A stretch of 64,000 nt of DNA from the NCBI RefSeq assembly GCF_937967675.1, contig NZ_CALBSN010000090.1, positions 6,851 through 70,850 on the forward strand, in the 5' to 3' direction. The number at the start of each line of letters is the position of its first letter. Positions within the stretch are counted from its first letter, which is position 1. The notes beneath the pieces were generated by a model. It made no database searches. It was not told where the DNA came from and saw nothing but the letters and a program-made list of their open reading frames with translations. Both the position numbers and the translations under genes were made by a program. This stretch comes from an uncultured Flavobacterium sp. Its GTDB lineage: Bacteria; Bacteroidota; Bacteroidia; Flavobacteriales; Flavobacteriaceae. Below are positions 1 to 64,000 of this stretch, one piece after another.

Positions 1-220
1 GTAAATTGTAACGCAAAGTCAATAAGTTTTTCACAAAGTACGAAAAGATTATTTTTAAAATTTCTAAAATTTCTTCAATCTGTGTTCCAAAATAAAAATC
101 ATAAATCGTTAATCTTCAATCTTCAATCACTTATCCAAGAGATGCTTATCAGCCTGACAAGCTGTGCGGATATTATTATGTGAAATGACAAACTGTGAAG
201 TGCGTAATATTTCAAAAAAA

Positions 221-239
221 AGCCCCAAAAATTGGGGCT
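221..239 (-). terminator. Rho-independent terminator downstream of ribBA
   Basis: Stem agcccca (221-227) / tggggct (233-239). On the minus strand it is followed by a T-run (a-run 214-220). It lies 8 nt past the ribBA stop. Confidence 0.7.
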
Positions 240-246
240 CTCTATA

Positions 247-1398
247 CTAATAATTTACATAATCTGTGATTTCTAAGCCGTAACCTATCATACCCACTCT
301 TTTGGTAGGTGCTGAGCTATTGGAAAGTAATTCGATTTTGGTTATGTCTAAATCATGAAGTATTTGAGCTCCAATACCGAAATCTTTAGTGTCCATTTTA
401 ATTTGTGGAGCACGCATTTCTCCATTGGATTGCAACACTTTTAATTCGGCAATACGATCTAATAGTTCTAAGGATTTTACCTCTTGGTTGATAAAAATAA
501 TAGCTCCTTTTTCTACTTCATTAATTTTACGGAAAATATCGTCAAGTTTTTTATCGGTTGTATCGGTAAGAGTACCTAAAATATCGTTGTTTACTTGAGT
601 CGTATTGATTCGGGTTAATACGGGTTCGCCTGCATTCCAAGTCCCCTTTGTTAAAGCAATATGCACTTGCTTATTAGTGGTTTGTAAGTAAGCACGCATT
701 CTAAAAGTTCCAAATCGAGTTTGAATATCGAAATCTTCTTTTTTCTGGATCAAACTATCATGTTGCATTCTGTAAGCAACTAAAGCTTCGATAGAAACTA
801 GTTTTAAATTGAATTTTTTTGCTACGTCAACTAATTGAGGTAAGCGTGCCATAGTGCCGTCTTCGTTCATGATTTCAACGATAACACCTGCGGGTTTGAA
901 TCCTGCTAAACGAGCAAAATCAATGGCAGCCTCTGTATGACCTGTTCGTCTTAGTACACCACCTTGTTTTGCAATAAGGGGAAAAATATGTCCAGGGCGG
1001 GCTAAATCATAAGGTTTTGTATTGGGATCAATTAAAGCTTGTATGGTTTTAGCTCTATCAGAAGCAGAGATACCTGTTGAAACGCCATTTCCTTTTAAGT
1101 CTACTGAAACAGTGAATGCAGTTTCCATGTGGTCAGTATTATTACGCACCATTGCATGTAAATCAAGTTCTTTACATCTAGATTCAGTCAGAGGAGCACA
1201 AATTAAACCTCTACCATGAGTAGCCATAAAATTAATCATTTCGGGAGTTACTTTTTCAGCTGCTGCTAAAAAATCTCCTTCATTTTCTCTGTCTTCATCA
1301 TCTACTACTATGATTACTTTTCCTTGACGGATGTCTTCAATAGCCTCTTCAATAGTATTGAGTTGTATGTTTTTTGACATAATTTTAGTTGTTGTCAA
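247..1398 (-). CDS. ribBA: Bifunctional 3,4-dihydroxy-2-butanone-4-phosphate synthase / GTP cyclohydrolase II-like protein
   Basis: 383-aa ORF. The N-terminal half carries DHBP-synthase motifs (VVDDEDRENEGDF, HGRGLICAP, RTGHTEA). The C-terminal half has the length and pattern of a GCH-II-like domain. Confidence 0.9.
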   Translation of the reverse strand: MTTTKIMSKNIQLNTIEEAIEDIRQGKVIIVVDDEDRENEGDFLAAAEKVTPEMINFMATHGRGLICAPLTESRCKELDLHAMVRNNTDHMETAFTVSVDLKGNGVSTGISASDRAKTIQALIDPNTKPYDLARPGHIFPLIAKQGGVLRRTGHTEAAIDFARLAGFKPAGVIVEIMNEDGTMARLPQLVDVAKKFNLKLVSIEALVAYRMQHDSLIQKKEDFDIQTRFGTFRMRAYLQTTNKQVHIALTKGTWNAGEPVLTRINTTQVNNDILGTLTDTTDKKLDDIFRKINEVEKGAIIFINQEVKSLELLDRIAELKVLQSNGEMRAPQIKMDTKDFGIGAQILHDLDITKIELLSNSSAPTKRVGMIGYGLEITDYVNY

Positions 1399-2851
1399 TG
1401 TTAGTTTGTGTTATTTTATTAAAAAGCTTTTTAAAAGGTTCAGTTAACCAGTCAAAATTCACCATGATACCAATGTCATTTGTAGCTCTATAAGTAAGTA
1501 TAATAGCAAATGGCGTCATTAAAATAGAAGCCAACCAAGCTCCTAAAAAAGGAGGAATACTATCTTGTTGGGCAACTTTACGACCAAAGGTGTTGATAAA
1601 ATGGAAGGTTATAAAAATTAAAATTGCAAATACAATAGGGAGTCCTAGTCCTCCTTTACGAATGATTGCCCCTAAAGGTGCACCTATGAAGAACATAAGT
1701 AAACAGGAGTATGCAATTACAAATTTGTCATGAATTGCCAACCAATGATTATTGATATTTTTTATTTTGTCTTCTAGGTCTATTTTGTTAGAATGTATGT
1801 TAAATTCTATACTTGCTACATTACTTTTAGCCATTTCTATTACTTGTCTTTTTTCTGAATCGGATAAAAGTGCCAGAATATCTTTTTTGTAATTTCCTTT
1901 AGTTGTATTTATTTTTTGGTTTTCAATAGAAGAAGTTGTCTTTTTTTTGAAAATGATTTCATTTCTTACTATTACGTTGTTTGCATAAGACAATACATCT
2001 TTGTTGTAGCTTTTTTGTAGTGAATCTAAAGTGTAATTTAATTCAAGAGCCGTAAGCATTTTTTCTGATGTAATGTTTCCTTCTTCTATTTCAGAAGTAT
2101 TCAGTTTGGTCAAATCGATATTGATAACATATTTTTTGAAACTACTTTTTGCAAAAGGAAGTCGTTTGCGTTCATTGTAATTTTTAGGATGAATATCTTC
2201 ATAATAATACCCATCGTATAATTCTAATTGTAGGTAGTTTGAATCATCTTCGCTTGTTAAAATTCCTCTTTTTGCTTTAATGATGGTATTAGCGCCTAAT
2301 CCCATGTTATTGTTTTTAACATGCATGGTTACTCCTTCTAAAAACTCACCATTATCGCCTGATTTTTTATCTACTTTAATGTTTGAAGTGCCAATGGTAT
2401 TGAATTGCCCTTCAGCAATAGCCATTGCAGGTTTTTGTTGCACTATATTTTTACGAAGATTTATAAACCGGAATTGTGCATCAGGTATTACATTATTTGC
2501 AAAAAAGAACGATACAAAAGACAAAATTCCAATGGTAATCGTTAGCATTTTCATTGCGCGTTGTAGAGAAATACCTGATGATTTCATAGCGGCAAACTCA
2601 TAATTTTCTGCAAAACTACCAAATGTCATAATTGATGCCAAAAGTACCGATAGAGGTAAAACCATTGGCACAATGGTGGGTGCATAAAATGAGAGGAATT
2701 TAACTATGGTAAAAAAATCTAAATCTTTACCAGCTAATTCAGCGATGAATAGCCAAATGCCTTGGAGAACGAATATAAAAAATAAGATTACAAATACCGA
2801 AGTAAATGTAATCATGAAGGATTTAATAATGTATTTATCTAAGATTTTCAC
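1385..2851 (-). CDS. LptF/LptG (YjgP/YjgQ) family LPS export permease
   Basis: 488 aa with N-terminal and C-terminal clusters of TM helices separated by a large soluble insert, which is typical family architecture. Overlaps ribBA by 14 nt. Confidence 0.75.
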   Translation of the reverse strand: MKILDKYIIKSFMITFTSVFVILFFIFVLQGIWLFIAELAGKDLDFFTIVKFLSFYAPTIVPMVLPLSVLLASIMTFGSFAENYEFAAMKSSGISLQRAMKMLTITIGILSFVSFFFANNVIPDAQFRFINLRKNIVQQKPAMAIAEGQFNTIGTSNIKVDKKSGDNGEFLEGVTMHVKNNNMGLGANTIIKAKRGILTSEDDSNYLQLELYDGYYYEDIHPKNYNERKRLPFAKSSFKKYVINIDLTKLNTSEIEEGNITSEKMLTALELNYTLDSLQKSYNKDVLSYANNVIVRNEIIFKKKTTSSIENQKINTTKGNYKKDILALLSDSEKRQVIEMAKSNVASIEFNIHSNKIDLEDKIKNINNHWLAIHDKFVIAYSCLLMFFIGAPLGAIIRKGGLGLPIVFAILIFITFHFINTFGRKVAQQDSIPPFLGAWLASILMTPFAIILTYRATNDIGIMVNFDWLTEPFKKLFNKITQTNIDNN

Positions 2852-2861
2852 CCGAACGAAA

Positions 2862-3530
2862 TTAGTCTAATTTATTGATGTAATAATTAGGATATTTTGA
2901 TTTGGTAAAGGTAAAATGATTTTTTGATAAAGGCTGATTCGTTTTAAAAGAATTAACAGTTAATGTGGTTTTTGTTCCATTTTTCCCCACTTCAATTACC
3001 GTGTAGATGTGTTTTGTTTGCACATCAATACCTACTAAAATTTCTTTTCTTTGATCTTTACTGCTGTAAGGAGTTAATTTTACATATTGAATTTTTCTTC
3101 CTTTTACATTTTGAAGAATATCCCATGAATATTTATATCCCGTATTAAAAAAGGTTAGCATTTTGTTTGGAGAAATGGCATTATCATCTTTTTCATCAAA
3201 GTTTGCAACTGTAATTTCTTCATCTTCAGGTACAATTGTATATACTTTTTTTCCATCGAAAATCTTAGTTACTCCCATGAAATTTAAGTTGTATAAATTC
3301 CCTTGAAGAGCAACATTTCCTTTGCTCTCTTGGTTGATATTTTCTTTAGGATTATTCAAAGTATATTTAAAGTCAATCACAATATTATCATACGATTTTA
3401 TTTTTGCAGAAACTTCATCAAGTAACTCTTTTGCTTTTTTAGCATCTTGAGCTTGAAGAGAAAAACCGATGAAAAGTGCAATTGCAATTTGTAAAAAACG
3501 TGTCATTTTAAAATTATTAGTTTTGTTCAT
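2862..3530 (-). CDS. lolA: LolA-like outer-membrane lipoprotein carrier protein
   Basis: Signal peptide (IALFIGFSLQAQ) on a roughly 200-aa beta-rich protein. Sits directly downstream of and overlapping ftsK, matching the widespread ftsK-lolA synteny. The start may instead be the internal M at 3506. Confidence 0.6.
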   Translation of the reverse strand: MNKTNNFKMTRFLQIAIALFIGFSLQAQDAKKAKELLDEVSAKIKSYDNIVIDFKYTLNNPKENINQESKGNVALQGNLYNLNFMGVTKIFDGKKVYTIVPEDEEITVANFDEKDDNAISPNKMLTFFNTGYKYSWDILQNVKGRKIQYVKLTPYSSKDQRKEILVGIDVQTKHIYTVIEVGKNGTKTTLTVNSFKTNQPLSKNHFTFTKSKYPNYYINKLD

Positions 3531-6033
3531 TATTTAAAAAGTGTTCCAAGGCAATTAAATCAGGTATTAAAACGGAACGGGCTTTACTACCTTCAAAAGG
3601 TCCTACAATACCAGCAGCTTCTAGTTGGTCAATTAAACGACCTGCTCTGTTGTAACCTAATTTGAGTTTACGTTGTATTAAAGAGGCACTTCCTTGTTGT
3701 GCAGTTACTATAACTTCTGCTGCTTCTCTAAACAAAGAATCTCTTTCCGATATATCAATATCAAGTTTTATGCCACTTTCTTCTCCAACATATTCTGGAA
3801 GTAAATAGGCTTCAGGATAGGCTTTTTGAGAACCAATAAAGTCACAAATTTTATCTACCTCTGGTGTATCTACAAATGCACATTGTACACGAGTAATGTC
3901 GTTTCCTTGTGTATATAACAAATCACCTCGACCTATTAATTGGTCGGCACCTTGACTATCTAAAATAGTTCTTGAATCAATTTTAGAGGTTACACGGAAG
4001 GCAATACGTGCTGGGAAATTGGCTTTAATAATACCTGTAATTACGTTTACCGATGGACGTTGTGTAGCAATAATCAAGTGAATTCCAATAGCACGCGCTA
4101 ACTGAGCTAAACGAGCAATTGGTGTTTCTACTTCTTTACCGGCTGTCATAATTAAATCGGCAAACTCGTCGACTACTAATACAATATAAGGTAAAAAGCG
4201 GTGTCCGTTTTCTGGATTTAATTTGCGGTTTCTGAATTTTTCGTTGTATTCTTTAATGTTACGCACCATGGCATCTTTAAGCAAAGAATAACGGTTGTCC
4301 ATTTCAATACATAGTGAATTTAACGTATTGATTACTTTAGTGTTATCGGTAATAATAGCATCGCCACCATCTGGAAGTTTTGCTAAATAATGACGTTCAA
4401 TTTTATTGAATAAAGTTAATTCTACTTTCTTTGGATCTACCAAAACAAATTTTACTTCAGCTGGATGTTTTTTGTACAGTAGGGATGTTAACACGGCATT
4501 CAATCCAACTGATTTTCCTTGACCTGTTGCACCTGCCATTAATAAGTGAGGCATTTTAGCCAAATCTACTACAAAAGTTTCATTAGAAATAGTCTTTCCT
4601 AAAGCGATTGGTAACTCCATTTCAGCCGTTTGAAATTTAGGAGATGCAATTACGCTTTTCATTGAAACCATAGTAGGATTGTTATTAGGGACTTCGATAC
4701 CAATTGTTCCTTTACCTGGAATTGGAGCGATGATACGAATTCCTAATGCTGCTAAAGACAATGCAATATCGTCTTCTAAGTTTTTGATTTTAGAGATACG
4801 AATACCAGCATCAGGCACAATTTCGTACAAGGTTACCGTTGGTCCAACCGTAGCTTTGATTTGTGAAATTCCGATGCTGTAATTTTTTAATGTATCAACA
4901 ATTTTATTTTTGTTTTCTTCTAATTCGGCTTGGTTAATGGTAATGCCTCCAGAAGAATACTCTTTTAATAAATCGATAGGAGGGAATTGGTAATTCGAAA
5001 GTTCTAATGTTGGGTCAAATAGTCCAAAATCTTGTACCAATTTCGCTGCTAAGTTTTCTTCCACTACTTCTTCCTCCGCCACTTTTTCAATTACAAAAGC
5101 ATCTTCATTTACAAATTCTTCTTGAGGAATGCTTCTATCTTCGATAGAAAAATTTTGTATTTCAGGAGTTTCAACTTTTGGTTTAGTATCTAATGTTAGC
5201 TCAGAAGCAGTTGCAATTGTAGGTTTTAAAGCTTCTTTATTAATTTCAAAATTAGAAGGATAGGTTTTCAACTCGAAATTTCCCATTTCTTCTTCGTCCT
5301 CTGTTAAGATAAAATCTTCTTTAGAAGGAGTTGTCAAAGGTAAATCAGTGTTGATTTCATCATCTTCATTCGCTTCTGCTTCTTGATTTACAGGAATTAT
5401 TGTATTTACAGCAGCAATTTCTTCATTTAATTCGGATTGTGGTTTTTCAAAGACTTTAGTAAAACTCTCTGGAGACATCTTAATTTTGAAAACTAAAAAT
5501 AAAACAATTCCAAACAATAGTACAAGCAGTGTTCCTGTTTTACCGATATAATCTTGTATGAAAAGATTCATTTCAAACCCTACAACACCTCCTAGTTGCG
5601 GAATATACTCCCATAGAAATCCAAATATGATAGATAGGAAAATGATGAGATAAAAATCCCAGAAAAAGCTTCTCTTTAATTTTCCTAAGGGCATATCTAA
5701 AACAAGATAAGCTCCGGTTAAGAAAAAAGTACGAATGAAAATAAAAGAGGCAATACCGAACCCTTCGTACATAAAAAAATGACCTAGATAAGCTCCAAAT
5801 TTACCAAGCCAGTTTTCGGCTTTTGCATTTCGATTGCTTAATTCGGATACGATGTTTTGATCATTAAATCCTGTAACGAAATATGAAATGAACGATAGTA
5901 ATAGTGCTATCGAGAAAAATAGAAGTGCTATTCCAAAAATAAATTTTTGTTGTCTGCTAAGTCCCCAAGAAAATTTTTTCTTGGTTTCTGAACTTACACT
6001 ATTATCGGAGTCTTTGCTAGTTTTTTTGGTCAT
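3517..6033 (-). CDS. ftsK: DNA translocase FtsK/SpoIIIE
   Basis: N-terminal TM helices, acidic linker, and motor domain with Walker A GATGQGKS and Walker B VLVVDEFADL. C-terminal gamma wHTH (SLIQRKLKLGYNRAGRLIDQLE). Confidence 0.95.
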   Translation of the reverse strand: MTKKTSKDSDNSVSSETKKKFSWGLSRQQKFIFGIALLFFSIALLLSFISYFVTGFNDQNIVSELSNRNAKAENWLGKFGAYLGHFFMYEGFGIASFIFIRTFFLTGAYLVLDMPLGKLKRSFFWDFYLIIFLSIIFGFLWEYIPQLGGVVGFEMNLFIQDYIGKTGTLLVLLFGIVLFLVFKIKMSPESFTKVFEKPQSELNEEIAAVNTIIPVNQEAEANEDDEINTDLPLTTPSKEDFILTEDEEEMGNFELKTYPSNFEINKEALKPTIATASELTLDTKPKVETPEIQNFSIEDRSIPQEEFVNEDAFVIEKVAEEEVVEENLAAKLVQDFGLFDPTLELSNYQFPPIDLLKEYSSGGITINQAELEENKNKIVDTLKNYSIGISQIKATVGPTVTLYEIVPDAGIRISKIKNLEDDIALSLAALGIRIIAPIPGKGTIGIEVPNNNPTMVSMKSVIASPKFQTAEMELPIALGKTISNETFVVDLAKMPHLLMAGATGQGKSVGLNAVLTSLLYKKHPAEVKFVLVDPKKVELTLFNKIERHYLAKLPDGGDAIITDNTKVINTLNSLCIEMDNRYSLLKDAMVRNIKEYNEKFRNRKLNPENGHRFLPYIVLVVDEFADLIMTAGKEVETPIARLAQLARAIGIHLIIATQRPSVNVITGIIKANFPARIAFRVTSKIDSRTILDSQGADQLIGRGDLLYTQGNDITRVQCAFVDTPEVDKICDFIGSQKAYPEAYLLPEYVGEESGIKLDIDISERDSLFREAAEVIVTAQQGSASLIQRKLKLGYNRAGRLIDQLEAAGIVGPFEGSKARSVLIPDLIALEHFLNNEQN

Positions 6034-6052
6034 GTAAACGCAACAATTTTTA

Positions 6053-6060
6053 CAAAAGTA
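6053..6060 (-). promoter_or_regulatory. Bacteroidota-type -7 promoter box (TAnnTTTG) for ftsK
   Basis: Plus-strand caaaagta is TACTTTTG on the minus strand, 20 nt upstream of the ftsK ATG (6033). Confidence 0.5.
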
Positions 6061-6066
6061 GCGAAA

Positions 6067-6456
6067 TTAAAACAAATATGGAAAATAAATAATGCAGCCA
6101 ATAGCGATAGCAGTTAAGGCAGCAAAAAATACAGCACCAGCGGCTATATCTTTAATAAATCCAATGCGTTCATGAAAATCAGGATGGACGAAATCGGCTA
6201 TTTTTTCAACAGCGGTATTAAGACCTTCAATTCCTAAGACTAAACCAAATACTAGGATTTGCATCATCCATTCAAAACGGTTAATACCTACATAGAAACC
6301 AGCAAATGTCATTAGTACCGCTAATGATGATTGCACCATTACGCTGTGTTCTGTAGTAATTAATTTTATTGCGCCTTTAACGGCAAATCCAATACTTTTT
6401 AATCTTCCTGTGAAAAGGGTTTCGTCTTTTTCGAATTTCATCTTACTTGTTTTCAA
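6067..6456 (-). CDS. dgkA: Diacylglycerol kinase family membrane protein
   Basis: 129 aa with three TM segments and the EGLNTAVE motif typical of prokaryotic DagK. Confidence 0.8.
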   Translation of the reverse strand: MKTSKMKFEKDETLFTGRLKSIGFAVKGAIKLITTEHSVMVQSSLAVLMTFAGFYVGINRFEWMMQILVFGLVLGIEGLNTAVEKIADFVHPDFHERIGFIKDIAAGAVFFAALTAIAIGCIIYFPYLF

Positions 6457-6467
6457 TTTAATAAAAT

Positions 6468-6498
6468 AGACCTAAAGAAGTAAATTTTCTTTAGGTCT
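6468..6498 (-). terminator. Terminator downstream of tpx
   Basis: Stem agacctaaag (6468-6477) / ctttaggtct (6489-6498), 10 nt past the tpx stop, with an A/T-rich tail. Confidence 0.65.
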
Positions 6499-6507
6499 AA
6501 ATGTAAT

Positions 6508-7005
6508 TTATAATACTGCTAAAGCCGCTTCGTAATTAGGCTCGTCTGCAATTTCTTTAACTTGTTCGGTGTGTAAAATAGTTCCTTTTTCGTCTAAAAC
6601 GATTACTACACGAGAATGCAAACCTGCTAAAGGTCCGTCTGTAATTTCTAAACCATAGTTTTTACCAAAATTTCCATCTTTAAAATCGGAAAGGTTGATT
6701 ACGTTTTCTAATCCTTCGGCTCCACAAAAACGTTTTTGAGCAAATGGTAAATCTCTAGAAATACATAACACTTTAGTATTAGCTAAAGCACTTGCTTTTT
6801 CATTGAATTTTCTAACCGAAGCTGCACAAGTTCCCGTATCTACACTTGGAAAAATGTTTAATACTACTTTAGAACCAGCGAAATCTGCTAAAGATGCTGA
6901 GCCTAAATCAGTTTTTACTAAATTAAAATCAGTAGCTTTTGAACCTACTGCTGGCAATTCGCCATTTGTGTGAACTGGATTTCCTCCTAATGTAATTGAT
7001 GCCAT
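6508..7005 (-). CDS. tpx: Thiol peroxidase (atypical 2-Cys peroxiredoxin)
   Basis: 165 aa with a Tpx-type pattern: FPSVDTGTC peroxidatic Cys and a downstream resolving Cys (LCISRDLPFAQKRFC). Confidence 0.9.
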   Translation of the reverse strand: MASITLGGNPVHTNGELPAVGSKATDFNLVKTDLGSASLADFAGSKVVLNIFPSVDTGTCAASVRKFNEKASALANTKVLCISRDLPFAQKRFCGAEGLENVINLSDFKDGNFGKNYGLEITDGPLAGLHSRVVIVLDEKGTILHTEQVKEIADEPNYEAALAVL

Positions 7006-7027
7006 AGCTTTTTATTTTTTTGTATTG

Positions 7028-7035
7028 CAAAAGTA
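7028..7035 (-). promoter_or_regulatory. -7 promoter box (TAnnTTTG) for tpx
   Basis: Plus-strand caaaagta, 23 nt upstream of the ATG at 7005. Confidence 0.5.
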
Positions 7036-7069
7036 ACGAATAATTGGTTAAAGTTTATCTAACGATTAC

Positions 7070-7714
7070 TTAAGATTTTTTTAATAACCAATTCTTAAAA
7101 TCAAAGAAATTCTGAGGCGCTACACCATGTCCCACTGGATATTCATGGTATTCTACTTCTACACCTAAATTTTCTAAAGCTGGTTTTGCTTTTCTTGCCC
7201 AATCTACTGGAATGACTTGGTCAACCGAACCATGCGATACAAAGAATTTTAAATGAGAAATCGCTTTCGTATCGATAACTTCTGGCATAATTTCTTGATT
7301 GAAATAACCACTTAATGCCACTACTTTAGCTACTTTTTCAGGAAAGGTTAGGGCAGTAGCATAACTTAAAATGGCACCTTGACTGAAACCAATTAAGGTT
7401 ACATTCTTAGCATCGATTGGATATTGTTTTACCACTTCATCAATAAAACCAGCAATAAGCTGAACCGATTGTTTCGCTTGAACATTATCAGAAAATTTAT
7501 TTTCGTCGGCATCAAAATGAATCGCATACCAAGCGTGCCCGTAAGGTTGCAAATCATAAGGTGCTCTAACTGAAATTATGTAACTATCATTTGGTAATTC
7601 GCTAGCAAAAGAAAATAAATCTTCTTCATTGCTTCCATAACCGTGAAATAATATTAATAATGGATTTTTATCGTGTTTAACTTTTGGTTCTTGAATTAAG
7701 TAGTGCAAGTTCAT
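7070..7714 (-). CDS. Alpha/beta hydrolase, phospholipase/carboxylesterase family
   Basis: 214 aa with the GFSQGA nucleophile elbow, a HGxxD-type region (SHGSVDQVIP) and a C-terminal GHG. Confidence 0.75.
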   Translation of the reverse strand: MNLHYLIQEPKVKHDKNPLLILFHGYGSNEEDLFSFASELPNDSYIISVRAPYDLQPYGHAWYAIHFDADENKFSDNVQAKQSVQLIAGFIDEVVKQYPIDAKNVTLIGFSQGAILSYATALTFPEKVAKVVALSGYFNQEIMPEVIDTKAISHLKFFVSHGSVDQVIPVDWARKAKPALENLGVEVEYHEYPVGHGVAPQNFFDFKNWLLKKS

Positions 7715-7716
7715 TT

Positions 7717-8043
7717 TTAGAAGCTTTTAAATAATTTTTGATAGATTTCCCCCAAAAAAGGAACGATTTTCATTTCACCATTTAAACAATTGATAAAGCC
7801 ATAAATCCATAGGATGAAAATGAATATCCAAAATGAAGCCGAAACCATCCAATTGTCAAAGTAACCAACGGGATATCCTAATAAAAAGAAGGTTAAGAAA
7901 ATACCTAATGCTTGTCTAATGTGAAAACTAGCAAATTCACTACGATTTTCTTCTTGATTCATAAATATTGCAATTATTGACCCTACAATAGTTAAATAGC
8001 TTACAATTGCTGTTTGTTTACCTTTATTTATTTCTTCTTTCAT
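7717..8043 (-). CDS. Small integral membrane protein (function unknown)
   Basis: 108 aa with 3 hydrophobic helices, tightly packed between flanking genes. Confidence 0.6.
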   Translation of the reverse strand: MKEEINKGKQTAIVSYLTIVGSIIAIFMNQEENRSEFASFHIRQALGIFLTFFLLGYPVGYFDNWMVSASFWIFIFILWIYGFINCLNGEMKIVPFLGEIYQKLFKSF

Positions 8044-8048
8044 ATCGA

Positions 8049-9308
8049 TTAATTGTTGATTATCAATTGCCCGTTGTTGTAAATTCCGATCGCTTTTCCT
8101 TTCATTTTTTGTCCTAAGAAATCCGAATTTTTAGATTTTGATAAGATGTTTTCTTTTCCAAATGTCCAATCATCTTCTGTGGTGAAAAGTGAAATATCGG
8201 CTTTGTTGTTAATTATTATTGATGGATTTTCTACATTGAAAACCAGTTTATTAGCATTTAATTTTTCAACTGCAACTTCAAATGGTAAAATCGTTAGTAA
8301 AGCACCAAAAGCACTTTCTAAACCGATGGTTCCATCCTTCGCTAAATCGAATTCTAATTTCTTATGTTCGATGTCTAATGGATTATGGTCAGAAGTAATA
8401 CAATCAATCGTTCCATCTAAAACCCCTTCTACTAAAGCTTTTCTAGTTGCTTCTTCACGTAATGGAGGCAATACTTTATATCTAGTATCGAATCCCATTA
8501 ACATTTCGTCGTTTAAGACTAAATTGTGAACGGCAACACTACAAGTAACTTTCAATCCTTTTGCTTTTGCTTCTTTGATTAATTTGATGCTTCCTTGAGT
8601 TGAAATCGTTGGTATATGTAATTTTCCGCCTGTGTATTCTAATAAAAATAAGTTACGTGCCACTTGCAATTCTTCTGCTAAAGCAGGAATTCCTTTCATA
8701 CCAAGTTTTGTGCTTATAACACCTTCATTAGCTATTCCAACTCCTTTCAAAGTACTATCTTGACAAAAAGAAATCAACATTCCATCAAAATCTTGTACGT
8801 ATTGCAACGCAATTTTTTGAAGGTTGGCATTTTGTAAGGCTTTTTTATAATCACCAAAAGCAATGGCTCCAGCGTTTTTCATGTCGAATAATTCCGCTAA
8901 ATCTGTGCCTTCGCTTCCTTTGGTTAAGGCTCCGATGGGATACAAAGTTGTCGCTTGATTTTTAGCTCTGTCCAAGACAAATCGCACTTGCGCTTGATTG
9001 TCAATGGTTGGGTTTGAATTCGGTTGTAAAGCTACCGCAGTAAATCCGCTTTTAGCTGCAACTTTTAATCCGTTTTCTATGGTTTCGCGGTCTTCGTAGC
9101 CTGGTTCTCCAAAAGAAACCGAGCTGTCCATCCAACCTTGAGAAACGTGTAAATTAGGAATATTTACGACTTCAAAACCTGAAGTAGCAGTGATTTCTTT
9201 TTCTATTTGAGTTATCGTACCGTTTTCAATTTTAATGTCCATTACTTGGTTGTGAAACGGACTTGAAGCGTCGATAATTTTAGCTTGTTTTAGAATAACT
9301 TGCGTCAT
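8049..9308 (-). CDS. Dihydroorotase-like amidohydrolase
   Basis: Amidohydrolase-superfamily pattern (…EPGYEDRET…, ITSDHNP). I chose the start at M24 of the tracked ORF (MTQVILKQAKIID) because it forms an ATGA overlap with the upstream stop at 9305-9308. Confidence 0.75.
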   Translation of the reverse strand: MTQVILKQAKIIDASSPFHNQVMDIKIENGTITQIEKEITATSGFEVVNIPNLHVSQGWMDSSVSFGEPGYEDRETIENGLKVAAKSGFTAVALQPNSNPTIDNQAQVRFVLDRAKNQATTLYPIGALTKGSEGTDLAELFDMKNAGAIAFGDYKKALQNANLQKIALQYVQDFDGMLISFCQDSTLKGVGIANEGVISTKLGMKGIPALAEELQVARNLFLLEYTGGKLHIPTISTQGSIKLIKEAKAKGLKVTCSVAVHNLVLNDEMLMGFDTRYKVLPPLREEATRKALVEGVLDGTIDCITSDHNPLDIEHKKLEFDLAKDGTIGLESAFGALLTILPFEVAVEKLNANKLVFNVENPSIIINNKADISLFTTEDDWTFGKENILSKSKNSDFLGQKMKGKAIGIYNNGQLIINN

Positions 9309-11230
9309 TTTACAAATTTTTGGATTAGTAGTTCTGTTATTAAAAATAGTAGTGTTGCGATGATAAACCATTTCCAAATTTCATTGCTTGTGCGTTCAGA
9401 AGCAATGTCGTTTAGAACGGTGGATATGTTGTTTACTTTAGTGAAATTCTCAAAATTGGCAGTCGAAACTTGCGTTAAATCGCTTTCCGTTCTTGGATAG
9501 TTGAAACTGATTTTCTTTAGCGAATTGTTCGCTTTTATCACATCAAAATTTCCTGCTTCTTCTGGATAATCGCCAAATGATAATTTACATTTGGTATTCA
9601 AAATTTGTTGCATTGGAATGAAACTATAACCATCTTTTTGAACTGAAACGACTTCGTCTTTGGCTAAAATAGTTTCTAAAATCAGGTTTTCGTTTTCACC
9701 AATGATATAAGCGTTAATTCCTGTTTTGCCTTGATTTTGTCCCATATTGTAAAAGGTTGGAACAATTAAAGGTGCATTTTGAAAGTTGCTATTTTGTTTA
9801 TTAATCGGAGCCGAAAAAGCGTAAAAAGTTCCCAATCGATTGGTAGTCGAACCCACAAAAACCGAGTTGTCTTCGTATTGTAAAATGTTCGTAATTCCTG
9901 ATAAAGTGAAGCTTTCTTTCACATTTGGATATTGAAAATTGCTCACTTTTTTCTCAAAAACCGTTTGGTATAACGGATGATTAAAGTTGATTTTTGTAAT
10001 TTGTTTTCCAGAAGTTGAAAGTTGGGAATAATTCAATCCACCGAAGTTTTTCGCGAAAGCATTTAATAAAGAAGGTGTGTTTTTCGCATTCGGAATTAAA
10101 ACAATATTGCCGCCTTTTTCGTAAAATGATTTTAAAGTCGTTCCTAAAGCAACTGGCAAATCTTCTAATTCATTTAACACAATTGCATCTTGATTTTCGA
10201 TTTGATTGTAATCTAAAGTCGCCAATTCCGTACTCTGAAAATTAAATTCATCAGCAGTAAAAATGCGACTTAAGAAATTGTTTTTATCTGAATTTCCGAT
10301 GGCGATTACATTTGCTTTTTCTGGTTTTGAAATGCTTAAATAGTAATCGTTGTCATAGCTTAAGCTGTTATCTTCGATATTGATGTTTCCGTGAAAATCA
10401 TTTTTTGGAATGGTGATTGCAATTTCTGTTTTTGGATTTTCAAATTTAGCAATGGTTTTGGCAATCGCTTTATTGTTACTGAAAACAGAAAGTGGCACTT
10501 CATTTTCGTTTTCTCCAAAAGCTTGAAGCGTGATTTTTAGTTCGTAAAACTGATCTAAGACTTGTGAAATTACGACTTTATCAATACTGATATTGGTTTT
10601 GTTTTGTGCTTCGGGTTGGATGAAATACACCACATTATTTTCTGCTAAATTCAATGCTTTTTTGCTTTCCGATTGAATCGCATCGGTAATGATAACGTAA
10701 TCTTTTTTGGTGTTTTTCTTTTTGGTTTCTACTTGATTGATCAAATAATCCAATTGAAACGGCATCGCAGAATACTTTAAATTCTGCAATTCTTTTTGAA
10801 TGGATTTGATATCGGTGTCCCAAAACACTTCGGAATTCGTAAGTAATGAGAATTGTTGGTTTTCGGGTAATTCTTCTAATAAATCTTGGATGCTTCGTTT
10901 GAGTAATTCGCCTTTTGCACCTTTGGCTTGCATTGAAAACGAGTTGTCTAATAAAATGATGAGTTCGTTTCCTTTGTTTGTGGTGTCTTTGGCGTCAAAA
11001 AAAGGTTGGGCAAAAGCGATAATTAAGCAAGCTAACAACAATAGGCGAGTAGCCAACAACAACCATTTCTTGATTTTAGAACTTTTTCGGGTTTGAATTT
11101 GAAGTTCCTTCAGAAGCTTTACGTTAGTAAAATATTCTTTTTTAAAACGACGTAATTGAAATAAATGCACCAAAATTGGTATAACCAACAGAAAAAGGAA
11201 GTAGAGAATTTCTGGATGTTTGAACTGCAT
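9305..11230 (-). CDS. BatA-N-domain (aerotolerance-regulator-type) membrane protein
   Basis: 641 aa. The N-terminus HPEILYFLFLLVIPILVHL…RRF plus a second TM matches the BatA N-terminal domain pattern. There is also a C-terminal TM anchor. Confidence 0.6.
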   Translation of the reverse strand: MQFKHPEILYFLFLLVIPILVHLFQLRRFKKEYFTNVKLLKELQIQTRKSSKIKKWLLLATRLLLLACLIIAFAQPFFDAKDTTNKGNELIILLDNSFSMQAKGAKGELLKRSIQDLLEELPENQQFSLLTNSEVFWDTDIKSIQKELQNLKYSAMPFQLDYLINQVETKKKNTKKDYVIITDAIQSESKKALNLAENNVVYFIQPEAQNKTNISIDKVVISQVLDQFYELKITLQAFGENENEVPLSVFSNNKAIAKTIAKFENPKTEIAITIPKNDFHGNINIEDNSLSYDNDYYLSISKPEKANVIAIGNSDKNNFLSRIFTADEFNFQSTELATLDYNQIENQDAIVLNELEDLPVALGTTLKSFYEKGGNIVLIPNAKNTPSLLNAFAKNFGGLNYSQLSTSGKQITKINFNHPLYQTVFEKKVSNFQYPNVKESFTLSGITNILQYEDNSVFVGSTTNRLGTFYAFSAPINKQNSNFQNAPLIVPTFYNMGQNQGKTGINAYIIGENENLILETILAKDEVVSVQKDGYSFIPMQQILNTKCKLSFGDYPEEAGNFDVIKANNSLKKISFNYPRTESDLTQVSTANFENFTKVNNISTVLNDIASERTSNEIWKWFIIATLLFLITELLIQKFVK

Positions 11231-11247
11231 TTATTATTAGAATTTGT

Positions 11248-11255
11248 CAAAAGTA
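11248..11255 (-). promoter_or_regulatory. -7 promoter box (TAnnTTTG)
   Basis: Plus-strand caaaagta, 18 nt upstream of the ATG at 11230. Confidence 0.5.
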
Positions 11256-11267
11256 CGAAATTCCATT

Positions 11268-11295
11268 TAGAATTTAGAAATTAGAATTCAGAAAA
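11268..11295. repeat. 4x tandem heptamer TTAGAAW
   Basis: ttagaat ttagaaa ttagaat tcagaaa. A near-identical block occurs at 35565-35592. Confidence 0.8.
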
Positions 11296-11394
11296 TGTTG
11301 TATAGTATTTTTTGGAACGCGGATGACACGGATTTGAGAAATTTACACGGATTTTTTTCTGCCAACTCAAAACTGAACACTGATCACTAAAATA

Positions 11395-12741
11395 TTATCT
11401 CTTCTTTTTCTTCTCCGCGCGTTTTCTTTCTACTGCTCGGTTTCTGGATTCTGTTTTTCTTGGAGTACGTTTTCCTGGACCGCCTAGGTTGACTTTTTTG
11501 TTTTTGTCTTTCTTTTGATGGAAAGCATCGCCACCTTCTTTTTTAGGGGTTTTTAGTAAGAACTTCATTTTTTTCTTTTCCTTTTCGAAGTCTAAATAGC
11601 GTTCTTCTATTTTTAAATCTTCTGGAATAGGAAGTTCTTTGATTTCGGTATTCATTAATAATTCTACCTCAATTTTTGGTTCTACTTCACTTGGTGAAAT
11701 CAAACTTATGGCAACACCTGTTTTATCAGCACGACCTGTTCTACCGATGCGGTGCATGTATTTTTCTGGTTCTTCTGTAAATTGTAAGTTGATAACGTGC
11801 GTAATATCCGAAATATCCAAACCACGTGCCATGATATCGGTTGTAACCAAACCTCTTAATTCGCCCGCCTGAAATGCTGCCATTGTATTCAAACGGTAAT
11901 TTTGTGATTTGTTTGAGTGAATGACACCAAATTGCTCTGGAAATTCGCTTTCTAAGGTTTCAGAAACTAATTCTACAATACGTTTGTTGTTTACGAAAAT
12001 CAACACACGATCCATTCCTTCTGTTTCGTGAATTAAATGTTTTAGTAGATTTAATTTGGTTAAGAAATTCGGAACTTGATATACAATTTGCTCGATTTGC
12101 TCTAATGGTGTTCCGCTTGGGGCCAAGGAAACTTCTTCAGGAAAATCAAAATATTCGTCTAACATTTCATCTACTTCTTCGGTCATGGTGGCCGAGAATA
12201 AGATGTTTTGTTTTTTGCCACGCATCATAGTTAAAATGGAAGTCAATTGCGTACGGAAACCTAAGTTTAAGATTTCGTCAAATTCGTCAATGACTAATTT
12301 TTGAAGCGAATCGAAACGTAAAACACCGTCAAGCGCTAAATCCATAACACGACCTGGCGTTCCAACTAAAATATCGACACCTTCTGCTAATGCTTTTCTT
12401 TGTGTGTTGATGTTAACGCCACCATATATACCAAGCGTTCTCACACTCATATATTTTGTCAGTTTTTCAACTTCTTCAGCTACTTGAACTACTAATTCAC
12501 GCGTTGGAACTAAAATAACTACTCTTGGTGATTCGTTATTTTGAAATTTCCATTGTTTTAGGATTGGTAACAAGTAAGCGAAGGTTTTACCTGTTCCGGT
12601 TTGTGCAATTCCCATTACGTCTCTTCCTGATAGAATTACAGCATGCGATTTTTCTTGAATAGGTGTAGCGTGAACAAAACCTAATTCGTCTAATGCTTTT
12701 TGTAGTGATTTTGGTAAATCGAATTCTTGGAACGTTTTCAT
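11395..12741 (-). CDS. DEAD-box ATP-dependent RNA helicase with basic C-terminal tail
   Basis: Motifs AQTGTGKT, PTRELV, motif II as DEFD, SAT and HRIGRTGR. Lys/Arg-rich C-terminus. Confidence 0.9.
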   Translation of the reverse strand: MKTFQEFDLPKSLQKALDELGFVHATPIQEKSHAVILSGRDVMGIAQTGTGKTFAYLLPILKQWKFQNNESPRVVILVPTRELVVQVAEEVEKLTKYMSVRTLGIYGGVNINTQRKALAEGVDILVGTPGRVMDLALDGVLRFDSLQKLVIDEFDEILNLGFRTQLTSILTMMRGKKQNILFSATMTEEVDEMLDEYFDFPEEVSLAPSGTPLEQIEQIVYQVPNFLTKLNLLKHLIHETEGMDRVLIFVNNKRIVELVSETLESEFPEQFGVIHSNKSQNYRLNTMAAFQAGELRGLVTTDIMARGLDISDITHVINLQFTEEPEKYMHRIGRTGRADKTGVAISLISPSEVEPKIEVELLMNTEIKELPIPEDLKIEERYLDFEKEKKKMKFLLKTPKKEGGDAFHQKKDKNKKVNLGGPGKRTPRKTESRNRAVERKRAEKKKKR

Positions 12742-12758
12742 GGGTATTAAATTTGCTG

Positions 12759-12766
12759 CAAAGGTA
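12759..12766 (-). promoter_or_regulatory. -7 promoter box (TAnnTTTG)
   Basis: Plus-strand caaaggta, 18 nt upstream of the ATG at 12741. Confidence 0.5.
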
Positions 12767-12891
12767 CATAAACTTTTTGGAATGGTATTTGTGTCATGTT
12801 GCGAGTGAAAACTAGTTGTATTTGCTTAATTTTATTACTACTTTCGATTTTTAAACAATAATTTCGTCGAAGTTTAGTTTTTACTCCAGCT

Positions 12892-14718
12892 ATGAAATTG
12901 AAACTTATTCTTTTTTTATGTATTTGTATGATTTCCTTGAAAGGAAACGCGCAAACTATTGAAAAAAAAAGTGATAGTGTTTCTGTCTATCAAAATATTA
13001 ATGATTTATCTAAAAAAAGTAAATTTTCGAGATTTGTTTACAAGTTGATTTTTAAAGAATCTGCTTTAAAAGCGGAGAATTTGGTTCCTTTTAAGCCTAA
13101 AAAAGAGGTTAAAGTGGTCAAAAAGCATCAAGAAGGAAAGGTTATTCGCGATATTACAATTGAAACGTTAGATCCATTTGGATATTCGGTTACAAACGAA
13201 AAGAAAGTTCCAAAACACAAATTAGAGCATTTTGGTAATACCGTTCATATTAAGACAAAAGAAGTCACCATAAGAAATAGTATTCTTTTTAAAAAGTATG
13301 ATAAATTAGATTCCAAATTATTGTTAGAATCAGAACGTTTGATAAGAAGCCAGCGTTATATTCGCGAAGTTACTATAGTTCCCGTTGATATTCCTAAAAA
13401 TAAAGACTCCATTGATATTAAAATTAGGGTTTTGGATTCGTGGACTTTGATTCCTACAGGAACTTTATCTTCAACAGAAAGTAGTGCTAAGTTAACTGAG
13501 CGTAATATTTTAGGATTTGGGCATTTGATAAGTGGTAATGTAAAAAATCGTTTTGATACAAAAGAGCGCGCCACTTATGCGCAGTATTCTATTAATAATA
13601 TTAAAAATACATTTGTTAGGTTTGACTTTAACTATGGGAATGATTTTGATAATGATAGCAGACGGAGTATTAATATCAACAGACCATTTTATTCTGTGAT
13701 TGTAAAAAATGCTGGTGGTATTTATTATGAAAATCAATTGATGACGGAGCTTTTTCCACAAGGAAATGAGATAACACCCAAGCAAGTTTCCTATGATTTT
13801 CAGGAATATTGGTATGGAAGAGCCTTAAAAGTAACCCCCAAGTCAAATTCGGAGCGTTATTTTACCAATTTAATTTTAGCATTGACTTACAACGAAAAAA
13901 AATTTAATATAACGCCTAGCCTAAGTTTAGATCCAACAAGATATTTTTCAAATGAAAAGAATTGGATTGGAATGATTGGGGTTTCGAGACAAAAATTCTA
14001 TCAAGATACATTTGTTTTTAATTATTACATTACAGAGGATATTCCATACGGAGAAAATATTGCACTAATCATTGGGCATCAGGAGAAAAATAGTAACTCA
14101 AGAATGTACACTGGGTTAAGTGTTTCTTATGGGAAAAAATGTTCTTTTGGCTATGCTAGTGGTTTTGCAGAATGGGGAAGTTTTTATGATGCAGGCTTAA
14201 CCGAACAAACTACTTTTAGGTTGGGATTAAATTATTTTAGTCCATTAATTAATATAGGAAATTGGCGTTTTCGACAGTTTATAAAACCCACCTATGTTTG
14301 GGGAAATAACCGAGATGAATCATTTAAAGATCGTTTGACTTTACTTGACGAGGATGGCTTGCCAGGGTTTAATAATCGTTTGAACGGCACACAAAAATGG
14401 ACTGTTTCTTTTCAAACACAATCGTATATTCCCGGCAGTTGGTATGGTTTTCGATTTAGTCCGTATTTCAACATGACGCTTGGTTCTTTGGCAAACGAAA
14501 AAGCTTTGTTTTCGAGTAAAGTATATTCCAAATTTAGTATTGGAGCTTTAATCAATAATGACTTTTTGGTATTTAATAGTTTTCAAATTTCATTTTCGTA
14601 TTATCCAACTATTCCATTTGAGGGTGATGGTATTAATAAGATTAATTCGTTTGAGAATACGAATTTATCGCTTTATGATTTTCAATTGTCAAAGCCGGCA
14701 TATATAAAATACGAATGA
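12892..14718 (+). CDS. Secreted beta-rich (outer-membrane-type) protein, function unknown
   Basis: 608 aa with a signal peptide (ISLKGNAQ) and aromatic/Gly-rich beta-strand-like composition. An Omp85-like fold is only a guess. Confidence 0.5.
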   Translation: MKLKLILFLCICMISLKGNAQTIEKKSDSVSVYQNINDLSKKSKFSRFVYKLIFKESALKAENLVPFKPKKEVKVVKKHQEGKVIRDITIETLDPFGYSVTNEKKVPKHKLEHFGNTVHIKTKEVTIRNSILFKKYDKLDSKLLLESERLIRSQRYIREVTIVPVDIPKNKDSIDIKIRVLDSWTLIPTGTLSSTESSAKLTERNILGFGHLISGNVKNRFDTKERATYAQYSINNIKNTFVRFDFNYGNDFDNDSRRSININRPFYSVIVKNAGGIYYENQLMTELFPQGNEITPKQVSYDFQEYWYGRALKVTPKSNSERYFTNLILALTYNEKKFNITPSLSLDPTRYFSNEKNWIGMIGVSRQKFYQDTFVFNYYITEDIPYGENIALIIGHQEKNSNSRMYTGLSVSYGKKCSFGYASGFAEWGSFYDAGLTEQTTFRLGLNYFSPLINIGNWRFRQFIKPTYVWGNNRDESFKDRLTLLDEDGLPGFNNRLNGTQKWTVSFQTQSYIPGSWYGFRFSPYFNMTLGSLANEKALFSSKVYSKFSIGALINNDFLVFNSFQISFSYYPTIPFEGDGINKINSFENTNLSLYDFQLSKPAYIKYE

Positions 14719-14770
14719 TTTAAGTGGATGTTATAAAAAGATAGAGAGTAGCATTTCATATAATATTCAC

Positions 14771-16135
14771 TTAAATCGTCATAGAAAATAGTTTTGTTTC
14801 AGGAGCTTTTCGAATTAAACGTAAATCAAAAGCCATACAAATATTACGCACAAAAGGTTTTCCTTTTTCAGTTACCATAATGCTATCATTTTGAATGGTT
14901 AAAATGCCGTCATCTTCCATTTCTTCCAGGCTTGCTAATACAGATGATAATTCAGGAAAATCTAGAGTTTTATCTTTCCATGAGGTAGTAAATTGGCACA
15001 TTAAATTTAAAATATGTCTTCTAATAATTAAATCTTCTGAAGTTAGAACGTGACCTCTAAAAATAGGCAATTGATTGTCTGCTAAATGCGTATAATAATC
15101 TTCTATTGTTTTTTCATTTTGCGCAAAACTGTACCAACTATCACTAATAGAAGACACGCCTAAGCCTATCATTAATTGTGTTTTTGAAGCGGTATAGCCC
15201 ATGAAATTACGATGCAGTTTTCCTTCTTTGAATGAAGTATACATGCTATCGTTTTCTAATGCAAAGTGATCCATTCCAATTTCATGGTAGCCGTTTTGTG
15301 CCAATTGTTTTTTACCTTCTTCATACAACATTCGTTTCTCGTCGTCTTTTGGTAAATCTTCGTCTTTAAATCCGCGTTGACCGTTGCCTTTAATCCATGG
15401 CACGTGTGCGTAACTGTAAAAAGCTAATCTATCGGGTTGTAACGATTTGGTTTTATCAATTGTATCTTTAACGTCGGCTAATGTTTGAAATGGTAATCCA
15501 AAAATTAAGTCGTGACCAATAGATGTATATCCAATTTCTTTTGCCCAAAATGTTACTTTCGCAACATTGTGAAAGGGTTGTATTCGATGAATTGCTTCTT
15601 GCACTTTTGGCGAATAATCTTGCACTCCAAAACTTACTCTTCTAAAACCTAAATTGTAAAGTGTTTGTAAATGTTGTTTAGTAGTATTGTTTGGATGTCC
15701 TTCAAAGCTAAATTCATGGTCTTCAGCTTTAGTTGCGTATTGAAATATGCCCTTTATTAAGTATTCAAGATTTTCCGGAGAAAAGAATGTTGGGGTACCA
15801 CCACCTAAGTGAATTTCTTTGATTATGGGTTTTCTGGGAAATAAATCGCAATATAATTTCCATTCTTTAATAACAGCTGCAATGTAAGGGTCTTCCACTT
15901 CATGACGTTTGGTAATGCGCTTGTTACAGCCACAAAAGGTACATAAACTTTCACAAAACGGAAGGTGAATATATAAGCTAATACCTTCTGTATTGTTAGA
16001 TTCTTTAAACGATTGCAACAATGTTTTTTTCCAATCTTCTATGTGGAAATTTTCCTCTTCCCAGTATGGAACAGTTGGATAACTGGTATAGCGGGGACCG
16101 GGAACGTTATATTTTTGGACTATTGAGACTGACAT
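14771..16135 (-). CDS. hemN: Oxygen-independent coproporphyrinogen III oxidase (radical SAM, HemN)
   Basis: 454 aa with the CxxxCxxC cluster motif (CESLCTFCGC), a GGGTPT motif and HemN length. Confidence 0.9.
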   Translation of the reverse strand: MSVSIVQKYNVPGPRYTSYPTVPYWEEENFHIEDWKKTLLQSFKESNNTEGISLYIHLPFCESLCTFCGCNKRITKRHEVEDPYIAAVIKEWKLYCDLFPRKPIIKEIHLGGGTPTFFSPENLEYLIKGIFQYATKAEDHEFSFEGHPNNTTKQHLQTLYNLGFRRVSFGVQDYSPKVQEAIHRIQPFHNVAKVTFWAKEIGYTSIGHDLIFGLPFQTLADVKDTIDKTKSLQPDRLAFYSYAHVPWIKGNGQRGFKDEDLPKDDEKRMLYEEGKKQLAQNGYHEIGMDHFALENDSMYTSFKEGKLHRNFMGYTASKTQLMIGLGVSSISDSWYSFAQNEKTIEDYYTHLADNQLPIFRGHVLTSEDLIIRRHILNLMCQFTTSWKDKTLDFPELSSVLASLEEMEDDGILTIQNDSIMVTEKGKPFVRNICMAFDLRLIRKAPETKLFSMTI

Positions 16136-16158
16136 TAGTATAGATTTTTAGCACCATA

Positions 16159-16166
16159 CAAACTTA
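16159..16166 (-). promoter_or_regulatory. -7 promoter box (TAnnTTTG) for hemN
   Basis: Plus-strand caaactta, 24 nt upstream of the ATG at 16135. Confidence 0.45.
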
Positions 16167-16249
16167 TTGCGCTTCAAAACAAAAAAAAATGATAATTATC
16201 ATATTACGTTTGTGTAACAAATATTACAGATGAAAGTTATTCCAAATCG

Positions 16250-16257
16250 TATCTTTG
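16250..16257 (+). promoter_or_regulatory. -7 promoter box (TAnnTTTG) for thioredoxin
   Basis: tatctttg, 20 nt upstream of the ATG at 16277. Confidence 0.5.
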
Positions 16258-16276
16258 AATTAGAAAAAAATCGATT

Positions 16277-16579
16277 ATGAATGCAAAATTTAATGATATT
16301 ATAAATGGTAACGATTTGGTATTAGTTGATTTCTATGCCGATTGGTGTGGACCTTGTAAAATGATGTCGCCTATCTTACAAGAAGTGAAGTTAGATTTGA
16401 AAGATGCTGTTAAAATTATAAAAGTGAATGTTGACCAACACCAAGATTTGGCGAGTCATTTTATGGTTAGAGGTGTTCCAACGTTAATGTTGTTTAAAAC
16501 AGGAAAGATGTTATGGCGTCAATCGGGAGTGTTGAGTGCTAAAGATTTAACAACTATAATTAGCAATCATTTGAATTAA
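16277..16579 (+). CDS. trxA: Thioredoxin
   Basis: 100 aa with the WCGPC active site. Confidence 0.9.
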   Translation: MNAKFNDIINGNDLVLVDFYADWCGPCKMMSPILQEVKLDLKDAVKIIKVNVDQHQDLASHFMVRGVPTLMLFKTGKMLWRQSGVLSAKDLTTIISNHLN

Positions 16580-16626
16580 TTTTTTTTGTATATTTATAAA
16601 CGAAAACAAACAAAAACATAAAAAGA

Positions 16627-17016
16627 ATGAAATTTAAAGTATTGAGTTTGGTCATCCTATTTTTTGGATTGACTTCTTGTTTGAAGAATCAAGCAGATGG
16701 TGTTCAAGTATTGGATGTAGCCAAATATGAGAAAAAAATGGCTCAACCTGATGTGCAATTGGTAGATGTTCGTACGCCAGAAGAATTTAATGAGGGTCAT
16801 TTAGAAAATGCAATAAATATTGATGTTACGGCTGATGATTTTGATGCCAAAGTAGCTAGTTTAGATAAAGAAAAACCAGTAATGGTTTATTGTAAACTTG
16901 GAGGAAGAAGTTCCAAAGCGGCTACTCGATTAAAAGAATTGGGATTCAAAAATATTTCTGATTTAGAGGGTGGAATTACCAATTGGACAAATGAGAACAA
17001 ACCAATAGTAAAATAA
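16627..17016 (+). CDS. Rhodanese-domain lipoprotein
   Basis: Lipobox LTSC, rhodanese pattern DVRTPEEFNEGHLENAINI, and active-site loop CKLGGRS. Confidence 0.8.
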   Translation: MKFKVLSLVILFFGLTSCLKNQADGVQVLDVAKYEKKMAQPDVQLVDVRTPEEFNEGHLENAINIDVTADDFDAKVASLDKEKPVMVYCKLGGRSSKAATRLKELGFKNISDLEGGITNWTNENKPIVK

Positions 17017-17033
17017 ACTTAATACTTTAGATT

Positions 17034-17246
17034 ATGAAGAAAAATGTAGGTACTGGTGATCGCTTTTTACGAGTTATGATTGGAGTGATTGCTTTAATTT
17101 TAGGACTTTCAGGAATGTTAGACGGAACCATGAAATGGGTTGCATTAGGTGCAGGAATCATGATGGTTGTTACAGCTTCTTTAGAGTTTTGCCCGCTTTA
17201 CACGTTTTTAGGCATCAATACATGTAAGGTAAAATCAAAAAAATAA
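17034..17246 (+). CDS. DUF2892 (YgaP-like) small membrane protein
   Basis: 70 aa with two TM helices and N-terminal GxxDRxxR. Adjacent to a rhodanese gene, as is common for this family. Confidence 0.6.
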   Translation: MKKNVGTGDRFLRVMIGVIALILGLSGMLDGTMKWVALGAGIMMVVTASLEFCPLYTFLGINTCKVKSKK

Positions 17247-17313
17247 AATCAAATTAAAAATTAATATAAGTATGATTTACTTCGGTAAATTGTACTTTTT
17301 TATTTTATACCCT

Positions 17314-17646
17314 ATGATAACTTGGAACGATTTTGAAAGAGTAGAAATGCGCATTGGAACTATCTTAGATGTACAAGATTTTCCAAAAGCAAATAAACCA
17401 GCGTATCAATTAACGATTGATTTTGGTGTTGAATTAGGAATTAAAAAATCTTCTGCACAAATTACCAAGCGTTATACAAAAGAAGAATTGCATGGGAAAC
17501 AAATTATTGCCGTGGTCAATTTTCCAAAAAAACAAATTGCGGATTTTATGAGCGAGTGTTTGGTGTTGGGTTCAGTAGGCGAGGAAAACGATATTGTTTT
17601 GCTGACTTCTGATATTCCTGTTGAAAATGGGTTGCGTATTGGATAA
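17314..17646 (+). CDS. tRNA-binding (CsaA/EMAP-type OB-fold) protein
   Basis: Motif DFERVEMRIGTI…KPAYQLTIDFG…AVVNFPPKQ-like. I prefer the ATG at 17314 to the tracked start at 17272. Confidence 0.75.
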   Translation: MITWNDFERVEMRIGTILDVQDFPKANKPAYQLTIDFGVELGIKKSSAQITKRYTKEELHGKQIIAVVNFPKKQIADFMSECLVLGSVGEENDIVLLTSDIPVENGLRIG

Positions 17647-17652
17647 AAAAAA

Positions 17653-17678
17653 TCCCAAATTCTTAATAGAGTTTGGGA
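17653..17678. terminator. Bidirectional terminator between convergent genes
   Basis: Stem tcccaaa (17653-17659) / tttggga (17672-17678), flanked by an a-run and a t-rich tail. Confidence 0.6.
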
Positions 17679-17701
17679 ATTTATATTATTTATTCAAAAG
17701 A

Positions 17702-18076
17702 TTAAATATCGTCGAAATCAATATTAGTAAAGCTCTCAGCTGATTTTACTTCATCGTTTCCTTCAGTATAAACTTCTCTTTTGAAATCTTTTTGATGTCT
17801 TTCTGAGATTACTTCTTCTCCTTTTTGGTCAAGAACAAAATCCGTCATTTCATCTAAAATTTCTCTGAAAGCAGCAAAATCTTCTTTGTACAAATAGATT
17901 TTGTGTTTTTTAAAGTGAAATGAACCATCTTCTTCTGTAAACTTTTTACTTTCAGTAATGGTAATGTAGTAATCATCTGCTTTTGTAGCTCTTACATCAA
18001 AGAAATACGTTCTTCTTCCTGCACGCAATACTTTAGAAAAAATATCTTCTTTTTCTAACATGTCATTTTCTCTCAT
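17702..18076 (-). CDS. PUR-alpha-like nucleic-acid-binding protein (DUF3276)
   Basis: SKVLRAGRRTYFFDVRATKADDYYITITESKK repeat pattern and an acidic C-terminus. Confidence 0.7.
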   Translation of the reverse strand: MRENDMLEKEDIFSKVLRAGRRTYFFDVRATKADDYYITITESKKFTEEDGSFHFKKHKIYLYKEDFAAFREILDEMTDFVLDQKGEEVISERHQKDFKREVYTEGNDEVKSAESFTNIDFDDI

Positions 18077-18146
18077 AATCCTACTGTCAATTAATTAGTG
18101 TTATAGCGTCTCAAAAATCTAAAAAAAAATCGGATTAAACAAAAGT

Positions 18147-19913
18147 TTATTCAATTTCTTTTTCCGAAAGTTGTTTTAAGTATAACTCTTTGTAGTAACC
18201 ATTAAGGTCTAATAGTTGAGAATGAGTACCTTGCTCTATAATTTTACCTTCGTCTAAAATGATAATCCAATCCGCATTTTTGGCAGAAGAAACTCGGTGA
18301 CTCACAATTATAGTTGTTTTGTCTTTGCAATAGTCTAATAAGTTGTTCAAAATGGTTTCTTCAGTTTCGGTATCTACAGCGCTTAAGCAATCGTCTAAAA
18401 GAAGTACAGGAGCATTTTTAATTAAAGCTCGAGCAATAGAAACACGTTGCTTTTGTCCACCCGATAGCGTAATACCTCGTTCGCCTAAAACCGTTTCATA
18501 TTGCTGATTGAAATTCATGATGTTATCATGAACTACGGCTTTTTTAGCGGCTTCCATAACTTCTTCATCAGTAGCATGTTCGTTCCCGAATTTGATGTTA
18601 TTTTTGATACTATCCGAAAACAAGAAAGCATCTTGTGGCACTACACTAATCTGATTGCGTAAATCAAATAAATTCAAGTCTTTGATGTCTTTATTGTCAA
18701 TTGAAACCGTTCCTGAAGTCGTATCATACAAACGACTAATTAAGGTTAAAAGAGTCGATTTTCCAGAACCTGTTTTTCCTAGAATCGCTAACGTTTTTCC
18801 TTTTTTAACTTCAAACGAAATTTGGTCTAAAGCTTTGATTTTAGTGTCTTCATATTCAAAAGAAACTTTATCAAATTTAATTGCGCCTTCAATTGAAGTA
18901 TGACTGCTAACCGTATTTTTAATTTCAGGTTCCTCTTTTAGGAATTCATTAATACGTTTTTGCGAAGCTTCTGCCTCTTGAACTAATGAAGAAACCCAAC
19001 CCAAAGAAGCTACTGGCCAAGTCAACATGTTGATGTATAAAATGAATTGGGCAATAACTCCAATACTTGCAATTTCAGGATCGTTATTGATGTACATAGA
19101 ACCACCAACATAAACTACAACCAAGTTACTCAATCCAATAAGTAAAATCATTAACGGACCAAAAAGCGAATTTACTCTCGCTAAATCCATTGCTTTTGTT
19201 CTACTCTCATTGCTTAAATCAGTAAATTCATTTTGTTTTTTACCTTCAATCGCATAGGCTTTAATTACTCGAATTCCAGAGAAAATTTCTTGTGTAAACG
19301 AAGAAAGCGTTGATAAATTCTTTTGAAATTCGCCACTACGTTTATGAATCATCGAACTAATTTTGAAAATACTATACGATAAAAGAGGTAATGGTAATAA
19401 AGAATATAAAGTTAGTTTTGGTGAAATGTTGTACATGTAAATCACCACAATTGTAAAACGCATTAAGGTATTTAACGAATACATTACGGCTGGACCTACA
19501 TACATTCTCACTTTTCCAACGTCTTCGCTAATGCGATTCATTAAATCTCCGGTGCGATTGCGTTTGTAGAAACTTTGCGATAAGGTTTGGTAATGATTGA
19601 ATATTTCGTTTTTCAAATCAAATTCCACATGGCGCGACATTACAATCAAAGTTTGACGCATTAAGAAGGTGAAAAATCCGGCGATAATTGTGGTTCCTAA
19701 AATCAGCAAAATGTTGTGAAATAATGATTTTTGAAAGCTAAGTAAGTCGCCATCTGGACTTTTTACGTAGTCTTCAATTACTTTTATGGAGTTTCCAATT
19801 AACTCTGGAGTAAATAAAGAGAAGATTTGTGCTACAATCGTAATAACTATTCCAAGTAGGAAGCGATATTTGTATTTGACAAAGTATTTGTTTAAATATT
19901 GTAATTCTTTCAT
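18147..19913 (-). CDS. ABC exporter, fused permease/ATP-binding protein (MsbA/multidrug type)
   Basis: Six-TM N-terminal domain. NBD with Walker A GKTGSGKST, signature LSGGQKQR and Walker B LLLDD. Confidence 0.9.
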   Translation of the reverse strand: MKELQYLNKYFVKYKYRFLLGIVITIVAQIFSLFTPELIGNSIKVIEDYVKSPDGDLLSFQKSLFHNILLILGTTIIAGFFTFLMRQTLIVMSRHVEFDLKNEIFNHYQTLSQSFYKRNRTGDLMNRISEDVGKVRMYVGPAVMYSLNTLMRFTIVVIYMYNISPKLTLYSLLPLPLLSYSIFKISSMIHKRSGEFQKNLSTLSSFTQEIFSGIRVIKAYAIEGKKQNEFTDLSNESRTKAMDLARVNSLFGPLMILLIGLSNLVVVYVGGSMYINNDPEIASIGVIAQFILYINMLTWPVASLGWVSSLVQEAEASQKRINEFLKEEPEIKNTVSSHTSIEGAIKFDKVSFEYEDTKIKALDQISFEVKKGKTLAILGKTGSGKSTLLTLISRLYDTTSGTVSIDNKDIKDLNLFDLRNQISVVPQDAFLFSDSIKNNIKFGNEHATDEEVMEAAKKAVVHDNIMNFNQQYETVLGERGITLSGGQKQRVSIARALIKNAPVLLLDDCLSAVDTETEETILNNLLDYCKDKTTIIVSHRVSSAKNADWIIILDEGKIIEQGTHSQLLDLNGYYKELYLKQLSEKEIE

Positions 19914-20106
19914 AGTATTCTTTAGTGTGATACCATTTCTGTATCAAATTCATTAAAAAGATAATCAATTGATAATGAACGATTATCGAGTTTTTTCGCT
20001 TTTCATTGCTAAATTATTAAATTAAATATAATTTTTTGAATCATTTTAAAATTATTCGTAATATTGTAACTAAATATTGAATAATTTTCAACATAACTCA
20101 AATCGC

Positions 20107-21210
20107 ATGACAGCAGAATTATTAAAAGCCAATGAGCTTCAAAAAGTAGACCCTGTTTTTGGTCAAGTATCTTTTGATGGTCATGAGCAAGTTGTATTTT
20201 GTCACGACAAAGATACAGGATTAAAAGCAATTATTGGAATTCATAACACAGTTTTAGGACCTGCATTAGGAGGAACTAGAATGTGGAATTATACAAACGA
20301 ATGGGAAGCGTTAAACGATGTTTTGCGTTTGTCTCGTGGAATGACTTTCAAAAACTCAATTTCAGGATTAAATTTAGGTGGTGGAAAAGCGGTTATCATT
20401 GGTGACGCTAAAACTCAAAAAACACCTGAATTAATGCGTCGTTTTGGACAGTTTGTAGATTCATTATCAGGAAAATATATCACTGCAGAAGATGTAGGAA
20501 TGGAAACTAAAGACATGGATACAGTTAACGAAGTAACAAAACATGTTGCCGGTATTTCTGTTGAAAGAGGTGGTTCTGGAAACCCTTCTCCTGTTACAGC
20601 TTACGGAGTTTTCATGGGAATGAAAGCAGCAGCTAAATATAAATTCGGTTCTGATAATTTAGAAGGTAAAAGTGTTTTAGTACAAGGAATTGGTCACGTT
20701 GGTGAATCGTTAGTGCAACACTTAACAGAAAGTGGTGCAATCGTAACGATTACAGATATCAACGAAGATAGAGTACACCAAGTAGGAGCTAAGTATGGAG
20801 CTAAAATTTTTACTGGTGCTGACATATACAGTGCTGATGTAGATATTTACGCACCTTGTGCTTTAGGAGCTACTATTAATGATGCTACTATAAACAATAT
20901 CAAAGCTTCTATTATTGCTGGAGCAGCTAATAATCAATTAGCAAACGAAGCAGTTCATGGAAAAATCTTAAAAGAAAAAGGTATTTTATATGCACCTGAT
21001 TTCTTAATCAATGCAGGTGGTGTTATCAACGTGTATTCAGAATTGGTAAAATGGACGAATGCTCAGGTAATGGAGAAAACAGAAAACATCTATAATACAG
21101 CATTAGAGATTTTTAAATTTGCAGATGATAACAACATTACTACACATCAAGCGGCTTTTTCAATGGCGCAAAAACGTATTGATGATGCAAAAAATGAATT
21201 AAAGAAGTAA
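20107..21210 (+). CDS. Glu/Leu/Phe/Val dehydrogenase family enzyme (leucine-dehydrogenase type)
   Basis: Catalytic-Lys region LNLGGGKAVI and Rossmann motif VQGIGHVG, about 366 aa. I prefer the ATG at 20107 to the TTG at 20077. Confidence 0.8.
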   Translation: MTAELLKANELQKVDPVFGQVSFDGHEQVVFCHDKDTGLKAIIGIHNTVLGPALGGTRMWNYTNEWEALNDVLRLSRGMTFKNSISGLNLGGGKAVIIGDAKTQKTPELMRRFGQFVDSLSGKYITAEDVGMETKDMDTVNEVTKHVAGISVERGGSGNPSPVTAYGVFMGMKAAAKYKFGSDNLEGKSVLVQGIGHVGESLVQHLTESGAIVTITDINEDRVHQVGAKYGAKIFTGADIYSADVDIYAPCALGATINDATINNIKASIIAGAANNQLANEAVHGKILKEKGILYAPDFLINAGGVINVYSELVKWTNAQVMEKTENIYNTALEIFKFADDNNITTHQAAFSMAQKRIDDAKNELKK

Positions 21211-21239
21211 TTCGTTTTAAATAAAATTGTATTTTTGCA

Positions 21240-21265
21240 GAGCGAAAGAGGCAACTTTTTCGCTC
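21240..21265 (+). terminator. Terminator after the dehydrogenase gene
   Basis: Stem gagcgaaa (21240-21247) / tttcgctc (21258-21265), followed by tttt. Confidence 0.6.
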
Positions 21266-21293
21266 TTTTAATTTTATAAAGTTCTTAATTAGT

Positions 21294-22235
21294 ATGTTAA
21301 ACAGAAGACATATCCGAGTAAAAGTGATGCAAAGTATTTATGCAATGCACCAACACCAATCTGATAATTTGGATAAAGAAGAAAAATTTCTTTTTCAAAG
21401 TATCGAAAACACCCAAAACTTGTATCTTTTATTGCTTTCAGCCTTAATAGAAATCAAAAAGAAAGAAGAAGAATACATCGATTTGGCTTCTAAAAAACAT
21501 TTAGCTACTAAAGAAGAAATCAATCCTAACTTAAAATTTATCAATAATAAAGTTTTGGTTTTACTAACCGAATCGGAAGCGTTGGAAACTGCTATAGATG
21601 ATCATAACATCAATAACTGGAAATTAAATGATGATATTATTTTAGGTTTAATTGATACGATTAAAGAAAGTGAGTTGTATCAAAATTACATGCAAAAACC
21701 TGTTGGTGATTTTGAAGATGATAAAAAATTCATCGTTGATTTATATACTGAAGTTATCGCTCCAAGCGACCGTTTATATGATTATTTGGAAGATCATAAA
21801 TTGACTTGGTTGGACGATTTACCAGCAATTAATACTTTAATTGTGAAACAAATCAAACAATTAAAAGGAGAAAATGATACTTTGATTGTTCCAAAAGTTT
21901 ACAAAGACGAAGATGATAAAGATTTCGTAAAAAACTTGTTTAGAAAAACGGTTTTGAATGAAATGGAATTATCAAAAGAGTACATTGATAAAACGCCTAA
22001 TTGGGATGTAGAACGTATTGCTGAAATTGATACCATTATCTTAAAAATGGCAATTTGTGAGTTGTTGAAATTTCCATCTATTCCAACGAAAGTAACAATT
22101 AACGAATATTTAGAAATTGCAAAAGAGTATTCTACGCCAAAAAGTAGTATTTTTATCAACGGAATTTTAGATAACTTGGTAAAAGAATTTACTCAAGATG
22201 GTAAATTAAAAAAATCAGGTAGAGGTTTATTATAA
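21294..22235 (+). CDS. nusB: Transcription antitermination factor NusB (long Bacteroidota form)
   Basis: 313 aa. The C-terminal roughly 130 aa carry the NusB pattern (ERIAEIDTIILKMAICEL…INEYLEIAKEYSTPKSSIFINGILD). Confidence 0.8.
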   Translation: MLNRRHIRVKVMQSIYAMHQHQSDNLDKEEKFLFQSIENTQNLYLLLLSALIEIKKKEEEYIDLASKKHLATKEEINPNLKFINNKVLVLLTESEALETAIDDHNINNWKLNDDIILGLIDTIKESELYQNYMQKPVGDFEDDKKFIVDLYTEVIAPSDRLYDYLEDHKLTWLDDLPAINTLIVKQIKQLKGENDTLIVPKVYKDEDDKDFVKNLFRKTVLNEMELSKEYIDKTPNWDVERIAEIDTIILKMAICELLKFPSIPTKVTINEYLEIAKEYSTPKSSIFINGILDNLVKEFTQDGKLKKSGRGLL

Positions 22236-22246
22236 ATTTTAATAAT

Positions 22247-22705
22247 ATGATTAGAAAATCACTTAGTTTATTAGCTGTTTCATTTGTTTTTTTAGCCGTT
22301 TCTTGTAGACAAGAAAGTGCAGCCGATAAAATTACAGATGCTGATATGAAAACTGTTGAAGCAGAAAAAGTATTAGTTGGAAAATTACCAATAATAGAAT
22401 TAGACAAAGAAATTCATGATTTTGGTGCCATTACAGAAGGTGATGTAGTGGAAACAGAATTTACCGTTAAAAATGTTGGGGAATCTGATTTAATTATTTC
22501 AGATGCAAAAGGAAGTTGTGGTTGTACTGTTCCTCAACCACCAAAAGATCCAATTAAACCTGGAGATTTTGCACCAATAAAAGTATCTTTTGACTCTAAA
22601 AATAAACCAGGAGAGCAAGAAAAAACAGTAACGTTAACGACTAATACTGAGAATGGTCATGAAACGTTCAAAATTAAAGCAAATGTAACACCAGCTGCTA
22701 AATAG
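22247..22705 (+). CDS. DUF1573 lipoprotein
   Basis: Lipobox LAVSC and the DUF1573 hallmark GSCGCTVP. Confidence 0.75.
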   Translation: MIRKSLSLLAVSFVFLAVSCRQESAADKITDADMKTVEAEKVLVGKLPIIELDKEIHDFGAITEGDVVETEFTVKNVGESDLIISDAKGSCGCTVPQPPKDPIKPGDFAPIKVSFDSKNKPGEQEKTVTLTTNTENGHETFKIKANVTPAAK

Positions 22706-22724
22706 TAGCTTTAATAATTAGTAT

Positions 22725-22994
22725 ATGAATTCAAGTTTAGCAATACAATTAGTATTAATGATTGCCGTGTTTTATTTCTTATTAATAAGACCACAACAAC
22801 AGAGAGCCAAAAAAGAAAAAGCATTTGAAACCGGATTAAAAGTAGGGGATAGAATCATCACTAAAGCAGGAATCCACGGTAAAATTGCAGAAATGAATGA
22901 AGATACTGTAGTAGTTGAAACTATGGCAGGTAAAATTAAAATGGAGAAATCTGCTATTTCTATGGAAATGAGCGCTAAATTAGCAGCAAAATAA
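22725..22994 (+). CDS. yajC: Preprotein translocase subunit YajC
   Basis: 89 aa with one TM followed by RPQQQRAKK…GDRIITKAGIHGKI. Confidence 0.85.
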   Translation: MNSSLAIQLVLMIAVFYFLLIRPQQQRAKKEKAFETGLKVGDRIITKAGIHGKIAEMNEDTVVVETMAGKIKMEKSAISMEMSAKLAAK

Positions 22995-23014
22995 GATTTT
23001 TTAAATAGTAAAAA

Positions 23015-23042
23015 AGCCGAATTTCAATATTGAAATTCGGCT
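23015..23042. terminator. Bidirectional terminator (perfect 28-nt palindrome)
   Basis: agccgaatttcaatattgaaattcggct, flanked by an a-run and a t-run, lying between convergent genes. Confidence 0.8.
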
Positions 23043-23046
23043 TTTT

Positions 23047-23636
23047 TTATGCTCTGTATTTGTCGTTTAAACCTCGTCCTTCTATAATTATTGGAATGAT
23101 TTTTTCCAGACGAGTAATTTGTGTTTTTTCTTGTTTAGCAGAAGTTATGTATTCAATAAATTCTCTTTGTTTGTAAGGAGCAAATGCATTGAATTTGTTT
23201 AAAAGGTCTGAATTTTTATCCAATTCGTTTTGTAGTAATTCAGGAATTATTGTTTCCTTTTTTTCTTTTGGAATAGCCAATCCTTTTTTTCAATTTCAAT
23301 AGCTTCTTTAATATAGGCTAAAATTAATTTCTCATCAATTTCGTTAATTGAATTGAATCGCATTTGCCTTAATGATTTCGTGTTTTCTTCATTTGCATTG
23401 ATGAGCAATTTCTTTTCATCTTTCAAAAAAACACCATTGTAAAACCAAATTCCAAAATAGGATTTAAAACCACCGATACCAACTACATTTTTGTTTTTAT
23501 AGGTATAAACAGGACCACCCCATTTTGTAGTTTCAATTAAAGGTGTTTTCCGAATGATAGCGTGTAATTGCTCTAATTCGTTTTCCCATTGGTTGGTTTT
23601 ATTCCATTTGTTTTCTTTTTCCAAAATTGTATGCAT
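23047..23636 (-). pseudogene. Frameshifted DUF1801 + YdeI/OmpD-associated family gene
   Basis: ORFs 23247-23636 and 23047-23280 overlap by 34 nt in different frames. Together they reconstitute the usual single DUF1801-YdeI protein. The shift sits at a T7 homopolymer around 23283-23290. Confidence 0.6.
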
Positions 23637-23673
23637 TTGTGTTTATCAAATATAAATAATCTTCATAAAAAAA

Positions 23674-23693
23674 AAGAGGAACAAAGTCCTCTT
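23674..23693 (-). terminator. Terminator downstream of the M28 peptidase gene
   Basis: Stem aagagga (23674-23680) / tcctctt (23687-23693). On the minus strand it is followed by a T-run (a-run 23667-23675). Confidence 0.6.
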
Positions 23694-23703
23694 TAATTAA
23701 ATT

Positions 23704-25944
23704 TTAGAATTTTACTTTTACAGTAATTGGTTTACCGTTTCTCATTATGGTTACGTCTTTTTCATCGCCAACACTTAATTTGGATAAGCAATCCATATAA
23801 CCGTATACTTCTTTTATTTCGCAATCTCCAATTTTTACTAGAATATCACCCGCTAAAATTCCCGCTGCATGAGCCGGACGATTATCCGTAACACCATCAA
23901 TATGTAAACCATCTCCATGATCGGTGTAATCAGGCATAATTCCTAAAGTTACTTTGTATTTTGGAACTACTTTTTCAGTATTCATAGCTGTTTTAGTGAA
24001 CTCAACTTTCTCTAATTTCTCAATTTCTGAACAAACTCTGAATACATAATCCGTAATGTTTCTTACACCGTAGTAATTGATTTTATCCTCATCATCACTT
24101 GGTTTGTGATAATCATTATGAGTACCAGTAAAGAAAAACAACACCGGAATATCTTTTAAATAAAATGAAGTGTGGTCAGAAGGTCCTTGTCCTGCAAGGT
24201 CTAAAGTAACATTAAAGCCAGCTGGTTTATTTTTGTTTACGATGTTTGTGAATTCAGGAGAAGTTCCTACGCCACCCACAGTTAACCCTTTATCTGCATT
24301 TAATCTTCCAATCATATCCATGTTTATCATCGTTACTACATTAGGATATAATGATTTTAAAGTTTCTGCCATGTGTTTTGAACCAATTAAACCATCTTCT
24401 TCGCCTGAAAATAGAGCAAAAATATAATTCGCATTTTCTTTGGTTTTGTTTTTTGATAGCATACGAGCTAATTCCAAAACTCCAGCAACACCAGAAGAAT
24501 TATCATCTGCTCCGTTATGAATTTCGCCATGTGAATTAGGTTTTGTAGAATGGTTGTGTTCGTTTAAACCTAAATGGTCGTAATGTGCTCCAATAATGAT
24601 GGTTTTAGAAGCTTTGTTATCTAAAAACGCAATTACATTGGTTCCTTGATTGGCTTTGTCACCCGAACCATCTGTAGCATGAGGATTCAATTTTACTTTG
24701 TAATTGAATTTTTGGAAATAACTATTGTTTGCATAAGGTTTTAATCCTAAAGCTTTGAATTCTTTTGCAATATAATCGGCAGCTTTTTTCTCGCCTTCTG
24801 AACCCGTTAAACGTCCTTGTAATTCGTCAGAAGCTAAATAACTAATGTGTTTCTTTAGTGACTTTGGTTGTGCAATTTCGGCAGCATCACCTTCAACCCA
24901 ATCCGCGATGAACACATTGGTTTCTCTTGGTTTGCTTTGCATTCTGTTACTAGAGAACACCAATTTTTTTCCATCAGGAGAAAACATTGGAAACGCATTA
25001 AATTCGCTTTCCCAAGTAATTTGCTGTAAATTTTCACCATTGGTATCAATCATGTACAATTGGAAATCATAACCACGTGTGGAATGATGATTCGAGGAGA
25101 AGATAATTTTTTTATCAGAAGGGTGGAAGTAAGGTGCCCAATTGGCTTTCCCAAGATTCGTAATCTGTTTTAAATCAGTACCATCGATGTTGCAAGTATA
25201 GATTTCCATTTCAGATGGCGCTACTAAATTTTGTGCTAATAAATCTTTATACTCTTTAATCGCTTCAGGCGTTTTTGGACGAGATGAACGGAATACGATT
25301 TTCTTACTATCATGCGAAAAGAAGCAACCACCATCATATCCTAATCCAGAAGTGATTTGTTTTAAATTGCTACCATCAATATCCATTACATAGATTTCCA
25401 AATCACCACTTCTAATACTGGTGAACGCAATTTTTTTTCCGTCAGGTGAAACCACAGCTTCTGCATCATAACCTGGAGAATTAGTGAATTGTTTTACAAT
25501 ATTTCCTTTTAAATCAGCCATGTAAATGTCAAATTCAGGATAAATTGCCCAAAGATATTTACCATCAATTGGTTTTGGTGGAGCCGGACATGCATGATCT
25601 GCTGCGTGAGTGGAAGCGTAAATAATATGTTTTCCATCAGGCATATAGAAAGAACAAGTAGTTCTTCCTTTTCCAGTTGAAACTAATTGTAAGCTTTTTT
25701 CATTAAATTCTTGAGCTTGTAAATCCAACATAAAGATTTGGTCGCACGAAACTCCAAAGGCTTTATTGGTAACTTGAAGCGTTAGTTTATCTCCTTTTGG
25801 ACTAAAATAAGCTTCGGCATTATCGCCACCAAAAGTTAATTGTTTGATGTTTTTAAGATGTTTTTCTTGTGCTAACGTAATTGTAGAAATTGAGACAAGC
25901 GCAACTAATAATAGATTCTTTTTAAGGTTTATTTTTTGAAACAT
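23704..25944 (-). CDS. Secreted TolB-like beta-propeller / M28 aminopeptidase / PDZ fusion protein
   Basis: Signal peptide. Repeated PD40-type motifs (SPDGKKIAFTS, SHDSKKIVFRS, HPSDKKIIFSS, SPDGKKLVFSS). M28 motifs GADDNSSGVAGVLELA and FSGEEDGLIGS. C-terminal PDZ (GILAGDILVKIGD). Start taken at M20 (25944). Confidence 0.8.
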   Translation of the reverse strand: MFQKINLKKNLLLVALVSISTITLAQEKHLKNIKQLTFGGDNAEAYFSPKGDKLTLQVTNKAFGVSCDQIFMLDLQAQEFNEKSLQLVSTGKGRTTCSFYMPDGKHIIYASTHAADHACPAPPKPIDGKYLWAIYPEFDIYMADLKGNIVKQFTNSPGYDAEAVVSPDGKKIAFTSIRSGDLEIYVMDIDGSNLKQITSGLGYDGGCFFSHDSKKIVFRSSRPKTPEAIKEYKDLLAQNLVAPSEMEIYTCNIDGTDLKQITNLGKANWAPYFHPSDKKIIFSSNHHSTRGYDFQLYMIDTNGENLQQITWESEFNAFPMFSPDGKKLVFSSNRMQSKPRETNVFIADWVEGDAAEIAQPKSLKKHISYLASDELQGRLTGSEGEKKAADYIAKEFKALGLKPYANNSYFQKFNYKVKLNPHATDGSGDKANQGTNVIAFLDNKASKTIIIGAHYDHLGLNEHNHSTKPNSHGEIHNGADDNSSGVAGVLELARMLSKNKTKENANYIFALFSGEEDGLIGSKHMAETLKSLYPNVVTMINMDMIGRLNADKGLTVGGVGTSPEFTNIVNKNKPAGFNVTLDLAGQGPSDHTSFYLKDIPVLFFFTGTHNDYHKPSDDEDKINYYGVRNITDYVFRVCSEIEKLEKVEFTKTAMNTEKVVPKYKVTLGIMPDYTDHGDGLHIDGVTDNRPAHAAGILAGDILVKIGDCEIKEVYGYMDCLSKLSVGDEKDVTIMRNGKPITVKVKF

Positions 25945-26048
25945 AATTGTTTTGATTTTTATTGAATAAGAATAGAATTGCGAATATACAAAAAAAGACA
26001 AGCTGTAAATTGCCTGTCTTTATAATAGTTATCTATTATGAAATAGAT

Positions 26049-27293
26049 TTATTTTTTAGTTGTAGCTGTAATTTCAGCAATTTTCACAATAACTTCAGTA
26101 GCTTTAACCATACTTTCAACAGGAACATATTCATATTTCCCGTGGAAGTTATGACCACCTGCAAAGATGTTCGGACAAGGTAATCCTTTGTACGATAATT
26201 GACAACCATCAGTTCCACCTCGAATAGGTTTGATGATTGGTTTTATACCTAATTCTTTCATCGCTTTTTCGGCAATTTCAACAATATGGAAAACAGGTTT
26301 TACCTTTTCTTTCATGTTGTAGTATTGGTCTTTTACTTCCTCAATTACGATTTCTTCACCAAATTGTTTTTGCCATTTTTTATTGAATTTATTGGCTAAT
26401 TCATGTATAAACTCTTTTCTCTCTTTGAATTTTTTAGCACTATGGTCGCGAATGATTAATTCAACCACTGTTTCTTCAATACTTCCAGAAATTCCAACTA
26501 CGTGAAAGAATCCTTCGTAACCTTTAGTTTTTTCAGGAATTTCTTTCTTTGGTAATTTAGAAATGAATTGGTTGGCTAACAACATCGAGTTGATCATTTT
26601 TCCTTTAGCATATCCTGGATGAACGCTTTTTCCTTTGAATGTAATTTTAGCTCCAGCGGCATTGAAATTTTCGTACTCCAATTCTCCAATTTGACTTCCA
26701 TCCATGGTGTAAGCCCAATCACAACCAAATTTTTCAACATCAAATTTATGAGCACCACGACCAATTTCCTCATCTGGCGTAAAACCTACACGAATTTTAC
26801 CGTGTTTAATTTCTGGATGTTGAATAAGGTATTCCATTGCCGACATAATTTCGGTAATACCCGCTTTATCATCGGCACCAAGTAATGTAGTTCCATCGGT
26901 AGTGATTAAAGTTTGTCCTTTATATAAAAGTAAATCTTTGAAATAACTTGGTGATAAAACGATATTTTGTTTCTTATTTAAAACGATATCACCACCATCA
27001 TAATTTTTTACAATTTGAGGTTTTACGTTAGCTCCAGTAAAATCAGGTGTAGTGTCGTAGTGAGAAACAAAACCTATAGTAGGAACTTCGTGTTTTACAT
27101 TACTTTCTAAAGTAGCCATAACATAACCATTTTTATCGATAGTTACATCGGTCATCCCCATTACTTTTAGTTCTTTTACTAATAGATTGGCTAGGTCTAA
27201 TTGTTTTTTTGTGCTTGGAGTAGTATCTGAATTTGGATCAGATTCGGTGTCTATAGTAACGTAGCTTATAAAGCGATTTATAATATGTTGCAT
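26049..27293 (-). CDS. pepT: Peptidase T (M20B tripeptidase)
   Basis: Motifs [13 protein letters not shown] and [10 protein letters not shown] chose the start at M7 (27293) because a -7 box overlaps the tracked start codon. Confidence 0.9.
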
Positions 27294-27308
27294 AATTAAT
27301 ATTTTGTA

Positions 27309-27316
27309 CAAATATA
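27309..27316 (-). promoter_or_regulatory. -7 promoter box (TAnnTTTG) for pepT
   Basis: Plus-strand caaatata, 16 nt upstream of the ATG at 27293. Confidence 0.45.
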
Positions 27317-27482
27317 AATATTAATACGGTATTTTTAGAGTATAAGAGCAGTACTATTTAAAATAGGTATTTCTTATAGTAGACTACAACTCTTTATCAA
27401 TAAAATCTATACTTATATAAAAAATAACATTCTAAAGTATAAAAAAACCATTTTAAATTAATCGAAATTTGATCAACTTTAA

Positions 27483-29825
<2,343 letters not shown>

Positions 29826-29849
29826 GTTCTTATTTACCCAAATAGGATG

Positions 29850-29874
29850 GCCTGCAGATGTAATGTTTGCGGGC
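29850..29874 (+). terminator. katG terminator
   Basis: Stem gcctgca (29850-29856) / tgcgggc (29868-29874) with one G-U pair, followed by a T-run of at least 9. Confidence 0.75.
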
Positions 29875-30034
29875 TTTTTTTATTTTTTTTCCTTAAGAAG
29901 AATAAAGTATTGCGATGTTGAAATATTTTTTTACTTTCAAAAGATTTTTACTTTGTTATACAAATTAGGTATTTATACTTAGAAGGATAAGCATTTTGAT
30001 TTTTAGATTTGCCAATAATTTTAAACTTTAAAAA

Positions 30035-30496
30035 ATGAAAAAAATCTTATCAATTGCCGTAATTTTATTTACGTTGTTATCATGTAGTTCTGATGATAGT
30101 AATTCTAGAAACTCAGATACTTATATTAAGTTTACTATTAATGGAACTAATTATAATTTCAGAGACATTATTACTGCGGAATCTGGAGCTATTACTATTA
30201 ATGGAAATAACGGAACGTTAACAAATCCTGGTGATACACAATTAACTCTTTGGTTGCCATTAATGCTATCAAATGGAACTTTTGATGTTGATGATAGTTT
30301 TGAAAATCCGTATCAAATTTCATTTGATTCTCAGGCATTGAATTTTGATTTTGATTTTGCGGAATTAGGAACTATTACAATAACACAATCGACAGGTGAT
30401 TATATCAAAGGAACTTTTACAGCAACTATAACAAATAGTAATGACCAAACTATTAATATTACAAATGGTGAGTTCAAAGCTTATTCAATGGAATAG
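30035..30496 (+). CDS. Lipoprotein, function unknown
   Basis: Lipobox LLSCSSDD on a 153-aa beta-rich protein. Confidence 0.7.
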   Translation: MKKILSIAVILFTLLSCSSDDSNSRNSDTYIKFTINGTNYNFRDIITAESGAITINGNNGTLTNPGDTQLTLWLPLMLSNGTFDVDDSFENPYQISFDSQALNFDFDFAELGTITITQSTGDYIKGTFTATITNSNDQTINITNGEFKAYSME

Positions 30497-30517
30497 TAAT
30501 AAAAATGGAATAAAAAA

Positions 30518-30539
30518 AGGTTTACTAATTAGTAAACCT
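30518..30539. terminator. Bidirectional terminator between convergent lipoprotein genes
   Basis: aggtttacta / tagtaaacct palindrome, flanked by an a-run and a t-run. Confidence 0.75.
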
Positions 30540-30566
30540 TTTTTTATATAAACCATTTAAGTTTTA

Positions 30567-31001
30567 TTAATTGATTTTCTTTAAGTACCCTACTGTTTTA
30601 TAAACGATTCCCTCAGATGAAGTTTCGGTTATGTCATATTTCATGCGAGATGAGGTTAATGAAATTACGGTAATGGTTTCAGTTACACCTCCACTGTTGT
30701 AAAAAATGTTGGTTCCGTTATATGTATAGGTACCACTTGCATCTGCTGTTGCATTACAATTTACATCATTTTCAATCGAAACATAGGTACCGTTTGATTT
30801 GAATTCAACGTAATCTGGACAACTTGAATTCTCTTCAACTGTAATTACAGTTTCGTCAAGAACTCCATTTGTGTAATAATCAAATTTTTCAGACTTCCAT
30901 TTTCCTACAATTGATGTTGTACTTGAGTCTTCGTCACTGCTACACCCAGTAAACGTAATCATTAATCCTAATGATAGCGCTAATAATAATTTTTTTTTCA
31001 T
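30567..31001 (-). CDS. Lipocalin-like lipoprotein, function unknown
   Basis: Lipobox FTGCSSDED with VGKWK…-type lipocalin-like beta strands, 144 aa. Confidence 0.65.
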   Translation of the reverse strand: MKKKLLLALSLGLMITFTGCSSDEDSSTTSIVGKWKSEKFDYYTNGVLDETVITVEENSSCPDYVEFKSNGTYVSIENDVNCNATADASGTYTYNGTNIFYNSGGVTETITVISLTSSRMKYDITETSSEGIVYKTVGYLKKIN

Positions 31002-31067
31002 TTTTTGAAATTTAATTTAAAGCGTAAAACTAAGTAAAAATATAGATTTGCTTATACGTATTTATAC

Positions 31068-31727
31068 TTAATTCTTGTAATGCGACTTCAAAATTTTCCA
31101 AGTTCCAAAGGTTAGCAATAGTCTGTTTATTAGATTTAGAAATAAATTAAGTATCCATGCAGTAAAAAACAGTTCTTTGTTAATTAGATAGATACTATAT
31201 CCGAATAAATGCAAAAATAGCGTACCACAATAAACAAGAAGTAGTCCGAAAATTATATAGGAGTTAGGATGTGAATTTAAATTAATTTTCCACTGTAATT
31301 GTTTGAACCATAAAATAGCGCATATAATGATAAATACCGTTATTATAGCATTTAAAAAGCCATTAATATTTAAAAAGGTTTCATTGCTTACTTTAGGAAG
31401 ATTTATAAAAAATATTACAGTAAATAGTATTGTAAACGCTATAAAGATGACTTTAAATTTTTTATTTAACAGGTGATAAAAATAATAACTTAAGGTACCA
31501 AATGCTCCTACTTTATAGATCATGAACCAAGCAACAGTATTTATTTCTAGTATATAAGAACCAAAATATTCGTACAAACTAGCAATAAATACAAGAACAA
31601 TGTAGGGTAAAATGGGATTTTTAAATTTGTTAAATTTAGAATTTTTTATGAATATAAGGAGTAGTGGAATAAGTCCTGAAATAATTGCAGTGTAGAAAAA
31701 AAAGGTATAAATGGGTGACATGTACAT
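31068..31727 (-). CDS. Polytopic membrane protein (paralogue of 31816-32463)
   Basis: About 6-7 TM helices. The C-terminus WILNLFLNLINRLLLTFGTWK resembles WLINLFFNIFHKTLLILGMWK of its divergent neighbour. The start is uncertain (31727, 31721 or 31754). Confidence 0.65.
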   Translation of the reverse strand: MYMSPIYTFFFYTAIISGLIPLLLIFIKNSKFNKFKNPILPYIVLVFIASLYEYFGSYILEINTVAWFMIYKVGAFGTLSYYFYHLLNKKFKVIFIAFTILFTVIFFINLPKVSNETFLNINGFLNAIITVFIIICAILWFKQLQWKINLNSHPNSYIIFGLLLVYCGTLFLHLFGYSIYLINKELFFTAWILNLFLNLINRLLLTFGTWKILKSHYKN

Positions 31728-31786
31728 GGTGTGGAATTTTTTACAAATCAACATTAGATAAATTACAAATCCAAATTATAATGCCT

Positions 31787-31794
31787 TATATTTG
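31787..31794 (+). promoter_or_regulatory. -7 promoter box (TAnnTTTG)
   Basis: tatatttg, 22 nt upstream of the ATG at 31816. Confidence 0.5.
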
Positions 31795-31815
31795 AAAACT
31801 TGTATAAGACACTTT

Positions 31816-32463
31816 ATGAAAATATTATTACTTTTTACGATAATTTATTCCTTATTTCCCTTACTGTTTTATTGGATTATTAAGAGGAATTTAACTTTGG
31901 AAATTAAACCCATTTTACCTTTTGTTATCTTAAGTTTTGTAGGTGGAATTTATGAATTTGTATTTACATTTTTATTGCGAATAAATTCGGTTCCTTGGTT
32001 TTACACTTATGATTTTTTATCCTTTTTTACGATTCAATATTTTTTTTATATCATTTTAGGTAAAGAGAGAAAGCAATGGTTTCGAGTGAGTAGTTTGTTG
32101 TATTTTTTAATGTTTGTTTATTTGGTTTTTTCTCATACGATGGAAAAATATATGAATAACTTATCGTATTTGGTTTCATTTCTTACTTTATTAATTTTAA
32201 TTTATGCTCTTATTTGGTTTAAGAGAGTGTTTATGGAGGTTTCATTGCAATCCTTATCGGATAGTCCAACTTTTTACTTTGTTTCAGGATTTTTATTTTA
32301 CTACACGGGTGTTTTGGTTTTGTTTTTATTTGCGGATGCTATTTATAAAAACGAAAGACCTAATTTTCAATATTATTGGTTGATTAATTTATTTTTTAAT
32401 ATTTTTCACAAGACTTTATTAATACTTGGTATGTGGAAAGCTAGAAAAGAAATAGTGAATTAA
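31816..32463 (+). CDS. Polytopic membrane protein (paralogue of 31068-31727)
   Basis: About 6-7 TM helices, ending 65 nt upstream of the histidine kinase gene. I prefer the ATG at 31816 to the TTG at 31792. Confidence 0.65.
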   Translation: MKILLLFTIIYSLFPLLFYWIIKRNLTLEIKPILPFVILSFVGGIYEFVFTFLLRINSVPWFYTYDFLSFFTIQYFFYIILGKERKQWFRVSSLLYFLMFVYLVFSHTMEKYMNNLSYLVSFLTLLILIYALIWFKRVFMEVSLQSLSDSPTFYFVSGFLFYYTGVLVLFLFADAIYKNERPNFQYYWLINLFFNIFHKTLLILGMWKARKEIVN

Positions 32464-32528
32464 TTACGTATAAATACTTAGTACTATTAACAGGTTAACT
32501 TTTAAATTGGCATAAATTTACGTTTTGC

Positions 32529-33290
32529 ATGGAAATAACTCAAGATATAAAAAACGCATTTATTTTAGGAACAGGTATTATGCTGTTTTTGGTATTTGGT
32601 TTGTTGTTTTTAGTACTATTTTATCAGAATCATTTTATGAAGATGAAGCGTAATGAGGCTAATTTATTATTGCAAACAGCACTAGAGAGCGAAAAAAGGG
32701 AGCGCGAACGAATTGCGATAGATTTGCATGATGGAGTACAGGGAGATTTAAATGCATTAAAATTTACATTAGCTGGATTAGAATCGGGAGTAGTAGATCC
32801 CAAATTTAAAGCTCATGTTCAATTGTTGCAAAGTACACTTCAACAAACAACAGAAAATGTTAGGGTAATTAGTCAAAAATTAATGCCTCCTTTATTAGAA
32901 CAAAAGGGAATAAAAGCCGCACTAGAAGTATATTTCGATTTTTTGCAATCGCATTCAGAAGCTACTTTTGTATTGAAAGGCGATTTGAATGCTTTTGAAT
33001 TGAGTTCCCATGAGAAATATGCATTGTTTCGATTGATTCAGGAATTGATTCAAAACATGTTAAAGCATGGTCATGTTTCAAAAGTAGAATTAGTTTTTTT
33101 GAGTTATGCAAAAGAGTTGCAAATAAGTATTGTAGATGATGGTGTTTCATTTGATTTCTTTTCTGCATTAGAATTGCGTCATAGTGGAGGTTTACAGAAT
33201 ATTATTTCCAGATTGAAGAGAATTGGTGCAGTCATGAAACAAGTTACTAAAGACGGATTTAATATTTATATCATTCAAATAAAACGATAA
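32529..33290 (+). CDS. Histidine kinase, HisKA_3 (NarL/DegS-type), single TM and no sensor domain
   Basis: One N-terminal TM, the H-box ERERIAIDLHDGVQGDL, and HATPase_c motifs (ELIQNMLKHG, IVDDGVSFD, GGLQNI). Confidence 0.85.
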   Translation: MEITQDIKNAFILGTGIMLFLVFGLLFLVLFYQNHFMKMKRNEANLLLQTALESEKRERERIAIDLHDGVQGDLNALKFTLAGLESGVVDPKFKAHVQLLQSTLQQTTENVRVISQKLMPPLLEQKGIKAALEVYFDFLQSHSEATFVLKGDLNAFELSSHEKYALFRLIQELIQNMLKHGHVSKVELVFLSYAKELQISIVDDGVSFDFFSALELRHSGGLQNIISRLKRIGAVMKQVTKDGFNIYIIQIKR

Positions 33291-33294
33291 TACT

Positions 33295-33957
33295 ATGTTT
33301 AAGGTTGCCCTTGTAGATGATCATGAATTGTTCCGTAAGAGTCTCATTTTTGTATTAGAACAAATACCTACTATAGAAGTTGTTTTTGATACCGATGACG
33401 GAAATTTACTTTTAAATTACTTAGAATATAACACAGTTGATTTGATTTTATTAGACATTCAAATGCCAATTATGGATGGATTTACCTTATGTAAAAAAAT
33501 AAAGCAATTAAACACAGCTGTTAAGATATTGACCGTATCGCAACTTACCACAAAAGAGTCTATTCATCAAATATTTGAATCGGGTTCTAATGGTTTTTTT
33601 TCCAAAAATTCTTCAACAGATTCATTTAAAGATGCCGTATTGAGCATGATTGAAAAAGACTATTATTTTGACATTTCTTTATCAGATGTTGTCAAAGAGG
33701 CAATTTTATGGAAAGAAAAACAAAACGATAATCGTTTAACTTTAGATAAAGATTTACTTTCACCCCGAGAGAAAGAAATTATATTTTGGTCGGCAAAAGG
33801 ATTGACTTGTCAGCAAATTGCGGATCAACTCTTTATAAGCAAAAGAACAGTTGAAGCTCATAGAAAAACCATAATGGATAAGACTAGTTGTTTGAATATT
33901 ATTGAAGTAGTGGTTTTTGGTTTAAAAGAGCGCATCATTACTTTAGAGGATTTATAA
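33295..33957 (+). CDS. LuxR/NarL-family response regulator
   Basis: REC domain (VALVDDHELFR, LLDIQMPIMDG) plus a LuxR HTH (LSPREKEIIFWSAKGLTCQQIADQLFISKRTVEAHR). Confidence 0.9.
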   Translation: MFKVALVDDHELFRKSLIFVLEQIPTIEVVFDTDDGNLLLNYLEYNTVDLILLDIQMPIMDGFTLCKKIKQLNTAVKILTVSQLTTKESIHQIFESGSNGFFSKNSSTDSFKDAVLSMIEKDYYFDISLSDVVKEAILWKEKQNDNRLTLDKDLLSPREKEIIFWSAKGLTCQQIADQLFISKRTVEAHRKTIMDKTSCLNIIEVVVFGLKERIITLEDL

Positions 33958-34075
33958 CAATTGCTTGTAAGCCTTATAGCGAGAAAAAGTATTACTTCAG
34001 GTTAGAAGCACTTTAATGAATAAAGCATCAATGACTAATTCCGGTGAAAGTAAATGGAAAAATTATAAAATGAAT

Positions 34076-34102
34076 AAACCTGTAAAATTATTTTACAGGT
34101 TT
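34076..34102 (+). terminator. Stem-loop with T-tail downstream of the two-component operon
   Basis: aaacctgtaaaa (34076-34087) / ttttacaggttt (34091-34102). Confidence 0.55.
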
Positions 34103-34330
34103 ATTTGTGGAGTCGCCGAGAATACAACCTTTCTCAAAACTTCATATTTTAAAGGGGGTGTGAGAGGTTACTAAATTAGGGTAACCGATTTTACCACCTT
34201 TTTAAACTAATCAAATTATCTTAAATCGTATACTGTAAATTTAAGCATAATTTTTTGAAAATCAACACTAATTTTTGAACTAGTTACAAGTTTTTTCAGT
34301 GATTTAGCAGTCTTTATAGCTGTTTAAATT

Positions 34331-34594
34331 TTATCCTACTATGCAACGCACTACGTGTTCTAATTTAAGTCCAGTATACTCGCAAAATTCTTCTATTGAG
34401 ATTAGTTGATGTTGTTCTTTATTAAAATGTTTCTTAATCTTCAATAGATATAATCTTGCTTGAGCGTATTCTTTTCCCATGATGCGCTGCACGTCTTTTG
34501 GATATATACATACCCTGGTGCTGCTTGGTATCACTTCTTTTAGTTTTAATACTTTATCTATGCCTTTGACTAGGCTTTGCCTAACTTTCAACAA
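34331..34594 (-). CDS. Small putative DNA-binding protein (HTH-like), function unknown
   Basis: 87 aa. The pattern YPKDVQRIMGKEYAQARLYLLKIKKHFNKEQHQLISIEEFCEYTGL resembles small HTH proteins that I associate with Bacteroidota mobile DNA. Not verified. Confidence 0.45.
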   Translation of the reverse strand: MLKVRQSLVKGIDKVLKLKEVIPSSTRVCIYPKDVQRIMGKEYAQARLYLLKIKKHFNKEQHQLISIEEFCEYTGLKLEHVVRCIVG

Positions 34595-34798
34595 CAGACA
34601 AATTTAAGTAAAATTTGAATGATTGGTATAATTAAAATAGTTGATTATTTATGTTTTTGTATGTTTTCTAAAAGAGAGAGTTTGAAATATGAATTTAATA
34701 AATGAAACTTTGAATAAATCATTCGGGATTTAGTTGCAACGATTATCGAAATGAAAGTGAAATTTGAAAAGGAGTATTAATCAAAAACTTTAGAAATT

Positions 34799-35557
34799 AT
34801 GGCTAGACAGAAAGGCATAATTAAATTGAAAGGTACTATCGGGGATATTACCTTTTATAAGACGCAGGATGGTCACTTAGCTCGCGAGAAGGGAGGAATT
34901 GATGCTAGTAGAATAGCAAGTGACCCTGCGTTTCAGAGAACGCGTGAGAATGGCTCTGAATTTGGTAGAGCAGGTAAGGCAGGAAAAATGCTAAGAACTG
35001 CTCTTAGACCATTGCTTTTAAACTCTGCAGATGGTAGAATGGTTAGTCGATTGACACAGGCAATGATGAAAGTAATTCAAGCGGATACAGTAAGTGTTCG
35101 TGGTTTGCGTAACGTTATTGATGGTGAAGCTGAATTGTTATTTGGATTTGAATTCAATATTCGTGGTAAATTGGGAACCACTTTATTTGCTCCGTATGTG
35201 GCATCAATTGATCGTGTTGCAGGTGAGATAAAAGTAGATTTGGCTTCTTTTATTCCTGCGAATATGATTGCAGCTCCAAGTGGTACGACACATTTTAAGA
35301 TTATTTCTGGAGGGGCAGAAGTTGATTTTGAGGCTGAAACGTATGTGGTAGCAACTTCTGAAACCGCAATCTTGCCATGGGATGCAACTGCAACTGTTCC
35401 AATTAATCAGGTAAATGCAGTTACTGCTAACTCAACTAAGCCTTTATTTTTGGCTCTAGGTGTTGAGTTTTATCAAGAGATTAACGGTCAGATGTATCCA
35501 TTGAAAAATGGTGCTTTTAACCCATTATCGATTGCGAAAGTTGATAGTGGTGTTTAA
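34799..35557 (+). CDS. Hypothetical protein (252 aa), noticeably higher GC than its neighbours
   Basis: Long ORF with clean coding composition and no motif that I recognise. Confidence 0.7.
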   Translation: MARQKGIIKLKGTIGDITFYKTQDGHLAREKGGIDASRIASDPAFQRTRENGSEFGRAGKAGKMLRTALRPLLLNSADGRMVSRLTQAMMKVIQADTVSVRGLRNVIDGEAELLFGFEFNIRGKLGTTLFAPYVASIDRVAGEIKVDLASFIPANMIAAPSGTTHFKIISGGAEVDFEAETYVVATSETAILPWDATATVPINQVNAVTANSTKPLFLALGVEFYQEINGQMYPLKNGAFNPLSIAKVDSGV

Positions 35558-35564
35558 TCTGAAG

Positions 35565-35592
35565 TTAGAAATTAGAAATCAGAATTTAGAAG
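35565..35592. repeat. 4x tandem heptamer TTAGAAW
   Basis: ttagaaa ttagaaa tcagaat ttagaag, ending 1 nt before the ATG at 35594. Same element as 11268-11295. Confidence 0.8.
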
Positions 35593-35593
35593 T

Positions 35594-35989
35594 ATGGTTT
35601 TATTTTTAACTAGAACTTATTTCCCTGATGGAACTAATGGTAAACTCGAAAGCGAGGGTAAATTGATTTGTTATACAATTGAATTGCCGTGGAAGATGAA
35701 CGAGACGAAAGTTTCCTGTGTTCCGGAAGGGAAATATTTTATTAGAAAGCGATACAGTGCGAAATATAAGTGGCATTTAGAATTGGTGGATGTTCCTAAT
35801 AGAATGTATATTTTAATACATCCAGCTAATAATGCTAAAAGGGAATTACAAGGCTGTATTGCACCGGTTACCCAACTTTCTGGACCTGGATTAGGTTTAA
35901 TGTCGAGAAAGGCTTTTACTAAGCTTAAAGACTTTGTTTATAAAGCTTTGGACGAAAATGAAAGTGTTGAAATATTTATTCAATCTTAA
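35594..35989 (+). CDS. DUF5675-like protein (possible cell-wall-active enzyme)
   Basis: 131 aa. The motif LIHPANNAKRELQGCIAPV (His…Gly-Cys) recalls the DUF5675 / YkuD-like active-site arrangement. Recognised from memory only. Confidence 0.5.
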   Translation: MVLFLTRTYFPDGTNGKLESEGKLICYTIELPWKMNETKVSCVPEGKYFIRKRYSAKYKWHLELVDVPNRMYILIHPANNAKRELQGCIAPVTQLSGPGLGLMSRKAFTKLKDFVYKALDENESVEIFIQS

Positions 35990-35998
35990 ACTTAGATT

Positions 35999-36214
35999 AT
36001 GAAAAAAATTATAAATAGAGCTACAGCTCCCACACCAAAGTTTTTTAAAGTGCTTCGAACTGTTGGGTTAGCATTGGCAGCAGTAGGAGGGACTATTTTA
36101 GCAGCTCCAATTGCTTTACCTGCAATTATAACTACTATTGGTGGTTATGCAGCTGTTGCTGGTGGAGTTTTATCAGCTGCAAGTCAGCTTACTACAACTG
36201 ATGATAGCAAATAA
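35999..36214 (+). CDS. Small Gly/Ala-rich two-TM membrane protein (holin-like)
   Basis: 71 aa with two hydrophobic segments and a polar acidic C-terminus. Confidence 0.55.
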   Translation: MKKIINRATAPTPKFFKVLRTVGLALAAVGGTILAAPIALPAIITTIGGYAAVAGGVLSAASQLTTTDDSK

Positions 36215-36377
36215 TCCTACATTGATTGGAACTGCTGGAGGTACATTTTTAAGTATTGTACCTAATCTTTCTTCTGATGATATTGCCAAAACGGTTATTT
36301 TAGCTACCGTTGGAGCCGTTGTCAGTTTTACGATTTCGTTACTACTTAAAAGCCTAAATAAGAGGCACAAAAAATAA
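36201..36377 (+). CDS. Small two-TM membrane protein with basic C-terminus (holin-like)
   Basis: The internal ATG at 36201 of tracked ORF 36138-36377 gives 58 aa (MIANNPTLIGTAGG…SLNKRHKK) and overlaps the previous stop by 14 nt. Confidence 0.5.
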   Translation: MIANNPTLIGTAGGTFLSIVPNLSSDDIAKTVILATVGAVVSFTISLLLKSLNKRHKK

Positions 36378-36420
36378 GTTTACCCCTAGTTGTGGTGACC
36401 TTTGGGTTAAACAAAATGAA

Positions 36421-36442
36421 AGCCTAGTTGTGAGACTGGGCT
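36421..36442 (+). terminator. Terminator of the 34799-36377 cassette
   Basis: Stem agcctagt (36421-36428) / actgggct (36435-36442) with one G-U pair, followed by tttt. Confidence 0.6.
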
Positions 36443-36472
36443 TTTGATTTATATTTTTGTTGGTTAAGATTT

Positions 36473-38386
36473 TTAAGAATTGAGTTTTAAATCAATTTTT
36501 GTGAACTTATTCTCATTCTCAAAATATCTAATAGTAGTTGTTTCTTCTGTATTATCTTCAATTGTATTATCAATTAACTCCATAATAAAATCCAAACTAT
36601 CAGGATAATATATTTTTAAATCATTAAATACAGATGCAATATAATTTTGACCGTTATAAAAAAAAGCGGTTCTTATGACCGTAACCAAAAGATTTAAACC
36701 TATTTTCTCATTCAGACCACATAATGTAGCATTTTTCCATGCCTCAAGATCACCATTGCGAAGTAAAGCAGAAAATGAAAAAGCAATAAACGCATTTTCG
36801 ACATTGTCTTTTTTTGATTCTTGAACACCTAGATTGAACCAAGCTAAATCATATAAAAAATCATATTGAAGAGCCTTTTCAAATTCACCTTTTTTAGTGA
36901 ATTTAATTGCAGTTTTTTCATCACGTTTTTGTAATGATGGGTAACCACTGTCTAATAGAGACTTTAAACATGTATATTTTAATACCCATTCATCAATATG
37001 TATATTATTTACGTTCTCAGTAAGGAATTGATCTATTATATTTACTGCTGATGAATAATCTCCTAAAAACATAACAGAGTCAGCTAATAAAGCTTTAGCC
37101 AAATAATAGTCCGTTTGTAATTCAATAGATTTTGAATAGAATTTACTAGCAAAATAAAATTTCTTTAAAAGAAATAAAACACCTGCCATTTCATAATAGT
37201 AATAAGCTTGTTTTTTATATTCTGGATTATATTTTCTAGCTTCTAAATAATATTTTAAAGATATTTCAAATTTTTTTGAACTCCTAAAATGATTTCCTAG
37301 GTTATAAAGAGCAGTCGATATACTTAACTTATCTTTTTTAAATTTTGCAGTTTCTAGTTGTTCTACTAAAAAATCTTCGTAAATTAATAGCTTATCTTCA
37401 CTAAAATCCTTTTTAATTGAAATTAAAATAACACTCATTATAATTTCAATTAAATTATCATCATCACTAACTTTAAAAAATTGTGAAAGTTCTTTTAATG
37501 TTTCTTCAAAATAATTACCTTGAATTAAATGATGTAAAATATTTATTATAAAATCTTTTTTTTGTTTTATTATGGCGAGTAAACCATTCTCAAAAATAAC
37601 ATCATTACCCAAATTATTCTTACCAATATCAAATAATACTTGAGCAAAAGTAATTAAAATATATTTTGTAAGTTCTTCATAATGATGTTCTTGCAGATTG
37701 GAAAAATTTATTTTCATTCTTGCAAAAACAAAATCGGTAAAACTCAAAACTATTTGATCTTTATCAACTTTAATCTGTAAAATAGAATCGTTAGAAATTT
37801 TAGTTAACTTAAAATAGTTATTCTTTTTTTCAATACAATTTTTTATTATTGAAATATTTGAAAAAGGTATTATTGTTCTATTTTCATCATAATCTTCTCT
37901 TTCAACAAAAGTTTTTATTGGAAACTTAATCTTACCTTGTTTAATAAATAATTGTCGTTGTAAATAATCTATAATACCTTGATGACTCGTTTCATCCCAT
38001 AAATTATTTTCAAAAAATAATACATTTATATATTTATTTTCAGTTTTAAAATTTGTGATATTTTGTGACCACCTGTAATAAAACGCCTTTTTATGTGATG
38101 AATAACGAACAATTAAAACAGGTATATCATAATTAATAAATTGTATGATTTTTTCATTTTTAAAAGATATACTTTTAATTGTTTTATTTTTATCGGAATC
38201 CGTACCTTTAAGTTGAACCCAAAAAACTAAACCAGTTGAATTTCCTTTATTATCAAAAATTTCAACTTCACAATCAATACCATAGTCGTCATTTTTATCT
38301 CTACAAACCCAAAATTTAGGTAAAGATTTCTTAAAAAATAGTCTGGATTCATCTTCAATTAAATGATTTCTCGTTCTTTGTCCCAT
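36473..38386 (-). CDS. DUF4365-like PD-(D/E)xK nuclease domain fused to a long TPR-like helical-repeat region
   Basis: The N-terminus EDESRLFFKKSLPKFWVCRDKNDDYGIDCEVEIFD…VFWVQLKGT fits the DUF4365/Mrr-like pattern (D…E.E…QLK). The C-terminal roughly 450 aa are helical with TPR-like YY..A/…Y..A.. spacing. Start at M9 (38386) or 38410. Confidence 0.6.
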   Translation of the reverse strand: MGQRTRNHLIEDESRLFFKKSLPKFWVCRDKNDDYGIDCEVEIFDNKGNSTGLVFWVQLKGTDSDKNKTIKSISFKNEKIIQFINYDIPVLIVRYSSHKKAFYYRWSQNITNFKTENKYINVLFFENNLWDETSHQGIIDYLQRQLFIKQGKIKFPIKTFVEREDYDENRTIIPFSNISIIKNCIEKKNNYFKLTKISNDSILQIKVDKDQIVLSFTDFVFARMKINFSNLQEHHYEELTKYILITFAQVLFDIGKNNLGNDVIFENGLLAIIKQKKDFIINILHHLIQGNYFEETLKELSQFFKVSDDDNLIEIIMSVILISIKKDFSEDKLLIYEDFLVEQLETAKFKKDKLSISTALYNLGNHFRSSKKFEISLKYYLEARKYNPEYKKQAYYYYEMAGVLFLLKKFYFASKFYSKSIELQTDYYLAKALLADSVMFLGDYSSAVNIIDQFLTENVNNIHIDEWVLKYTCLKSLLDSGYPSLQKRDEKTAIKFTKKGEFEKALQYDFLYDLAWFNLGVQESKKDNVENAFIAFSFSALLRNGDLEAWKNATLCGLNEKIGLNLLVTVIRTAFFYNGQNYIASVFNDLKIYYPDSLDFIMELIDNTIEDNTEETTTIRYFENENKFTKIDLKLNS

Positions 38387-38450
38387 ATTGTCCTTGAGAA
38401 TTAATAACAATGTTTAATTAAAACGCAGTTTACGAAATAAATTTTTATTC

Positions 38451-39212
38451 TTACCATAAATGCTTTGGTCCATCAATAGATTTTCGAATTAAATTATCAT
38501 AAGTTCTAATCTTAATGTTTTGTTTTGAAAAACTATTATTTAAATACATTAACCTCTGTTTTTCTCTTTCATTAAGTTTGCTCCATCTTCCTAAAACTAT
38601 TAAATATTCAAAGGTACAATATTCATTTCCACCAAATCCATTCCATAAAGCTTCTAATTGATTTTTCGAACAATAAATAAAATTTCCTTTTTCACCTTTT
38701 TTTGGAAATTTAGGAGATTCTTTCAATAAACGGAATGAAGTATTAAAGAAAGTTTGTTTATTTGATTGAATCCATTCATCCCAATCGTTAATTTGCCCTA
38801 AAGCAATTTGCAATTTATTAGCTGGAGTTAATTTTTTGGTAAATAATTTATCGTTAGGTCTTTCAATTTCAATTAGTAAAACTCTGCAACCACCTTGACT
38901 AACGCTAAAAATAGCGTAATCTGCAAAATTAAAATTACTAATTGGAGGCTTCATTAAAATCCCTAGGTATGTTTCATCAGAAGATGGAGCAAGTCTAAAT
39001 AGGAAATGAGAATTTTGAGATAAAAAAAATTGAAAGCTTTCTTCAGATTCATCTTTCAATATCAATTCGGCAAAACCCTCTATTTCTTTAAAGCTTGGTG
39101 ATTTAGTTAATTTATGAACTTTGTTTTCATCTCCGAGTATAAGAGGGTCAAATATTTCATTTAATATTTCCTGAATATTTTCTTTCATTTTCGTTTTTAT
39201 AAGTTTTAACAT
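38451..39212 (-). CDS. Short Shedu-like (DUF4263) nuclease-family protein
   Basis: ESFQFFLSQNSHFLF … ADYAIF … LLIEIERPNDKLF … ANKLQIALGQINDWDEWI … YLIVLGR follows the DUF4263 core order as I remember it. Confidence 0.55.
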   Translation of the reverse strand: MLKLIKTKMKENIQEILNEIFDPLILGDENKVHKLTKSPSFKEIEGFAELILKDESEESFQFFLSQNSHFLFRLAPSSDETYLGILMKPPISNFNFADYAIFSVSQGGCRVLLIEIERPNDKLFTKKLTPANKLQIALGQINDWDEWIQSNKQTFFNTSFRLLKESPKFPKKGEKGNFIYCSKNQLEALWNGFGGNEYCTFEYLIVLGRWSKLNEREKQRLMYLNNSFSKQNIKIRTYDNLIRKSIDGPKHLW

Positions 39213-39345
39213 ACTAATTTAAAAATGCAATAATGTCAAGTTCTTAAAAGAAAAACTAGTTAGATTTAAGGTACTTCATAACAAATTTGCTCTTTCAAAT
39301 ATAAATTAATTCTTTCAATTTAATTTCTTTTATAAAATTAAAAAG

Positions 39346-39365
39346 CTCAGACCTTTAGATCTGAG
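39346..39365. terminator. Stem-loop flanked by A5/T5 runs
   Basis: ctcaga (39346-39351) / tctgag (39360-39365), lying 8 nt past the stop of 39373-39795. Confidence 0.5.
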
Positions 39366-39372
39366 TTTTTAG

Positions 39373-39795
39373 TTATTTTTTTCTGTAACTCATTAAAATA
39401 GCATTTCTAATTTCGTTGATTAGGTGGATATTTTTTGCGTGGTGAGCTTCTTGTTCTTGCAGCAGCTTGAGTGCTTGGATGTTTTTATGATGCAACTCGT
39501 GTTCACGCATCAATAGGGTTGCTTTTGGATTGAACTCTTTTTTGAATTCATAGAGGGATAAGAACGGAATAACCGAACCGCGAAGAAAAGGCATCCAGAA
39601 TTTGGATTTCCATAGGCTAATGGCTATCCAAAAAATGTCCTCTTTTTGAGCTTCGGTTTGAAATACAAGTACAAAGCTGTTTGTAAAAGCTTCATTGCTA
39701 GGTTTTCCGCTATTTAGTCCTTTTGATAATACGAAAAAGTGCGGTTTGGCATAGTGCGCCCCAGGTTGATGGGTTTTAATAAAAATAGTGTCCAT
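39373..39795 (-). CDS. Hypothetical protein (140 aa)
   Basis: I chose the start at the internal M (MDTIFIKTHQPGAHYAKPHFFVLSKGLNSGKP…) because the tracked N-terminal extension runs into the G-rich non-coding segment. It resembles small proteins I associate with Bacteroidota conjugative or mobilisable elements. Unverified. Confidence 0.5.
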   Translation of the reverse strand: MDTIFIKTHQPGAHYAKPHFFVLSKGLNSGKPSNEAFTNSFVLVFQTEAQKEDIFWIAISLWKSKFWMPFLRGSVIPFLSLYEFKKEFNPKATLLMREHELHHKNIQALKLLQEQEAHHAKNIHLINEIRNAILMSYRKK

Positions 39796-39849
39796 AGTAC
39801 AAGGATTTAACAGGTTAACTTCCTTCGTCTTTCCTTCGTGATTGCCCGA

Positions 39850-40800
39850 AATGTGAATGGAAACCGAGATGCCCCACACACATTTTTGCAAAAGAAAAAA
39901 GGAAAAAAAGAAAGCCCTTTTGCCTTGTGGAGGGTTTCAAAAAAGCAAGTTTTACGGGTAAAATACTACCCTTATGCGTCTGTGGAAACGCTAAGTGGAT
40001 GTGGTGGTTTTGAAAATGTATGGGTGGAGATTTTATCCGGAACCGAAGGCTTGAACTTGCTTTTTTGAATACCCGGAACAAACCTTTGGCTTCTTTTTTA
40101 TCCTTTTTTTTGTAAAAATGTTTACCCAAAATGTTCTTATGAAATGAGGTTTTAGGGGTGTTCAATCGGGACTTGTGAATAAGGGTGTGTTTTTTTTTTT
40201 TTGCTAGACGACCTCGACTACGCTCGGTTTGACAATATGGTTTTGTGAAGATGAGAAAAAAGAAAAACACACTCTTGTGATAGTTTGATTTTTGAGGATG
40301 CTTTGAAAGTGTTCAATATTCAGTTTTTAGTGTTCAGTGGAGAGTGTGAATTGGAAATGGGAAGCATCTTCAAAAAACAATGCAAATTACGTTAGCGGTA
40401 GCGTTCCTTTTCTTTTTCGGGTGGGTGCGGCTGGGAGCGGATATTTTACATAATAACCCTTATAACTTTCAGGGGGACTGCGTGGGGTGTTGGGAATGAA
40501 TTATAAGGTTTATTATGTAATAATAGCTTGGGAGTGGTTTTTGTGTGTTTTTAGCGTTTGTTTTTGGGATTGGGTGTAAGTGGATAAAAAAAGGCGGACT
40601 GTGCGCGAGGGGTTGGGAAAACAGGGAGCCTTTTTTTATTGACTTACTTTGGGTAAAACAAGTGCTAAAAACACACAAAATACCACAGGAGCGTTGGGGA
40701 GCGTTGGACTGGGTGGGTGAAATTACATCAGCGATAGCGTGCCGATTTTTTTACATGAAATTAGCGAAATGAAGCAAACAAATAATTGATGCTAGGAATA
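39850..40800. other. ORF-poor, G-rich (plus strand) segment with internal repeats
   Basis: Only low-complexity ORFs on either strand, with G-runs (gggtgggtg twice), a 20/24-identical 24-mer pair and a 20-bp inverted repeat. Composition is clearly different from the flanks. Confidence 0.6.
40446..40520. repeat. 20-bp inverted repeat (19/20) with a 35-nt G-rich loop
   Basis: ttacataataacccttataa (40446-40465) against ttataaggtttattatgtaa (40501-40520). Confidence 0.85.
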
Positions 40801-40943
40801 CTTGGACTAGGAGCGATTTTTGTGCAGGTGAATTAGTTAATGAGATAGGTCACTTGTACTTAAGATATTTGTTTAAAAGCTTTGTAATCTATATACTTCG
40901 GTGAATTGGTAAAATATTAGATCTTCCTAATATTACAAAATTA

Positions 40944-41891
40944 TTAAGGTTTTGTATAGTTTAAAATATCAAAAGTTAACTTTGAAAATGGTCTTTTATA
41001 ATAATATTGATGATTAAAATTTGTTCCATAAAGGGTTGCTCTTAATCGACTTAATCTAGGTTTGTTTGCTAAAGGTATTTGATTACTAATAGCACTTATA
41101 TAACTTATTGGGTACATTCTTTGTTTATTAAGAATATCTTTTATTATTTCTTTATGAGTTTTGTATCTTTCTAGTAAACCTATAGTTTCGATAGATTTTT
41201 TAAATTCTTCTTTGTACTTAGTTTTAATTAGAACTAGATTCAATTCTAATTTACTTGTATCTGTAATAAAACCTGCTCCAATTGGATTTAATAGAAAAAA
41301 ATAGGAATTATTAACATTGACATTAAGATGAGGATTGAAAAAATCTGCATTTTGATTCAACTTAACAAAATTACAGGCTTTACAGCATGGCACTAGATTA
41401 AAGAATGAAATAGCAAGAAATGGATAATCTATTTTGGAATAAATATGATCCCAATCAAATGTTCTTCTAATAGGAGTTACACTTCCTCTATATCTAAATG
41501 AATATGTGAAGTTTTCGTTACAATATGGACAAGTGAAGATATCTAGATTATCAGCTAAATACGAAGAAGAGTATTTAATACCAAGTTTTCTATTTTCATA
41601 AATACCTTGAATGAAATAATTATACAGCGTTTCGAGGTCAAAATCTGTTTTGATTATGCTTTTATCAGTTAAAGGCAGTGTGTCAAAATAAGTTTTAATT
41701 TCATATAATTTTAGAGGACTAGCTTTTAATAAATCTTCAAAATTATTGATGATGTTTCCAAAATGTAATTTCACCAAAGCATCTATTTTTTTAGTACTAT
41801 ATTTTTTTGCAGTTGTATTACAATAGTCCAGAATAGATTCTGAATGAGTTTCTAAAAAAGATTTGTAATTTGAATAGTGGACACTAATCAT
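40944..41891 (-). CDS. HNH-type nuclease, PtuB-like (Septu-like partner)
   Basis: CPYCNENF … DWDHIYSKIDYP … FNLVPCCKACNFVKLN gives the CxxC…DH…N…CxxCN HNH geometry. The start lies 1 nt after the stop of the upstream ATPase. Confidence 0.6.
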   Translation of the reverse strand: MISVHYSNYKSFLETHSESILDYCNTTAKKYSTKKIDALVKLHFGNIINNFEDLLKASPLKLYEIKTYFDTLPLTDKSIIKTDFDLETLYNYFIQGIYENRKLGIKYSSSYLADNLDIFTCPYCNENFTYSFRYRGSVTPIRRTFDWDHIYSKIDYPFLAISFFNLVPCCKACNFVKLNQNADFFNPHLNVNVNNSYFFLLNPIGAGFITDTSKLELNLVLIKTKYKEEFKKSIETIGLLERYKTHKEIIKDILNKQRMYPISYISAISNQIPLANKPRLSRLRATLYGTNFNHQYYYKRPFSKLTFDILNYTKP

Positions 41892-41892
41892 T

Positions 41893-43773
41893 TTAATTCG
41901 TTTCTTTATTGTTATTTATATCTGTTTTGATAAACTCGTAGTATTCATCAAAATTTTTCATTTTTTGAAAATCAATCATTTTTTGAATCTCATCTCGAAT
42001 TAAAGATTCTCCAATTAACTTATTGAAATTCTCAACTTCAAGTATGTTTACAAAATCGGATTCCTCATTATTAAGAAACTTTATAGCTTGATTAATTTTA
42101 TCAAAGGCAAACTCACTAATAAACTCCTTAACATAAAAACCATCATTAAAAAGTTCGAAAATATTTCCTCCAAGAGTTGGTAAGTGATTTTCTGATTTAG
42201 AAACTTTACAATAACCATTCTCATCTTTTATTAAAAATATCAGATTGTGTTTTGGAATATCAGAAACTATAAATGGAGAATGTGAGGTTATAATCATTTG
42301 AATTCCCTTATTAAACTTTTTAGCATAAAGTTGAAAGAACTGAAATAAAGTATTAATATATTTTCTCTGCCACTCAGGATGTAGATATAATTCTCCTTCA
42401 TCAATACTAATGATTATATTGTCCTTATGAGAGTATTTAAATGCTTCATGAAATTCTGATAATTGGTATAAAATAGCATCTTCACCTGAACTAAAAGGTG
42501 TAATACTGTAATTTATTAGAGCTTCTGATCTGAAATCTGTTATTAAAAGTATTTCTTTTAGAAATTTCCATAAATTCTTGTTTAAGGATAGTTCAAAATT
42601 TCCATTACCAAAAAACTCTTTAGATTCTGATATTTCAATGTTTTCAAGTAAAACATCTAGATTCTTCAATAAGTCATTTATTTTATCAATTTCATAGTTT
42701 TGTTTTTGACTTTTTTGAGTTATTAAATATTCATATATAGAATTGAAAATATTATCATCTAAAGAAAGTGATTCAACAAATGCTGATACATTCTTTAGAT
42801 AACCAAATTCACCAGTTCGTTTAAAAAAATCATTATAGAAGGCAAAAAATAAGTAATGAAATTTAATTCCTTTTTTAAGCTTTTCTTTAAAATTGACTTC
42901 TTCATTATATAATTTAAAACAATGCTTAGATATGTCTGCTAATCTCTTAAAATCATATTTAGAACTTTCAATCAATTTAATTGTTTCTGGGAAAATATTT
43001 TCATTGAACCATATTGTTATTTTTTCCGGAAATTTAATATCTCCTATAATTGAAAATTGATTTTCAAAACTATCAGAAAGAAAATTGACCATTCTTTCTA
43101 ATCTTTCATTCTGATATATAGATTGTAAATTGAAGCTTTCTTCTAAAAATAAATAGGTTTCATTACCTTCCTTCTTTTTATTGTAATCTTTTAAATATTC
43201 AGAAACCTTACTAGGTGAAAGTGATTGGCGTAACTGATAATCAACCGAACGGTTTAAAGGATTGTCTAATCCTAAGTAGTTTACGTTTTGGTTTGAACTT
43301 AAATTTGAATAAAAAATTAAATCAATTTCTTTAAAGGGATTTATGTTTTTTTTTTTGATTATTTTACCATTTTCTTCAGAGAATATTCCTTTCTCAGGAA
43401 GTGAAATGTTAATAGTTTGTTTTTTTCCAAAATGGGAAAATGTACTGACATAATCAATTATTTCATATGAGTTATCTTCTTCATTTTCAATAATGACAAC
43501 CACATTGTTTACTAATGGTTTTTCAGCAGCAATTACATTTATTAATTTTAATAATGAACTTTTCCCTGAACCATTTATACCTATAATTCCAGATATATTT
43601 ATTATTTCAGAATTACTAAATAAGTCGTAATAATCATCTGTATTCTGAATACTTAAATTTAAAATTCTTTTCTCTTGGTCAAAATTGAATTCGTAAGTAT
43701 TTCTACCTCCAAAATTAAAACCTTGATTTTTAATTTTCATATAATCTTCAACCCAAATTGCAGCTAATCTCAT
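41893..43773 (-). CDS. ABC/OLD-like AAA_15/21-type ATPase, PtuA-like
   Basis: Walker A GINGSGKSS (about aa 66-72), signature-like SSGE, Walker B IIISIDEGELYLHP and H-loop ITSHSPF. Confidence 0.65.
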   Translation of the reverse strand: MRLAAIWVEDYMKIKNQGFNFGGRNTYEFNFDQEKRILNLSIQNTDDYYDLFSNSEIINISGIIGINGSGKSSLLKLINVIAAEKPLVNNVVVIIENEEDNSYEIIDYVSTFSHFGKKQTINISLPEKGIFSEENGKIIKKKNINPFKEIDLIFYSNLSSNQNVNYLGLDNPLNRSVDYQLRQSLSPSKVSEYLKDYNKKKEGNETYLFLEESFNLQSIYQNERLERMVNFLSDSFENQFSIIGDIKFPEKITIWFNENIFPETIKLIESSKYDFKRLADISKHCFKLYNEEVNFKEKLKKGIKFHYLFFAFYNDFFKRTGEFGYLKNVSAFVESLSLDDNIFNSIYEYLITQKSQKQNYEIDKINDLLKNLDVLLENIEISESKEFFGNGNFELSLNKNLWKFLKEILLITDFRSEALINYSITPFSSGEDAILYQLSEFHEAFKYSHKDNIIISIDEGELYLHPEWQRKYINTLFQFFQLYAKKFNKGIQMIITSHSPFIVSDIPKHNLIFLIKDENGYCKVSKSENHLPTLGGNIFELFNDGFYVKEFISEFAFDKINQAIKFLNNEESDFVNILEVENFNKLIGESLIRDEIQKMIDFQKMKNFDEYYEFIKTDINNNKETN

Positions 43774-43796
43774 GTATTGTTTATTATAAGTCGTTT

Positions 43797-44558
43797 TTAT
43801 GCTAACCCAGTATAACTTAATTTATCATAATATTCAGATGAGTTTAATAAAATCATCGGAGCATCAATATAAAAATCATTATTAAATCCAAATTTAAAAA
43901 ATACAGCATATTTATTATGTGGTGGCAAAAAACTTTCCATGTAATCATTAAAAATTTCAACTTGAAATTTTAAAGCTGTGTTTTTTGGAATTATAATTTC
44001 ATTATTTAAAATAGTGTTTACAGTTTCTCCATCTTTAGGTAATCTAATTTTGTATTTGATTGTTGGTCTAAGTAATGTTGGTATTTCAATCATTGGTCCT
44101 GATAAACCAATTGGAAGTCTTTTGTTTTTTAGTTCAATATTAGTTAGTAGAATAGTTTTGTCAGAATTATTGATAAATGTAAAATTGAATATTGGAAATA
44201 GTGATTTAAAGCTAACTGCTTCAAAAGCATTCTTGGTTTCTTTAATAGCTTCCCAACCGCAATTTTCATTATCAATGGTTACAGAAATAAATTGAATATC
44301 AGCATTTTTATTGATTAAATTATTCTTCCATTTTTTTACTTCATCTATTTGAATGTCTCCTTTTGTGATTTTAGAATGACAAATTGGGCAAAGCAAAATA
44401 AGATTATCCATTGAATTATTATTTGGGTTTTCATCAATATGATGAATTTCAAAATGTCCAACATCTTTATTTTCACAATTAGGACATTTCGAGTTTATTT
44501 CTTGTTGAAGCATTGCTCTGACTTTGTTAAGCTGAGGAATCGGAACCCTTTTTTTCAT
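43797..44558 (-). CDS. HNH endonuclease domain protein with uncharacterised C-terminal domain
   Basis: CPNCENKDVGHFEIHHIDENPNNNSMDNLILLCPICHSKI in the first roughly 65 aa. The remaining roughly 185 aa carry no motif I recognise. Confidence 0.7.
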   Translation of the reverse strand: MKKRVPIPQLNKVRAMLQQEINSKCPNCENKDVGHFEIHHIDENPNNNSMDNLILLCPICHSKITKGDIQIDEVKKWKNNLINKNADIQFISVTIDNENCGWEAIKETKNAFEAVSFKSLFPIFNFTFINNSDKTILLTNIELKNKRLPIGLSGPMIEIPTLLRPTIKYKIRLPKDGETVNTILNNEIIIPKNTALKFQVEIFNDYMESFLPPHNKYAVFFKFGFNNDFYIDAPMILLNSSEYYDKLSYTGLA

Positions 44559-44569
44559 GTTATTATTTA

Positions 44570-47500
44570 TTAAATTGTCTTTAAAGTATCCATAACTTTA
44601 TTTGAATTTAATCGTAAGTGGTCAATTTTTAGCATATCATCAAAAACAGTCAAAGCTTTTTCAATTTGTTTTTTGTTTGCATTAAAATTATTGTTTAAAC
44701 TGCTATATATTGATAAAACTAATTGAACGGGCTCTGCATCATAATGCCCCCTATCTTGCACAGTTATTACTTTATTAAATTTCATATTTTTTAACAATTC
44801 TAAACATTCATTAGGATAATCTTTTGCACATTGTAACAAATACTGTAAAAAATATCTTGGTTGATTTCTGAATAATATTGTTTTAGAATATTTCTTCATA
44901 AAAGGAAGCAACTCCTCAAAATTTGAATTATTAAATTTTCTTAAAATTAAAGTTGAGTAAGAACTTGCAAAATCATCATCTATTTGATTTATAAATTCAA
45001 ATAAAATATCTAGGCATTTTTCATTAATTATTTCCTTCGCAAATAGGTTTTCTTCTGCAATATGCAAAGCTTGTAATTTTGCTTTCTTACTACTATTTAT
45101 AAATCTGTTATAATATTGCTTGTTTGTATCGTAACCTAATAACCAACTATGAACAATTAAATAACTACCTTTGTCATGTAATTCTTCATTATCAATGACT
45201 TTATCCATTAATGGTAGCATATTTAAGTAGAACTTTTTATTAAAGTAGCTAGCCGATTTAAAGCAATACTTAAGTATTAAGGCGTCTTTTGTATCCGTTA
45301 GTTTAATGAAAATTTTAAAAGCTCTGTCAATATCTAAATAATTGAGATATGCAAGGTTTAACAATATCGCAACTTTTACAGAAGTTTGTTTGTCATCGCA
45401 AGCATTTTCAACAGTAGTAAAAATAGTATCGCTAAATTGAATGTTATAATAACAATGAATTATCCTATGAATTGCTGCACCTCTCACTGAATTTAAGCTA
45501 TCAAAATGAGGGTCTGTAGGATTATTACTTTTTTCTGGATGTGGGTGATTCAATGCTAAATTAGAAAGGTATCCTAATATTTCATTATCTATAACTTTTT
45601 CCTCAATAAAGTAGCTTACGTTCCATATTGAACTCAAAGTATTTGATAAATCGAGATTGAGCTTAATTAATTTTAAATAAAGTTCTTTAACTAATCTCGC
45701 ATCGAACTTCCCTTTAATTAAGCCATCAATACCCGATGAAATATAATCTATCGAAATATTTTGAATATCAAATAGATCCTTAACTAGAGGATAAAATTTA
45801 ATCGGATCATTTGTTACCTCTTCTCTAAAACTATTAGAATGCTCACGTTTCCCACCCTTAAAACTATCGTTAAATCTATCTCTTTCATAATAATCATTAA
45901 ACATTAAAAAACTTTTTTTCCAATCAATTAAAGTCATTTTTTTATATGCACTTAATTCAAGAGGTGGACCAACAACTCCAGATGATATATTACTTCTATC
46001 TAATTGTTTTACATTAAGCTTACCAAATTTTCTAAATAATTCTTGATGAGTTCTTTTTAAAACAGGAATAGATTCCATTTCAGTCTTAGGCAAGCTATTT
46101 ATAAATAAATACTTTTTCTTTCCATAGAACCCAAGTGCTGGTTTTCTTATATTATTACTGTCGTTGTAATAATATATATCCGCAGGGTGTTTTATTGATA
46201 AAATAATATTTGCCAATTCTAATTTTTGGCTTTCAGAAAAAATACTAAAACTTTTAGAAATTAATTCTCTCAAGTATAGTTGGAATTTATCATCATAGCC
46301 ATTAAATCCATTTTTAGAATGAATGATTTTTATGAATTCAAAGACTTCTTCTTTATATAATAATGGGATTTCTGTTAGACCTAGAATTAAAATTTTAAGA
46401 TGCGAAATAGAATTTGAATCTTTATGTTTTTCATAATAGTTCTTGAAAAACAATTTGTGTTTAGATTTAGATTTGATATATTTTATAAGCAAATTTTCAA
46501 TTATATCATCCGCATTTTCTTTTATATCACTTTCAAATAATTCAGAGAATTTTGAGTTTTTATACAATGGACTATCTTCAATATCACCCCCTTTTTCATA
46601 TTTATTATTATCTACTATCTCGTCAAAAATTGAATGAAAATAAAAGAAGCATAAATCTGGATTGATATTATTTATTTTCTCAATTAAACTACTTTGCTCA
46701 TTAGTAAAGTTTATTGTAAATGAATGTTCTTCGAAACATTTTAAAATGATTGGTTTTAATTTATCAAATACAAAGTTGGGATAATAATTGAAAATTTTTT
46801 CTAATATCTTATAATACCAAAAGTTATCTCTGTTTTTATCTTCTATATTGAAATGAAAGTATTTGTCAAATAATACTAATAATTTTTCAAAGGACCAATC
46901 ATCGACATTAATCAAAAATCTATTTATAAAATTTATCTTTTCATCTGATTCAGGAAGCTTTTCAATAACATTTAGGATTACATCTAAGCCGTCTTTTCTA
47001 TTATTTATAAATAAACGGAATAACAATGCTAGTCTCATTTCTTTCTGCTTCAAATAATCGTACTTAAGTGAAAGCCCTTGCTTAATAATTTTATTTAAAA
47101 CTAATTTTTCATAAAAATTGATTTTCCAATCTTTTTGATAATCAAAGTATTTCAATGGAATGTTTTGATTAACAATAAACTTTAACCACCCCAAAGAAAA
47201 AATTGAGTTTATGAAAAGTCTGGTTAAGTCAAAATCAGTCAAAATGAATTTTGATACAATATTTTTTTCTTTATTTGTGGGATTTTTTACGTCACCCAAA
47301 CTTGTTATAACTAAAGTTTTAATGTGAAACCTAAACTTTGATGAAGTTATAAGCTGAGTTATTGTTTTGCAATATTCGTCATGGTTATACTCTCTATAAT
47401 ATTCAGTAACCATTTTAATGATTGATCGAACATATAGACTTTGTTTATTTTCATTAATATAGTTACTTAATGATTTTTTATTTTCAACAAATTGCCTAGA

Positions 47501-49012
47501 AAATGTATAATCATAAAATGTTTGATGGAAAAATTGTAATTCATTGTTGTTCTCAATTAGCAAATGATTACTTTTTAAATAATTTATTTCTTTTGAATAT
47601 TGATTTTCAAAAATATTACTGATTGTAATTTGCTGATTCTGATACATTCCGTCTGCTATTTTATACAAAACAGATTTTAATTGTAATTCACTTTTGCTGT
47701 ATATCAGTTGTTTCCATAGTGCATCATATAAATCCTTCAATGACGACAAAGTATCTATATTAATCTTGCTTGGTAACCTGCAAAATATGTCTAAATGATT
47801 TGGAATCGCTAATAATTCTAAAAATTTATCAGAACAATCATTAATTCCATATTTCAATAAAACTTCTTGAACTTTTTCTTTAGATATTCCAGTAATTTTG
47901 ATTTTTGAATATTCATTAGATTTATAAATACGCAATTCAGCATCATAGTTTAAATCGTAGCTTCTTGTAGATATCACTACTCTAACATTAGAATAGAAAG
48001 ATAAATCGTATATTAATCTATTATAGGTTTGAATGAATTCCCTATTTGTTGATAATGTTTGTGAAAGCGCATCTAATTGATCAATTACAATTACTAGAGC
48101 TTTATTTTCATTTTTATAAAGCTGAACAATTTTTTCAATTGATATATTCTCTTTTTGAAATATTTTTTTTTCTAATTCAATTCTATCTGACGCATAATAT
48201 TTATCTGCCTTAATACCTAGTACGTTTGTATTATTTTGTTTAAGTTTTAGTAATAAGTCTTTTAGAACTACTGTTTTACCATAACCTTTTTCTCCTTCAA
48301 GAATAAATATATTTTTTTGTTCACTAGTTAAATCATTATTAATCCAATTATATATAGCATCTGTTTCACTTCTTTCAATATGGGTATCTGTATTTTCTCC
48401 AAAAAGAGTTGGTACATTTTCAAGATAAAAATTTGCTTTATTAATTTCTATTTGGCTTTCATCTAAAGAAATGTTGTTCGTTATGGTTTTATGAATATCT
48501 TCAACTTTTTTATCAATATCTGCTATTTTTAAGGAATCTTCAATTTTAAAAACCTGATTATAAAGATTATGTGTTTTGAATAAATCAATTAAATCATTAC
48601 CGTCTTTTAATATGATAAAATCATCCTTTAAATTGTGTTTAGACTTCATCGAATCTACCCATTCACACCACCATTTATTCTGTTTTAAATCTAAAGTTCT
48701 CGGAATACATAATATCCATTTCTCTGTTACAAATTCCCCTGAATTAATTACAGTATTAAAAGAGTCTTTAATTTGTTGTTTTTGGGAAGAACCAAAATCT
48801 TCTAGAAAAAATTTACATTGAATGACAGAAATTGGTTCAACACCAATATTACCAATAAAAACATCTATACCGCCATCCCCAACGGATATTTTAACTGTTT
48901 TGACATTCCTATCTTTATAAATAACATTAAACAAGGTACCACAATCCCTTTCAAACGCGGCTCTTGCTCCCTCAATATTTACATTTCTAACTTTATAGTC
49001 CTGCCAATCCAT
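44570..49012 (-). CDS. Mrr-like nuclease - STAND P-loop NTPase - helical-repeat protein (Avs-like), 1480 aa
   Basis: aa about 19-67: AFERD…GDGGIDVFIG…VIQCK (Mrr_cat-type PD-(D/E)xK). Walker A GEKGYGKT (about 240-247), Walker B LVIVIDQLD (about 306-314), then VVISTRS. About 1100 aa of helical C-terminal region follow. Confidence 0.65.
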   Translation of the reverse strand: MDWQDYKVRNVNIEGARAAFERDCGTLFNVIYKDRNVKTVKISVGDGGIDVFIGNIGVEPISVIQCKFFLEDFGSSQKQQIKDSFNTVINSGEFVTEKWILCIPRTLDLKQNKWWCEWVDSMKSKHNLKDDFIILKDGNDLIDLFKTHNLYNQVFKIEDSLKIADIDKKVEDIHKTITNNISLDESQIEINKANFYLENVPTLFGENTDTHIERSETDAIYNWINNDLTSEQKNIFILEGEKGYGKTVVLKDLLLKLKQNNTNVLGIKADKYYASDRIELEKKIFQKENISIEKIVQLYKNENKALVIVIDQLDALSQTLSTNREFIQTYNRLIYDLSFYSNVRVVISTRSYDLNYDAELRIYKSNEYSKIKITGISKEKVQEVLLKYGINDCSDKFLELLAIPNHLDIFCRLPSKINIDTLSSLKDLYDALWKQLIYSKSELQLKSVLYKIADGMYQNQQITISNIFENQYSKEINYLKSNHLLIENNNELQFFHQTFYDYTFSRQFVENKKSLSNYINENKQSLYVRSIIKMVTEYYREYNHDEYCKTITQLITSSKFRFHIKTLVITSLGDVKNPTNKEKNIVSKFILTDFDLTRLFINSIFSLGWLKFIVNQNIPLKYFDYQKDWKINFYEKLVLNKIIKQGLSLKYDYLKQKEMRLALLFRLFINNRKDGLDVILNVIEKLPESDEKINFINRFLINVDDWSFEKLLVLFDKYFHFNIEDKNRDNFWYYKILEKIFNYYPNFVFDKLKPIILKCFEEHSFTINFTNEQSSLIEKINNINPDLCFFYFHSIFDEIVDNNKYEKGGDIEDSPLYKNSKFSELFESDIKENADDIIENLLIKYIKSKSKHKLFFKNYYEKHKDSNSISHLKILILGLTEIPLLYKEEVFEFIKIIHSKNGFNGYDDKFQLYLRELISKSFSIFSESQKLELANIILSIKHPADIYYYNDSNNIRKPALGFYGKKKYLFINSLPKTEMESIPVLKRTHQELFRKFGKLNVKQLDRSNISSGVVGPPLELSAYKKMTLIDWKKSFLMFNDYYERDRFNDSFKGGKREHSNSFREEVTNDPIKFYPLVKDLFDIQNISIDYISSGIDGLIKGKFDARLVKELYLKLIKLNLDLSNTLSSIWNVSYFIEEKVIDNEILGYLSNLALNHPHPEKSNNPTDPHFDSLNSVRGAAIHRIIHCYYNIQFSDTIFTTVENACDDKQTSVKVAILLNLAYLNYLDIDRAFKIFIKLTDTKDALILKYCFKSASYFNKKFYLNMLPLMDKVIDNEELHDKGSYLIVHSWLLGYDTNKQYYNRFINSSKKAKLQALHIAEENLFAKEIINEKCLDILFEFINQIDDDFASSYSTLILRKFNNSNFEELLPFMKKYSKTILFRNQPRYFLQYLLQCAKDYPNECLELLKNMKFNKVITVQDRGHYDAEPVQLVLSIYSSLNNNFNANKKQIEKALTVFDDMLKIDHLRLNSNKVMDTLKTI

Positions 49013-49016
49013 AATT

Positions 49017-51383
49017 TTATAGATTTATTTTGTCATTATCTTCAATATTAATTTGAACCTCTTCTCTTAGTTTAATATTTGAATGTAAAAAGTTTCTATC
49101 CGCTAAAAGTTTAGTGACTTCATTATATACTTGTTTTTGACCTTTTGTATCACGAATGGTTACAATAAGTGTAAAATCTTGGTTTAATTCTTCTCCATCT
49201 TGAATTGCTAATGTTTCAGCAAAATCTCTATATGTGCCTTTAATCTTAGCATACCATTTTCTATTACTAGCCAAACTATCACGTTGTCTAGCATCTTTCA
49301 TTTCACTTAAATTAACTGAATACTTTTTTACAGGTTGATACTTTTTACCATAATTGAGTAATACTCTTTCGCGTGCATATTCACTCTCGGTATCTTTAAT
49401 ATGTGCACTTTTGTAATTTGAATCAAGTAAAATATTTTGCGTGTCTTCTGGACCAATTTCATTAAGAATGTTAGCTTTAGTAGTGTCACGTTCTTTTATG
49501 TTTTCATACGTACCAAACATTAATTCTAAATTTGATTGACAATATTCTGCACCTTGTTTTTCTCTCAATACTGGTTGGCCAACTAAGGTAATTTTAATTT
49601 CCCCATAGAAAAACCCATCATCATCTATTAAACTTTCAGGAAATGGAAATTCTAGTATTTCAATAAATTCACCACGATTAATATTTTCTTGTAGAATAAG
49701 TGTAATTTCATGTGGGTCATTATAGATTATTTTATCAGCCGATTCAGGAATTCCAAATCCCATTTGATTTACTCTTTCTCTTATAGGTAGAGCAACACCA
49801 GTAGGATATTTTGCAGAATGAATTGCCAATGCTTTTAGTAATGTAGGATTAAATTTTTCCTTAATTTTAAAACTTAATTCGGATAATAAAGATGTTACTC
49901 TAGGAGTTGCAAAACTTGTTCCTATTATTTTTACAGCATTACCGTTATGATCTATCGCATCAACTCCATTTTGAATTGTTCTACCAGCATTTAAACCAGC
50001 ATTTCCACCAAACGAAACCAAATCAGGTTTGATGCTGTTTGCGGGACCTGGTCCAATTCTTGTGAATGGAGAGGGATGATTAATTTCAGCTAAATCATAA
50101 GTCTTTTTTGAATGAGCAACTGAACCTACAACTAATGAACGAACTGAATCTCCAGATCTAGCTACTCTACTTTTGGGATGACCTTTTTCAAAGTTTTTAC
50201 AATTGCCTGTAGATTTGCAAATAATAACATCATTTGTTAATTGGATATCGTCTAAAGCTTTGCCAAAATCTGAGAAATCATTTATGTCTGACTCTGCTGC
50301 TGTACCAAGAGATAAATTCCAAATTTTTATATGATTATTTTTTTTAATTGCTTCTCTTATATTTTCAACTAATTCATCCTCATCTATAGTTTCTTGTTTT
50401 GAGTCAGGAAATACTGTAGCATCAAAAATTTTACAACCTGTGTTTCCAGTCCAATTTTTATTTTGTAATTGATCTCCATATATAATGACACTTGAAACAC
50501 AAGAACCGTGCATCGGATCAATTAAATTGTCTGGGTATGATGAAAATTTTTCTTCTAATAACCAAGGTGCTAAATATGAATTTTTAGACACACCTGAATC
50601 TAACACACCTACAATTGGATATTCAATTCCTTCAGTTGGTAGTTTTACTTCTGCAGCTTTATCAGATTCAACGCTGTCAATTTCTACATGATATTTAGGC
50701 ATAAAAGTTATAGATTCTAATGCTTCAAAATCAGATATACTATCTAGAACTACTTTAGAGGCGTTTTTAATCTTAAAGATTATTAAACCGGGTGAATAAT
50801 TAACTTCTTTGGCTTCGATATTATTTTCTTTGCAATAATTTAAAAATACAGTTTTTACAGATTGATTTAATTCAAAATTTAAAAAATCAATTAATGATAT
50901 TTTTACATTTTGATTTTCTTCAATTTCAGCTATATATGGTTTGAATATTTCAACTGATTCAACAGCAGAAATACCTCTCGCATTTTTTGTATAATTTATG
51001 ATATTGTTTTTTATTGCAATTCCTTCTTCAACACTATCAACTTTTACAATTGCACTGTTAGAATCTAAAAAACCTATAATGTTATTTTTAGTTACTTTCC
51101 CATTAAAAATTTTTTGAATATCTTTTCTATGGGACTTTGCAATAGCATTATCATCTATATCAATTTTTAAAGTCGCTGGTATAAAACTTCTTGATGATTT
51201 CCTTTCTTTAAAATCACCTATTAGCTCATCAATAGGGCCAATAAAACTTTCAGCTCTTTCAGCTAATGACGGTCCTGACAACTCCCATTTTGGTATGCTA
51301 TCGTTACCACCGCCCTCAACTCTTCTATCATCAATTTTTTGCCTTTTTTGAAAAAGCTTTATTGGTAAATTCTTCTTTGCCAT
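49017..51383 (-). CDS. Subtilisin-like S8 serine protease, IetS-like
   Basis: Catalytic motifs VGVLDSGV (D262), MHGSCVSS (H292), WNLSLG (N356) and GTSFATPRV (S490). Flanked by roughly 250-aa N-terminal and roughly 250-aa C-terminal extensions. Confidence 0.75.
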   Translation of the reverse strand: MAKKNLPIKLFQKRQKIDDRRVEGGGNDSIPKWELSGPSLAERAESFIGPIDELIGDFKERKSSRSFIPATLKIDIDDNAIAKSHRKDIQKIFNGKVTKNNIIGFLDSNSAIVKVDSVEEGIAIKNNIINYTKNARGISAVESVEIFKPYIAEIEENQNVKISLIDFLNFELNQSVKTVFLNYCKENNIEAKEVNYSPGLIIFKIKNASKVVLDSISDFEALESITFMPKYHVEIDSVESDKAAEVKLPTEGIEYPIVGVLDSGVSKNSYLAPWLLEEKFSSYPDNLIDPMHGSCVSSVIIYGDQLQNKNWTGNTGCKIFDATVFPDSKQETIDEDELVENIREAIKKNNHIKIWNLSLGTAAESDINDFSDFGKALDDIQLTNDVIICKSTGNCKNFEKGHPKSRVARSGDSVRSLVVGSVAHSKKTYDLAEINHPSPFTRIGPGPANSIKPDLVSFGGNAGLNAGRTIQNGVDAIDHNGNAVKIIGTSFATPRVTSLLSELSFKIKEKFNPTLLKALAIHSAKYPTGVALPIRERVNQMGFGIPESADKIIYNDPHEITLILQENINRGEFIEILEFPFPESLIDDDGFFYGEIKITLVGQPVLREKQGAEYCQSNLELMFGTYENIKERDTTKANILNEIGPEDTQNILLDSNYKSAHIKDTESEYARERVLLNYGKKYQPVKKYSVNLSEMKDARQRDSLASNRKWYAKIKGTYRDFAETLAIQDGEELNQDFTLIVTIRDTKGQKQVYNEVTKLLADRNFLHSNIKLREEVQINIEDNDKINL

Positions 51384-51384
51384 C

Positions 51385-52473
51385 TTATTCTACATTTAAA
51401 GCGTTTCTAACTTGTCTAATTGATATATCTAAATAATTTGCTATTTGTTTTTGAGGAATATGACTATCGTTTAAAAATTTAATCATTTCTTCAAATGAAT
51501 ACCTGTTGTTTTTTATGTATTTAAAATATTCAGAAAAAATATCTTCATATTCAAAATCTGTCTTTTGGATTATTGCTCTATAATATGCACTATTGATTAT
51601 TTTAATTATTTCAGAGTGAGACAGATTATTCATATATGTTTTTAGTACTTCAAATTTTTTTTCATCTGTAGCTAAATCTGAATCAATCTTTTTAAAATAA
51701 ATTTCTAATATTTTTTTTATTTCTTCAGTATTTGGCTTATTTACATTTATAACTTTTTCGAATCTTCTCCAGATTGCACTATCTAACAATTGTTCATGAT
51801 TTGTGGCTGCAATTAAAATTCCGTTCTCTAAAAATTCGTCTATATTTTGTAACAAACTATTAATAACTCTTTTTAATTCTCCTGTTTCTTGATTATCATC
51901 CCTTGCTTTAGCTATAGCATCAAATTCATCTAAAAATAAAATACAGGGTTTGCTTTTTGCATAATCGAATAGTTTTCTGATATTTTTAGCAGTGTTACCT
52001 AATAATGATGATATTAGAGAATCGAATCTTGCAACAACAATTGGTATATCTAATTCTTTAGCAATGTGTTTAGCAATGGTAGTTTTACCACAACCAGGAG
52101 GACCATATAATAACAAAGAAAGGTTAACATCTAAACCCCTGCTTTTTATTTCATTTTTTGAATTAACTAATGAGATAAAATTATTTACTGGATCACTAAT
52201 GCTTTCTGAAACAATTGCATCAAATTTAATGTCTTGTGGAAAAATTATATCTGCAATATTTAATCTTGTATCATTATCTACAGGAGCATCAAATAATTGG
52301 TCTTTAAAAACAGGCAACCCTTTGGAGCCTTGAATTGTTTTCAAAATTTTATCTGCAAGTTTATTATCTCCATCTTCTCTAAGTTTTTTTACAAGATGAT
52401 TAGAGTAATTAATTACTTTTCTTTGATCATTGTTTAAACCGCCTTCAATTATTTTTATTAGTTCAGTATACAT
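51385..52473 (-). CDS. AAA+ ATPase, IetA-like, with C-terminal HTH-like tail
   Basis: Walker A GPPGCGKT (about 124-131), Walker B ILFLDEFD, sensor-1 IAATN and Arg finger region WRRF. C-terminus QKQIANYLDISIRQVRNAL. Confidence 0.75.
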   Translation of the reverse strand: MYTELIKIIEGGLNNDQRKVINYSNHLVKKLREDGDNKLADKILKTIQGSKGLPVFKDQLFDAPVDNDTRLNIADIIFPQDIKFDAIVSESISDPVNNFISLVNSKNEIKSRGLDVNLSLLLYGPPGCGKTTIAKHIAKELDIPIVVARFDSLISSLLGNTAKNIRKLFDYAKSKPCILFLDEFDAIAKARDDNQETGELKRVINSLLQNIDEFLENGILIAATNHEQLLDSAIWRRFEKVINVNKPNTEEIKKILEIYFKKIDSDLATDEKKFEVLKTYMNNLSHSEIIKIINSAYYRAIIQKTDFEYEDIFSEYFKYIKNNRYSFEEMIKFLNDSHIPQKQIANYLDISIRQVRNALNVE

Positions 52474-52502
52474 TGATGTAAATTTATTTGGGTTTTATGA
52501 TA

Positions 52503-52510
52503 CAAATATA
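52503..52510 (-). promoter_or_regulatory. -7 promoter box (TAnnTTTG) for the defence array
   Basis: Plus-strand caaatata is TATATTTG on the minus strand, 30 nt upstream of the ATG at 52473. Confidence 0.5.
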
Positions 52511-52513
52511 ATC

Positions 52514-52564
52514 AAATCGTAACACAAAATCAATAAATCGTAATTTTATTTTGTAAAATCGTAA
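52514..52564. promoter_or_regulatory. Three perfect AAATCGTAA direct repeats spaced exactly 21 bp
   Basis: Copies at 52514-52522, 52535-52543 and 52556-52564. A degenerate CGTAAT copy at 52602 stays in the same 21-bp phase. Confidence 0.6.
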
Positions 52565-52737
52565 TAAATATATTTAAAAGTGTTGTAAAATAAGTATTTA
52601 GCGTAATTAAATTTTTAAATATTGATATTTTACTATTATAAATAATATCCCAATTGCAATTTACTACAGAATGTGTAGTGTTTTGCGAATAGTATATTTT
52701 TTAAGCTTTGGCAGTAAATTTGATTTATTGCCAAAAC

Positions 52738-52956
52738 TTAACTTTTCATTTCAATGTCGATGTAAGATTTTAGATTATACAATTCGATTTGGTTTTCATC
52801 GTCTCCTTCCAATTGTCCAATTTCAATAAACGCGATATCATTAGCAAATGATTTTTCTCCAATTAGATGTTCGATGTGAACATAAACTGCCTCTCGAAGT
52901 CTTGGGTTGTCAATATCACTGGAATTTGCAACTTGATTGATGAAATCATTTTGCAA
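52738..52956 (-). CDS. Small acidic hypothetical protein
   Basis: 72-aa ORF with no recognised motif. Confidence 0.4.
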   Translation of the reverse strand: MQNDFINQVANSSDIDNPRLREAVYVHIEHLIGEKSFANDIAFIEIGQLEGDDENQIELYNLKSYIDIEMKS

Positions 52957-52978
52957 ATTCTAATCATTTTATTAATTA

Positions 52979-53350
52979 TTAGTAAAATGATTTCATATGC
53001 TTGATGTTGTCTTTTACACCTTTTGTTAAGTTATAAGATAAGGAAATAAAGAAACCTGGGACATAATTTTTATCGGATACATTTTCAATTGTATATTGAA
53101 GAGGTAAATTTTTTATCGATATACCAGAAGTTAAAGTTACTCTTTCATATTTTCCAACTGTTAGACTTGGTCTAACAAAAAAGTTATCAAAAGTAAGGGA
53201 TCCTTCAAAAGCGCTGACTCCAATTCCAATACTAAAACCCCAAGAAAAATAAGTAGCACTTCTCATACTTGCTGTAAAAAATCCAACAAAACTTGGAGTG
53301 AAAATCGACTTATCGTTTTTCATTATGACATTTTCATTGCTCTGATTCAA
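52979..53350 (-). pseudogene. Possible N-terminally truncated outer-membrane beta-barrel protein
   Basis: Alternating beta-strand pattern and an aromatic C-terminus (…MKSFY). The frame stays open upstream to about 53440 without an ATG or a signal peptide. Confidence 0.35.
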
Positions 53351-53705
53351 TTTAACAGTGTGTGAATATTTATCAGAATGTAAACTACCAGCAACTCCTA
53401 AACTAGCATCTAAACGAAGACTTGTATAGGTTGAGAAACATATTTAAAAATTAAATTTTCAGTAGTCATTAAATTTTTATTAGATTAATTAGGCTGTTAA
53501 TTTTTCAAAATTAATCTAATCATTTGGTTTGTGTTTGTGTGGTTTTAAATCAGGATGTTTAGGTTTTGTTTCAGGTGTGACTCTTCTTCTTTTGTCAGGT
53601 GTACCGTCTTCTTTTTTTGGTTTTGGACCTGGTTTTATCGCTTGAATTGTTTGCATGGTTTTACATTTTTAATTTTTATGAAAATTGTTGTTTAGCTTTA
53701 ATAAA

Positions 53706-53891
53706 TCAATTTGATTTTCTACTTCTTTTTACAGAATAGGTAGTACTAGGTTTTTCTTTAGCTTCTTTTTTTGTGACGTATCTACCTGTTTCTGCGCTTT
53801 TGTGCTGTTTGTAGGTTTTTGATTTTTTTTCTTGAGCATTGCTTGTTAAACTGAATGCTAGAGCTACTGCGAATAATAGAATTTTTTTCAT
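53706..53891 (-). CDS. Small secreted, highly basic peptide (61 aa), copy 1
   Basis: Signal peptide MKKILLFAVALAFSLTSNAQ followed by a Lys/Arg-rich 41-aa mature part. A near-identical paralogue lies at 59315-59500. Confidence 0.6.
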   Translation of the reverse strand: MKKILLFAVALAFSLTSNAQEKKSKTYKQHKSAETGRYVTKKEAKEKPSTTYSVKRSRKSN

Positions 53892-54276
53892 GATGTATTT
53901 AGTTGTATATAAATGACTCCTAAAATAATATGTTTTAACTGTATATAATTACGGTGTTTTGCTACAAAATATTACGGTTTTACCGTAAAAAAAACACATA
54001 AAACACCGTAATTTTTTTAACTGTATAGTCATTACTTTGGTTGCTCAATTAATTACTAACCAAAACACAATTATTATGAATGAACAACTCCAGAATGTCA
54101 GACAAAAGGTATTCTTTGTCTTGTTCTTAGCCTCCTTTTTACTATTAGGAAGTGCTAAGGTTTACTCTCAGACTAATAGCGGGCTTGCTTTTTCTTGGGA
54201 TAAAGAAGTAGGCTGTCAGACTTATGATTATGATGACAGAAAGAAAGTTTTTATAGAAGATAATAGGAGAATCGGA
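53741..54276. repeat. Direct repeat copy 1 (about 535 bp)
   Basis: Aligns with 59350-59884 at a constant offset of 5609 (5608 after a 1-nt insertion near 54263), with only a few substitutions. Confidence 0.9.
53948..54012. promoter_or_regulatory. Nested palindromes built from TTACGGT/ACCGTAA half-sites in a divergent intergenic region
   Basis: attacggtgtttt (53948-53960) pairs with aaaacaccgtaat (54000-54012). Inner palindrome acggt-ttt-accgt at 53974-53986. Confidence 0.6.
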
Positions 54277-54351
54277 CTAGAAATCTGCGATATTTGTTTA
54301 GAAATCAGAGGCATTGTGGCAATAGCAATCAGCTTTCTTCTTCTTTATTAA
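54076..54351 (+). pseudogene. Truncated, frameshifted duplicate of the adhesin 5-prime end
   Basis: The first roughly 62 codons match 59685 onward (signal peptide, …WDKEVGCQTYDYDDRKKVFIED). A 1-nt insertion then shifts the frame and homology ends at 54276. Confidence 0.8.
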
Positions 54352-54811
54352 TTCTATTTTCATTTAGTTTTACAACTGATCCATCGTAAATAATAGTTCC
54401 TCTTTCATGAAATTGTTCTACATATTTTACTATAATAAATCTATCAATTTGGTTAAATGTCATACAAAGACTCTCAACAGTAATGACTTTGTGTCTCATT
54501 ATAATTTCAAGTATTTCAACATCGGGTTTTGTTGGTACTCTAGTTCCAACAGTTCCAACTTGTTGTTGCATAAATGAAACTTGATTTTTTAATAAATCAA
54601 AAGTTTCTTCATTTAGATGTTTTAGATTTGTTTTAATTTCTAATAATTCTTTTTTTAATTTTTCAAAATCTTCATCAGATTTTTTACTAACAATGCTTTT
54701 TAAATCTTCAATTTCTTTGTTACGAGAACCATAATAAAAATACATTGAAAGTAATAATGAAATTATTGCTAATATATCAGCAGAGATAGATAGTAGATTT
54801 ATGTTTCCCAT
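54329..54811 (-). CDS. Membrane-anchored coiled-coil protein with wHTH-like C-terminus
   Basis: 160 aa: an N-terminal TM (ISADILAIISLLLSMYFYY), a coiled-coil stretch, and a C-terminal EILEIIMRHKVITVESLCMTFNQIDRFIIVKYVEQF region. Confidence 0.55.
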   Translation of the reverse strand: MGNINLLSISADILAIISLLLSMYFYYGSRNKEIEDLKSIVSKKSDEDFEKLKKELLEIKTNLKHLNEETFDLLKNQVSFMQQQVGTVGTRVPTKPDVEILEIIMRHKVITVESLCMTFNQIDRFIIVKYVEQFHERGTIIYDGSVVKLNENRINKEEES

Positions 54812-54813
54812 AT

Positions 54814-55089
54814 TTAACTATTATTAGTCTTCATCCAATTATATTCTTCATTGGTAAATCCAAATCCTGCCCATTCACCTGATAATTTAGCAACAAAAAT
54901 TCTGTCATTTTGATCTATAAACTGTTTTAAATAATCTCTAATAGCAGCACAGTTTGTATTATTAGAAGCAATTAACCAAACAGAACCAGATTGATGCCAC
55001 CAATTACCGTAACTTTGTATTGCGTTTGTTAGACTATCGTAATCTCGACCCGGATTAGAAAGATCATATGAAATTGTGTATATATTCAT
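54814..55089 (-). CDS. Small Cas2/VapD-like ferredoxin-fold-type protein (unverified)
   Basis: 91 aa. The pattern IYTISYDLS…RDYDSL…I…YG…SGSVWLI…IRDYL…DRIFVAKL mirrors the Cas2 beta-alpha-beta-beta-alpha-beta motif order. Its stop is 2 nt from the next start. Confidence 0.4.
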   Translation of the reverse strand: MNIYTISYDLSNPGRDYDSLTNAIQSYGNWWHQSGSVWLIASNNTNCAAIRDYLKQFIDQNDRIFVAKLSGEWAGFGFTNEEYNWMKTNNS

Positions 55090-55170
55090 TTTTGTAATAT
55101 TTATTAGTCTCTATATTTTTGTAATATTTTTAGTTTGTGCTTTATTTTTATGTTTATAGTTTTGGTTTAT

Positions 55171-55265
55171 AAATCCGCGCTATCGGTTTATTTTTTATTA
55201 ATTGAACTCGGATTTTCAATCTTAAATAAATTGGCTAAGTACGGATTAGAAATCCGCGCTATCGG
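55171..55265. repeat. Two copies of the 16-mer AAATCCGCGCTATCGG
   Basis: Copies at 55171-55186 and 55250-55265. A related cggactagaaatctgcgatat lies at 54273-54293, at the repeat junction. Confidence 0.8.
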
Positions 55266-55454
55266 GATAAAGCTTATTACAGTTACAACTATTGTAATGA
55301 GCAATCCTATTGAACCAATTATTGTTCCTGCTTTTGTATATTTTCCTTCCATATACTTTAGTAGTATTAAAAAATTAATATTGTAAAATTATATGTTTTT
55401 ATTTTCAGTGATTTTTATGGATGATCGTGGTTATTTAATGTTATATTGATTTTA

Positions 55455-56882
55455 TTATTCAATAAGTTCATCTGAAGTTTCTTCAACGATTTCCCCCAAA
55501 GTGGAATCTACTTTATCAGCTTGTTCTTTTAATAATTTTCTGGCTCTTTTGTCTAATATTTTTGCAATTTTCGATAATCCAGGAATATTTTCAAGCTTTT
55601 CAACGGCATCAGATAAACTTGCACTTTTGTCTAATGCATCCATAAGTGGATGATCTGATTTGTTATAATCAGAAATTAATTTTCCCGGGTTTTCAGAATT
55701 TACACTCAATATATTGTATAATAATTTTATTTTTAAATCTGCCGACACATCTTTATCTTCAATATTATTTATTTGATGTGACAAACCTTCAAAAGTTTTA
55801 CTTAAAACTTCTTTATGAGTATATTCTTCTATTAATCTTTTAGATAAATTTAGTTTCTTGTTAGAAGAATAAGCAATCCATAAAATAGGTATGTACATTG
55901 GAATAATTGCGAGAACAAATCTTGGACTATCCATAATTACATCATGTAATGATTTACCCTTCCATATAAAAAAAACACTTAAAATAAATGGAATTAAAGA
56001 CATGCCTATTAATCCCAAAGCTGCATTTCTAAAATTACCAGCATATTTTTTACTTTCTAATAATTCACTTTCTCTTTTTTCTGAATATGCAGAGGCTAAA
56101 CCTGCTGTTAAAGCATTAGGTAATAGTTTATTTATTTTGTTTAAAACGTTATCATGCTCATTTTTCCAATTCTCAATAGTTTTACTAAAGAAATCTTCTT
56201 TTTCTTTAATGAATAAATTATAATTATTTAATGTCTCATTTTTCGTTTTTGTAATCTCTGATTTAAGCAAATCTAATTCTTCACTTAAATCATTATAGGA
56301 CTCTTCTAAATGGTCTTTTAATCCTTCAATTTTAATCTCAATATCAACATCATTTTCATCTTTTTGAGTATCAGTAAAACCAAATATTTCTCTATGTAAG
56401 TTATCAATTTCTTTCTTTTTTGGTTGAATCGATTTATGTAAAACTTCAATTTTAGCTATAATTTCTTCACCTTGATCAAAATTTTCTTCTAACTTTTTTA
56501 GTTTTTCAACTAAGACAGAATTATTTTCAAAATTTTCTTCTAAAGTTTCTATACATTCGGTTATATTAGTAATTTTTGAATTTAATTCTGTGTTATAATC
56601 ACTAATCTTTTGATAACAATCTTCAGATTTCGTTTTTATAGATTTTATTAGTGTTAAACTTTGTTTAGCTTCTTCAGCTTTTGCTTGCGCATTTTCAGCA
56701 TTGGTTTTTGCTAATTCATAAGATTCATTACTCTTATTTCTATATTCAGAGGCTTTTTTTGATGATTGTTTAGCTTCCTTTTCATAATCAGAAGTTTTCT
56801 TTCCAATTTCTTTTTCAAGTTCTAAAAGTCTAGCCCAAAGTTTTTTTCTTTCACTTTCTAGATAATCGTATTTATCACTCAT
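55455..56882 (-). CDS. Coiled-coil protein with two central/C-terminal TM helices, function unknown
   Basis: 475 aa: about 270 aa of Glu/Lys-rich coiled coil, then TM helices (AALGLIGMSLIPFILSVFFIW and FVLAIIPMYIPILWIAY), then a helical tail. Confidence 0.6.
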   Translation of the reverse strand: MSDKYDYLESERKKLWARLLELEKEIGKKTSDYEKEAKQSSKKASEYRNKSNESYELAKTNAENAQAKAEEAKQSLTLIKSIKTKSEDCYQKISDYNTELNSKITNITECIETLEENFENNSVLVEKLKKLEENFDQGEEIIAKIEVLHKSIQPKKKEIDNLHREIFGFTDTQKDENDVDIEIKIEGLKDHLEESYNDLSEELDLLKSEITKTKNETLNNYNLFIKEKEDFFSKTIENWKNEHDNVLNKINKLLPNALTAGLASAYSEKRESELLESKKYAGNFRNAALGLIGMSLIPFILSVFFIWKGKSLHDVIMDSPRFVLAIIPMYIPILWIAYSSNKKLNLSKRLIEEYTHKEVLSKTFEGLSHQINNIEDKDVSADLKIKLLYNILSVNSENPGKLISDYNKSDHPLMDALDKSASLSDAVEKLENIPGLSKIAKILDKRARKLLKEQADKVDSTLGEIVEETSDELIE

Positions 56883-57203
56883 CTTTTTTGTTTCTATCTT
56901 CCTTAATTAACTATTTTAAAGAAATAAAAGTTAATTCTATTATTTTGATAATGATTTAGTTAAAATCATTTTAGTATTCTAGGAAAAGCTATCGGACAAC
57001 GTTCCAGCGTTTTTAGCAGTTGCCTTTTCTTTTTAGTTTTCTATTTTTAGCCTTCATTTAGCTTTTCATTTTCTGTTAAGTGTATATTTTAATCGTGCGG
57101 ATGTCTTGTTTACTTTGGCGGAAGGTTTATCTATTTTAGCCGTTACCTTGTTTAGTTGAGCCAAGGCTTTGTTAAGTTTATAATATCTTTTTATGAAATA
57201 TGT

Positions 57204-57593
57204 TTACTTTTTTATTTTTGGTTTAAAATGAAATATCATTGTGGAATCATCATCTTCTGAAATATAATCAAGCTCTTCAGAATTTAATTTTAAAAGTTTA
57301 AGTTTAATTTTTTGATTTATATCAACAAGTGTCAATTCTATTGTATTTGTTAAATAATTAAATTTCCAAATCCCGTTCATTGTTTGTTCAGAATCGTTCA
57401 TTTTGAATTTATTGTTCTTATAAAAAATTATAGACTCATCTTTGTCAAATTCTTCTGCGTTTTTAATTTTACCATTCTTTTCTAAAGTTTCAAGTTTCCA
57501 TTCTTTATACAAGCTATTAAGGTCAATTTTTTCTTGAGCATTACCTATTGAAATTACAATTAATGCTAAAAATGTTATTATGTTTTTTTTCAT
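57204..57593 (-). CDS. Secreted lipocalin-like small protein
   Basis: 129 aa with a signal peptide (…ISIGNAQ). Confidence 0.6.
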   Translation of the reverse strand: MKKNIITFLALIVISIGNAQEKIDLNSLYKEWKLETLEKNGKIKNAEEFDKDESIIFYKNNKFKMNDSEQTMNGIWKFNYLTNTIELTLVDINQKIKLKLLKLNSEELDYISEDDDSTMIFHFKPKIKK

Positions 57594-57595
57594 GA

Positions 57596-58000
57596 TTATT
57601 TGATATTACCGATTAATTCTAATTTTACAACTCCTTTTTCTGCATTACACTGAACAAAAACAGTTGTTTTTGTTTTGCCTTTTTGATTTGGTTTTGGAAT
57701 GAATGAAGCTTCGATACTTACAATTTCATTTAACCGACATATTTTCTTATCGAATTTTGTTACTGTACATGTACAACTTGGTAAAACTTGTTGAATTACA
57801 AAAGGCGTTTTTGTAATATTTTTTATTTTAAAAACATGTTTTATTGTATCATTTACAGAAATTATTCCAAAATCAAATGGATTATTTTCAACTTCAATTT
57901 TTGTGAGTTTATCAAAAGTTGCTTCTTTTTTATAAGTCAATACACCTAAAAGTAATATTGAAAATAAAATGGCACCTGTTATTATTATTTTCTTCTTCAT
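57596..58000 (-). CDS. DUF1573-like protein
   Basis: N-terminal TM/signal and PSCTCTV in place of the GCGCTV hallmark. FDFG…H.F.I.N pattern. Paralogous in type to 22247-22705. Confidence 0.65.
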   Translation of the reverse strand: MKKKIIITGAILFSILLLGVLTYKKEATFDKLTKIEVENNPFDFGIISVNDTIKHVFKIKNITKTPFVIQQVLPSCTCTVTKFDKKICRLNEIVSIEASFIPKPNQKGKTKTTVFVQCNAEKGVVKLELIGNIK

Positions 58001-58001
58001 T

Positions 58002-58877
58002 TTAATTTTTCATTAATACTGTAATACCAATCATTAAATTACTCATTGCATTACTTTTTCTATTATGCAAATCATTTTTTGCCCAACCTTTATTTCTATA
58101 GTTATACCATGTTAACTGTTTATTCTCTCCATATGTAAACCGAAATCCTGGAGCAATTTTATCACCTTTTTTAGATTCATTGTTTTCATCTACTAATTCA
58201 ATACTAACACAAACCCCATCTTCTAAAAATGGAATTTTTTTGTCTTCTAAATCAATAACATATTGGTAAGTTTTATTTTTGGGGTTTATTATCAAATCCT
58301 CTGTTAAAAGATTTTCTTCTGGTTTGTTTTCAATTTTATTGTATGAATATATTTTAATTCTAAATTTAGCAATAAAATCAGCATTTTTATTTTTTCTGAT
58401 ATACAATTTTAATGATTTTATTCTACCAAGTTCAGCTTTTGGATTTTCAATTAAACAAGCTGTTTCATGCCCAATTAATGAAAACATGGAAATATCACCT
58501 TCTCTTGTTTCACTAATATTGTATTTCTTGTTATATTTTATTCTTTTTTGTGTTACAATTATTTCCTTTAATTGATTTTCTTCTGTTGTTAAGCTTATAT
58601 TTAGTGAATAGTCCTTATCTTCTTTATATTCTTTCAAAGAAAAATACTTTGATTTATAACCAATGTAAGAAACTTTGATTGAATCATTCAAATTCCCCTT
58701 GATATTTAAGCTAAATTTTCCTTCTAAATTTGTATTTGTACCATTATTACTTTTTAATAAAGTAATATTAGCAAGTTGCAAATATTCACCTGTAATACTA
58801 TCTTTAATTGTTCCTTTCAAAGTTTGACCAATATTAACAAAAGGCAATAAAAGTAAAATTATTAATGTTTTTTTCAT
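58002..58877 (-). CDS. Carboxypeptidase-regulatory-like domain protein
   Basis: Signal peptide followed by GTIKDSITGEYLQLANITLLKSNNGTNTNLEGKFSL (CarboxypepD_reg-like). Start at M13 (58877). The tracked N-terminal extension covers an upstream terminator hairpin. Confidence 0.65.
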   Translation of the reverse strand: MKKTLIILLLLPFVNIGQTLKGTIKDSITGEYLQLANITLLKSNNGTNTNLEGKFSLNIKGNLNDSIKVSYIGYKSKYFSLKEYKEDKDYSLNISLTTEENQLKEIIVTQKRIKYNKKYNISETREGDISMFSLIGHETACLIENPKAELGRIKSLKLYIRKNKNADFIAKFRIKIYSYNKIENKPEENLLTEDLIINPKNKTYQYVIDLEDKKIPFLEDGVCVSIELVDENNESKKGDKIAPGFRFTYGENKQLTWYNYRNKGWAKNDLHNRKSNAMSNLMIGITVLMKN

Positions 58878-58890
58878 CTTTAAAATATTA

Positions 58891-58918
58891 ACCCTATGCT
58901 TGCAAGCAAGCATAGGGT
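58891..58918 (-). terminator. 13-bp perfect hairpin
   Basis: accctatgcttgc (58891-58903) / gcaagcatagggt (58906-58918), just downstream of the stop of 58936-59127. Confidence 0.65.
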
Positions 58919-58935
58919 GTTAAATTGAGCTTATA

Positions 58936-59127
58936 TTAGCAAGCTACAACTTCATAAGTTTCCCAAGTAAATAAACCAAATAATGTAGAGTGATATGTGT
59001 GCGTACCAATGCAACCATTTTCAAAAACATGAACAAACTGTGCTACAATTTTTGCGTTTGATGGTGTTGAAAATAATAATGTTGAGGCTAATAAGCCACC
59101 GAATAAAATTGCTTTTACTTTTTTCAT
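58936..59127 (-). CDS. Small secreted protein
   Basis: Start at the internal M (MKKVKAILFGGLLAST…SNAK signal peptide). The mature part is about 40 aa with Cys residues. Confidence 0.5.
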   Translation of the reverse strand: MKKVKAILFGGLLASTLLFSTPSNAKIVAQFVHVFENGCIGTHTYHSTLFGLFTWETYEVVAC

Positions 59128-59314
59128 TGTTTTAAAATTTAAATTTATAAATAATTTTTGTTTGCTTATTTCGGTAAACAAACTCTCTTTTCCTACATCT
59201 GTTTTTTTCTTTGAGTAACAGATAAATCTCTCAATTCGTAGCTACTGAATATTTTTAAGAACGTTGTATTATTCGCAATATTTTCACAAGGTTTCTGCTA
59301 ACTAGTAAATATCT

Positions 59315-59500
59315 TTAATTTTTACTTCTTTTTCTGTTGGTGCTATAAGTAGTACTAGGTTTTTCTTTAGCTTCTTTTTTTGTGACGTATCTACCTGTTT
59401 CAGCGCTTTTGTGCTGTTTGTAGGTTTTTGATTTTTTTTCTTGAGCATTGCTTGTTAAACTGAATGCTAGAGCTACTGCGAATAATAGAATTTTTTTCAT
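59315..59500 (-). CDS. Small secreted, highly basic peptide (61 aa), copy 2
   Basis: Differs from 53706-53891 only in the last roughly 8 residues (…TYSTNRKRSKN against …TYSVKRSRKSN). Confidence 0.6.
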   Translation of the reverse strand: MKKILLFAVALAFSLTSNAQEKKSKTYKQHKSAETGRYVTKKEAKEKPSTTYSTNRKRSKN

Positions 59501-59884
59501 GATGTATTTAGTTGTATATAAATGACTCCTAAAATAATATGTTTTAACTGTATATAATTACGGTGTTTTGCTACAAAATATTACGGTTTTACCGTAAAAA
59601 AAACACATAAAACACCGTAATTTTTTTAACTGTATAGTCATTACTTTGGTTGCTCAATTAATTACTAACCAAAACACAATTATTATGAATGAACAACTCC
59701 AGAATGTCAGACAAAAGGTATTCTTTGTCTTGTTCTTAGCCTCCTTTTTACTATTAGGAAGTGCTAAGGTTTACTCTCAGACTAATAGCGGACTTGCTAT
59801 TTCTTGGGATAAAGAAGTAGGCTGTCAGACCTATGATTATGATGACAGAAAGAAAGTCTTTATAGAAGATATAGGCGAATCGGA
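59350..59884. repeat. Direct repeat copy 2 (about 535 bp)
   Basis: See 53741-54276. Confidence 0.9.
59557..59621. promoter_or_regulatory. Second copy of the nested TTACGGT/ACCGTAA palindromes
   Basis: Identical to 53948-54012 (offset 5609). Lies between the divergent 61-aa peptide gene and the adhesin gene. Confidence 0.6.
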
Positions 59885-62800
59885 TTGTATTAGGATGTGT
59901 GAACAAAGTGTAGTTCACTATACCTTGACTAATTTACCAGCAGGTGCTACTACTACTTGGAGTGCTGGCGGTGGTGTTATTTCAAATGCAACCAACACTA
60001 GTTGTACTGTTAGTTGGGGTGCAGTAGGTACTGGTACTATCTCATTTACTATCGTGTCTGGTAGTACTATTATTTCTAAATCTTTATGTATAGAAAAAAT
60101 TGTTATTCCAACTGCTATGTTTCAGATAGCGCCATTGGATCAGTATTCGCCAGATGATACCATTTATCTTTGTAGTAATCAAGTGATTAATTTTATTAAT
60201 TTGTCTTCTGCTAATAATGGCAGTAGTTTAATTAGCTATCATTGGTTATTCAAGAATAATTCAACGGGAACTTTTACTACCTCTTCTGAGTTTCAACCTT
60301 CTCTAGCTTTCACTGAAGATGGTGAATATACAGCCATTTTGACTGTTACGAATGAATGTAATTGTACGAGTGAATTCCGATTAAAATTTGTTGTTAAAGG
60401 AAGAGGTTTTGAAATTTCTTGTCCTACTGTTATTTGTGAGGGACAATCTTCCATTTATTCTTTGCCTTTTGATGGTATGGAGATTTGTCATGAACACTTT
60501 AATTGGTCTGTAGTTGGTGGTCATGTTTTATCTGAAGGAGGTGGCAACATCGAAGTTTTGTGGGATGCTGTTGACCAAAATGGTTTTGGCTATGTGACCT
60601 TTTATCCTACAGATTGTCAATTGGATTGTTTAGAGCCAAGTACTATTAAGATTCCTGTAATTCAATCGCATGGAACCATACAAGGTCCTACTGATATTTG
60701 TTATGGTAGTCAAGGTAGGTACAAGTTACCTCAATGGCCTACCACAGATATTCAATGGGAAATTATTGGGAATTCTAATAATGATTTGGGTGAAGTAATA
60801 TTAACCGACCAGCGAAATGAAGTAATTGTTACGCCTTATACTTCAGGTACTATTACTTTGCGTGCCACTTATATGAACACCCTTTTGCATTGTGGTGGTG
60901 TAGCGACATTTGATATACTTATTTCAAAACCATTAGAAATTACTGGAGAAGAGAATGTTTGTCAGCATAATTCGTCTGTTTACACTACTACTAATGATGT
61001 TCAGGTTAATTGGACATTAACTACTATTACTGGTACTCCTATTTATACTTTAGCTAATAGTGTGAATTTTACTTATACGTTTAATCAAACAGGAAGTTAT
61101 ATTTTAAGTGCAGAACGTACAGGCTATTGTGCTGGTGAGCAGAAAATAATAACTGTAATTGCTAAACCGTCAGTACCACAAGGAGTAAATGGAACAACTG
61201 TAGTATGTCCTAATAGTCCCTATACTTATAGTGTTCAAAATCCAGATCCTCAAGCAAATTATGTATGGAGTGTAACAAATGGCACTATTTTGGGTTCGAA
61301 TATTGGTAATCAAGTTAATGTAACCTTTACGGGTTCATTGCCTCCTAGTATTGAAGTTAGAAGTGAAGTCTATGCACCTGTTGCTTGTTATTCAGACCCT
61401 GTAGTTTTACCACTTATTATTCAAGAAATTAATGCTGAAATTGTAGGAGCTTTAACCTCGGTTTGTGCCAATTCGGTAAGTACGTTTCAGTTGAATAATT
61501 TAGGTATTTCTACTTTATATACGGATTATGACAACGTAGTTTGGAGTATAGACGTTCCTTCTTTAGGAAGTGTTTCTGTTGGTCAAAATACCACTCAAAT
61601 CAGTGTCAATTGGAATCACACCACCATTACCACTCCAGTTAATTTGACTGCCACTATAACTAAATGTACTCTAACGGAAATAGTTTCAATACCTGTTACT
61701 ATTTTGGGTATTCCTGAAATTAGCATTTCGGGAGATACCACCATTTGTAGTGGTCAAGGTGCCTCTTTTTCAATAACTTCTTTGGGCTATACTTTTAATC
61801 CAACCACCCAAGTTATTTGGAATTTTGGATATGGCGATGTAATAGGGTCTTTGAATCAAATTTATAGCTTTAGCAATACTGGGACAACTAATCTTTTAAT
61901 GCCTGTAACCGCCTACATAGTAAATCCTAATGGCTGTACTGGTACTACAGCTATTGCTAATTTTTCTATTTTAGTATTACCTAGTCCAGTGGCAACAGCT
62001 TCATTATCTAGTGCTAATGGAAATACATTTTGTAGTAAATATGATATTAATGCCACATTGACTGCCGCTACAGGTTCTGCCGCAACCATTCAATGGTATT
62101 TGAATAGTGTTTCTAATCCTATTCCAGCATCTAACGGAGGGAATAGCACTACACTTCCAATTGGGATGAGTAATAATTTAGGCTTTGGAACTTATTTCTT
62201 TATCGCTACTTATGCCAATAATTGTACTTATACCTCAAATTATCAATATATTATCCAAAAATGTGGATCTCCTGATTTTTGCATATTAAATCCTGAACCC
62301 ATAGTTGCCAATAATTCGAATAATCAATGTGGACTTGTTACCATGACTGGTACAGCCAATCCATCTCCTGTATTAGAGAATTTTTCGATTATTGGGCCTC
62401 TTAATTACCAAACTGTTAATCAAGGCTTTACATTTACAGCTGTACCAGGAATTTACCACACTTTTTATAACACTTTTTATATGTGCGATGGTGAACTTTC
62501 TAAATTACAAACCTATAAAAAAATTACGGTGCCTTATGTTGCAAATCTTTCTTACTCTTCTGCCTGTGGTAATGACAATACCTTTAACGTCACTTTATTT
62601 GACCAAACAAGCTATTATGCTGCGGCAACAGGAGTTACCCATTCTTTTGAATACAGCTACAATGGTGGTGCTTGGCAACCTACTTCTGCAATTTTATCAA
62701 ACATAACTGCAGGAAATTACCAATTTAAGATTAAGGTAAATGGATTTGTAGATGGTGTGGCACAACCAGAATGTGAAAAAATTGTAACTGTTAGTTTACA

Positions 62801-64000
62801 ACCTATTCCTGATTTGAATATTGTTTTGTTGTCAGATTTAGATTGCCATGATTCGCCGGTTAAATTTGGATTAACTGGCTCTGGACTATTATCCATAACT
62901 TCTTTTTTATGGGATTTTGACGATGATGAAGCACAAAACACTATGCAACAACCTACCCGTGTATTTACTAATACTGGGGATCATGATGTTCAAGTTACAG
63001 TTAAAAACGCCTCGGGTTGTCAGCGTACTTTTGTACTTCCAATTACTGTCCCTGAGCCTTGTTTTGGAGGTGATATTACCACTACCAATGCTACCGTTTG
63101 TAAGGGTAATGTGGTTACTATGCATTATGTGCCAAGTAGCACGTTAAGTGAATGTACCGCTACGCAATATCAATGGATGAATGGCAATACGGTTGTTGCC
63201 ACTACAGCAGTTCCTACTTGGAGCACTGATGTAAACGGTGCTTATTGGGTACGTGTACTTAATGTCGATGAATGTAAATACAATACTCCTTCACGTGTAT
63301 CTCCAATGTTTATTACACCTCCAAGCATTAAGGTTGTTGGCGCTACTACTTTGTGTGCAGGAGAGGATTTTTCATTGCAAGCGATTACTAGTGCTACTAC
63401 TCTTACATGGAAATTAGACGGTGTAATACAAACTGCTTGGAGTAATCAACTGAATCCTGTATTCTCTGGTTTAACTGTAGGTAATCACACCTTAGAAGTT
63501 ACTGCTACAGCTCAAGGTTGTAGTCAAACCACGAGTATTGTATTGAATGTGGTACAACCACCACAGAACGTAAGTATAAACTCTCAACTTATTAGTTGTA
63601 CTCCTTATCTTATCAAACTTACAGCAACTGCTGTTGGAAGTTCTACTTTTAATTGGTCTAATGGAGCTACAGGATCTACAATAACTGTAACCGAAGGAGG
63701 TCCTTATAAAGTAACTGCTACAACAGGTGGTTGTAGTGCATCGACTCAAATAGATGTGCCTAAAAATCCAGAGAATTATATTTGGATTTTCCCTACGGGA
63801 TGTTATACGGACTGTTCTACTGAGACCAATTATTTGATAGGCCCTAGTTTGCCATTAAAAACTTGGAGTTGGAATATGGATGCGCAATCTGATGCTCATG
63901 GTTCCAATTCATATGCTAATCCTTATACTTTGATAAAAGATGCCGATTACACCTTAACTATAAATACAGGGTTATGTTCTTTGGAATCGGAACCTTTACA
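59685..64000 (+). CDS. Giant secreted cell-surface protein with repeated Cys-containing Ig/PKD-like modules (5-prime partial, runs off the window)
   Basis: I translated it by hand from the ATG at 59685 (frame 0 mod 3) and found no stop to position 64000, giving more than 1430 codons. Signal peptide VLFLASFLLLGSAKVYSQ. Recurrent …(I/V)C.G…/…GC… modules and a PKD-like WDFDDDE…H.V.V.V.N..GC motif. It is absent from the supplied ORF track, presumably because it has no stop in the window. Confidence 0.85.
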   Translation, partial: MNEQLQNVRQKVFFVLFLASFLLLGSAKVYSQTNSGLAISWDKEVGCQTYDYDDRKKVFIEDIGESDCIRMCEQSVVHYTLTNLPAGATTTWSAGGGVISNATNTSCTVSWGAVGTGTISFTIVSGSTIISKSLCIEKIVIPTAMFQIAPLDQYSPDDTIYLCSNQVINFINLSSANNGSSLISYHWLFKNNSTGTFTTSSEFQPSLAFTEDGEYTAILTVTNECNCTSEFRLKFVVKGRGFEISCPTVICEGQSSIYSLPFDGMEICHEHFNWSVVGGHVLSEGGGNIEVLWDAVDQNGFGYVTFYPTDCQLDCLEPSTIKIPVIQSHGTIQGPTDICYGSQGRYKLPQWPTTDIQWEIIGNSNNDLGEVILTDQRNEVIVTPYTSGTITLRATYMNTLLHCGGVATFDILISKPLEITGEENVCQHNSSVYTTTNDVQVNWTLTTITGTPIYTLANSVNFTYTFNQTGSYILSAERTGYCAGEQKIITVIAKPSVPQGVNGTTVVCPNSPYTYSVQNPDPQANYVWSVTNGTILGSNIGNQVNVTFTGSLPPSIEVRSEVYAPVACYSDPVVLPLIIQEINAEIVGALTSVCANSVSTFQLNNLGISTLYTDYDNVVWSIDVPSLGSVSVGQNTTQISVNWNHTTITTPVNLTATITKCTLTEIVSIPVTILGIPEISISGDTTICSGQGASFSITSLGYTFNPTTQVIWNFGYGDVIGSLNQIYSFSNTGTTNLLMPVTAYIVNPNGCTGTTAIANFSILVLPSPVATASLSSANGNTFCSKYDINATLTAATGSAATIQWYLNSVSNPIPASNGGNSTTLPIGMSNNLGFGTYFFIATYANNCTYTSNYQYIIQKCGSPDFCILNPEPIVANNSNNQCGLVTMTGTANPSPVLENFSIIGPLNYQTVNQGFTFTAVPGIYHTFYNTFYMCDGELSKLQTYKKITVPYVANLSYSSACGNDNTFNVTLFDQTSYYAAATGVTHSFEYSYNGGAWQPTSAILSNITAGNYQFKIKVNGFVDGVAQPECEKIVTVSLQPIPDLNIVLLSDLDCHDSPVKFGLTGSGLLSITSFLWDFDDDEAQNTMQQPTRVFTNTGDHDVQVTVKNASGCQRTFVLPITVPEPCFGGDITTTNATVCKGNVVTMHYVPSSTLSECTATQYQWMNGNTVVATTAVPTWSTDVNGAYWVRVLNVDECKYNTPSRVSPMFITPPSIKVVGATTLCAGEDFSLQAITSATTLTWKLDGVIQTAWSNQLNPVFSGLTVGNHTLEVTATAQGCSQTTSIVLNVVQPPQNVSINSQLISCTPYLIKLTATAVGSSTFNWSNGATGSTITVTEGGPYKVTATTGGCSASTQIDVPKNPENYIWIFPTGCYTDCSTETNYLIGPSLPLKTWSWNMDAQSDAHGSNSYANPYTLIKDADYTLTINTGLCSLESEPL

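Follow-up and report, generated by a model that had tools for sequence, protein, structure and literature searches.

Six defence-type genes in an uncultured Flavobacterium sp.: most likely stacked, separable modules in a variable defence island

Genes of the chain

The window is a 64,000-nt stretch of DNA from an uncultured Flavobacterium sp. The original prediction had described a chain of six co-directional defence-type genes in it, and we indeed find six intact minus-strand open reading frames at these positions, each with an ATG start (Table 1; we number them g1 to g6 from IetA to PDC-M62B, and L numbers denote loci in relatives). The predicted inter-gene gaps of 1, 4, 11, 23 and 1 nt and the A+T-richness of the chain (GC 0.24-0.28 at 42-52 kb vs 0.30-0.37 at 0-30 kb) are borne out, as are the domain calls, with refinements from PADLOC, Pfam and NCBIfam profile searches. 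Catalytic motifs are intact throughout, and our analysis supports a division of the six genes into four separable units: IetAS, g3, g4 and PDC-M62A/B.

Table 1. Features of the chain and its surroundings, in window coordinates
Feature	Coordinates	Strand	Basis or remark
DUF4365-TPR	36473-38410	-	neighbouring island cargo/scaffold (36473..39891)
Shedu SduA	38451-39212	-	neighbouring island cargo/scaffold
DUF6943	39373-39891	-	neighbouring island cargo/scaffold
12.3-kb block (promoter region, six genes, ~590 nt trailing non-coding DNA)	40352..52614	-	blastn
Terminator-like hairpin, first after chain	40576..40647	.	inverted repeat I3, 27-nt arms
PDC-M62B (g6), PtuB-like HNH nuclease, 315 aa	40944..41891	-	PADLOC PDC-M62B 5e-41
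PDC-M62A (g5), PtuA-like ABC/AAA_15-type ATPase, 626 aa	41893..43773	-	PADLOC PDC-M62A 4e-67, full length
g4, 253 aa	43797..44558	-	Pfam HNH 1e-6
g3, Avs-type protein, 1480 aa	44570..49012	-	PADLOC LmuA-type nuclease 4e-22, aa 8-178
Recombination scar, IetS/g3 junction	49013..49079	-	cassette homology ends 49035-49056
IetS (g2), S8 serine peptidase, 788 aa	49017..51383	-	PADLOC IetS 1110 bits, Pfam Peptidase_S8
IetA (g1), AAA+ ATPase, 362 aa	51385..52473	-	PADLOC IetA E=2.4e-134, Pfam AAA 4e-36
Promoter/leader of IetAS cassette	52474..52614	-	-7 box + three TTACGA motifs

IetAS is a two-gene anti-phage and plasmid-stabilisation system made of an AAA+ ATPase and an S8 protease, which can gain further essential components, as in ietHAS with its helicase (PMC13069673). 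Like known IetAS, g1 and g2 match both PADLOC models over their full length (residues 1-360 of IetA, 1-781 of IetS), sit 1 nt apart and are preceded by a conserved promoter of their own; IetA carries Walker A GPPGCGKT and Walker B ILFLDE, and the Asp/His/Ser triad motifs of IetS are intact. Unlike the model proteins they miss the NCBIfam equivalog cut-offs (IteA 353 bits vs 510; IteS 369 bits vs 900), and by their sequences they are divergent Bacteroidota members of the family rather than equivalogs of the NCBIfam model set. Unlike in ietHAS, nothing here suggests an added essential third component.

The g3 protein has the build of Avs4, Avs3 and Avs7, in which one large polypeptide joins an N-terminal PD-(D/E)xK nuclease (aa ~8-178) to a STAND NTPase core that includes a winged helix (aa ~210-640) and to a long C-terminus; as with Avs, it stands alone in many genomes, and in some relatives the N-terminal effector is swapped for Mrr_cat. 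The family profile has a sole match in the PDB, SeAvs7 9n00 (E=9e-19), and an AF2 model of aa 1-600 (pLDDT 87) finds Avs4 8dgf (1e-18) and Avs3 8dgc (2e-11) as best folds and also resembles the NLRP3 NACHT. Pfam nSTAND5/NACHT matches to the STAND region fall just below threshold. Residues E21, D50, Q65, K67, G243, K246 and D311 are invariant across the family, as are the Walker motifs GEKGYGKT and VIVID. Unlike the named Avs, g3 is matched by no PADLOC Avs model at E<=0.01 (there is a weak PDC-M54A match only), and its C-terminal ~840 aa, conserved in the family and presumably the sensor, gave no match to Pfam TPR or to solved sensors. Its accession was not found in the available portion of the supplement to the 2026 STAND survey.

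The g4 protein combines an N-terminal zinc-finger HNH nuclease domain (aa ~20-85), in which CxxC...HH...N...CxxCH is invariant across the family, with a C-terminal ApaG/Ig-like beta-sandwich; the fold of its AF2 model (pLDDT 74) matches a generic beta-sandwich only. The last two genes fit PDC-M62A/B far better than canonical Septu. Like Septu, they pair a PtuA-like ATPase with an adjoining HNH protein across a 1-nt gap, g5 carrying Pfam AAA_15/AAA_21 and Walker A GINGSGKS, and g6 the motif CPYC...DH...N...CCKACN. Unlike canonical Septu, their PtuA/PtuB matches are weak and partial: g5 matches canonical PtuA in its C-terminal part (about 1e-17) and scores 49 bits with NCBIfam PtuA against a cut-off of 500, and g6 has weak PDC-M01B/PtuB matches. 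To our knowledge, PDC-M62 is a computational PADLOC candidate without experimental validation.

Spacing and transcription

Short gaps are, in themselves, no rarity in this genome: the 0-30 kb housekeeping part has 17 gaps between co-directional genes, of which 6 are no longer than 23 nt. At that frequency a run of five such gaps is unusual, with a probability of roughly 0.005 if gaps are independent.

The -7 box TATATTTG lies at 52503-52510 (-), 37 nt ahead of the IetA ATG, and stands at -37 in five IetAS cassettes (the window, L080, L165, L169 and L170), and the promoter architecture is kept across cassettes. Upstream of it, TTACGA motifs start at 52564, 52543 and 52522, with 21 nt spacing, and could be an operator. 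In L080 and L165 only one of the three sites carries TTACGA, and in L169 and L170 all three lack it; by-eye inspection of the relatives' leaders finds TTAC-type variants with the same 21-nt spacing. The claim that this is the only clear -7 box stands for intergenic DNA but not for the chain as a whole, which contains seven internal minus-strand copies of TANNTTTG (TAnnTTTG) at 41366, 41738, 43065, 43710, 43889, 47608 and 52221, of which the one at 43889-43896 precedes the start of M62A by 116 nt. The frequency of TANNTTTG in the window is at chance level (121 observed vs 116.5 +/- 10.5 expected).

A consensus-based terminator scan of 39500-54000, which misses hairpins with loops >8 nt, found two sites, 52707-52735 (+) and 53988-53972 (-), both outside the chain. 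The scan thus agrees with the earlier observation that the chain contains no terminator-like site, but shuffled sequence gives merely 4.7 +/- 2.2 sites, so this absence is weak evidence. About 300 nt beyond the M62B stop codon lies a hairpin that the scan missed because of its loop; it is nested within a further inverted repeat, I1 (40539-40564 / 40655-40680), and, with A7 and T7 runs at its borders, looks bidirectional. Since no room is left for intergenic promoters and no terminator is seen before this hairpin, transcription from the IetAS promoter probably runs through the chain, perhaps with the help of internal promoters, and one six-gene transcript is plausible.

Linkage of the modules in relatives

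From the promoter region through the six genes into the trailing DNA, the window aligns with L080 6398-18653 in one stretch of 12,278 nt at 96.1% identity (blastn), while the flanks are 72-79% identical. Several metagenomic contigs carry the six genes together at 96% identity, and the complete block is seen solely in such near-identical relatives. Relatives at 88-89% already have other gene combinations, which implies that turnover is fast and the combination not conserved, and homology breakpoints coincide with module borders. At the matching position L080 has neither Shedu nor DUF4365-TPR. The island scaffold consists of DUF6943, DUF5675 and a 252-aa gene, and RteC, an excisionase-type HTH or an integrase lies near the island in relatives. 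The region is best explained as the cargo of a defence island that is hypervariable, with the cassette-style turnover between conserved scaffold genes that is familiar from variable defence-island hotspots.

How, then, did the tight junctions arise? The IetS stop codon lies 4 nt ahead of the g3 ATG. Homology with IetAS cassettes elsewhere begins at 52611-52631 (L169/L170) and stops 20-40 nt ahead of the IetS stop codon, while L085, L090 and L001 have in common another g3 leader, different from that of the window; L001 (86%) matches the window over exactly the g3 ORF (49013-44567). Since the IetS 3' end stands in place of the native leader that these three relatives keep, the junction is a lineage-specific recombination scar. 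It is kept in the window and in L080 and L081, and has been lost again in L082, where an IetS 3' remnant of ~50-60 nt precedes a solitary g3; the junction is older than the divergence of L082 from the window.

Our survey of g3 covered 79 species-level loci. A canonical IetAS pair upstream of g3 occurs at none of them, and conversely none of three contexts of close IetS homologs shows linkage to g3: what lies downstream of IetAS cassettes 85-87% identical to ours is unrelated, namely a 1346-aa unknown protein with Gabija-like genes, a GASH/DO-GTPase system, or nothing defence-like. Weak M62-like genes lie near g3 at two of the 79 loci, and no flanking gene family is universal among them. In relatives 86-89% identical g3 is intact, either partnerless or beside mere stubs of IetS and the HNH gene; in L082 (89%) and L085-88 (88%) the island is the same and g3 has its full 1480 aa but no partners. 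The genomic evidence suggests that g3 works as a single gene.

The link between g3 and g4 is of a different kind. Their 11-nt spacer is found in four contexts with unrelated flanks, namely the window, L080, L089 (g3 74%) and L090-92 (88%). Co-directional g4 is beside g3 at none of the 79 species-level loci, convergent g4 at six (five full-length, one fragment), and 73 have none. Convergent g4 adjoins Mrr_cat-type g3 homologs at eight listed loci (L006, L008, L011, L071, L075, L098, L099 and L102), and g4 homologs also adjoin an nSTAND3 protein (L104), Avs4-type proteins (L105, L172) and a 2157-aa NACHT protein (L173), so that STAND NTPases of at least four kinds have a g4-type gene as direct neighbour, and every orientation occurs. 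Yet g4 is mostly elsewhere: it lies downstream of an unrelated MmeI_N-like gene in L093 and L094 (85-87% DNA identity) and also behind a 933-aa unknown, Gabija, Shedu and DUF2779. The HNH stubs of L082 and L085 have lost the start codon or carry a frameshift. Because natural losses occur on both sides, neither gene seems to require its partner; the pairing recurs yet appears dispensable both ways, and g4 is, on these comparisons, a facultative neighbour of STAND genes.

Stacking, composite systems and assembly of the chain

The original prediction had left two readings open, a stack of known modules with an HNH gene and an undescribed composite system. In substance the former holds, since IetAS, the STAND gene and the Septu-like pair are each found alone in relatives, and we consider it likely that the region is island cargo in which separable modules are stacked, most likely acting independently. 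A composite in which, for instance, IetS processes or licenses the STAND nuclease, the junctions reflecting translational coupling, could draw on the very tight spacing (4 nt and 11 nt), on the persistence of the IetS/g3 junction in L080 and L081 with its trace in L082, and on the precedent of ietHAS acquiring an essential helicase (PMC13069673). The comparative data have nevertheless largely refuted it, as all 79 g3 loci are without canonical IetAS, close IetAS cassettes have unrelated genes downstream, the junction is a scar in place of a native leader, and g3 stays intact in L082 after IetAS replacement; we regard such a system as very improbable. The STAND-HNH part of the composite fares differently, the recurrence of the 11-nt pair and of g4 beside several STAND families speaking for it and the natural losses on both sides against it. 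A genuine two-gene system of g3 and g4, with g4-type proteins as accessories to STAND sensors (g4 perhaps acting as second effector, regulator or guard) and the rest of the chain as stacking, would also account for g4 being better conserved (58-62%) than the adjacent STAND proteins (44-46%). We think it unlikely, however: g3 is intact where g4 is decayed or missing (L082, L085-88, L001), 73 of the 79 surveyed loci are without g4, g4 also follows unrelated genes, no module is common to its large upstream partners, co-transcription cannot be obligatory where the genes are convergent, g3 already contains a nuclease effector, and none of 90 matches fuses the g4 beta-sandwich to a STAND protein.

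Could the adjacency instead reflect a selfish, homing-type HNH gene that prefers to insert beside long genes such as g3? Both orientations, many unrelated neighbours, junctions of -1 to 25 nt, high conservation across genera, the decayed stubs often left behind and the similarity of the HNH domain to those of group II introns and IscB would fit. However, the family was not found in 2.9 million viral contigs or phage genomes, junctions show no conserved target sequence, g4 is confined to defence islands, and the conserved C-terminal beta-sandwich with invariant residues suggests a cellular function, which makes homing quite improbable. It is also conceivable, though we find it doubtful, that the six genes form a defence cassette under selection, of independent mechanisms that are co-regulated for layered or broadened protection and hence moved as a unit. 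The high identity of the 12.3-kb block between genomes with diverged flanks, the one conserved promoter, whose repeats may be an operator, the lack of visible internal terminators and documented synergistic stacking, as in Liu-DS6 (Pycsar + type IV Thoeris; PMC13069673), favour this, and the persistence of the six genes together with a junction that predates the L082 split leaves room for a selected functional combination. Against it, relatives at 88-89% differ. Our chain resembles stacked defence operons in that independent systems are co-directional and possibly share transcription; unlike Liu-DS6, the combination here is restricted to near-identical relatives, and any synergy is hypothetical.

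Returning to stacked modules, sequence comparisons show an order of events. An ancestral g3-g4 pair had its own leader; an IetAS cassette with its own promoter then recombined in upstream, erasing that leader; M62AB arrived downstream of g4, and the 12.3-kb product then moved or recombined as a single block. Most likely each module acts independently. IetAS would be a toxin-antitoxin-like pair, with the S8 protease as toxic effector held back by the AAA+ ATPase. For g3 we take Avs mechanisms as model (10.64898/2026.01.04.697583): by analogy with Avs3, Avs4 and Avs7, its C-terminal sensor would bind a phage protein, and NTP-dependent oligomerisation would then switch on the PD-(D/E)xK nuclease, so that DNA is cut and infection aborted. 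PDC-M62A/B is a Septu-like pair of ATPase and HNH nuclease, and g4 would be a free-standing HNH nuclease with beta-sandwich, whose ancestral place in this Flavobacterium clade was 11 nt behind g3. Among 15 independently sampled, well-flanked loci, six have g4 next to STAND NTPases, which hints that the adjacency exceeds expectation and that g4 is not fully autonomous; this association between g4 and STAND genes is the one modest lead to come out of our analysis.

Layout and signals of the six-gene chain

Our analysis bears out the layout of the original prediction: the six minus-strand ORFs (proteins WP_297868791 to WP_297868796) lie at the predicted coordinates, with intergenic gaps of 1, 4, 11, 23 and 1 nt, and are A+T-rich, with a GC content of 0.24-0.28 vs 0.30-0.37 across 0-30 kb. 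Among co-directional housekeeping genes, 6 of 17 gaps are 23 nt or shorter, so tight spacing is common in the genome of this uncultured Flavobacterium sp.; a run of five tight gaps is nonetheless unusual. A terminator scan of 39.5-54 kb agreed that no terminator lies inside the chain, with 0 sites within it and both matches upstream of the first gene, which is weak evidence since shuffled sequence would be expected to give just 4.7 ± 2.2 sites. Searches against Rfam (gathering threshold over 30-64 kb, E-value mode over 39.8-41 kb) and a tRNA scan returned no relevant match.

The -7 box TATATTTG, which had been taken as the only clear one and as lying upstream of the first gene, is real, and a -7 box stands at -37 in all five IetAS cassettes examined; but it is not the only one: the chain itself contains seven more copies on the minus strand, including one that precedes the M62A start by 116 nt. 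The motif (TAnnTTTG) is at chance level in the window (121 observed vs 116.5 expected), and so are sigma-70-type matches (94 vs a shuffle expectation of 94); motif scans therefore cannot define promoters here. The three TTACGA motifs near the IetA -7 box could be an operator for a regulator. Of the three sites, comparison loci L080 and L165 each retain the exact motif at one; L169 and L170 retain it nowhere and have degenerate TTAC-type variants, judged by eye only.

Coordinates in the window of the chain and neighbouring features, and modules to which homology is confined in related loci
Feature	Location	Remark
IetA (g1)	51385-52473	minus strand
IetS (g2)	49017-51383	minus strand
g3	44570-49012	minus strand, 1480 aa
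g4	43797-44558	minus strand, 253 aa
PDC-M62A (g5)	41893-43773	minus strand
PDC-M62B (g6)	40944-41891	minus strand
-7 box	52503-52510	37 nt ahead of IetA ATG
Three TTACGA motifs	52517-52564	21 nt apart; just upstream of IetA -7 box
Segment in common with L080	52614-40352	12.3 kb
Terminator-like hairpin	40576-40647	A and T runs at sides; block end lies beyond
Non-coding stretch, ~1 kb	39892-40943	between M62B and DUF6943
Nested hairpins (examples)	40539-40564/40655-40680; 40446-40465/40501-40520
Non-coding match to L082	40841-40437	94%
72-aa ORF	52738-52956
blastn match of 72-aa ORF	52911-52689	70%
Shedu (SduA) and DUF4365-TPR protein	36473-39212
Direct copies of ~580-bp element	~53702-54276; ~59306-59884	96% identical
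Cas2-like gene	54814-55089	91 aa
160-aa ORF	54329-54811	2 nt from Cas2-like gene
Related locus, g3 only	L001
Related loci, g3 and stubs	L082, L085
Related loci, g3 and g4	L089, L090
Related loci, g4 only	L093/L094	85-87% identical

Identity of the encoded proteins

The first two genes match IetA (2e-134) and IetS (1110 bits) of PADLOC over their full lengths, with the Walker motifs of IetA and the catalytic triad of IetS intact; both are divergent versions that score under the NCBIfam equivalog cut-offs. By analogy with its family, IetAS would be a protease toxin held back by its own ATPase (PMC13069673). For the last two genes the PADLOC match is to the candidate pair PDC-M62A/B (4e-67 and 5e-41), with only weak resemblance to canonical Septu PtuA/PtuB. 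We found no mechanistic description of PDC-M62 in the literature; family knowledge suggests that, like Septu, it would be an ATPase-controlled HNH nuclease.

The third gene, g3, has an N-terminal PD-(D/E)xK nuclease (LmuA-type match, 4e-22, aa 8-178) with invariant E21, D50 and Q65-x-K67, followed by a P-loop STAND NTPase (Walker A GEKGYGKT, Walker B VIVID) and a conserved C-terminal remainder of ~840 aa. Against solved structures the family profile gave a single match, SeAvs7 (PDB 9n00; 10.64898/2026.01.04.697583), at E = 9e-19 in the part spanning NTPase and winged helix, and residues 1-600 as modelled by AlphaFold2 (pLDDT 87) matched Avs4 (1e-18), Avs3 (2e-11) and then NLR NACHT modules. 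On these profile and predicted-fold matches we assign g3 an Avs architecture, although no PADLOC Avs model recognises it. With 307 protein clusters at 90% identity, this is a widespread Bacteroidota Avs-type family; g3 presumably acts as Avs3, Avs4 and Avs7 do, phage-protein binding leading to NTP-dependent oligomerisation and then to nuclease activation. In marine Flavobacteriaceae, Mrr_cat-type g3 homologs (L006, L008, L012, L014, L015, L022, L034, L047, L071 and L075) are immediately preceded by a conserved ORF of ~95-100 aa on the same strand, and the genes recurring near such homologs (~95, 211, 220 and 251 aa) resemble a mobile-element backbone.

The fourth, g4, combines a zinc-finger HNH domain with a beta-sandwich and, judging from its family, would be a nuclease. 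Its predicted model (pLDDT 74) drew only generic ApaG/Ig-like sandwich matches in a fold search, and PADLOC v2 gave no match to this family at a meaningful score. The g4-type beta-sandwich is solely C-terminal, in proteins of at most 465 aa and mostly behind HNH domains; a Rosetta-stone search found it fused to a STAND protein in 0 of 90 matches. A homing or phage origin of g4 was considered and set aside as improbable: viral contigs held no relatives and phage genomes gave a generic HNH match only. At ~45 metagenome loci (L119-L164), the encoded proteins (~226-245 aa) resemble g4 only in its N-terminal 82-aa HNH module (55-72% identity); their C-terminal domain is a different one, which points to a broader family of HNH proteins whose C-termini can be swapped.

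Junctions and assembly of the block

Two readings of the chain had been offered, known module types stacked under one promoter or a composite IetAS-STAND-HNH system at the tightest junctions. For the IetS/g3 junction the composite reading is not supported, as the linkage is not conserved. In a Bacteroidota survey with one genome per species, a canonical IetAS pair lies upstream of g3 relatives at 0 of 79 loci, and clustering of all flanking ORFs at g3 loci revealed no universal neighbour. IetAS cassettes 85-87% identical to that of the window occur in three contexts with different downstream genes: a 1346-aa uncharacterised protein and Gabija-like genes, a GASH/DO-GTPase system, and nothing defence-like. 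Moreover, base-level comparison shows that homology among the cassettes ends 20-40 nt ahead of the IetS stop codon, and that three g3 relatives (L085, L090 and L001) have in common a different leader of ~60 nt, apparently the native one. This leader is missing in the window, where the IetS frame stays open until a stop codon that precedes the g3 ATG by 4 nt. Because the native leader has been lost and the IetS frame ends there, we read the 4-nt junction as a recombination scar rather than evolved coupling. In locus L082, a solitary intact g3 (89% identical) is still preceded by a 3' remnant of IetS (~50-60 nt), with other genes in place of IetAS in its lineage. With the leader lost and no terminator intervening, the IetAS promoter could plausibly drive the whole six-gene chain by read-through, judging from the sequence. 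An 'Iet-like' AAA+/S8 pair at L026 was rejected as linkage, being 27-34% identical, downstream and in a non-canonical arrangement.

The STAND-HNH junction fares somewhat better, though it remains a weak lead. The same 11-nt g3-g4 spacer recurs in the window, L080/81 (97%), L090-92 (88%) and L089 (74%), and the flanks of L089 and L090-92 are unrelated, with neither IetAS nor M62AB. However, comparison of the loci indicates that neither gene requires the other. The g4 gene has decayed to a stub with an ATA start codon in L085-88 and, frameshifted and starting with GTG, in L082, and is absent from L001, where homology stops at the g3 stop codon, and the full 1480-aa g3 ORF is kept in all of these despite g4 loss or decay. 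Marine Flavobacteriaceae have g4 homologs (58-62% identical) next to g3 homologs (44-46%) whose N-terminal nuclease is of another type; because the two genes converge, they cannot be co-transcribed there. From the g4 side, at 15 well-flanked loci not chosen through g3, g3-family genes adjoin g4 homologs in two and other STAND proteins in four (nSTAND3, Avs4-type twice and a 2157-aa NACHT protein); the g3-NTPase HMM is too specific for other STAND families (e.g. L104, L105), and thus the HMM-based adjacency measure covers the g3 family only. The remaining neighbours are an MmeI_N-like 964-aa protein, a 933-aa uncharacterised protein, Gabija/PDC-M01, Shedu, DUF2779/DUF2971 and other uncharacterised genes. 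Many of these junctions are just -1 to 25 nt, and the large genes upstream of g4 have no shared module except for a distant L093_964/L096_933 similarity. By informal judgement, g4 lies near g3, and near STAND genes generally, more often than expected. It is conceivable, if rather improbable, that g4-type proteins are an undescribed accessory class working with diverse STAND/Avs-type sensors in Bacteroidota, where they could serve as a trans-recruited second nuclease, a regulator or a guard. In the literature we found no mechanistic description of HNH partners of Avs/STAND proteins.

How the block came together can be followed in the DNA comparison. The window and L080 have one segment in common at 96% identity, beginning just after a hairpin and taking in the IetAS promoter, while their flanks are just 72-79% identical; homology to the other relatives is confined to single modules. 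The scaffold of DUF6943, DUF5675 and a 252-aa gene recurs with differing cargo in L080, L082, L085, L090, L093 and L001, some of which have RteC, an excisionase-type HTH or an integrase nearby. The arrangement is cassette turnover in a mobile-element defence hotspot. Sequence comparison and predicted models support four separable units, IetAS, g3, g4 and PDC-M62A/B, all predicted to be catalytically intact, and stacking of known module types was the right reading.

Island neighbourhood and significance

The neighbourhood is a defence island with Shedu, a DUF4365-TPR protein, DUF6943, DUF5675 and a solo Cas2-like gene. Shedu and the DUF4365-TPR protein lie between DUF6943 and DUF5675 in the window and are absent there in L080, a further case of cargo turnover at the same scaffold. 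The non-coding stretch beside DUF6943, whose minus strand is rich in C, contains several long nested hairpins. Relatives conserve it ahead of DUF6943, and it has no Rfam match; a structured RNA is one possibility, and a part of the island scaffold with a role in recombination or regulation is another. The 72-aa ORF is apparently what is left, after truncation, of a 209-aa gene; L080 has an intact copy upstream of IetA, as does L090 upstream of g3. Both copies of the ~580-bp element are ~90% identical to L082 234-788, and they bracket a 5-kb segment with the Cas2-like gene (Pfam CRISPR_Cas2, 1e-5) and several uncharacterised ORFs. No CRISPR array was found in 30-64 kb, nor cas1 or an array near the Cas2-like gene, which lies upstream of the 160-aa ORF and may form with it a Cas2-derived toxin-antitoxin-like pair. 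Elsewhere, L165-L168 carry another tight co-directional stack containing an uncharacterised large gene: IetAS (87% identical to that of the window), 40 nt, the 1346-aa protein without Pfam match, and then an OLD-like/UvrD (Gabija-type) pair.

The stack is a further instance of an already known type of arrangement, and its modest interest rests on its recombination scars, the Avs-type family and the recurrent HNH-STAND adjacency. Gaps of 1-23 nt and shared orientation alone are no sign of a composite defence system: recombination in this island has joined unrelated modules ORF-to-ORF, with the scars still visible, which makes the locus useful for calibrating genome scans that rely on how tight junctions are. 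Two leads follow, the widespread Bacteroidota Avs-type family and the conserved HNH/beta-sandwich family repeatedly parked beside STAND NTPases. If the latter were indeed an accessory class, the adjacency of g4 to four or more unrelated STAND families, with all orientations represented, would be explained, as would the stronger conservation of g4-type proteins relative to the sensors.

Follow-up and report, generated by a model that had tools for sequence, protein, structure and literature searches.

The 1480-aa protein encoded on the minus strand at positions 44570 to 49012 of the window (the whole stretch of 64,000 nucleotides of uncultured Flavobacterium DNA that was analysed) appears to belong to a divergent Bacteroidota branch of the Avs7 family, as a stand-alone Avs in which a Mrr-like nuclease replaces Cap4 (probability approximately 0.78). 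The original prediction of an Avs-type sensor-effector was borne out with respect to its nuclease, its STAND NTPase and its large helical sensor, while the closer placement is with Avs7 and not with Avs1-5. The PADLOC AVAST/Avs1-5 models, against which a profile search had been proposed, gave no sequence-level match.

The only PDB sequence match was SeAvs7 (PDB: 9N00/9N01/9YIX), with an E-value of 8.8e-10 for a single sequence and 1.9e-18 for a profile; according to doi 10.64898/2026.01.04.697583, the protein in 9N00 is SeAvs7. A full-length, bona fide Avs7 homolog of 1524 aa (L086) was also recovered, and L086 and the window protein have a PADLOC pair in common, an LmuA-type nuclease and PDC-M54A. 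A whole-protein hhalign comparison with the Avs7 family (Prob 99.3, E 3.1e-20) extended over 1336 collinear columns, aligning residues 11-1479 with 4-1520, and the NTPase by itself aligned with an E-value of 1.8e-17. When an HMM of the Avs7 NTPase was run against 5422 ORFs, the 74 that matched were all Avs homologs or their fragments. One homolog with 42% identity to the window protein, WP_229047075.1, appears as seed #559 in the Avs7 paper (Table S1).

The gene is complete, with an ATG start codon at 49012 and a stop codon at 44570-44572, and full-length homologs of it (1427-1551 aa) occur throughout Bacteroidota. The motifs reported in the original prediction were all present in the translation: AFERD at residues 19-23, GDGGIDVFIG at 45-54 with D46 as claimed, VIQCK at 63-67 with K67 as claimed, GEKGYGKT at 240-247, LVIVIDQLD at 306-314 and VVISTRS at 345-351. 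Since D46, D50, Q65, K67, G243, G245, K246, D311, D314, R350 and H496 show little or no variation across 24-43 homologs, with identities as low as 34%, these motifs are not a product of chance. SeAvs7 (Lee et al., Nature 2026, doi 10.1038/s41586-026-10852-6) has the same three-part layout at a similar length (1523 vs 1480 aa), and both proteins are encoded as single-gene units in defence islands, although SeAvs7 belongs to Proteobacteria and the window protein to Bacteroidota.

The N-terminal effector (residues 1 to ~180; 48473..49012, minus strand) is assigned as a Mrr-like PD-(D/E)xK nuclease. The PADLOC model of the LmuA nuclease domain, PDLC03851, matched residues 8-178 with an E-value of 4.4e-22. 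Thus, the N-terminal 170 aa carry the same kind of nuclease module as the LmuA nuclease-type effectors of Lamassu (PADLOC, E 4e-22); however, the likeness is confined to this domain, the remainder of the protein being STAND NTPase and sensor, and none of the five neighbouring genes searched with PADLOC matched LmuB. The Pfam Mrr_cat_2 model scored 16.6 bits against a cut-off of 22 bits, and among 24 family members Mrr_cat_2 was matched in seven and Mrr_cat in five; such weak, sub-threshold matches are consistent with a nuclease of the Mrr type. The AlphaFold2 (AF2) model has an alpha-beta-beta-beta-alpha-beta topology (H13-31, E37-41, E49-53, E61-66, H75-89 and E96-102). The putative catalytic core, which is invariant or nearly so in the family, consists of D46/D50 and Q65-C66-K67 in the motifs GDGGID and IQCK (48812..48877, minus strand), and in the model D50 opens the second β-strand while Q65-x-K67 closes the third. 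SeAvs7 likewise has a PD-(D/E)xK nuclease effector with a D...QxK motif; the subfamilies differ, being Mrr-like in the window protein (LmuA PDLC03851) and Cap4 in the SeAvs7 type (PDLC03848), with an hhalign E-value of 0.015 between them. A different N-terminal domain was found in 42 of 119 relatives, the replacements including Mrr_cat, another PD-(D/E)xK domain and a trypsin-like domain. Such effector-domain swapping is typical of Avs genes.

The STAND NTPase module (residues ~205-520; 47453..48400, minus strand) comprises a nucleotide-binding domain, a helical domain and a winged helix, and was recognized from Pfam, the PDB sequence match, hhalign and Foldseek. The suggested comparison with NACHT did return a match in Pfam but, like nSTAND_NTPase5, at a sub-threshold score. 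Foldseek returned Avs4, Avs3, NLRP3 and NLRP9, and the best structural matches to the N-terminal half of the protein (residues 1-640) were Avs4 (E 8e-18) and Avs3 (E 5e-12). Avs4 (EcAvs4/SeAvs4, PDB: 8DGF) and Avs3 (PDB: 8DGC) also join an N-terminal nuclease to a STAND NTPase. Both form target-induced oligomers, with Avs3 sensing terminase and Avs4 sensing portal.

Residue mapping between SeAvs7 and the window protein demonstrated that their homologous NTPases share an identical nucleotide site. The Walker A motif GEKGYGKT (48272..48295, minus strand; G243, G245 and K246 invariant) places K246 and T247 at the positions of SeAvs7 K291 and T292, and the Walker B motif LVIVIDQLD (48071..48097, minus strand; D311, Q312 and D314 invariant) places D311 at the position of D358. 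R350 (47963..47965, minus strand) is the family-invariant counterpart of SeAvs7 R395, a residue in contact with the ATP γ-phosphate (doi 10.64898/2026.01.04.697583), and H496 in the motif FFHQTFYD (47525..47527, minus strand) is the equally invariant counterpart of H545, the histidine through which the winged helix contacts the ADP β-phosphate. Each of the six SeAvs7 residues of the nucleotide site or of autoinhibition (K291, T292, D358, R367, R395 and H545) has an identical counterpart that is invariant in the family. Beyond the winged helix, the phmmer and hmmsearch alignments to 9N00 span a helical domain (residues 521-639; 47096..47452, minus strand) that is conserved with SeAvs7 residues 575-667. 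This domain and the sensor that follows it are homologous and collinear in the two proteins, and both proteins end in a C-terminal helix.

The C-terminal sensor (residues 640-1480; 44573..47095, minus strand) is all-helical and homologous to the Avs7 sensor. In the AF2 model, which is confident (mean pLDDT = 88.5), the C-terminal ~850-960 aa are almost wholly helical and the sensor closes with a terminal helix at residues 1464-1479. A profile-profile comparison limited to the sensor gave an E-value of 8.6e-11 with a collinear alignment of 37-840 to 3-831, against 0.17-0.84 for reversed, shuffled and unrelated protein controls. The Avs7 sensor HMM directly matched four distant family members, including L057 (3.8e-15), L061 (8.1e-12) and L064 (1.7e-6), and a sensor-only search recovered 433 representative clusters at E<=1e-3. 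The Foldseek search that had been recommended for this region identified Avs4, if weakly (TM 0.38), and the remaining matches were generic HEAT/ARM solenoids only; 9N00 was not among the matches returned for the sensor, so that this comparison gave no three-dimensional confirmation of the bilobed Avs7 fold.

Given its membership in the family, the most likely trigger of the window protein would be an HK97-fold phage major capsid protein (MCP), a proposal held at about even odds. That a comparable Avs7-like machine answers instead to another phage protein (portal, terminase or tail) or to a perturbation of the host is distinctly less likely. The sensor is only ~16% identical to SeAvs7-type sensors, and many helical sensors of similar gross shape recognize different phage proteins (doi 10.64898/2026.01.04.697583). 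Among the MCP-contact residues, SeAvs7 N1204 corresponds to the nearly invariant N1174, whereas Y1289 is replaced by S1255, so that one of the two mapped contacts differs, and N1361 is unaligned. Against a different trigger, the sensor alignment is collinear from end to end, and specificity appears to track sensor homology since SeAvs7 and Dsr1, which are distant sensor homologs, both sense MCP (doi 10.64898/2026.01.04.697583). Dsr1 combines a SIR2 domain with an Avs7-type sensor (Lee et al., doi 10.1038/s41586-026-10852-6), and differs from the window protein in that a SIR2 effector without a STAND NTPase takes the place of the nuclease and STAND NTPase. As Dsr1 shares the Avs7 sensor, its sensor should by transitivity be kin to that of the window protein; the PADLOC Dsr1 models matched neither the window protein nor L086, and none of nine shorter proteins with the window-type sensor contained SIR2. 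The EF-Tu interface of SeAvs7 is mostly not conserved. Because only two of its five residues are matched, the window protein probably lacks the step in which EF-Tu serves as a cofactor.

The genes on either side raise the question of whether the Avs7-like protein acts by itself. A 253-aa HNH protein (Pfam HNH, E 1e-6; 43797..44558, minus strand) starts 11 nt past the Avs stop codon, and it might be proposed that it forms a two-gene unit with the Avs7-like protein as a second effector or regulator. The same 11-nt arrangement occurs in a close relative (L080), in L082 and L090 decayed 5' remnants of the HNH gene lie behind the Avs gene, and five other genomes (L006, L008, L011, L066 and L070) have an HNH homolog with 52-62% identity ~10 nt from the Avs stop codon, while a sixth (L012) has a remnant beside the Avs gene. 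The HNH gene is a more persistent Avs neighbour than IetAS, and recurs in other genera. Nevertheless, a two-gene unit is improbable. Approximately 70 of 79 loci have no HNH gene, its orientation in the other genera is convergent, and it is evidently dispensable, as L082 and L090 have kept an intact Avs gene despite the decay of their HNH gene. The pattern would also suit an HNH gene that is selfish or hitch-hiking.

Upstream, the window encodes a full-length IetAS pair, the S8 protease IetS (49017-51383) and the AAA+ ATPase IetA (51385-52473), both on the minus strand. The 788-aa ORF that had been read as an S8 protease is indeed an S8 subtilase, IetS (PADLOC, 1110 bits; Pfam Peptidase_S8, E 3.5e-28), IetA scored 446 bits in PADLOC, and NCBIfam matched IteS and IteA. 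The 4-nt distance to the Avs start codon was also correct: the IetS stop codon TAA (49017-49019) and the spacer AATT precede the ATG at 49012 (junction 49013..49019, minus strand). On this basis a three-gene IetA-IetS-STAND system could be envisaged in which IetS processes or regulates the STAND protein, or is itself acted on by it, with the spacing as a reflection of obligatory co-expression. The junction is kept in relatives of 96-97% identity across several metagenomes, is crossed by low-depth metatranscriptome contigs, and predates the split at 89% identity since L082 retains a ~70-nt remnant of the IetS 3' end. Moreover, ietHAS, an IetAS that gained a third essential gene (PMC13069673), is a precedent for such recruitment.

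The wider comparison makes a three-gene system more doubtful still than a unit with the HNH gene. The fixed position behind IetAS that the original prediction had supposed is not something that the window can reveal, and IetS was beside the Avs gene in none of 79 loci of different species. Relatives with 86-89% identity have other genes upstream, separated by gaps of their own of 305-740 nt, and apart from the remnant in L082 their upstream sequence is unrelated; the Avs gene is intact without IetAS in L082, L090 and L001. Conversely, IetAS pairs 87% identical to that of the window precede unrelated genes, and the family that each module matches is a complete system in itself. Seen from either side, the pairing of the Avs gene with IetAS is not conserved, and proteolytic cross-talk with IetS is not supported. 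The two modules are unlinked outside the lineage of the window. The 4-nt spacing is real but is a property of one lineage and not of the Avs family.

The junction is instead a lineage-specific mosaic inside a 12.3-kb co-directional defence array (40352..52614, minus strand) of IetA, IetS, the Avs7-like gene, the HNH gene, PDC-M62A and PDC-M62B. The array aligned to L080 as a single blastn block at 96% identity, was found in several metagenomes from wastewater, river water and groundwater, and has been passed on as a unit in the closest relatives. Its intergenic gaps are 1-23 nt, no terminator-like site was found within it on the minus strand, and its genes are probably co-transcribed. The region has low GC and, besides IetAS and PDC-M62, holds Shedu and a DUF4365-TPR protein, which is a defence-island setting. 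The proximity of IetAS to the Avs gene reflects the crowding of defence genes in this region and not joint function; IetAS is a separate, independent defence system that happens to have become part of the tightly packed array in this lineage. That the protein is a non-defence STAND NTPase, such as a regulator or housekeeping protein, merely lying inside a variable region, as its sub-threshold Pfam NTPase matches might suggest, is highly implausible given the conserved catalytic motif of its nuclease effector, the exchange of that effector for other nucleases or proteases in relatives, homology to a demonstrated defence family and the defence island itself.

The gene is best read as autonomous, since it is intact among unrelated neighbours in the relatives of 86-89% identity and in the 79 species-level loci. 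By analogy with SeAvs7, the protein would rest in the cell as an autoinhibited monomer with bound ADP. Upon infection, the helical C-terminal sensor would wrap around a conserved phage protein that has just been synthesized, and this clamping would release the NTPase to exchange ADP for ATP at a site formed by K246/T247, D311, R350 and H496. Oligomerization may then assemble the N-terminal nuclease domains, with D46/D50, Q65 and K67, into an active enzyme that would degrade DNA and abort the infection.

The gene under study occupies 44570–49012 on the minus strand and, from the ORF list and its translation, encodes a 1480-aa protein with an ATG start. The sequence motifs quoted in the original prediction are all found at the claimed residues, both in the nuclease domain (AFERD at 19–23, GDGGIDVFIG at 45–54 and VIQCK at 63–67) and in the NTPase (GEKGYGKT at 240–247, LVIVIDQLD at 306–314 and VVISTRS at 345–351). 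Residues D46, D50, Q65, K67, G243, G245, K246, D311, D314, R324, R350 and H496 are invariant or nearly invariant across alignments of 24 to 43 homologs that reach down to 34% identity; this means that selection has maintained the motifs and that they are not chance matches. Domain matches and AF2 models divide the single polypeptide into three parts: an N-terminal effector, a STAND NTPase (residues about 205–520) and a large C-terminal helical sensor. This is the layout of Avs7, in which the effector varies and the sensor has at least 400 aa. The protein is best explained as an autonomous sensor-effector of the Avs7 type.

A sequence search against all PDB chains returned a sole match, 9N00_A (1523 aa), with residues 232–620 aligned to 277–667 (E 8.8e-10). 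When a family profile was used, this match rose to E 1.9e-18 and a second collinear stretch was added in the sensor. The entries 9N00, 9N01 and 9YIX represent the apo and MCP/EF-Tu-bound forms of Salmonella enterica Avs7, or SeAvs7 (Lee et al.; doi 10.64898/2026.01.04.697583; Nature 2026, PMC13581612). According to the same study, the Avs7 protein joins a Cap4 nuclease and a STAND NTPase to a bilobed, TPR-like sensor, and it is this sensor that envelops the HK97-fold major capsid protein (MCP). MCP binding leads to ADP-to-ATP exchange and an asymmetric tetramer in which dsDNA cleavage is switched on, and in one Avs7 clade EF-Tu takes part as a structural cofactor with an enhancing role. The sensor is common to Dsr1, at least 20 different N-terminal effectors occur in the family, and the authors define the family through sensor homology to Avs7/Dsr1 (doi 10.64898/2026.01.04.697583). 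Table S1 of the Avs7 paper includes, as seed #559, a homolog of the window protein from Chryseobacterium arthrosphaerae (WP_229047075.1), the two being 42% identical over 99% of the length. The term "AvS7" in a Phocaeicola paper is a phage name and is irrelevant here.

When the SeAvs7 NTPase fragment was used as the query of a protein search, the matches were all fragments of up to 683 aa without sensors. A full-length Avs7 homolog of 1524 aa (L086:5173–9747), with an NTPase 80% identical to that of SeAvs7, was therefore taken from IMG/VR, and a set of its relatives was collected as well. In profile-profile comparison, the whole window protein and Avs7 aligned over 1336 collinear columns (11–1479 against 4–1520) with E 3.1e-20 and Prob 99.3. 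The NTPase compared separately gave E 1.8e-17, and the sensor gave E 8.6e-11 over 407 columns, with a collinear alignment of 37–840 against 3–831 under relaxed settings. The nuclease domain compared separately was not significant (E 0.015). As controls, Avs7 sensor profiles that were reversed or column-shuffled scored E 0.4–0.8, and four unrelated proteins compared with each of two sensor profiles scored E 0.17–0.84. An Avs7 sensor HMM gave no direct match to the window protein itself and matched four distant members of its family, three of which are encoded at loci L057 (3.8e-15), L061 (8.1e-12) and L064 (1.7e-6). The Avs7 NTPase HMM matched 74 of 5422 ORFs, every one an Avs homolog or a fragment thereof.

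The residues that form the nucleotide site of SeAvs7 are retained. The ATP/Mg-site residues K291, T292, D358 and R395 are identical to K246, T247, D311 and R350 in the window protein, as are the ADP contact H545 (H496) and the autoinhibitory R367 (R324), and all six are invariant in the family. With the homology in the NTPase and sensor, this conservation supports the Avs-type reading of the original prediction and sharpens it to Avs7. The five EF-Tu interface residues Q999, D1003, K1044, H1048 and D1059 correspond to K986, Q990, K1033, M1037 and D1049, so that two of five match in a region where the alignment is of low confidence. Since only these two are matched, the window protein probably lies outside the EF-Tu-using clade, and the EF-Tu step is probably no part of its mechanism. 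Three MCP-contact residues tested for SeAvs7 were also mapped: N1204 corresponds to a conserved N1174 and Y1289 to S1255; N1361 has no aligned residue.

The AF2 model of residues 560–1480 is a confident (pLDDT = 88.5), nearly all-helical solenoid that closes with a helix at residues 1464–1479, at the point where the full-length alignment with Avs7 ends (1479 against 1520). Near this C-terminus, L1454, F1457, D1458, L1461 and R1467 are conserved. A conserved C-terminal helix of Avs7 clashes with the NBD upon activation, and the window protein has a counterpart of this helix. The helical nature of the C-terminal region, as originally read, is upheld by the model. The sensor of 9N00 is bilobed and bends sharply; a Foldseek search of the window protein's sensor against the PDB returned generic HEAT/ARM solenoids, with Avs4 having the highest TM-score (0.38) and 9N00 absent among the matches listed (PDB library up to 2026-04-08).

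By homology to SeAvs7, the protein would rest as an ADP-bound monomer until its sensor captures a conserved phage protein. Nucleotide exchange would then be followed by oligomerization, and the activated nuclease would degrade DNA, resulting in abortive infection. The oligomeric state and the nuclease substrate are presumed from SeAvs7. By the same analogy, there is about an even chance that the trigger is the phage major capsid protein.

Full-length relatives of 1427–1551 aa occur across Flavobacteriia, Sphingobacteriia, Cytophagia and Chitinophagia. A search with the sensor only identified 433 representative clusters (50% identity level) at E ≤ 1e-3, of which 177 remain at E ≤ 1e-30; in nearly all, the sensor is C-terminal in a protein of about 1300–1600 aa. 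The effector is modular: the nuclease domain of the window type is present in 77 of the 119 closest relatives, and the other 42 have a different N-terminus that is Mrr_cat-type, another PD-(D/E)xK variant, trypsin-like or not recognizable. Such exchange of effectors is characteristic of Avs genes. None of nine shorter proteins carrying the sensor has a SIR2/Dsr1-like N-terminus; these nine resemble truncated STAND proteins.

The most persistent neighbor of the Avs gene is not IetAS but a gene at 43797–44558 on the minus strand encoding a 253-aa HNH protein, in which an N-terminal HNH motif is followed by a C-terminal domain of ~170 aa without assignment. In the window and in L080, a 97% relative, it lies in tandem with the Avs gene, 11 nt after its stop. 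Intact homologs (52–62% identity) are found in convergent orientation ~10 nt from the Avs stop in five Flavobacteriaceae genomes (Yeosuana, Algibacter, Flagellimonas, Maribacter); the loci with an HNH neighbor are L006, L008, L011, L012, L066 and L070, with a remnant form in one of the six genomes. Decayed 5' remnants, with the start codon lost or the frame shifted, follow the Avs stop in the 89% and 88% relatives (L082:14450–14580 and L090:12300–12450). From the abutment of HNH genes to the Avs 3' end in several genera, together with these remnants, it could be argued that the Flavobacteriia branch is a two-gene unit with the HNH protein. The sensor of this branch might also be re-targeted to a phage protein other than capsid. 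Either, if true, would define a new Avs7 variant that has an accessory nuclease or answers to another trigger. Such a reading is unlikely. The HNH gene is dispensable, since it is absent from most loci and decayed beside an intact Avs gene, and it may be either an accessory factor or a hitch-hiker.

The Avs7-type protein was originally described as holding a fixed position behind IetAS-like genes, with possible functional coupling. The array consists of six minus-strand genes in tandem, separated by 1–23 nt: IetA (51385–52473, PADLOC 446 bits), the S8 subtilase IetS (49017–51383, matched end to end by the PADLOC IetS model at 1110 bits), the STAND gene, the 253-aa HNH gene, PDC-M62A and PDC-M62B. 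Beyond it lie DUF6943, Shedu SduA and a DUF4365-TPR protein, and GC content is 24–29% around the array against about 33% in the flanks. The reported 4-nt spacing is real, as the junction reads IetS stop TAA, AATT and then the Avs ATG. The idea that the protein is a third component of IetAS was a reasonable one because a three-gene variant, ietHAS, has been described (PMC13069673); yet synteny does not support it from either the Avs side or the IetS side. No IetS homolog lies close to the Avs gene at any of 79 loci drawn from different species; one of them carries an IetA-like ATPase but no IetS. The 89% (L082), 88% (L090–L092) and 86% (L001) relatives hold an intact Avs gene at the same hotspot in the chromosome and have no IetAS; other upstream genes and a spacer of 305–740 nt precede the Avs gene there. 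From the other side, two contigs carry IetAS pairs 87% identical to that of the window, in which other genes follow IetS and no STAND gene is present; the first has a 1351-aa ORF and Gabija GajA, and the second a PDC-S28 helicase. The 1351-aa ORF (L087:4194–8246), which lies 29 nt after IetS and has no Pfam or PADLOC match, is an uncharacterized large protein in a defense context.

L080 and L081 (97%) have the identical array as a single 12.3-kb segment of 96% identity, and this segment is also found in metagenomes from wastewater, river, groundwater and freshwater. Directly before the Avs ATG of the 89% relative (L082:9930–10000), ~70 nt of the IetS 3' end remain with an 18-nt deletion relative to window positions 49013–49090, whereas L090 and L001 have in common an unrelated non-coding sequence upstream. 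The remnant is the scar of a recombination event and dates the junction. The IetS–Avs junction therefore arose through recombination in one lineage, and in the 89% relative it has already been lost with the Avs ORF unharmed. The Avs gene is genomically autonomous.

Promoter and terminator scans gave nothing firm on transcription units. No terminator-like sites were found between the array genes on the minus strand, and sigma-70 promoter sites were at chance level only. The Bacteroidota-type promoter pattern is TTTG-N17–23-TAnnTTTG; its matches were also at chance level, and the minus strand of the array had none. Neither Rfam matches nor tRNA genes were found in the window. Low-depth metatranscriptome contigs span the IetS/Avs and Avs/HNH junctions and fit co-transcription, but the evidence is weak because strand cannot be read from these contigs and they may stem from carried-over DNA. 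Tight spacing within a defense island, even with co-transcription, is not evidence for functional coupling.

Assignment to Avs1–5 (AVAST types I–V) was rejected. The Pfam models nSTAND_NTPase5, NACHT and nSTAND3 all scored slightly below threshold on the NTPase, and no PADLOC AVAST/Avs model matched at E ≤ 0.01. In a Foldseek search, the N-terminal half was nearest to Avs4 (8DGF, E 8e-18) and Avs3 (8DGC, E 5e-12), followed by the NACHT modules of NLRP3 and NLRP9, a resemblance that is structural only. The window protein and the IMG/VR Avs7 homolog hit the same PADLOC pair, an LmuA-type nuclease (another sub-model) and PDC-M54A, and a literature search on PDC-M54 was without result. Beyond this pair, no Avs1–5, Dsr1 or other defense model in PADLOC was matched by the window protein. 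A Lamassu system (LmuA with SMC-like LmuB) was dismissed, since the LmuA match is confined to the nuclease domain (residues 8–178, E 4.4e-22) and none of five neighboring genes tested had a PADLOC match to LmuB.

The AF2 model of residues 1–640 (pLDDT = 86.6) has the alpha-beta-beta-beta-alpha-beta core of PD-(D/E)xK enzymes, in which D50 starts strand 2 and Q65-x-K67 ends strand 3. A D...QxK arrangement is typical of both Mrr-type and Cap4-type nucleases. The D...(E/Q)xK motif is present and invariant in the family and the topology fits, but Pfam Mrr_cat_2 is weak on the window protein (16.6 bits, below the 22-bit cut-off). Among 24 family members, Mrr_cat_2 was matched in 7, Mrr_cat in 5 and Cap4_nuclease in none, and a nuclease-domain profile had no match among PDB sequences.

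Several other features of the island were observed. A direct repeat of ~300–550 nt (95% identity over 300 nt) with a 61-aa ORF is found at 53708–54284 and 59317–59882, bracketing a 5.6-kb segment with DUF1573, CarboxypepD_reg-like and other genes. The same element is found at the edge of the L082 variable region (234–788), and it may represent either the boundary of the hotspot or an attachment-like site that was duplicated. On the minus strand at 36473–39212, a 645-aa DUF4365-TPR protein, matched by no PADLOC model, and a 253-aa Shedu SduA lie between DUF6943 and the conserved flank; this is a second variable spot in the island, since both flanking stretches are contiguous in L080. The PDC-M62A/B pair (40944–43773, minus strand), a PADLOC candidate system that pairs a Septu-like ABC-type ATPase with a PtuB-like protein, is also found near Avs homologs at loci L002 and L004. 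In L080, RteC and HTH_17 (excisionase-like) genes precede the array (2891–4116) where the window flank differs, which suggests that an integrative or conjugative element contains or adjoins the hotspot.

With 433 sensor clusters, the Avs7 family, characterized in 2026, is extended to a well-populated branch in Bacteroidota. This branch has an Mrr-like nuclease where SeAvs7 has Cap4, and the EF-Tu cofactor interface is probably absent. Because of these differences, the branch is useful for testing the generality of the SeAvs7 mechanism. Flavobacterium phages are relevant to aquaculture and wastewater, and the window protein represents a candidate capsid sensor against them.
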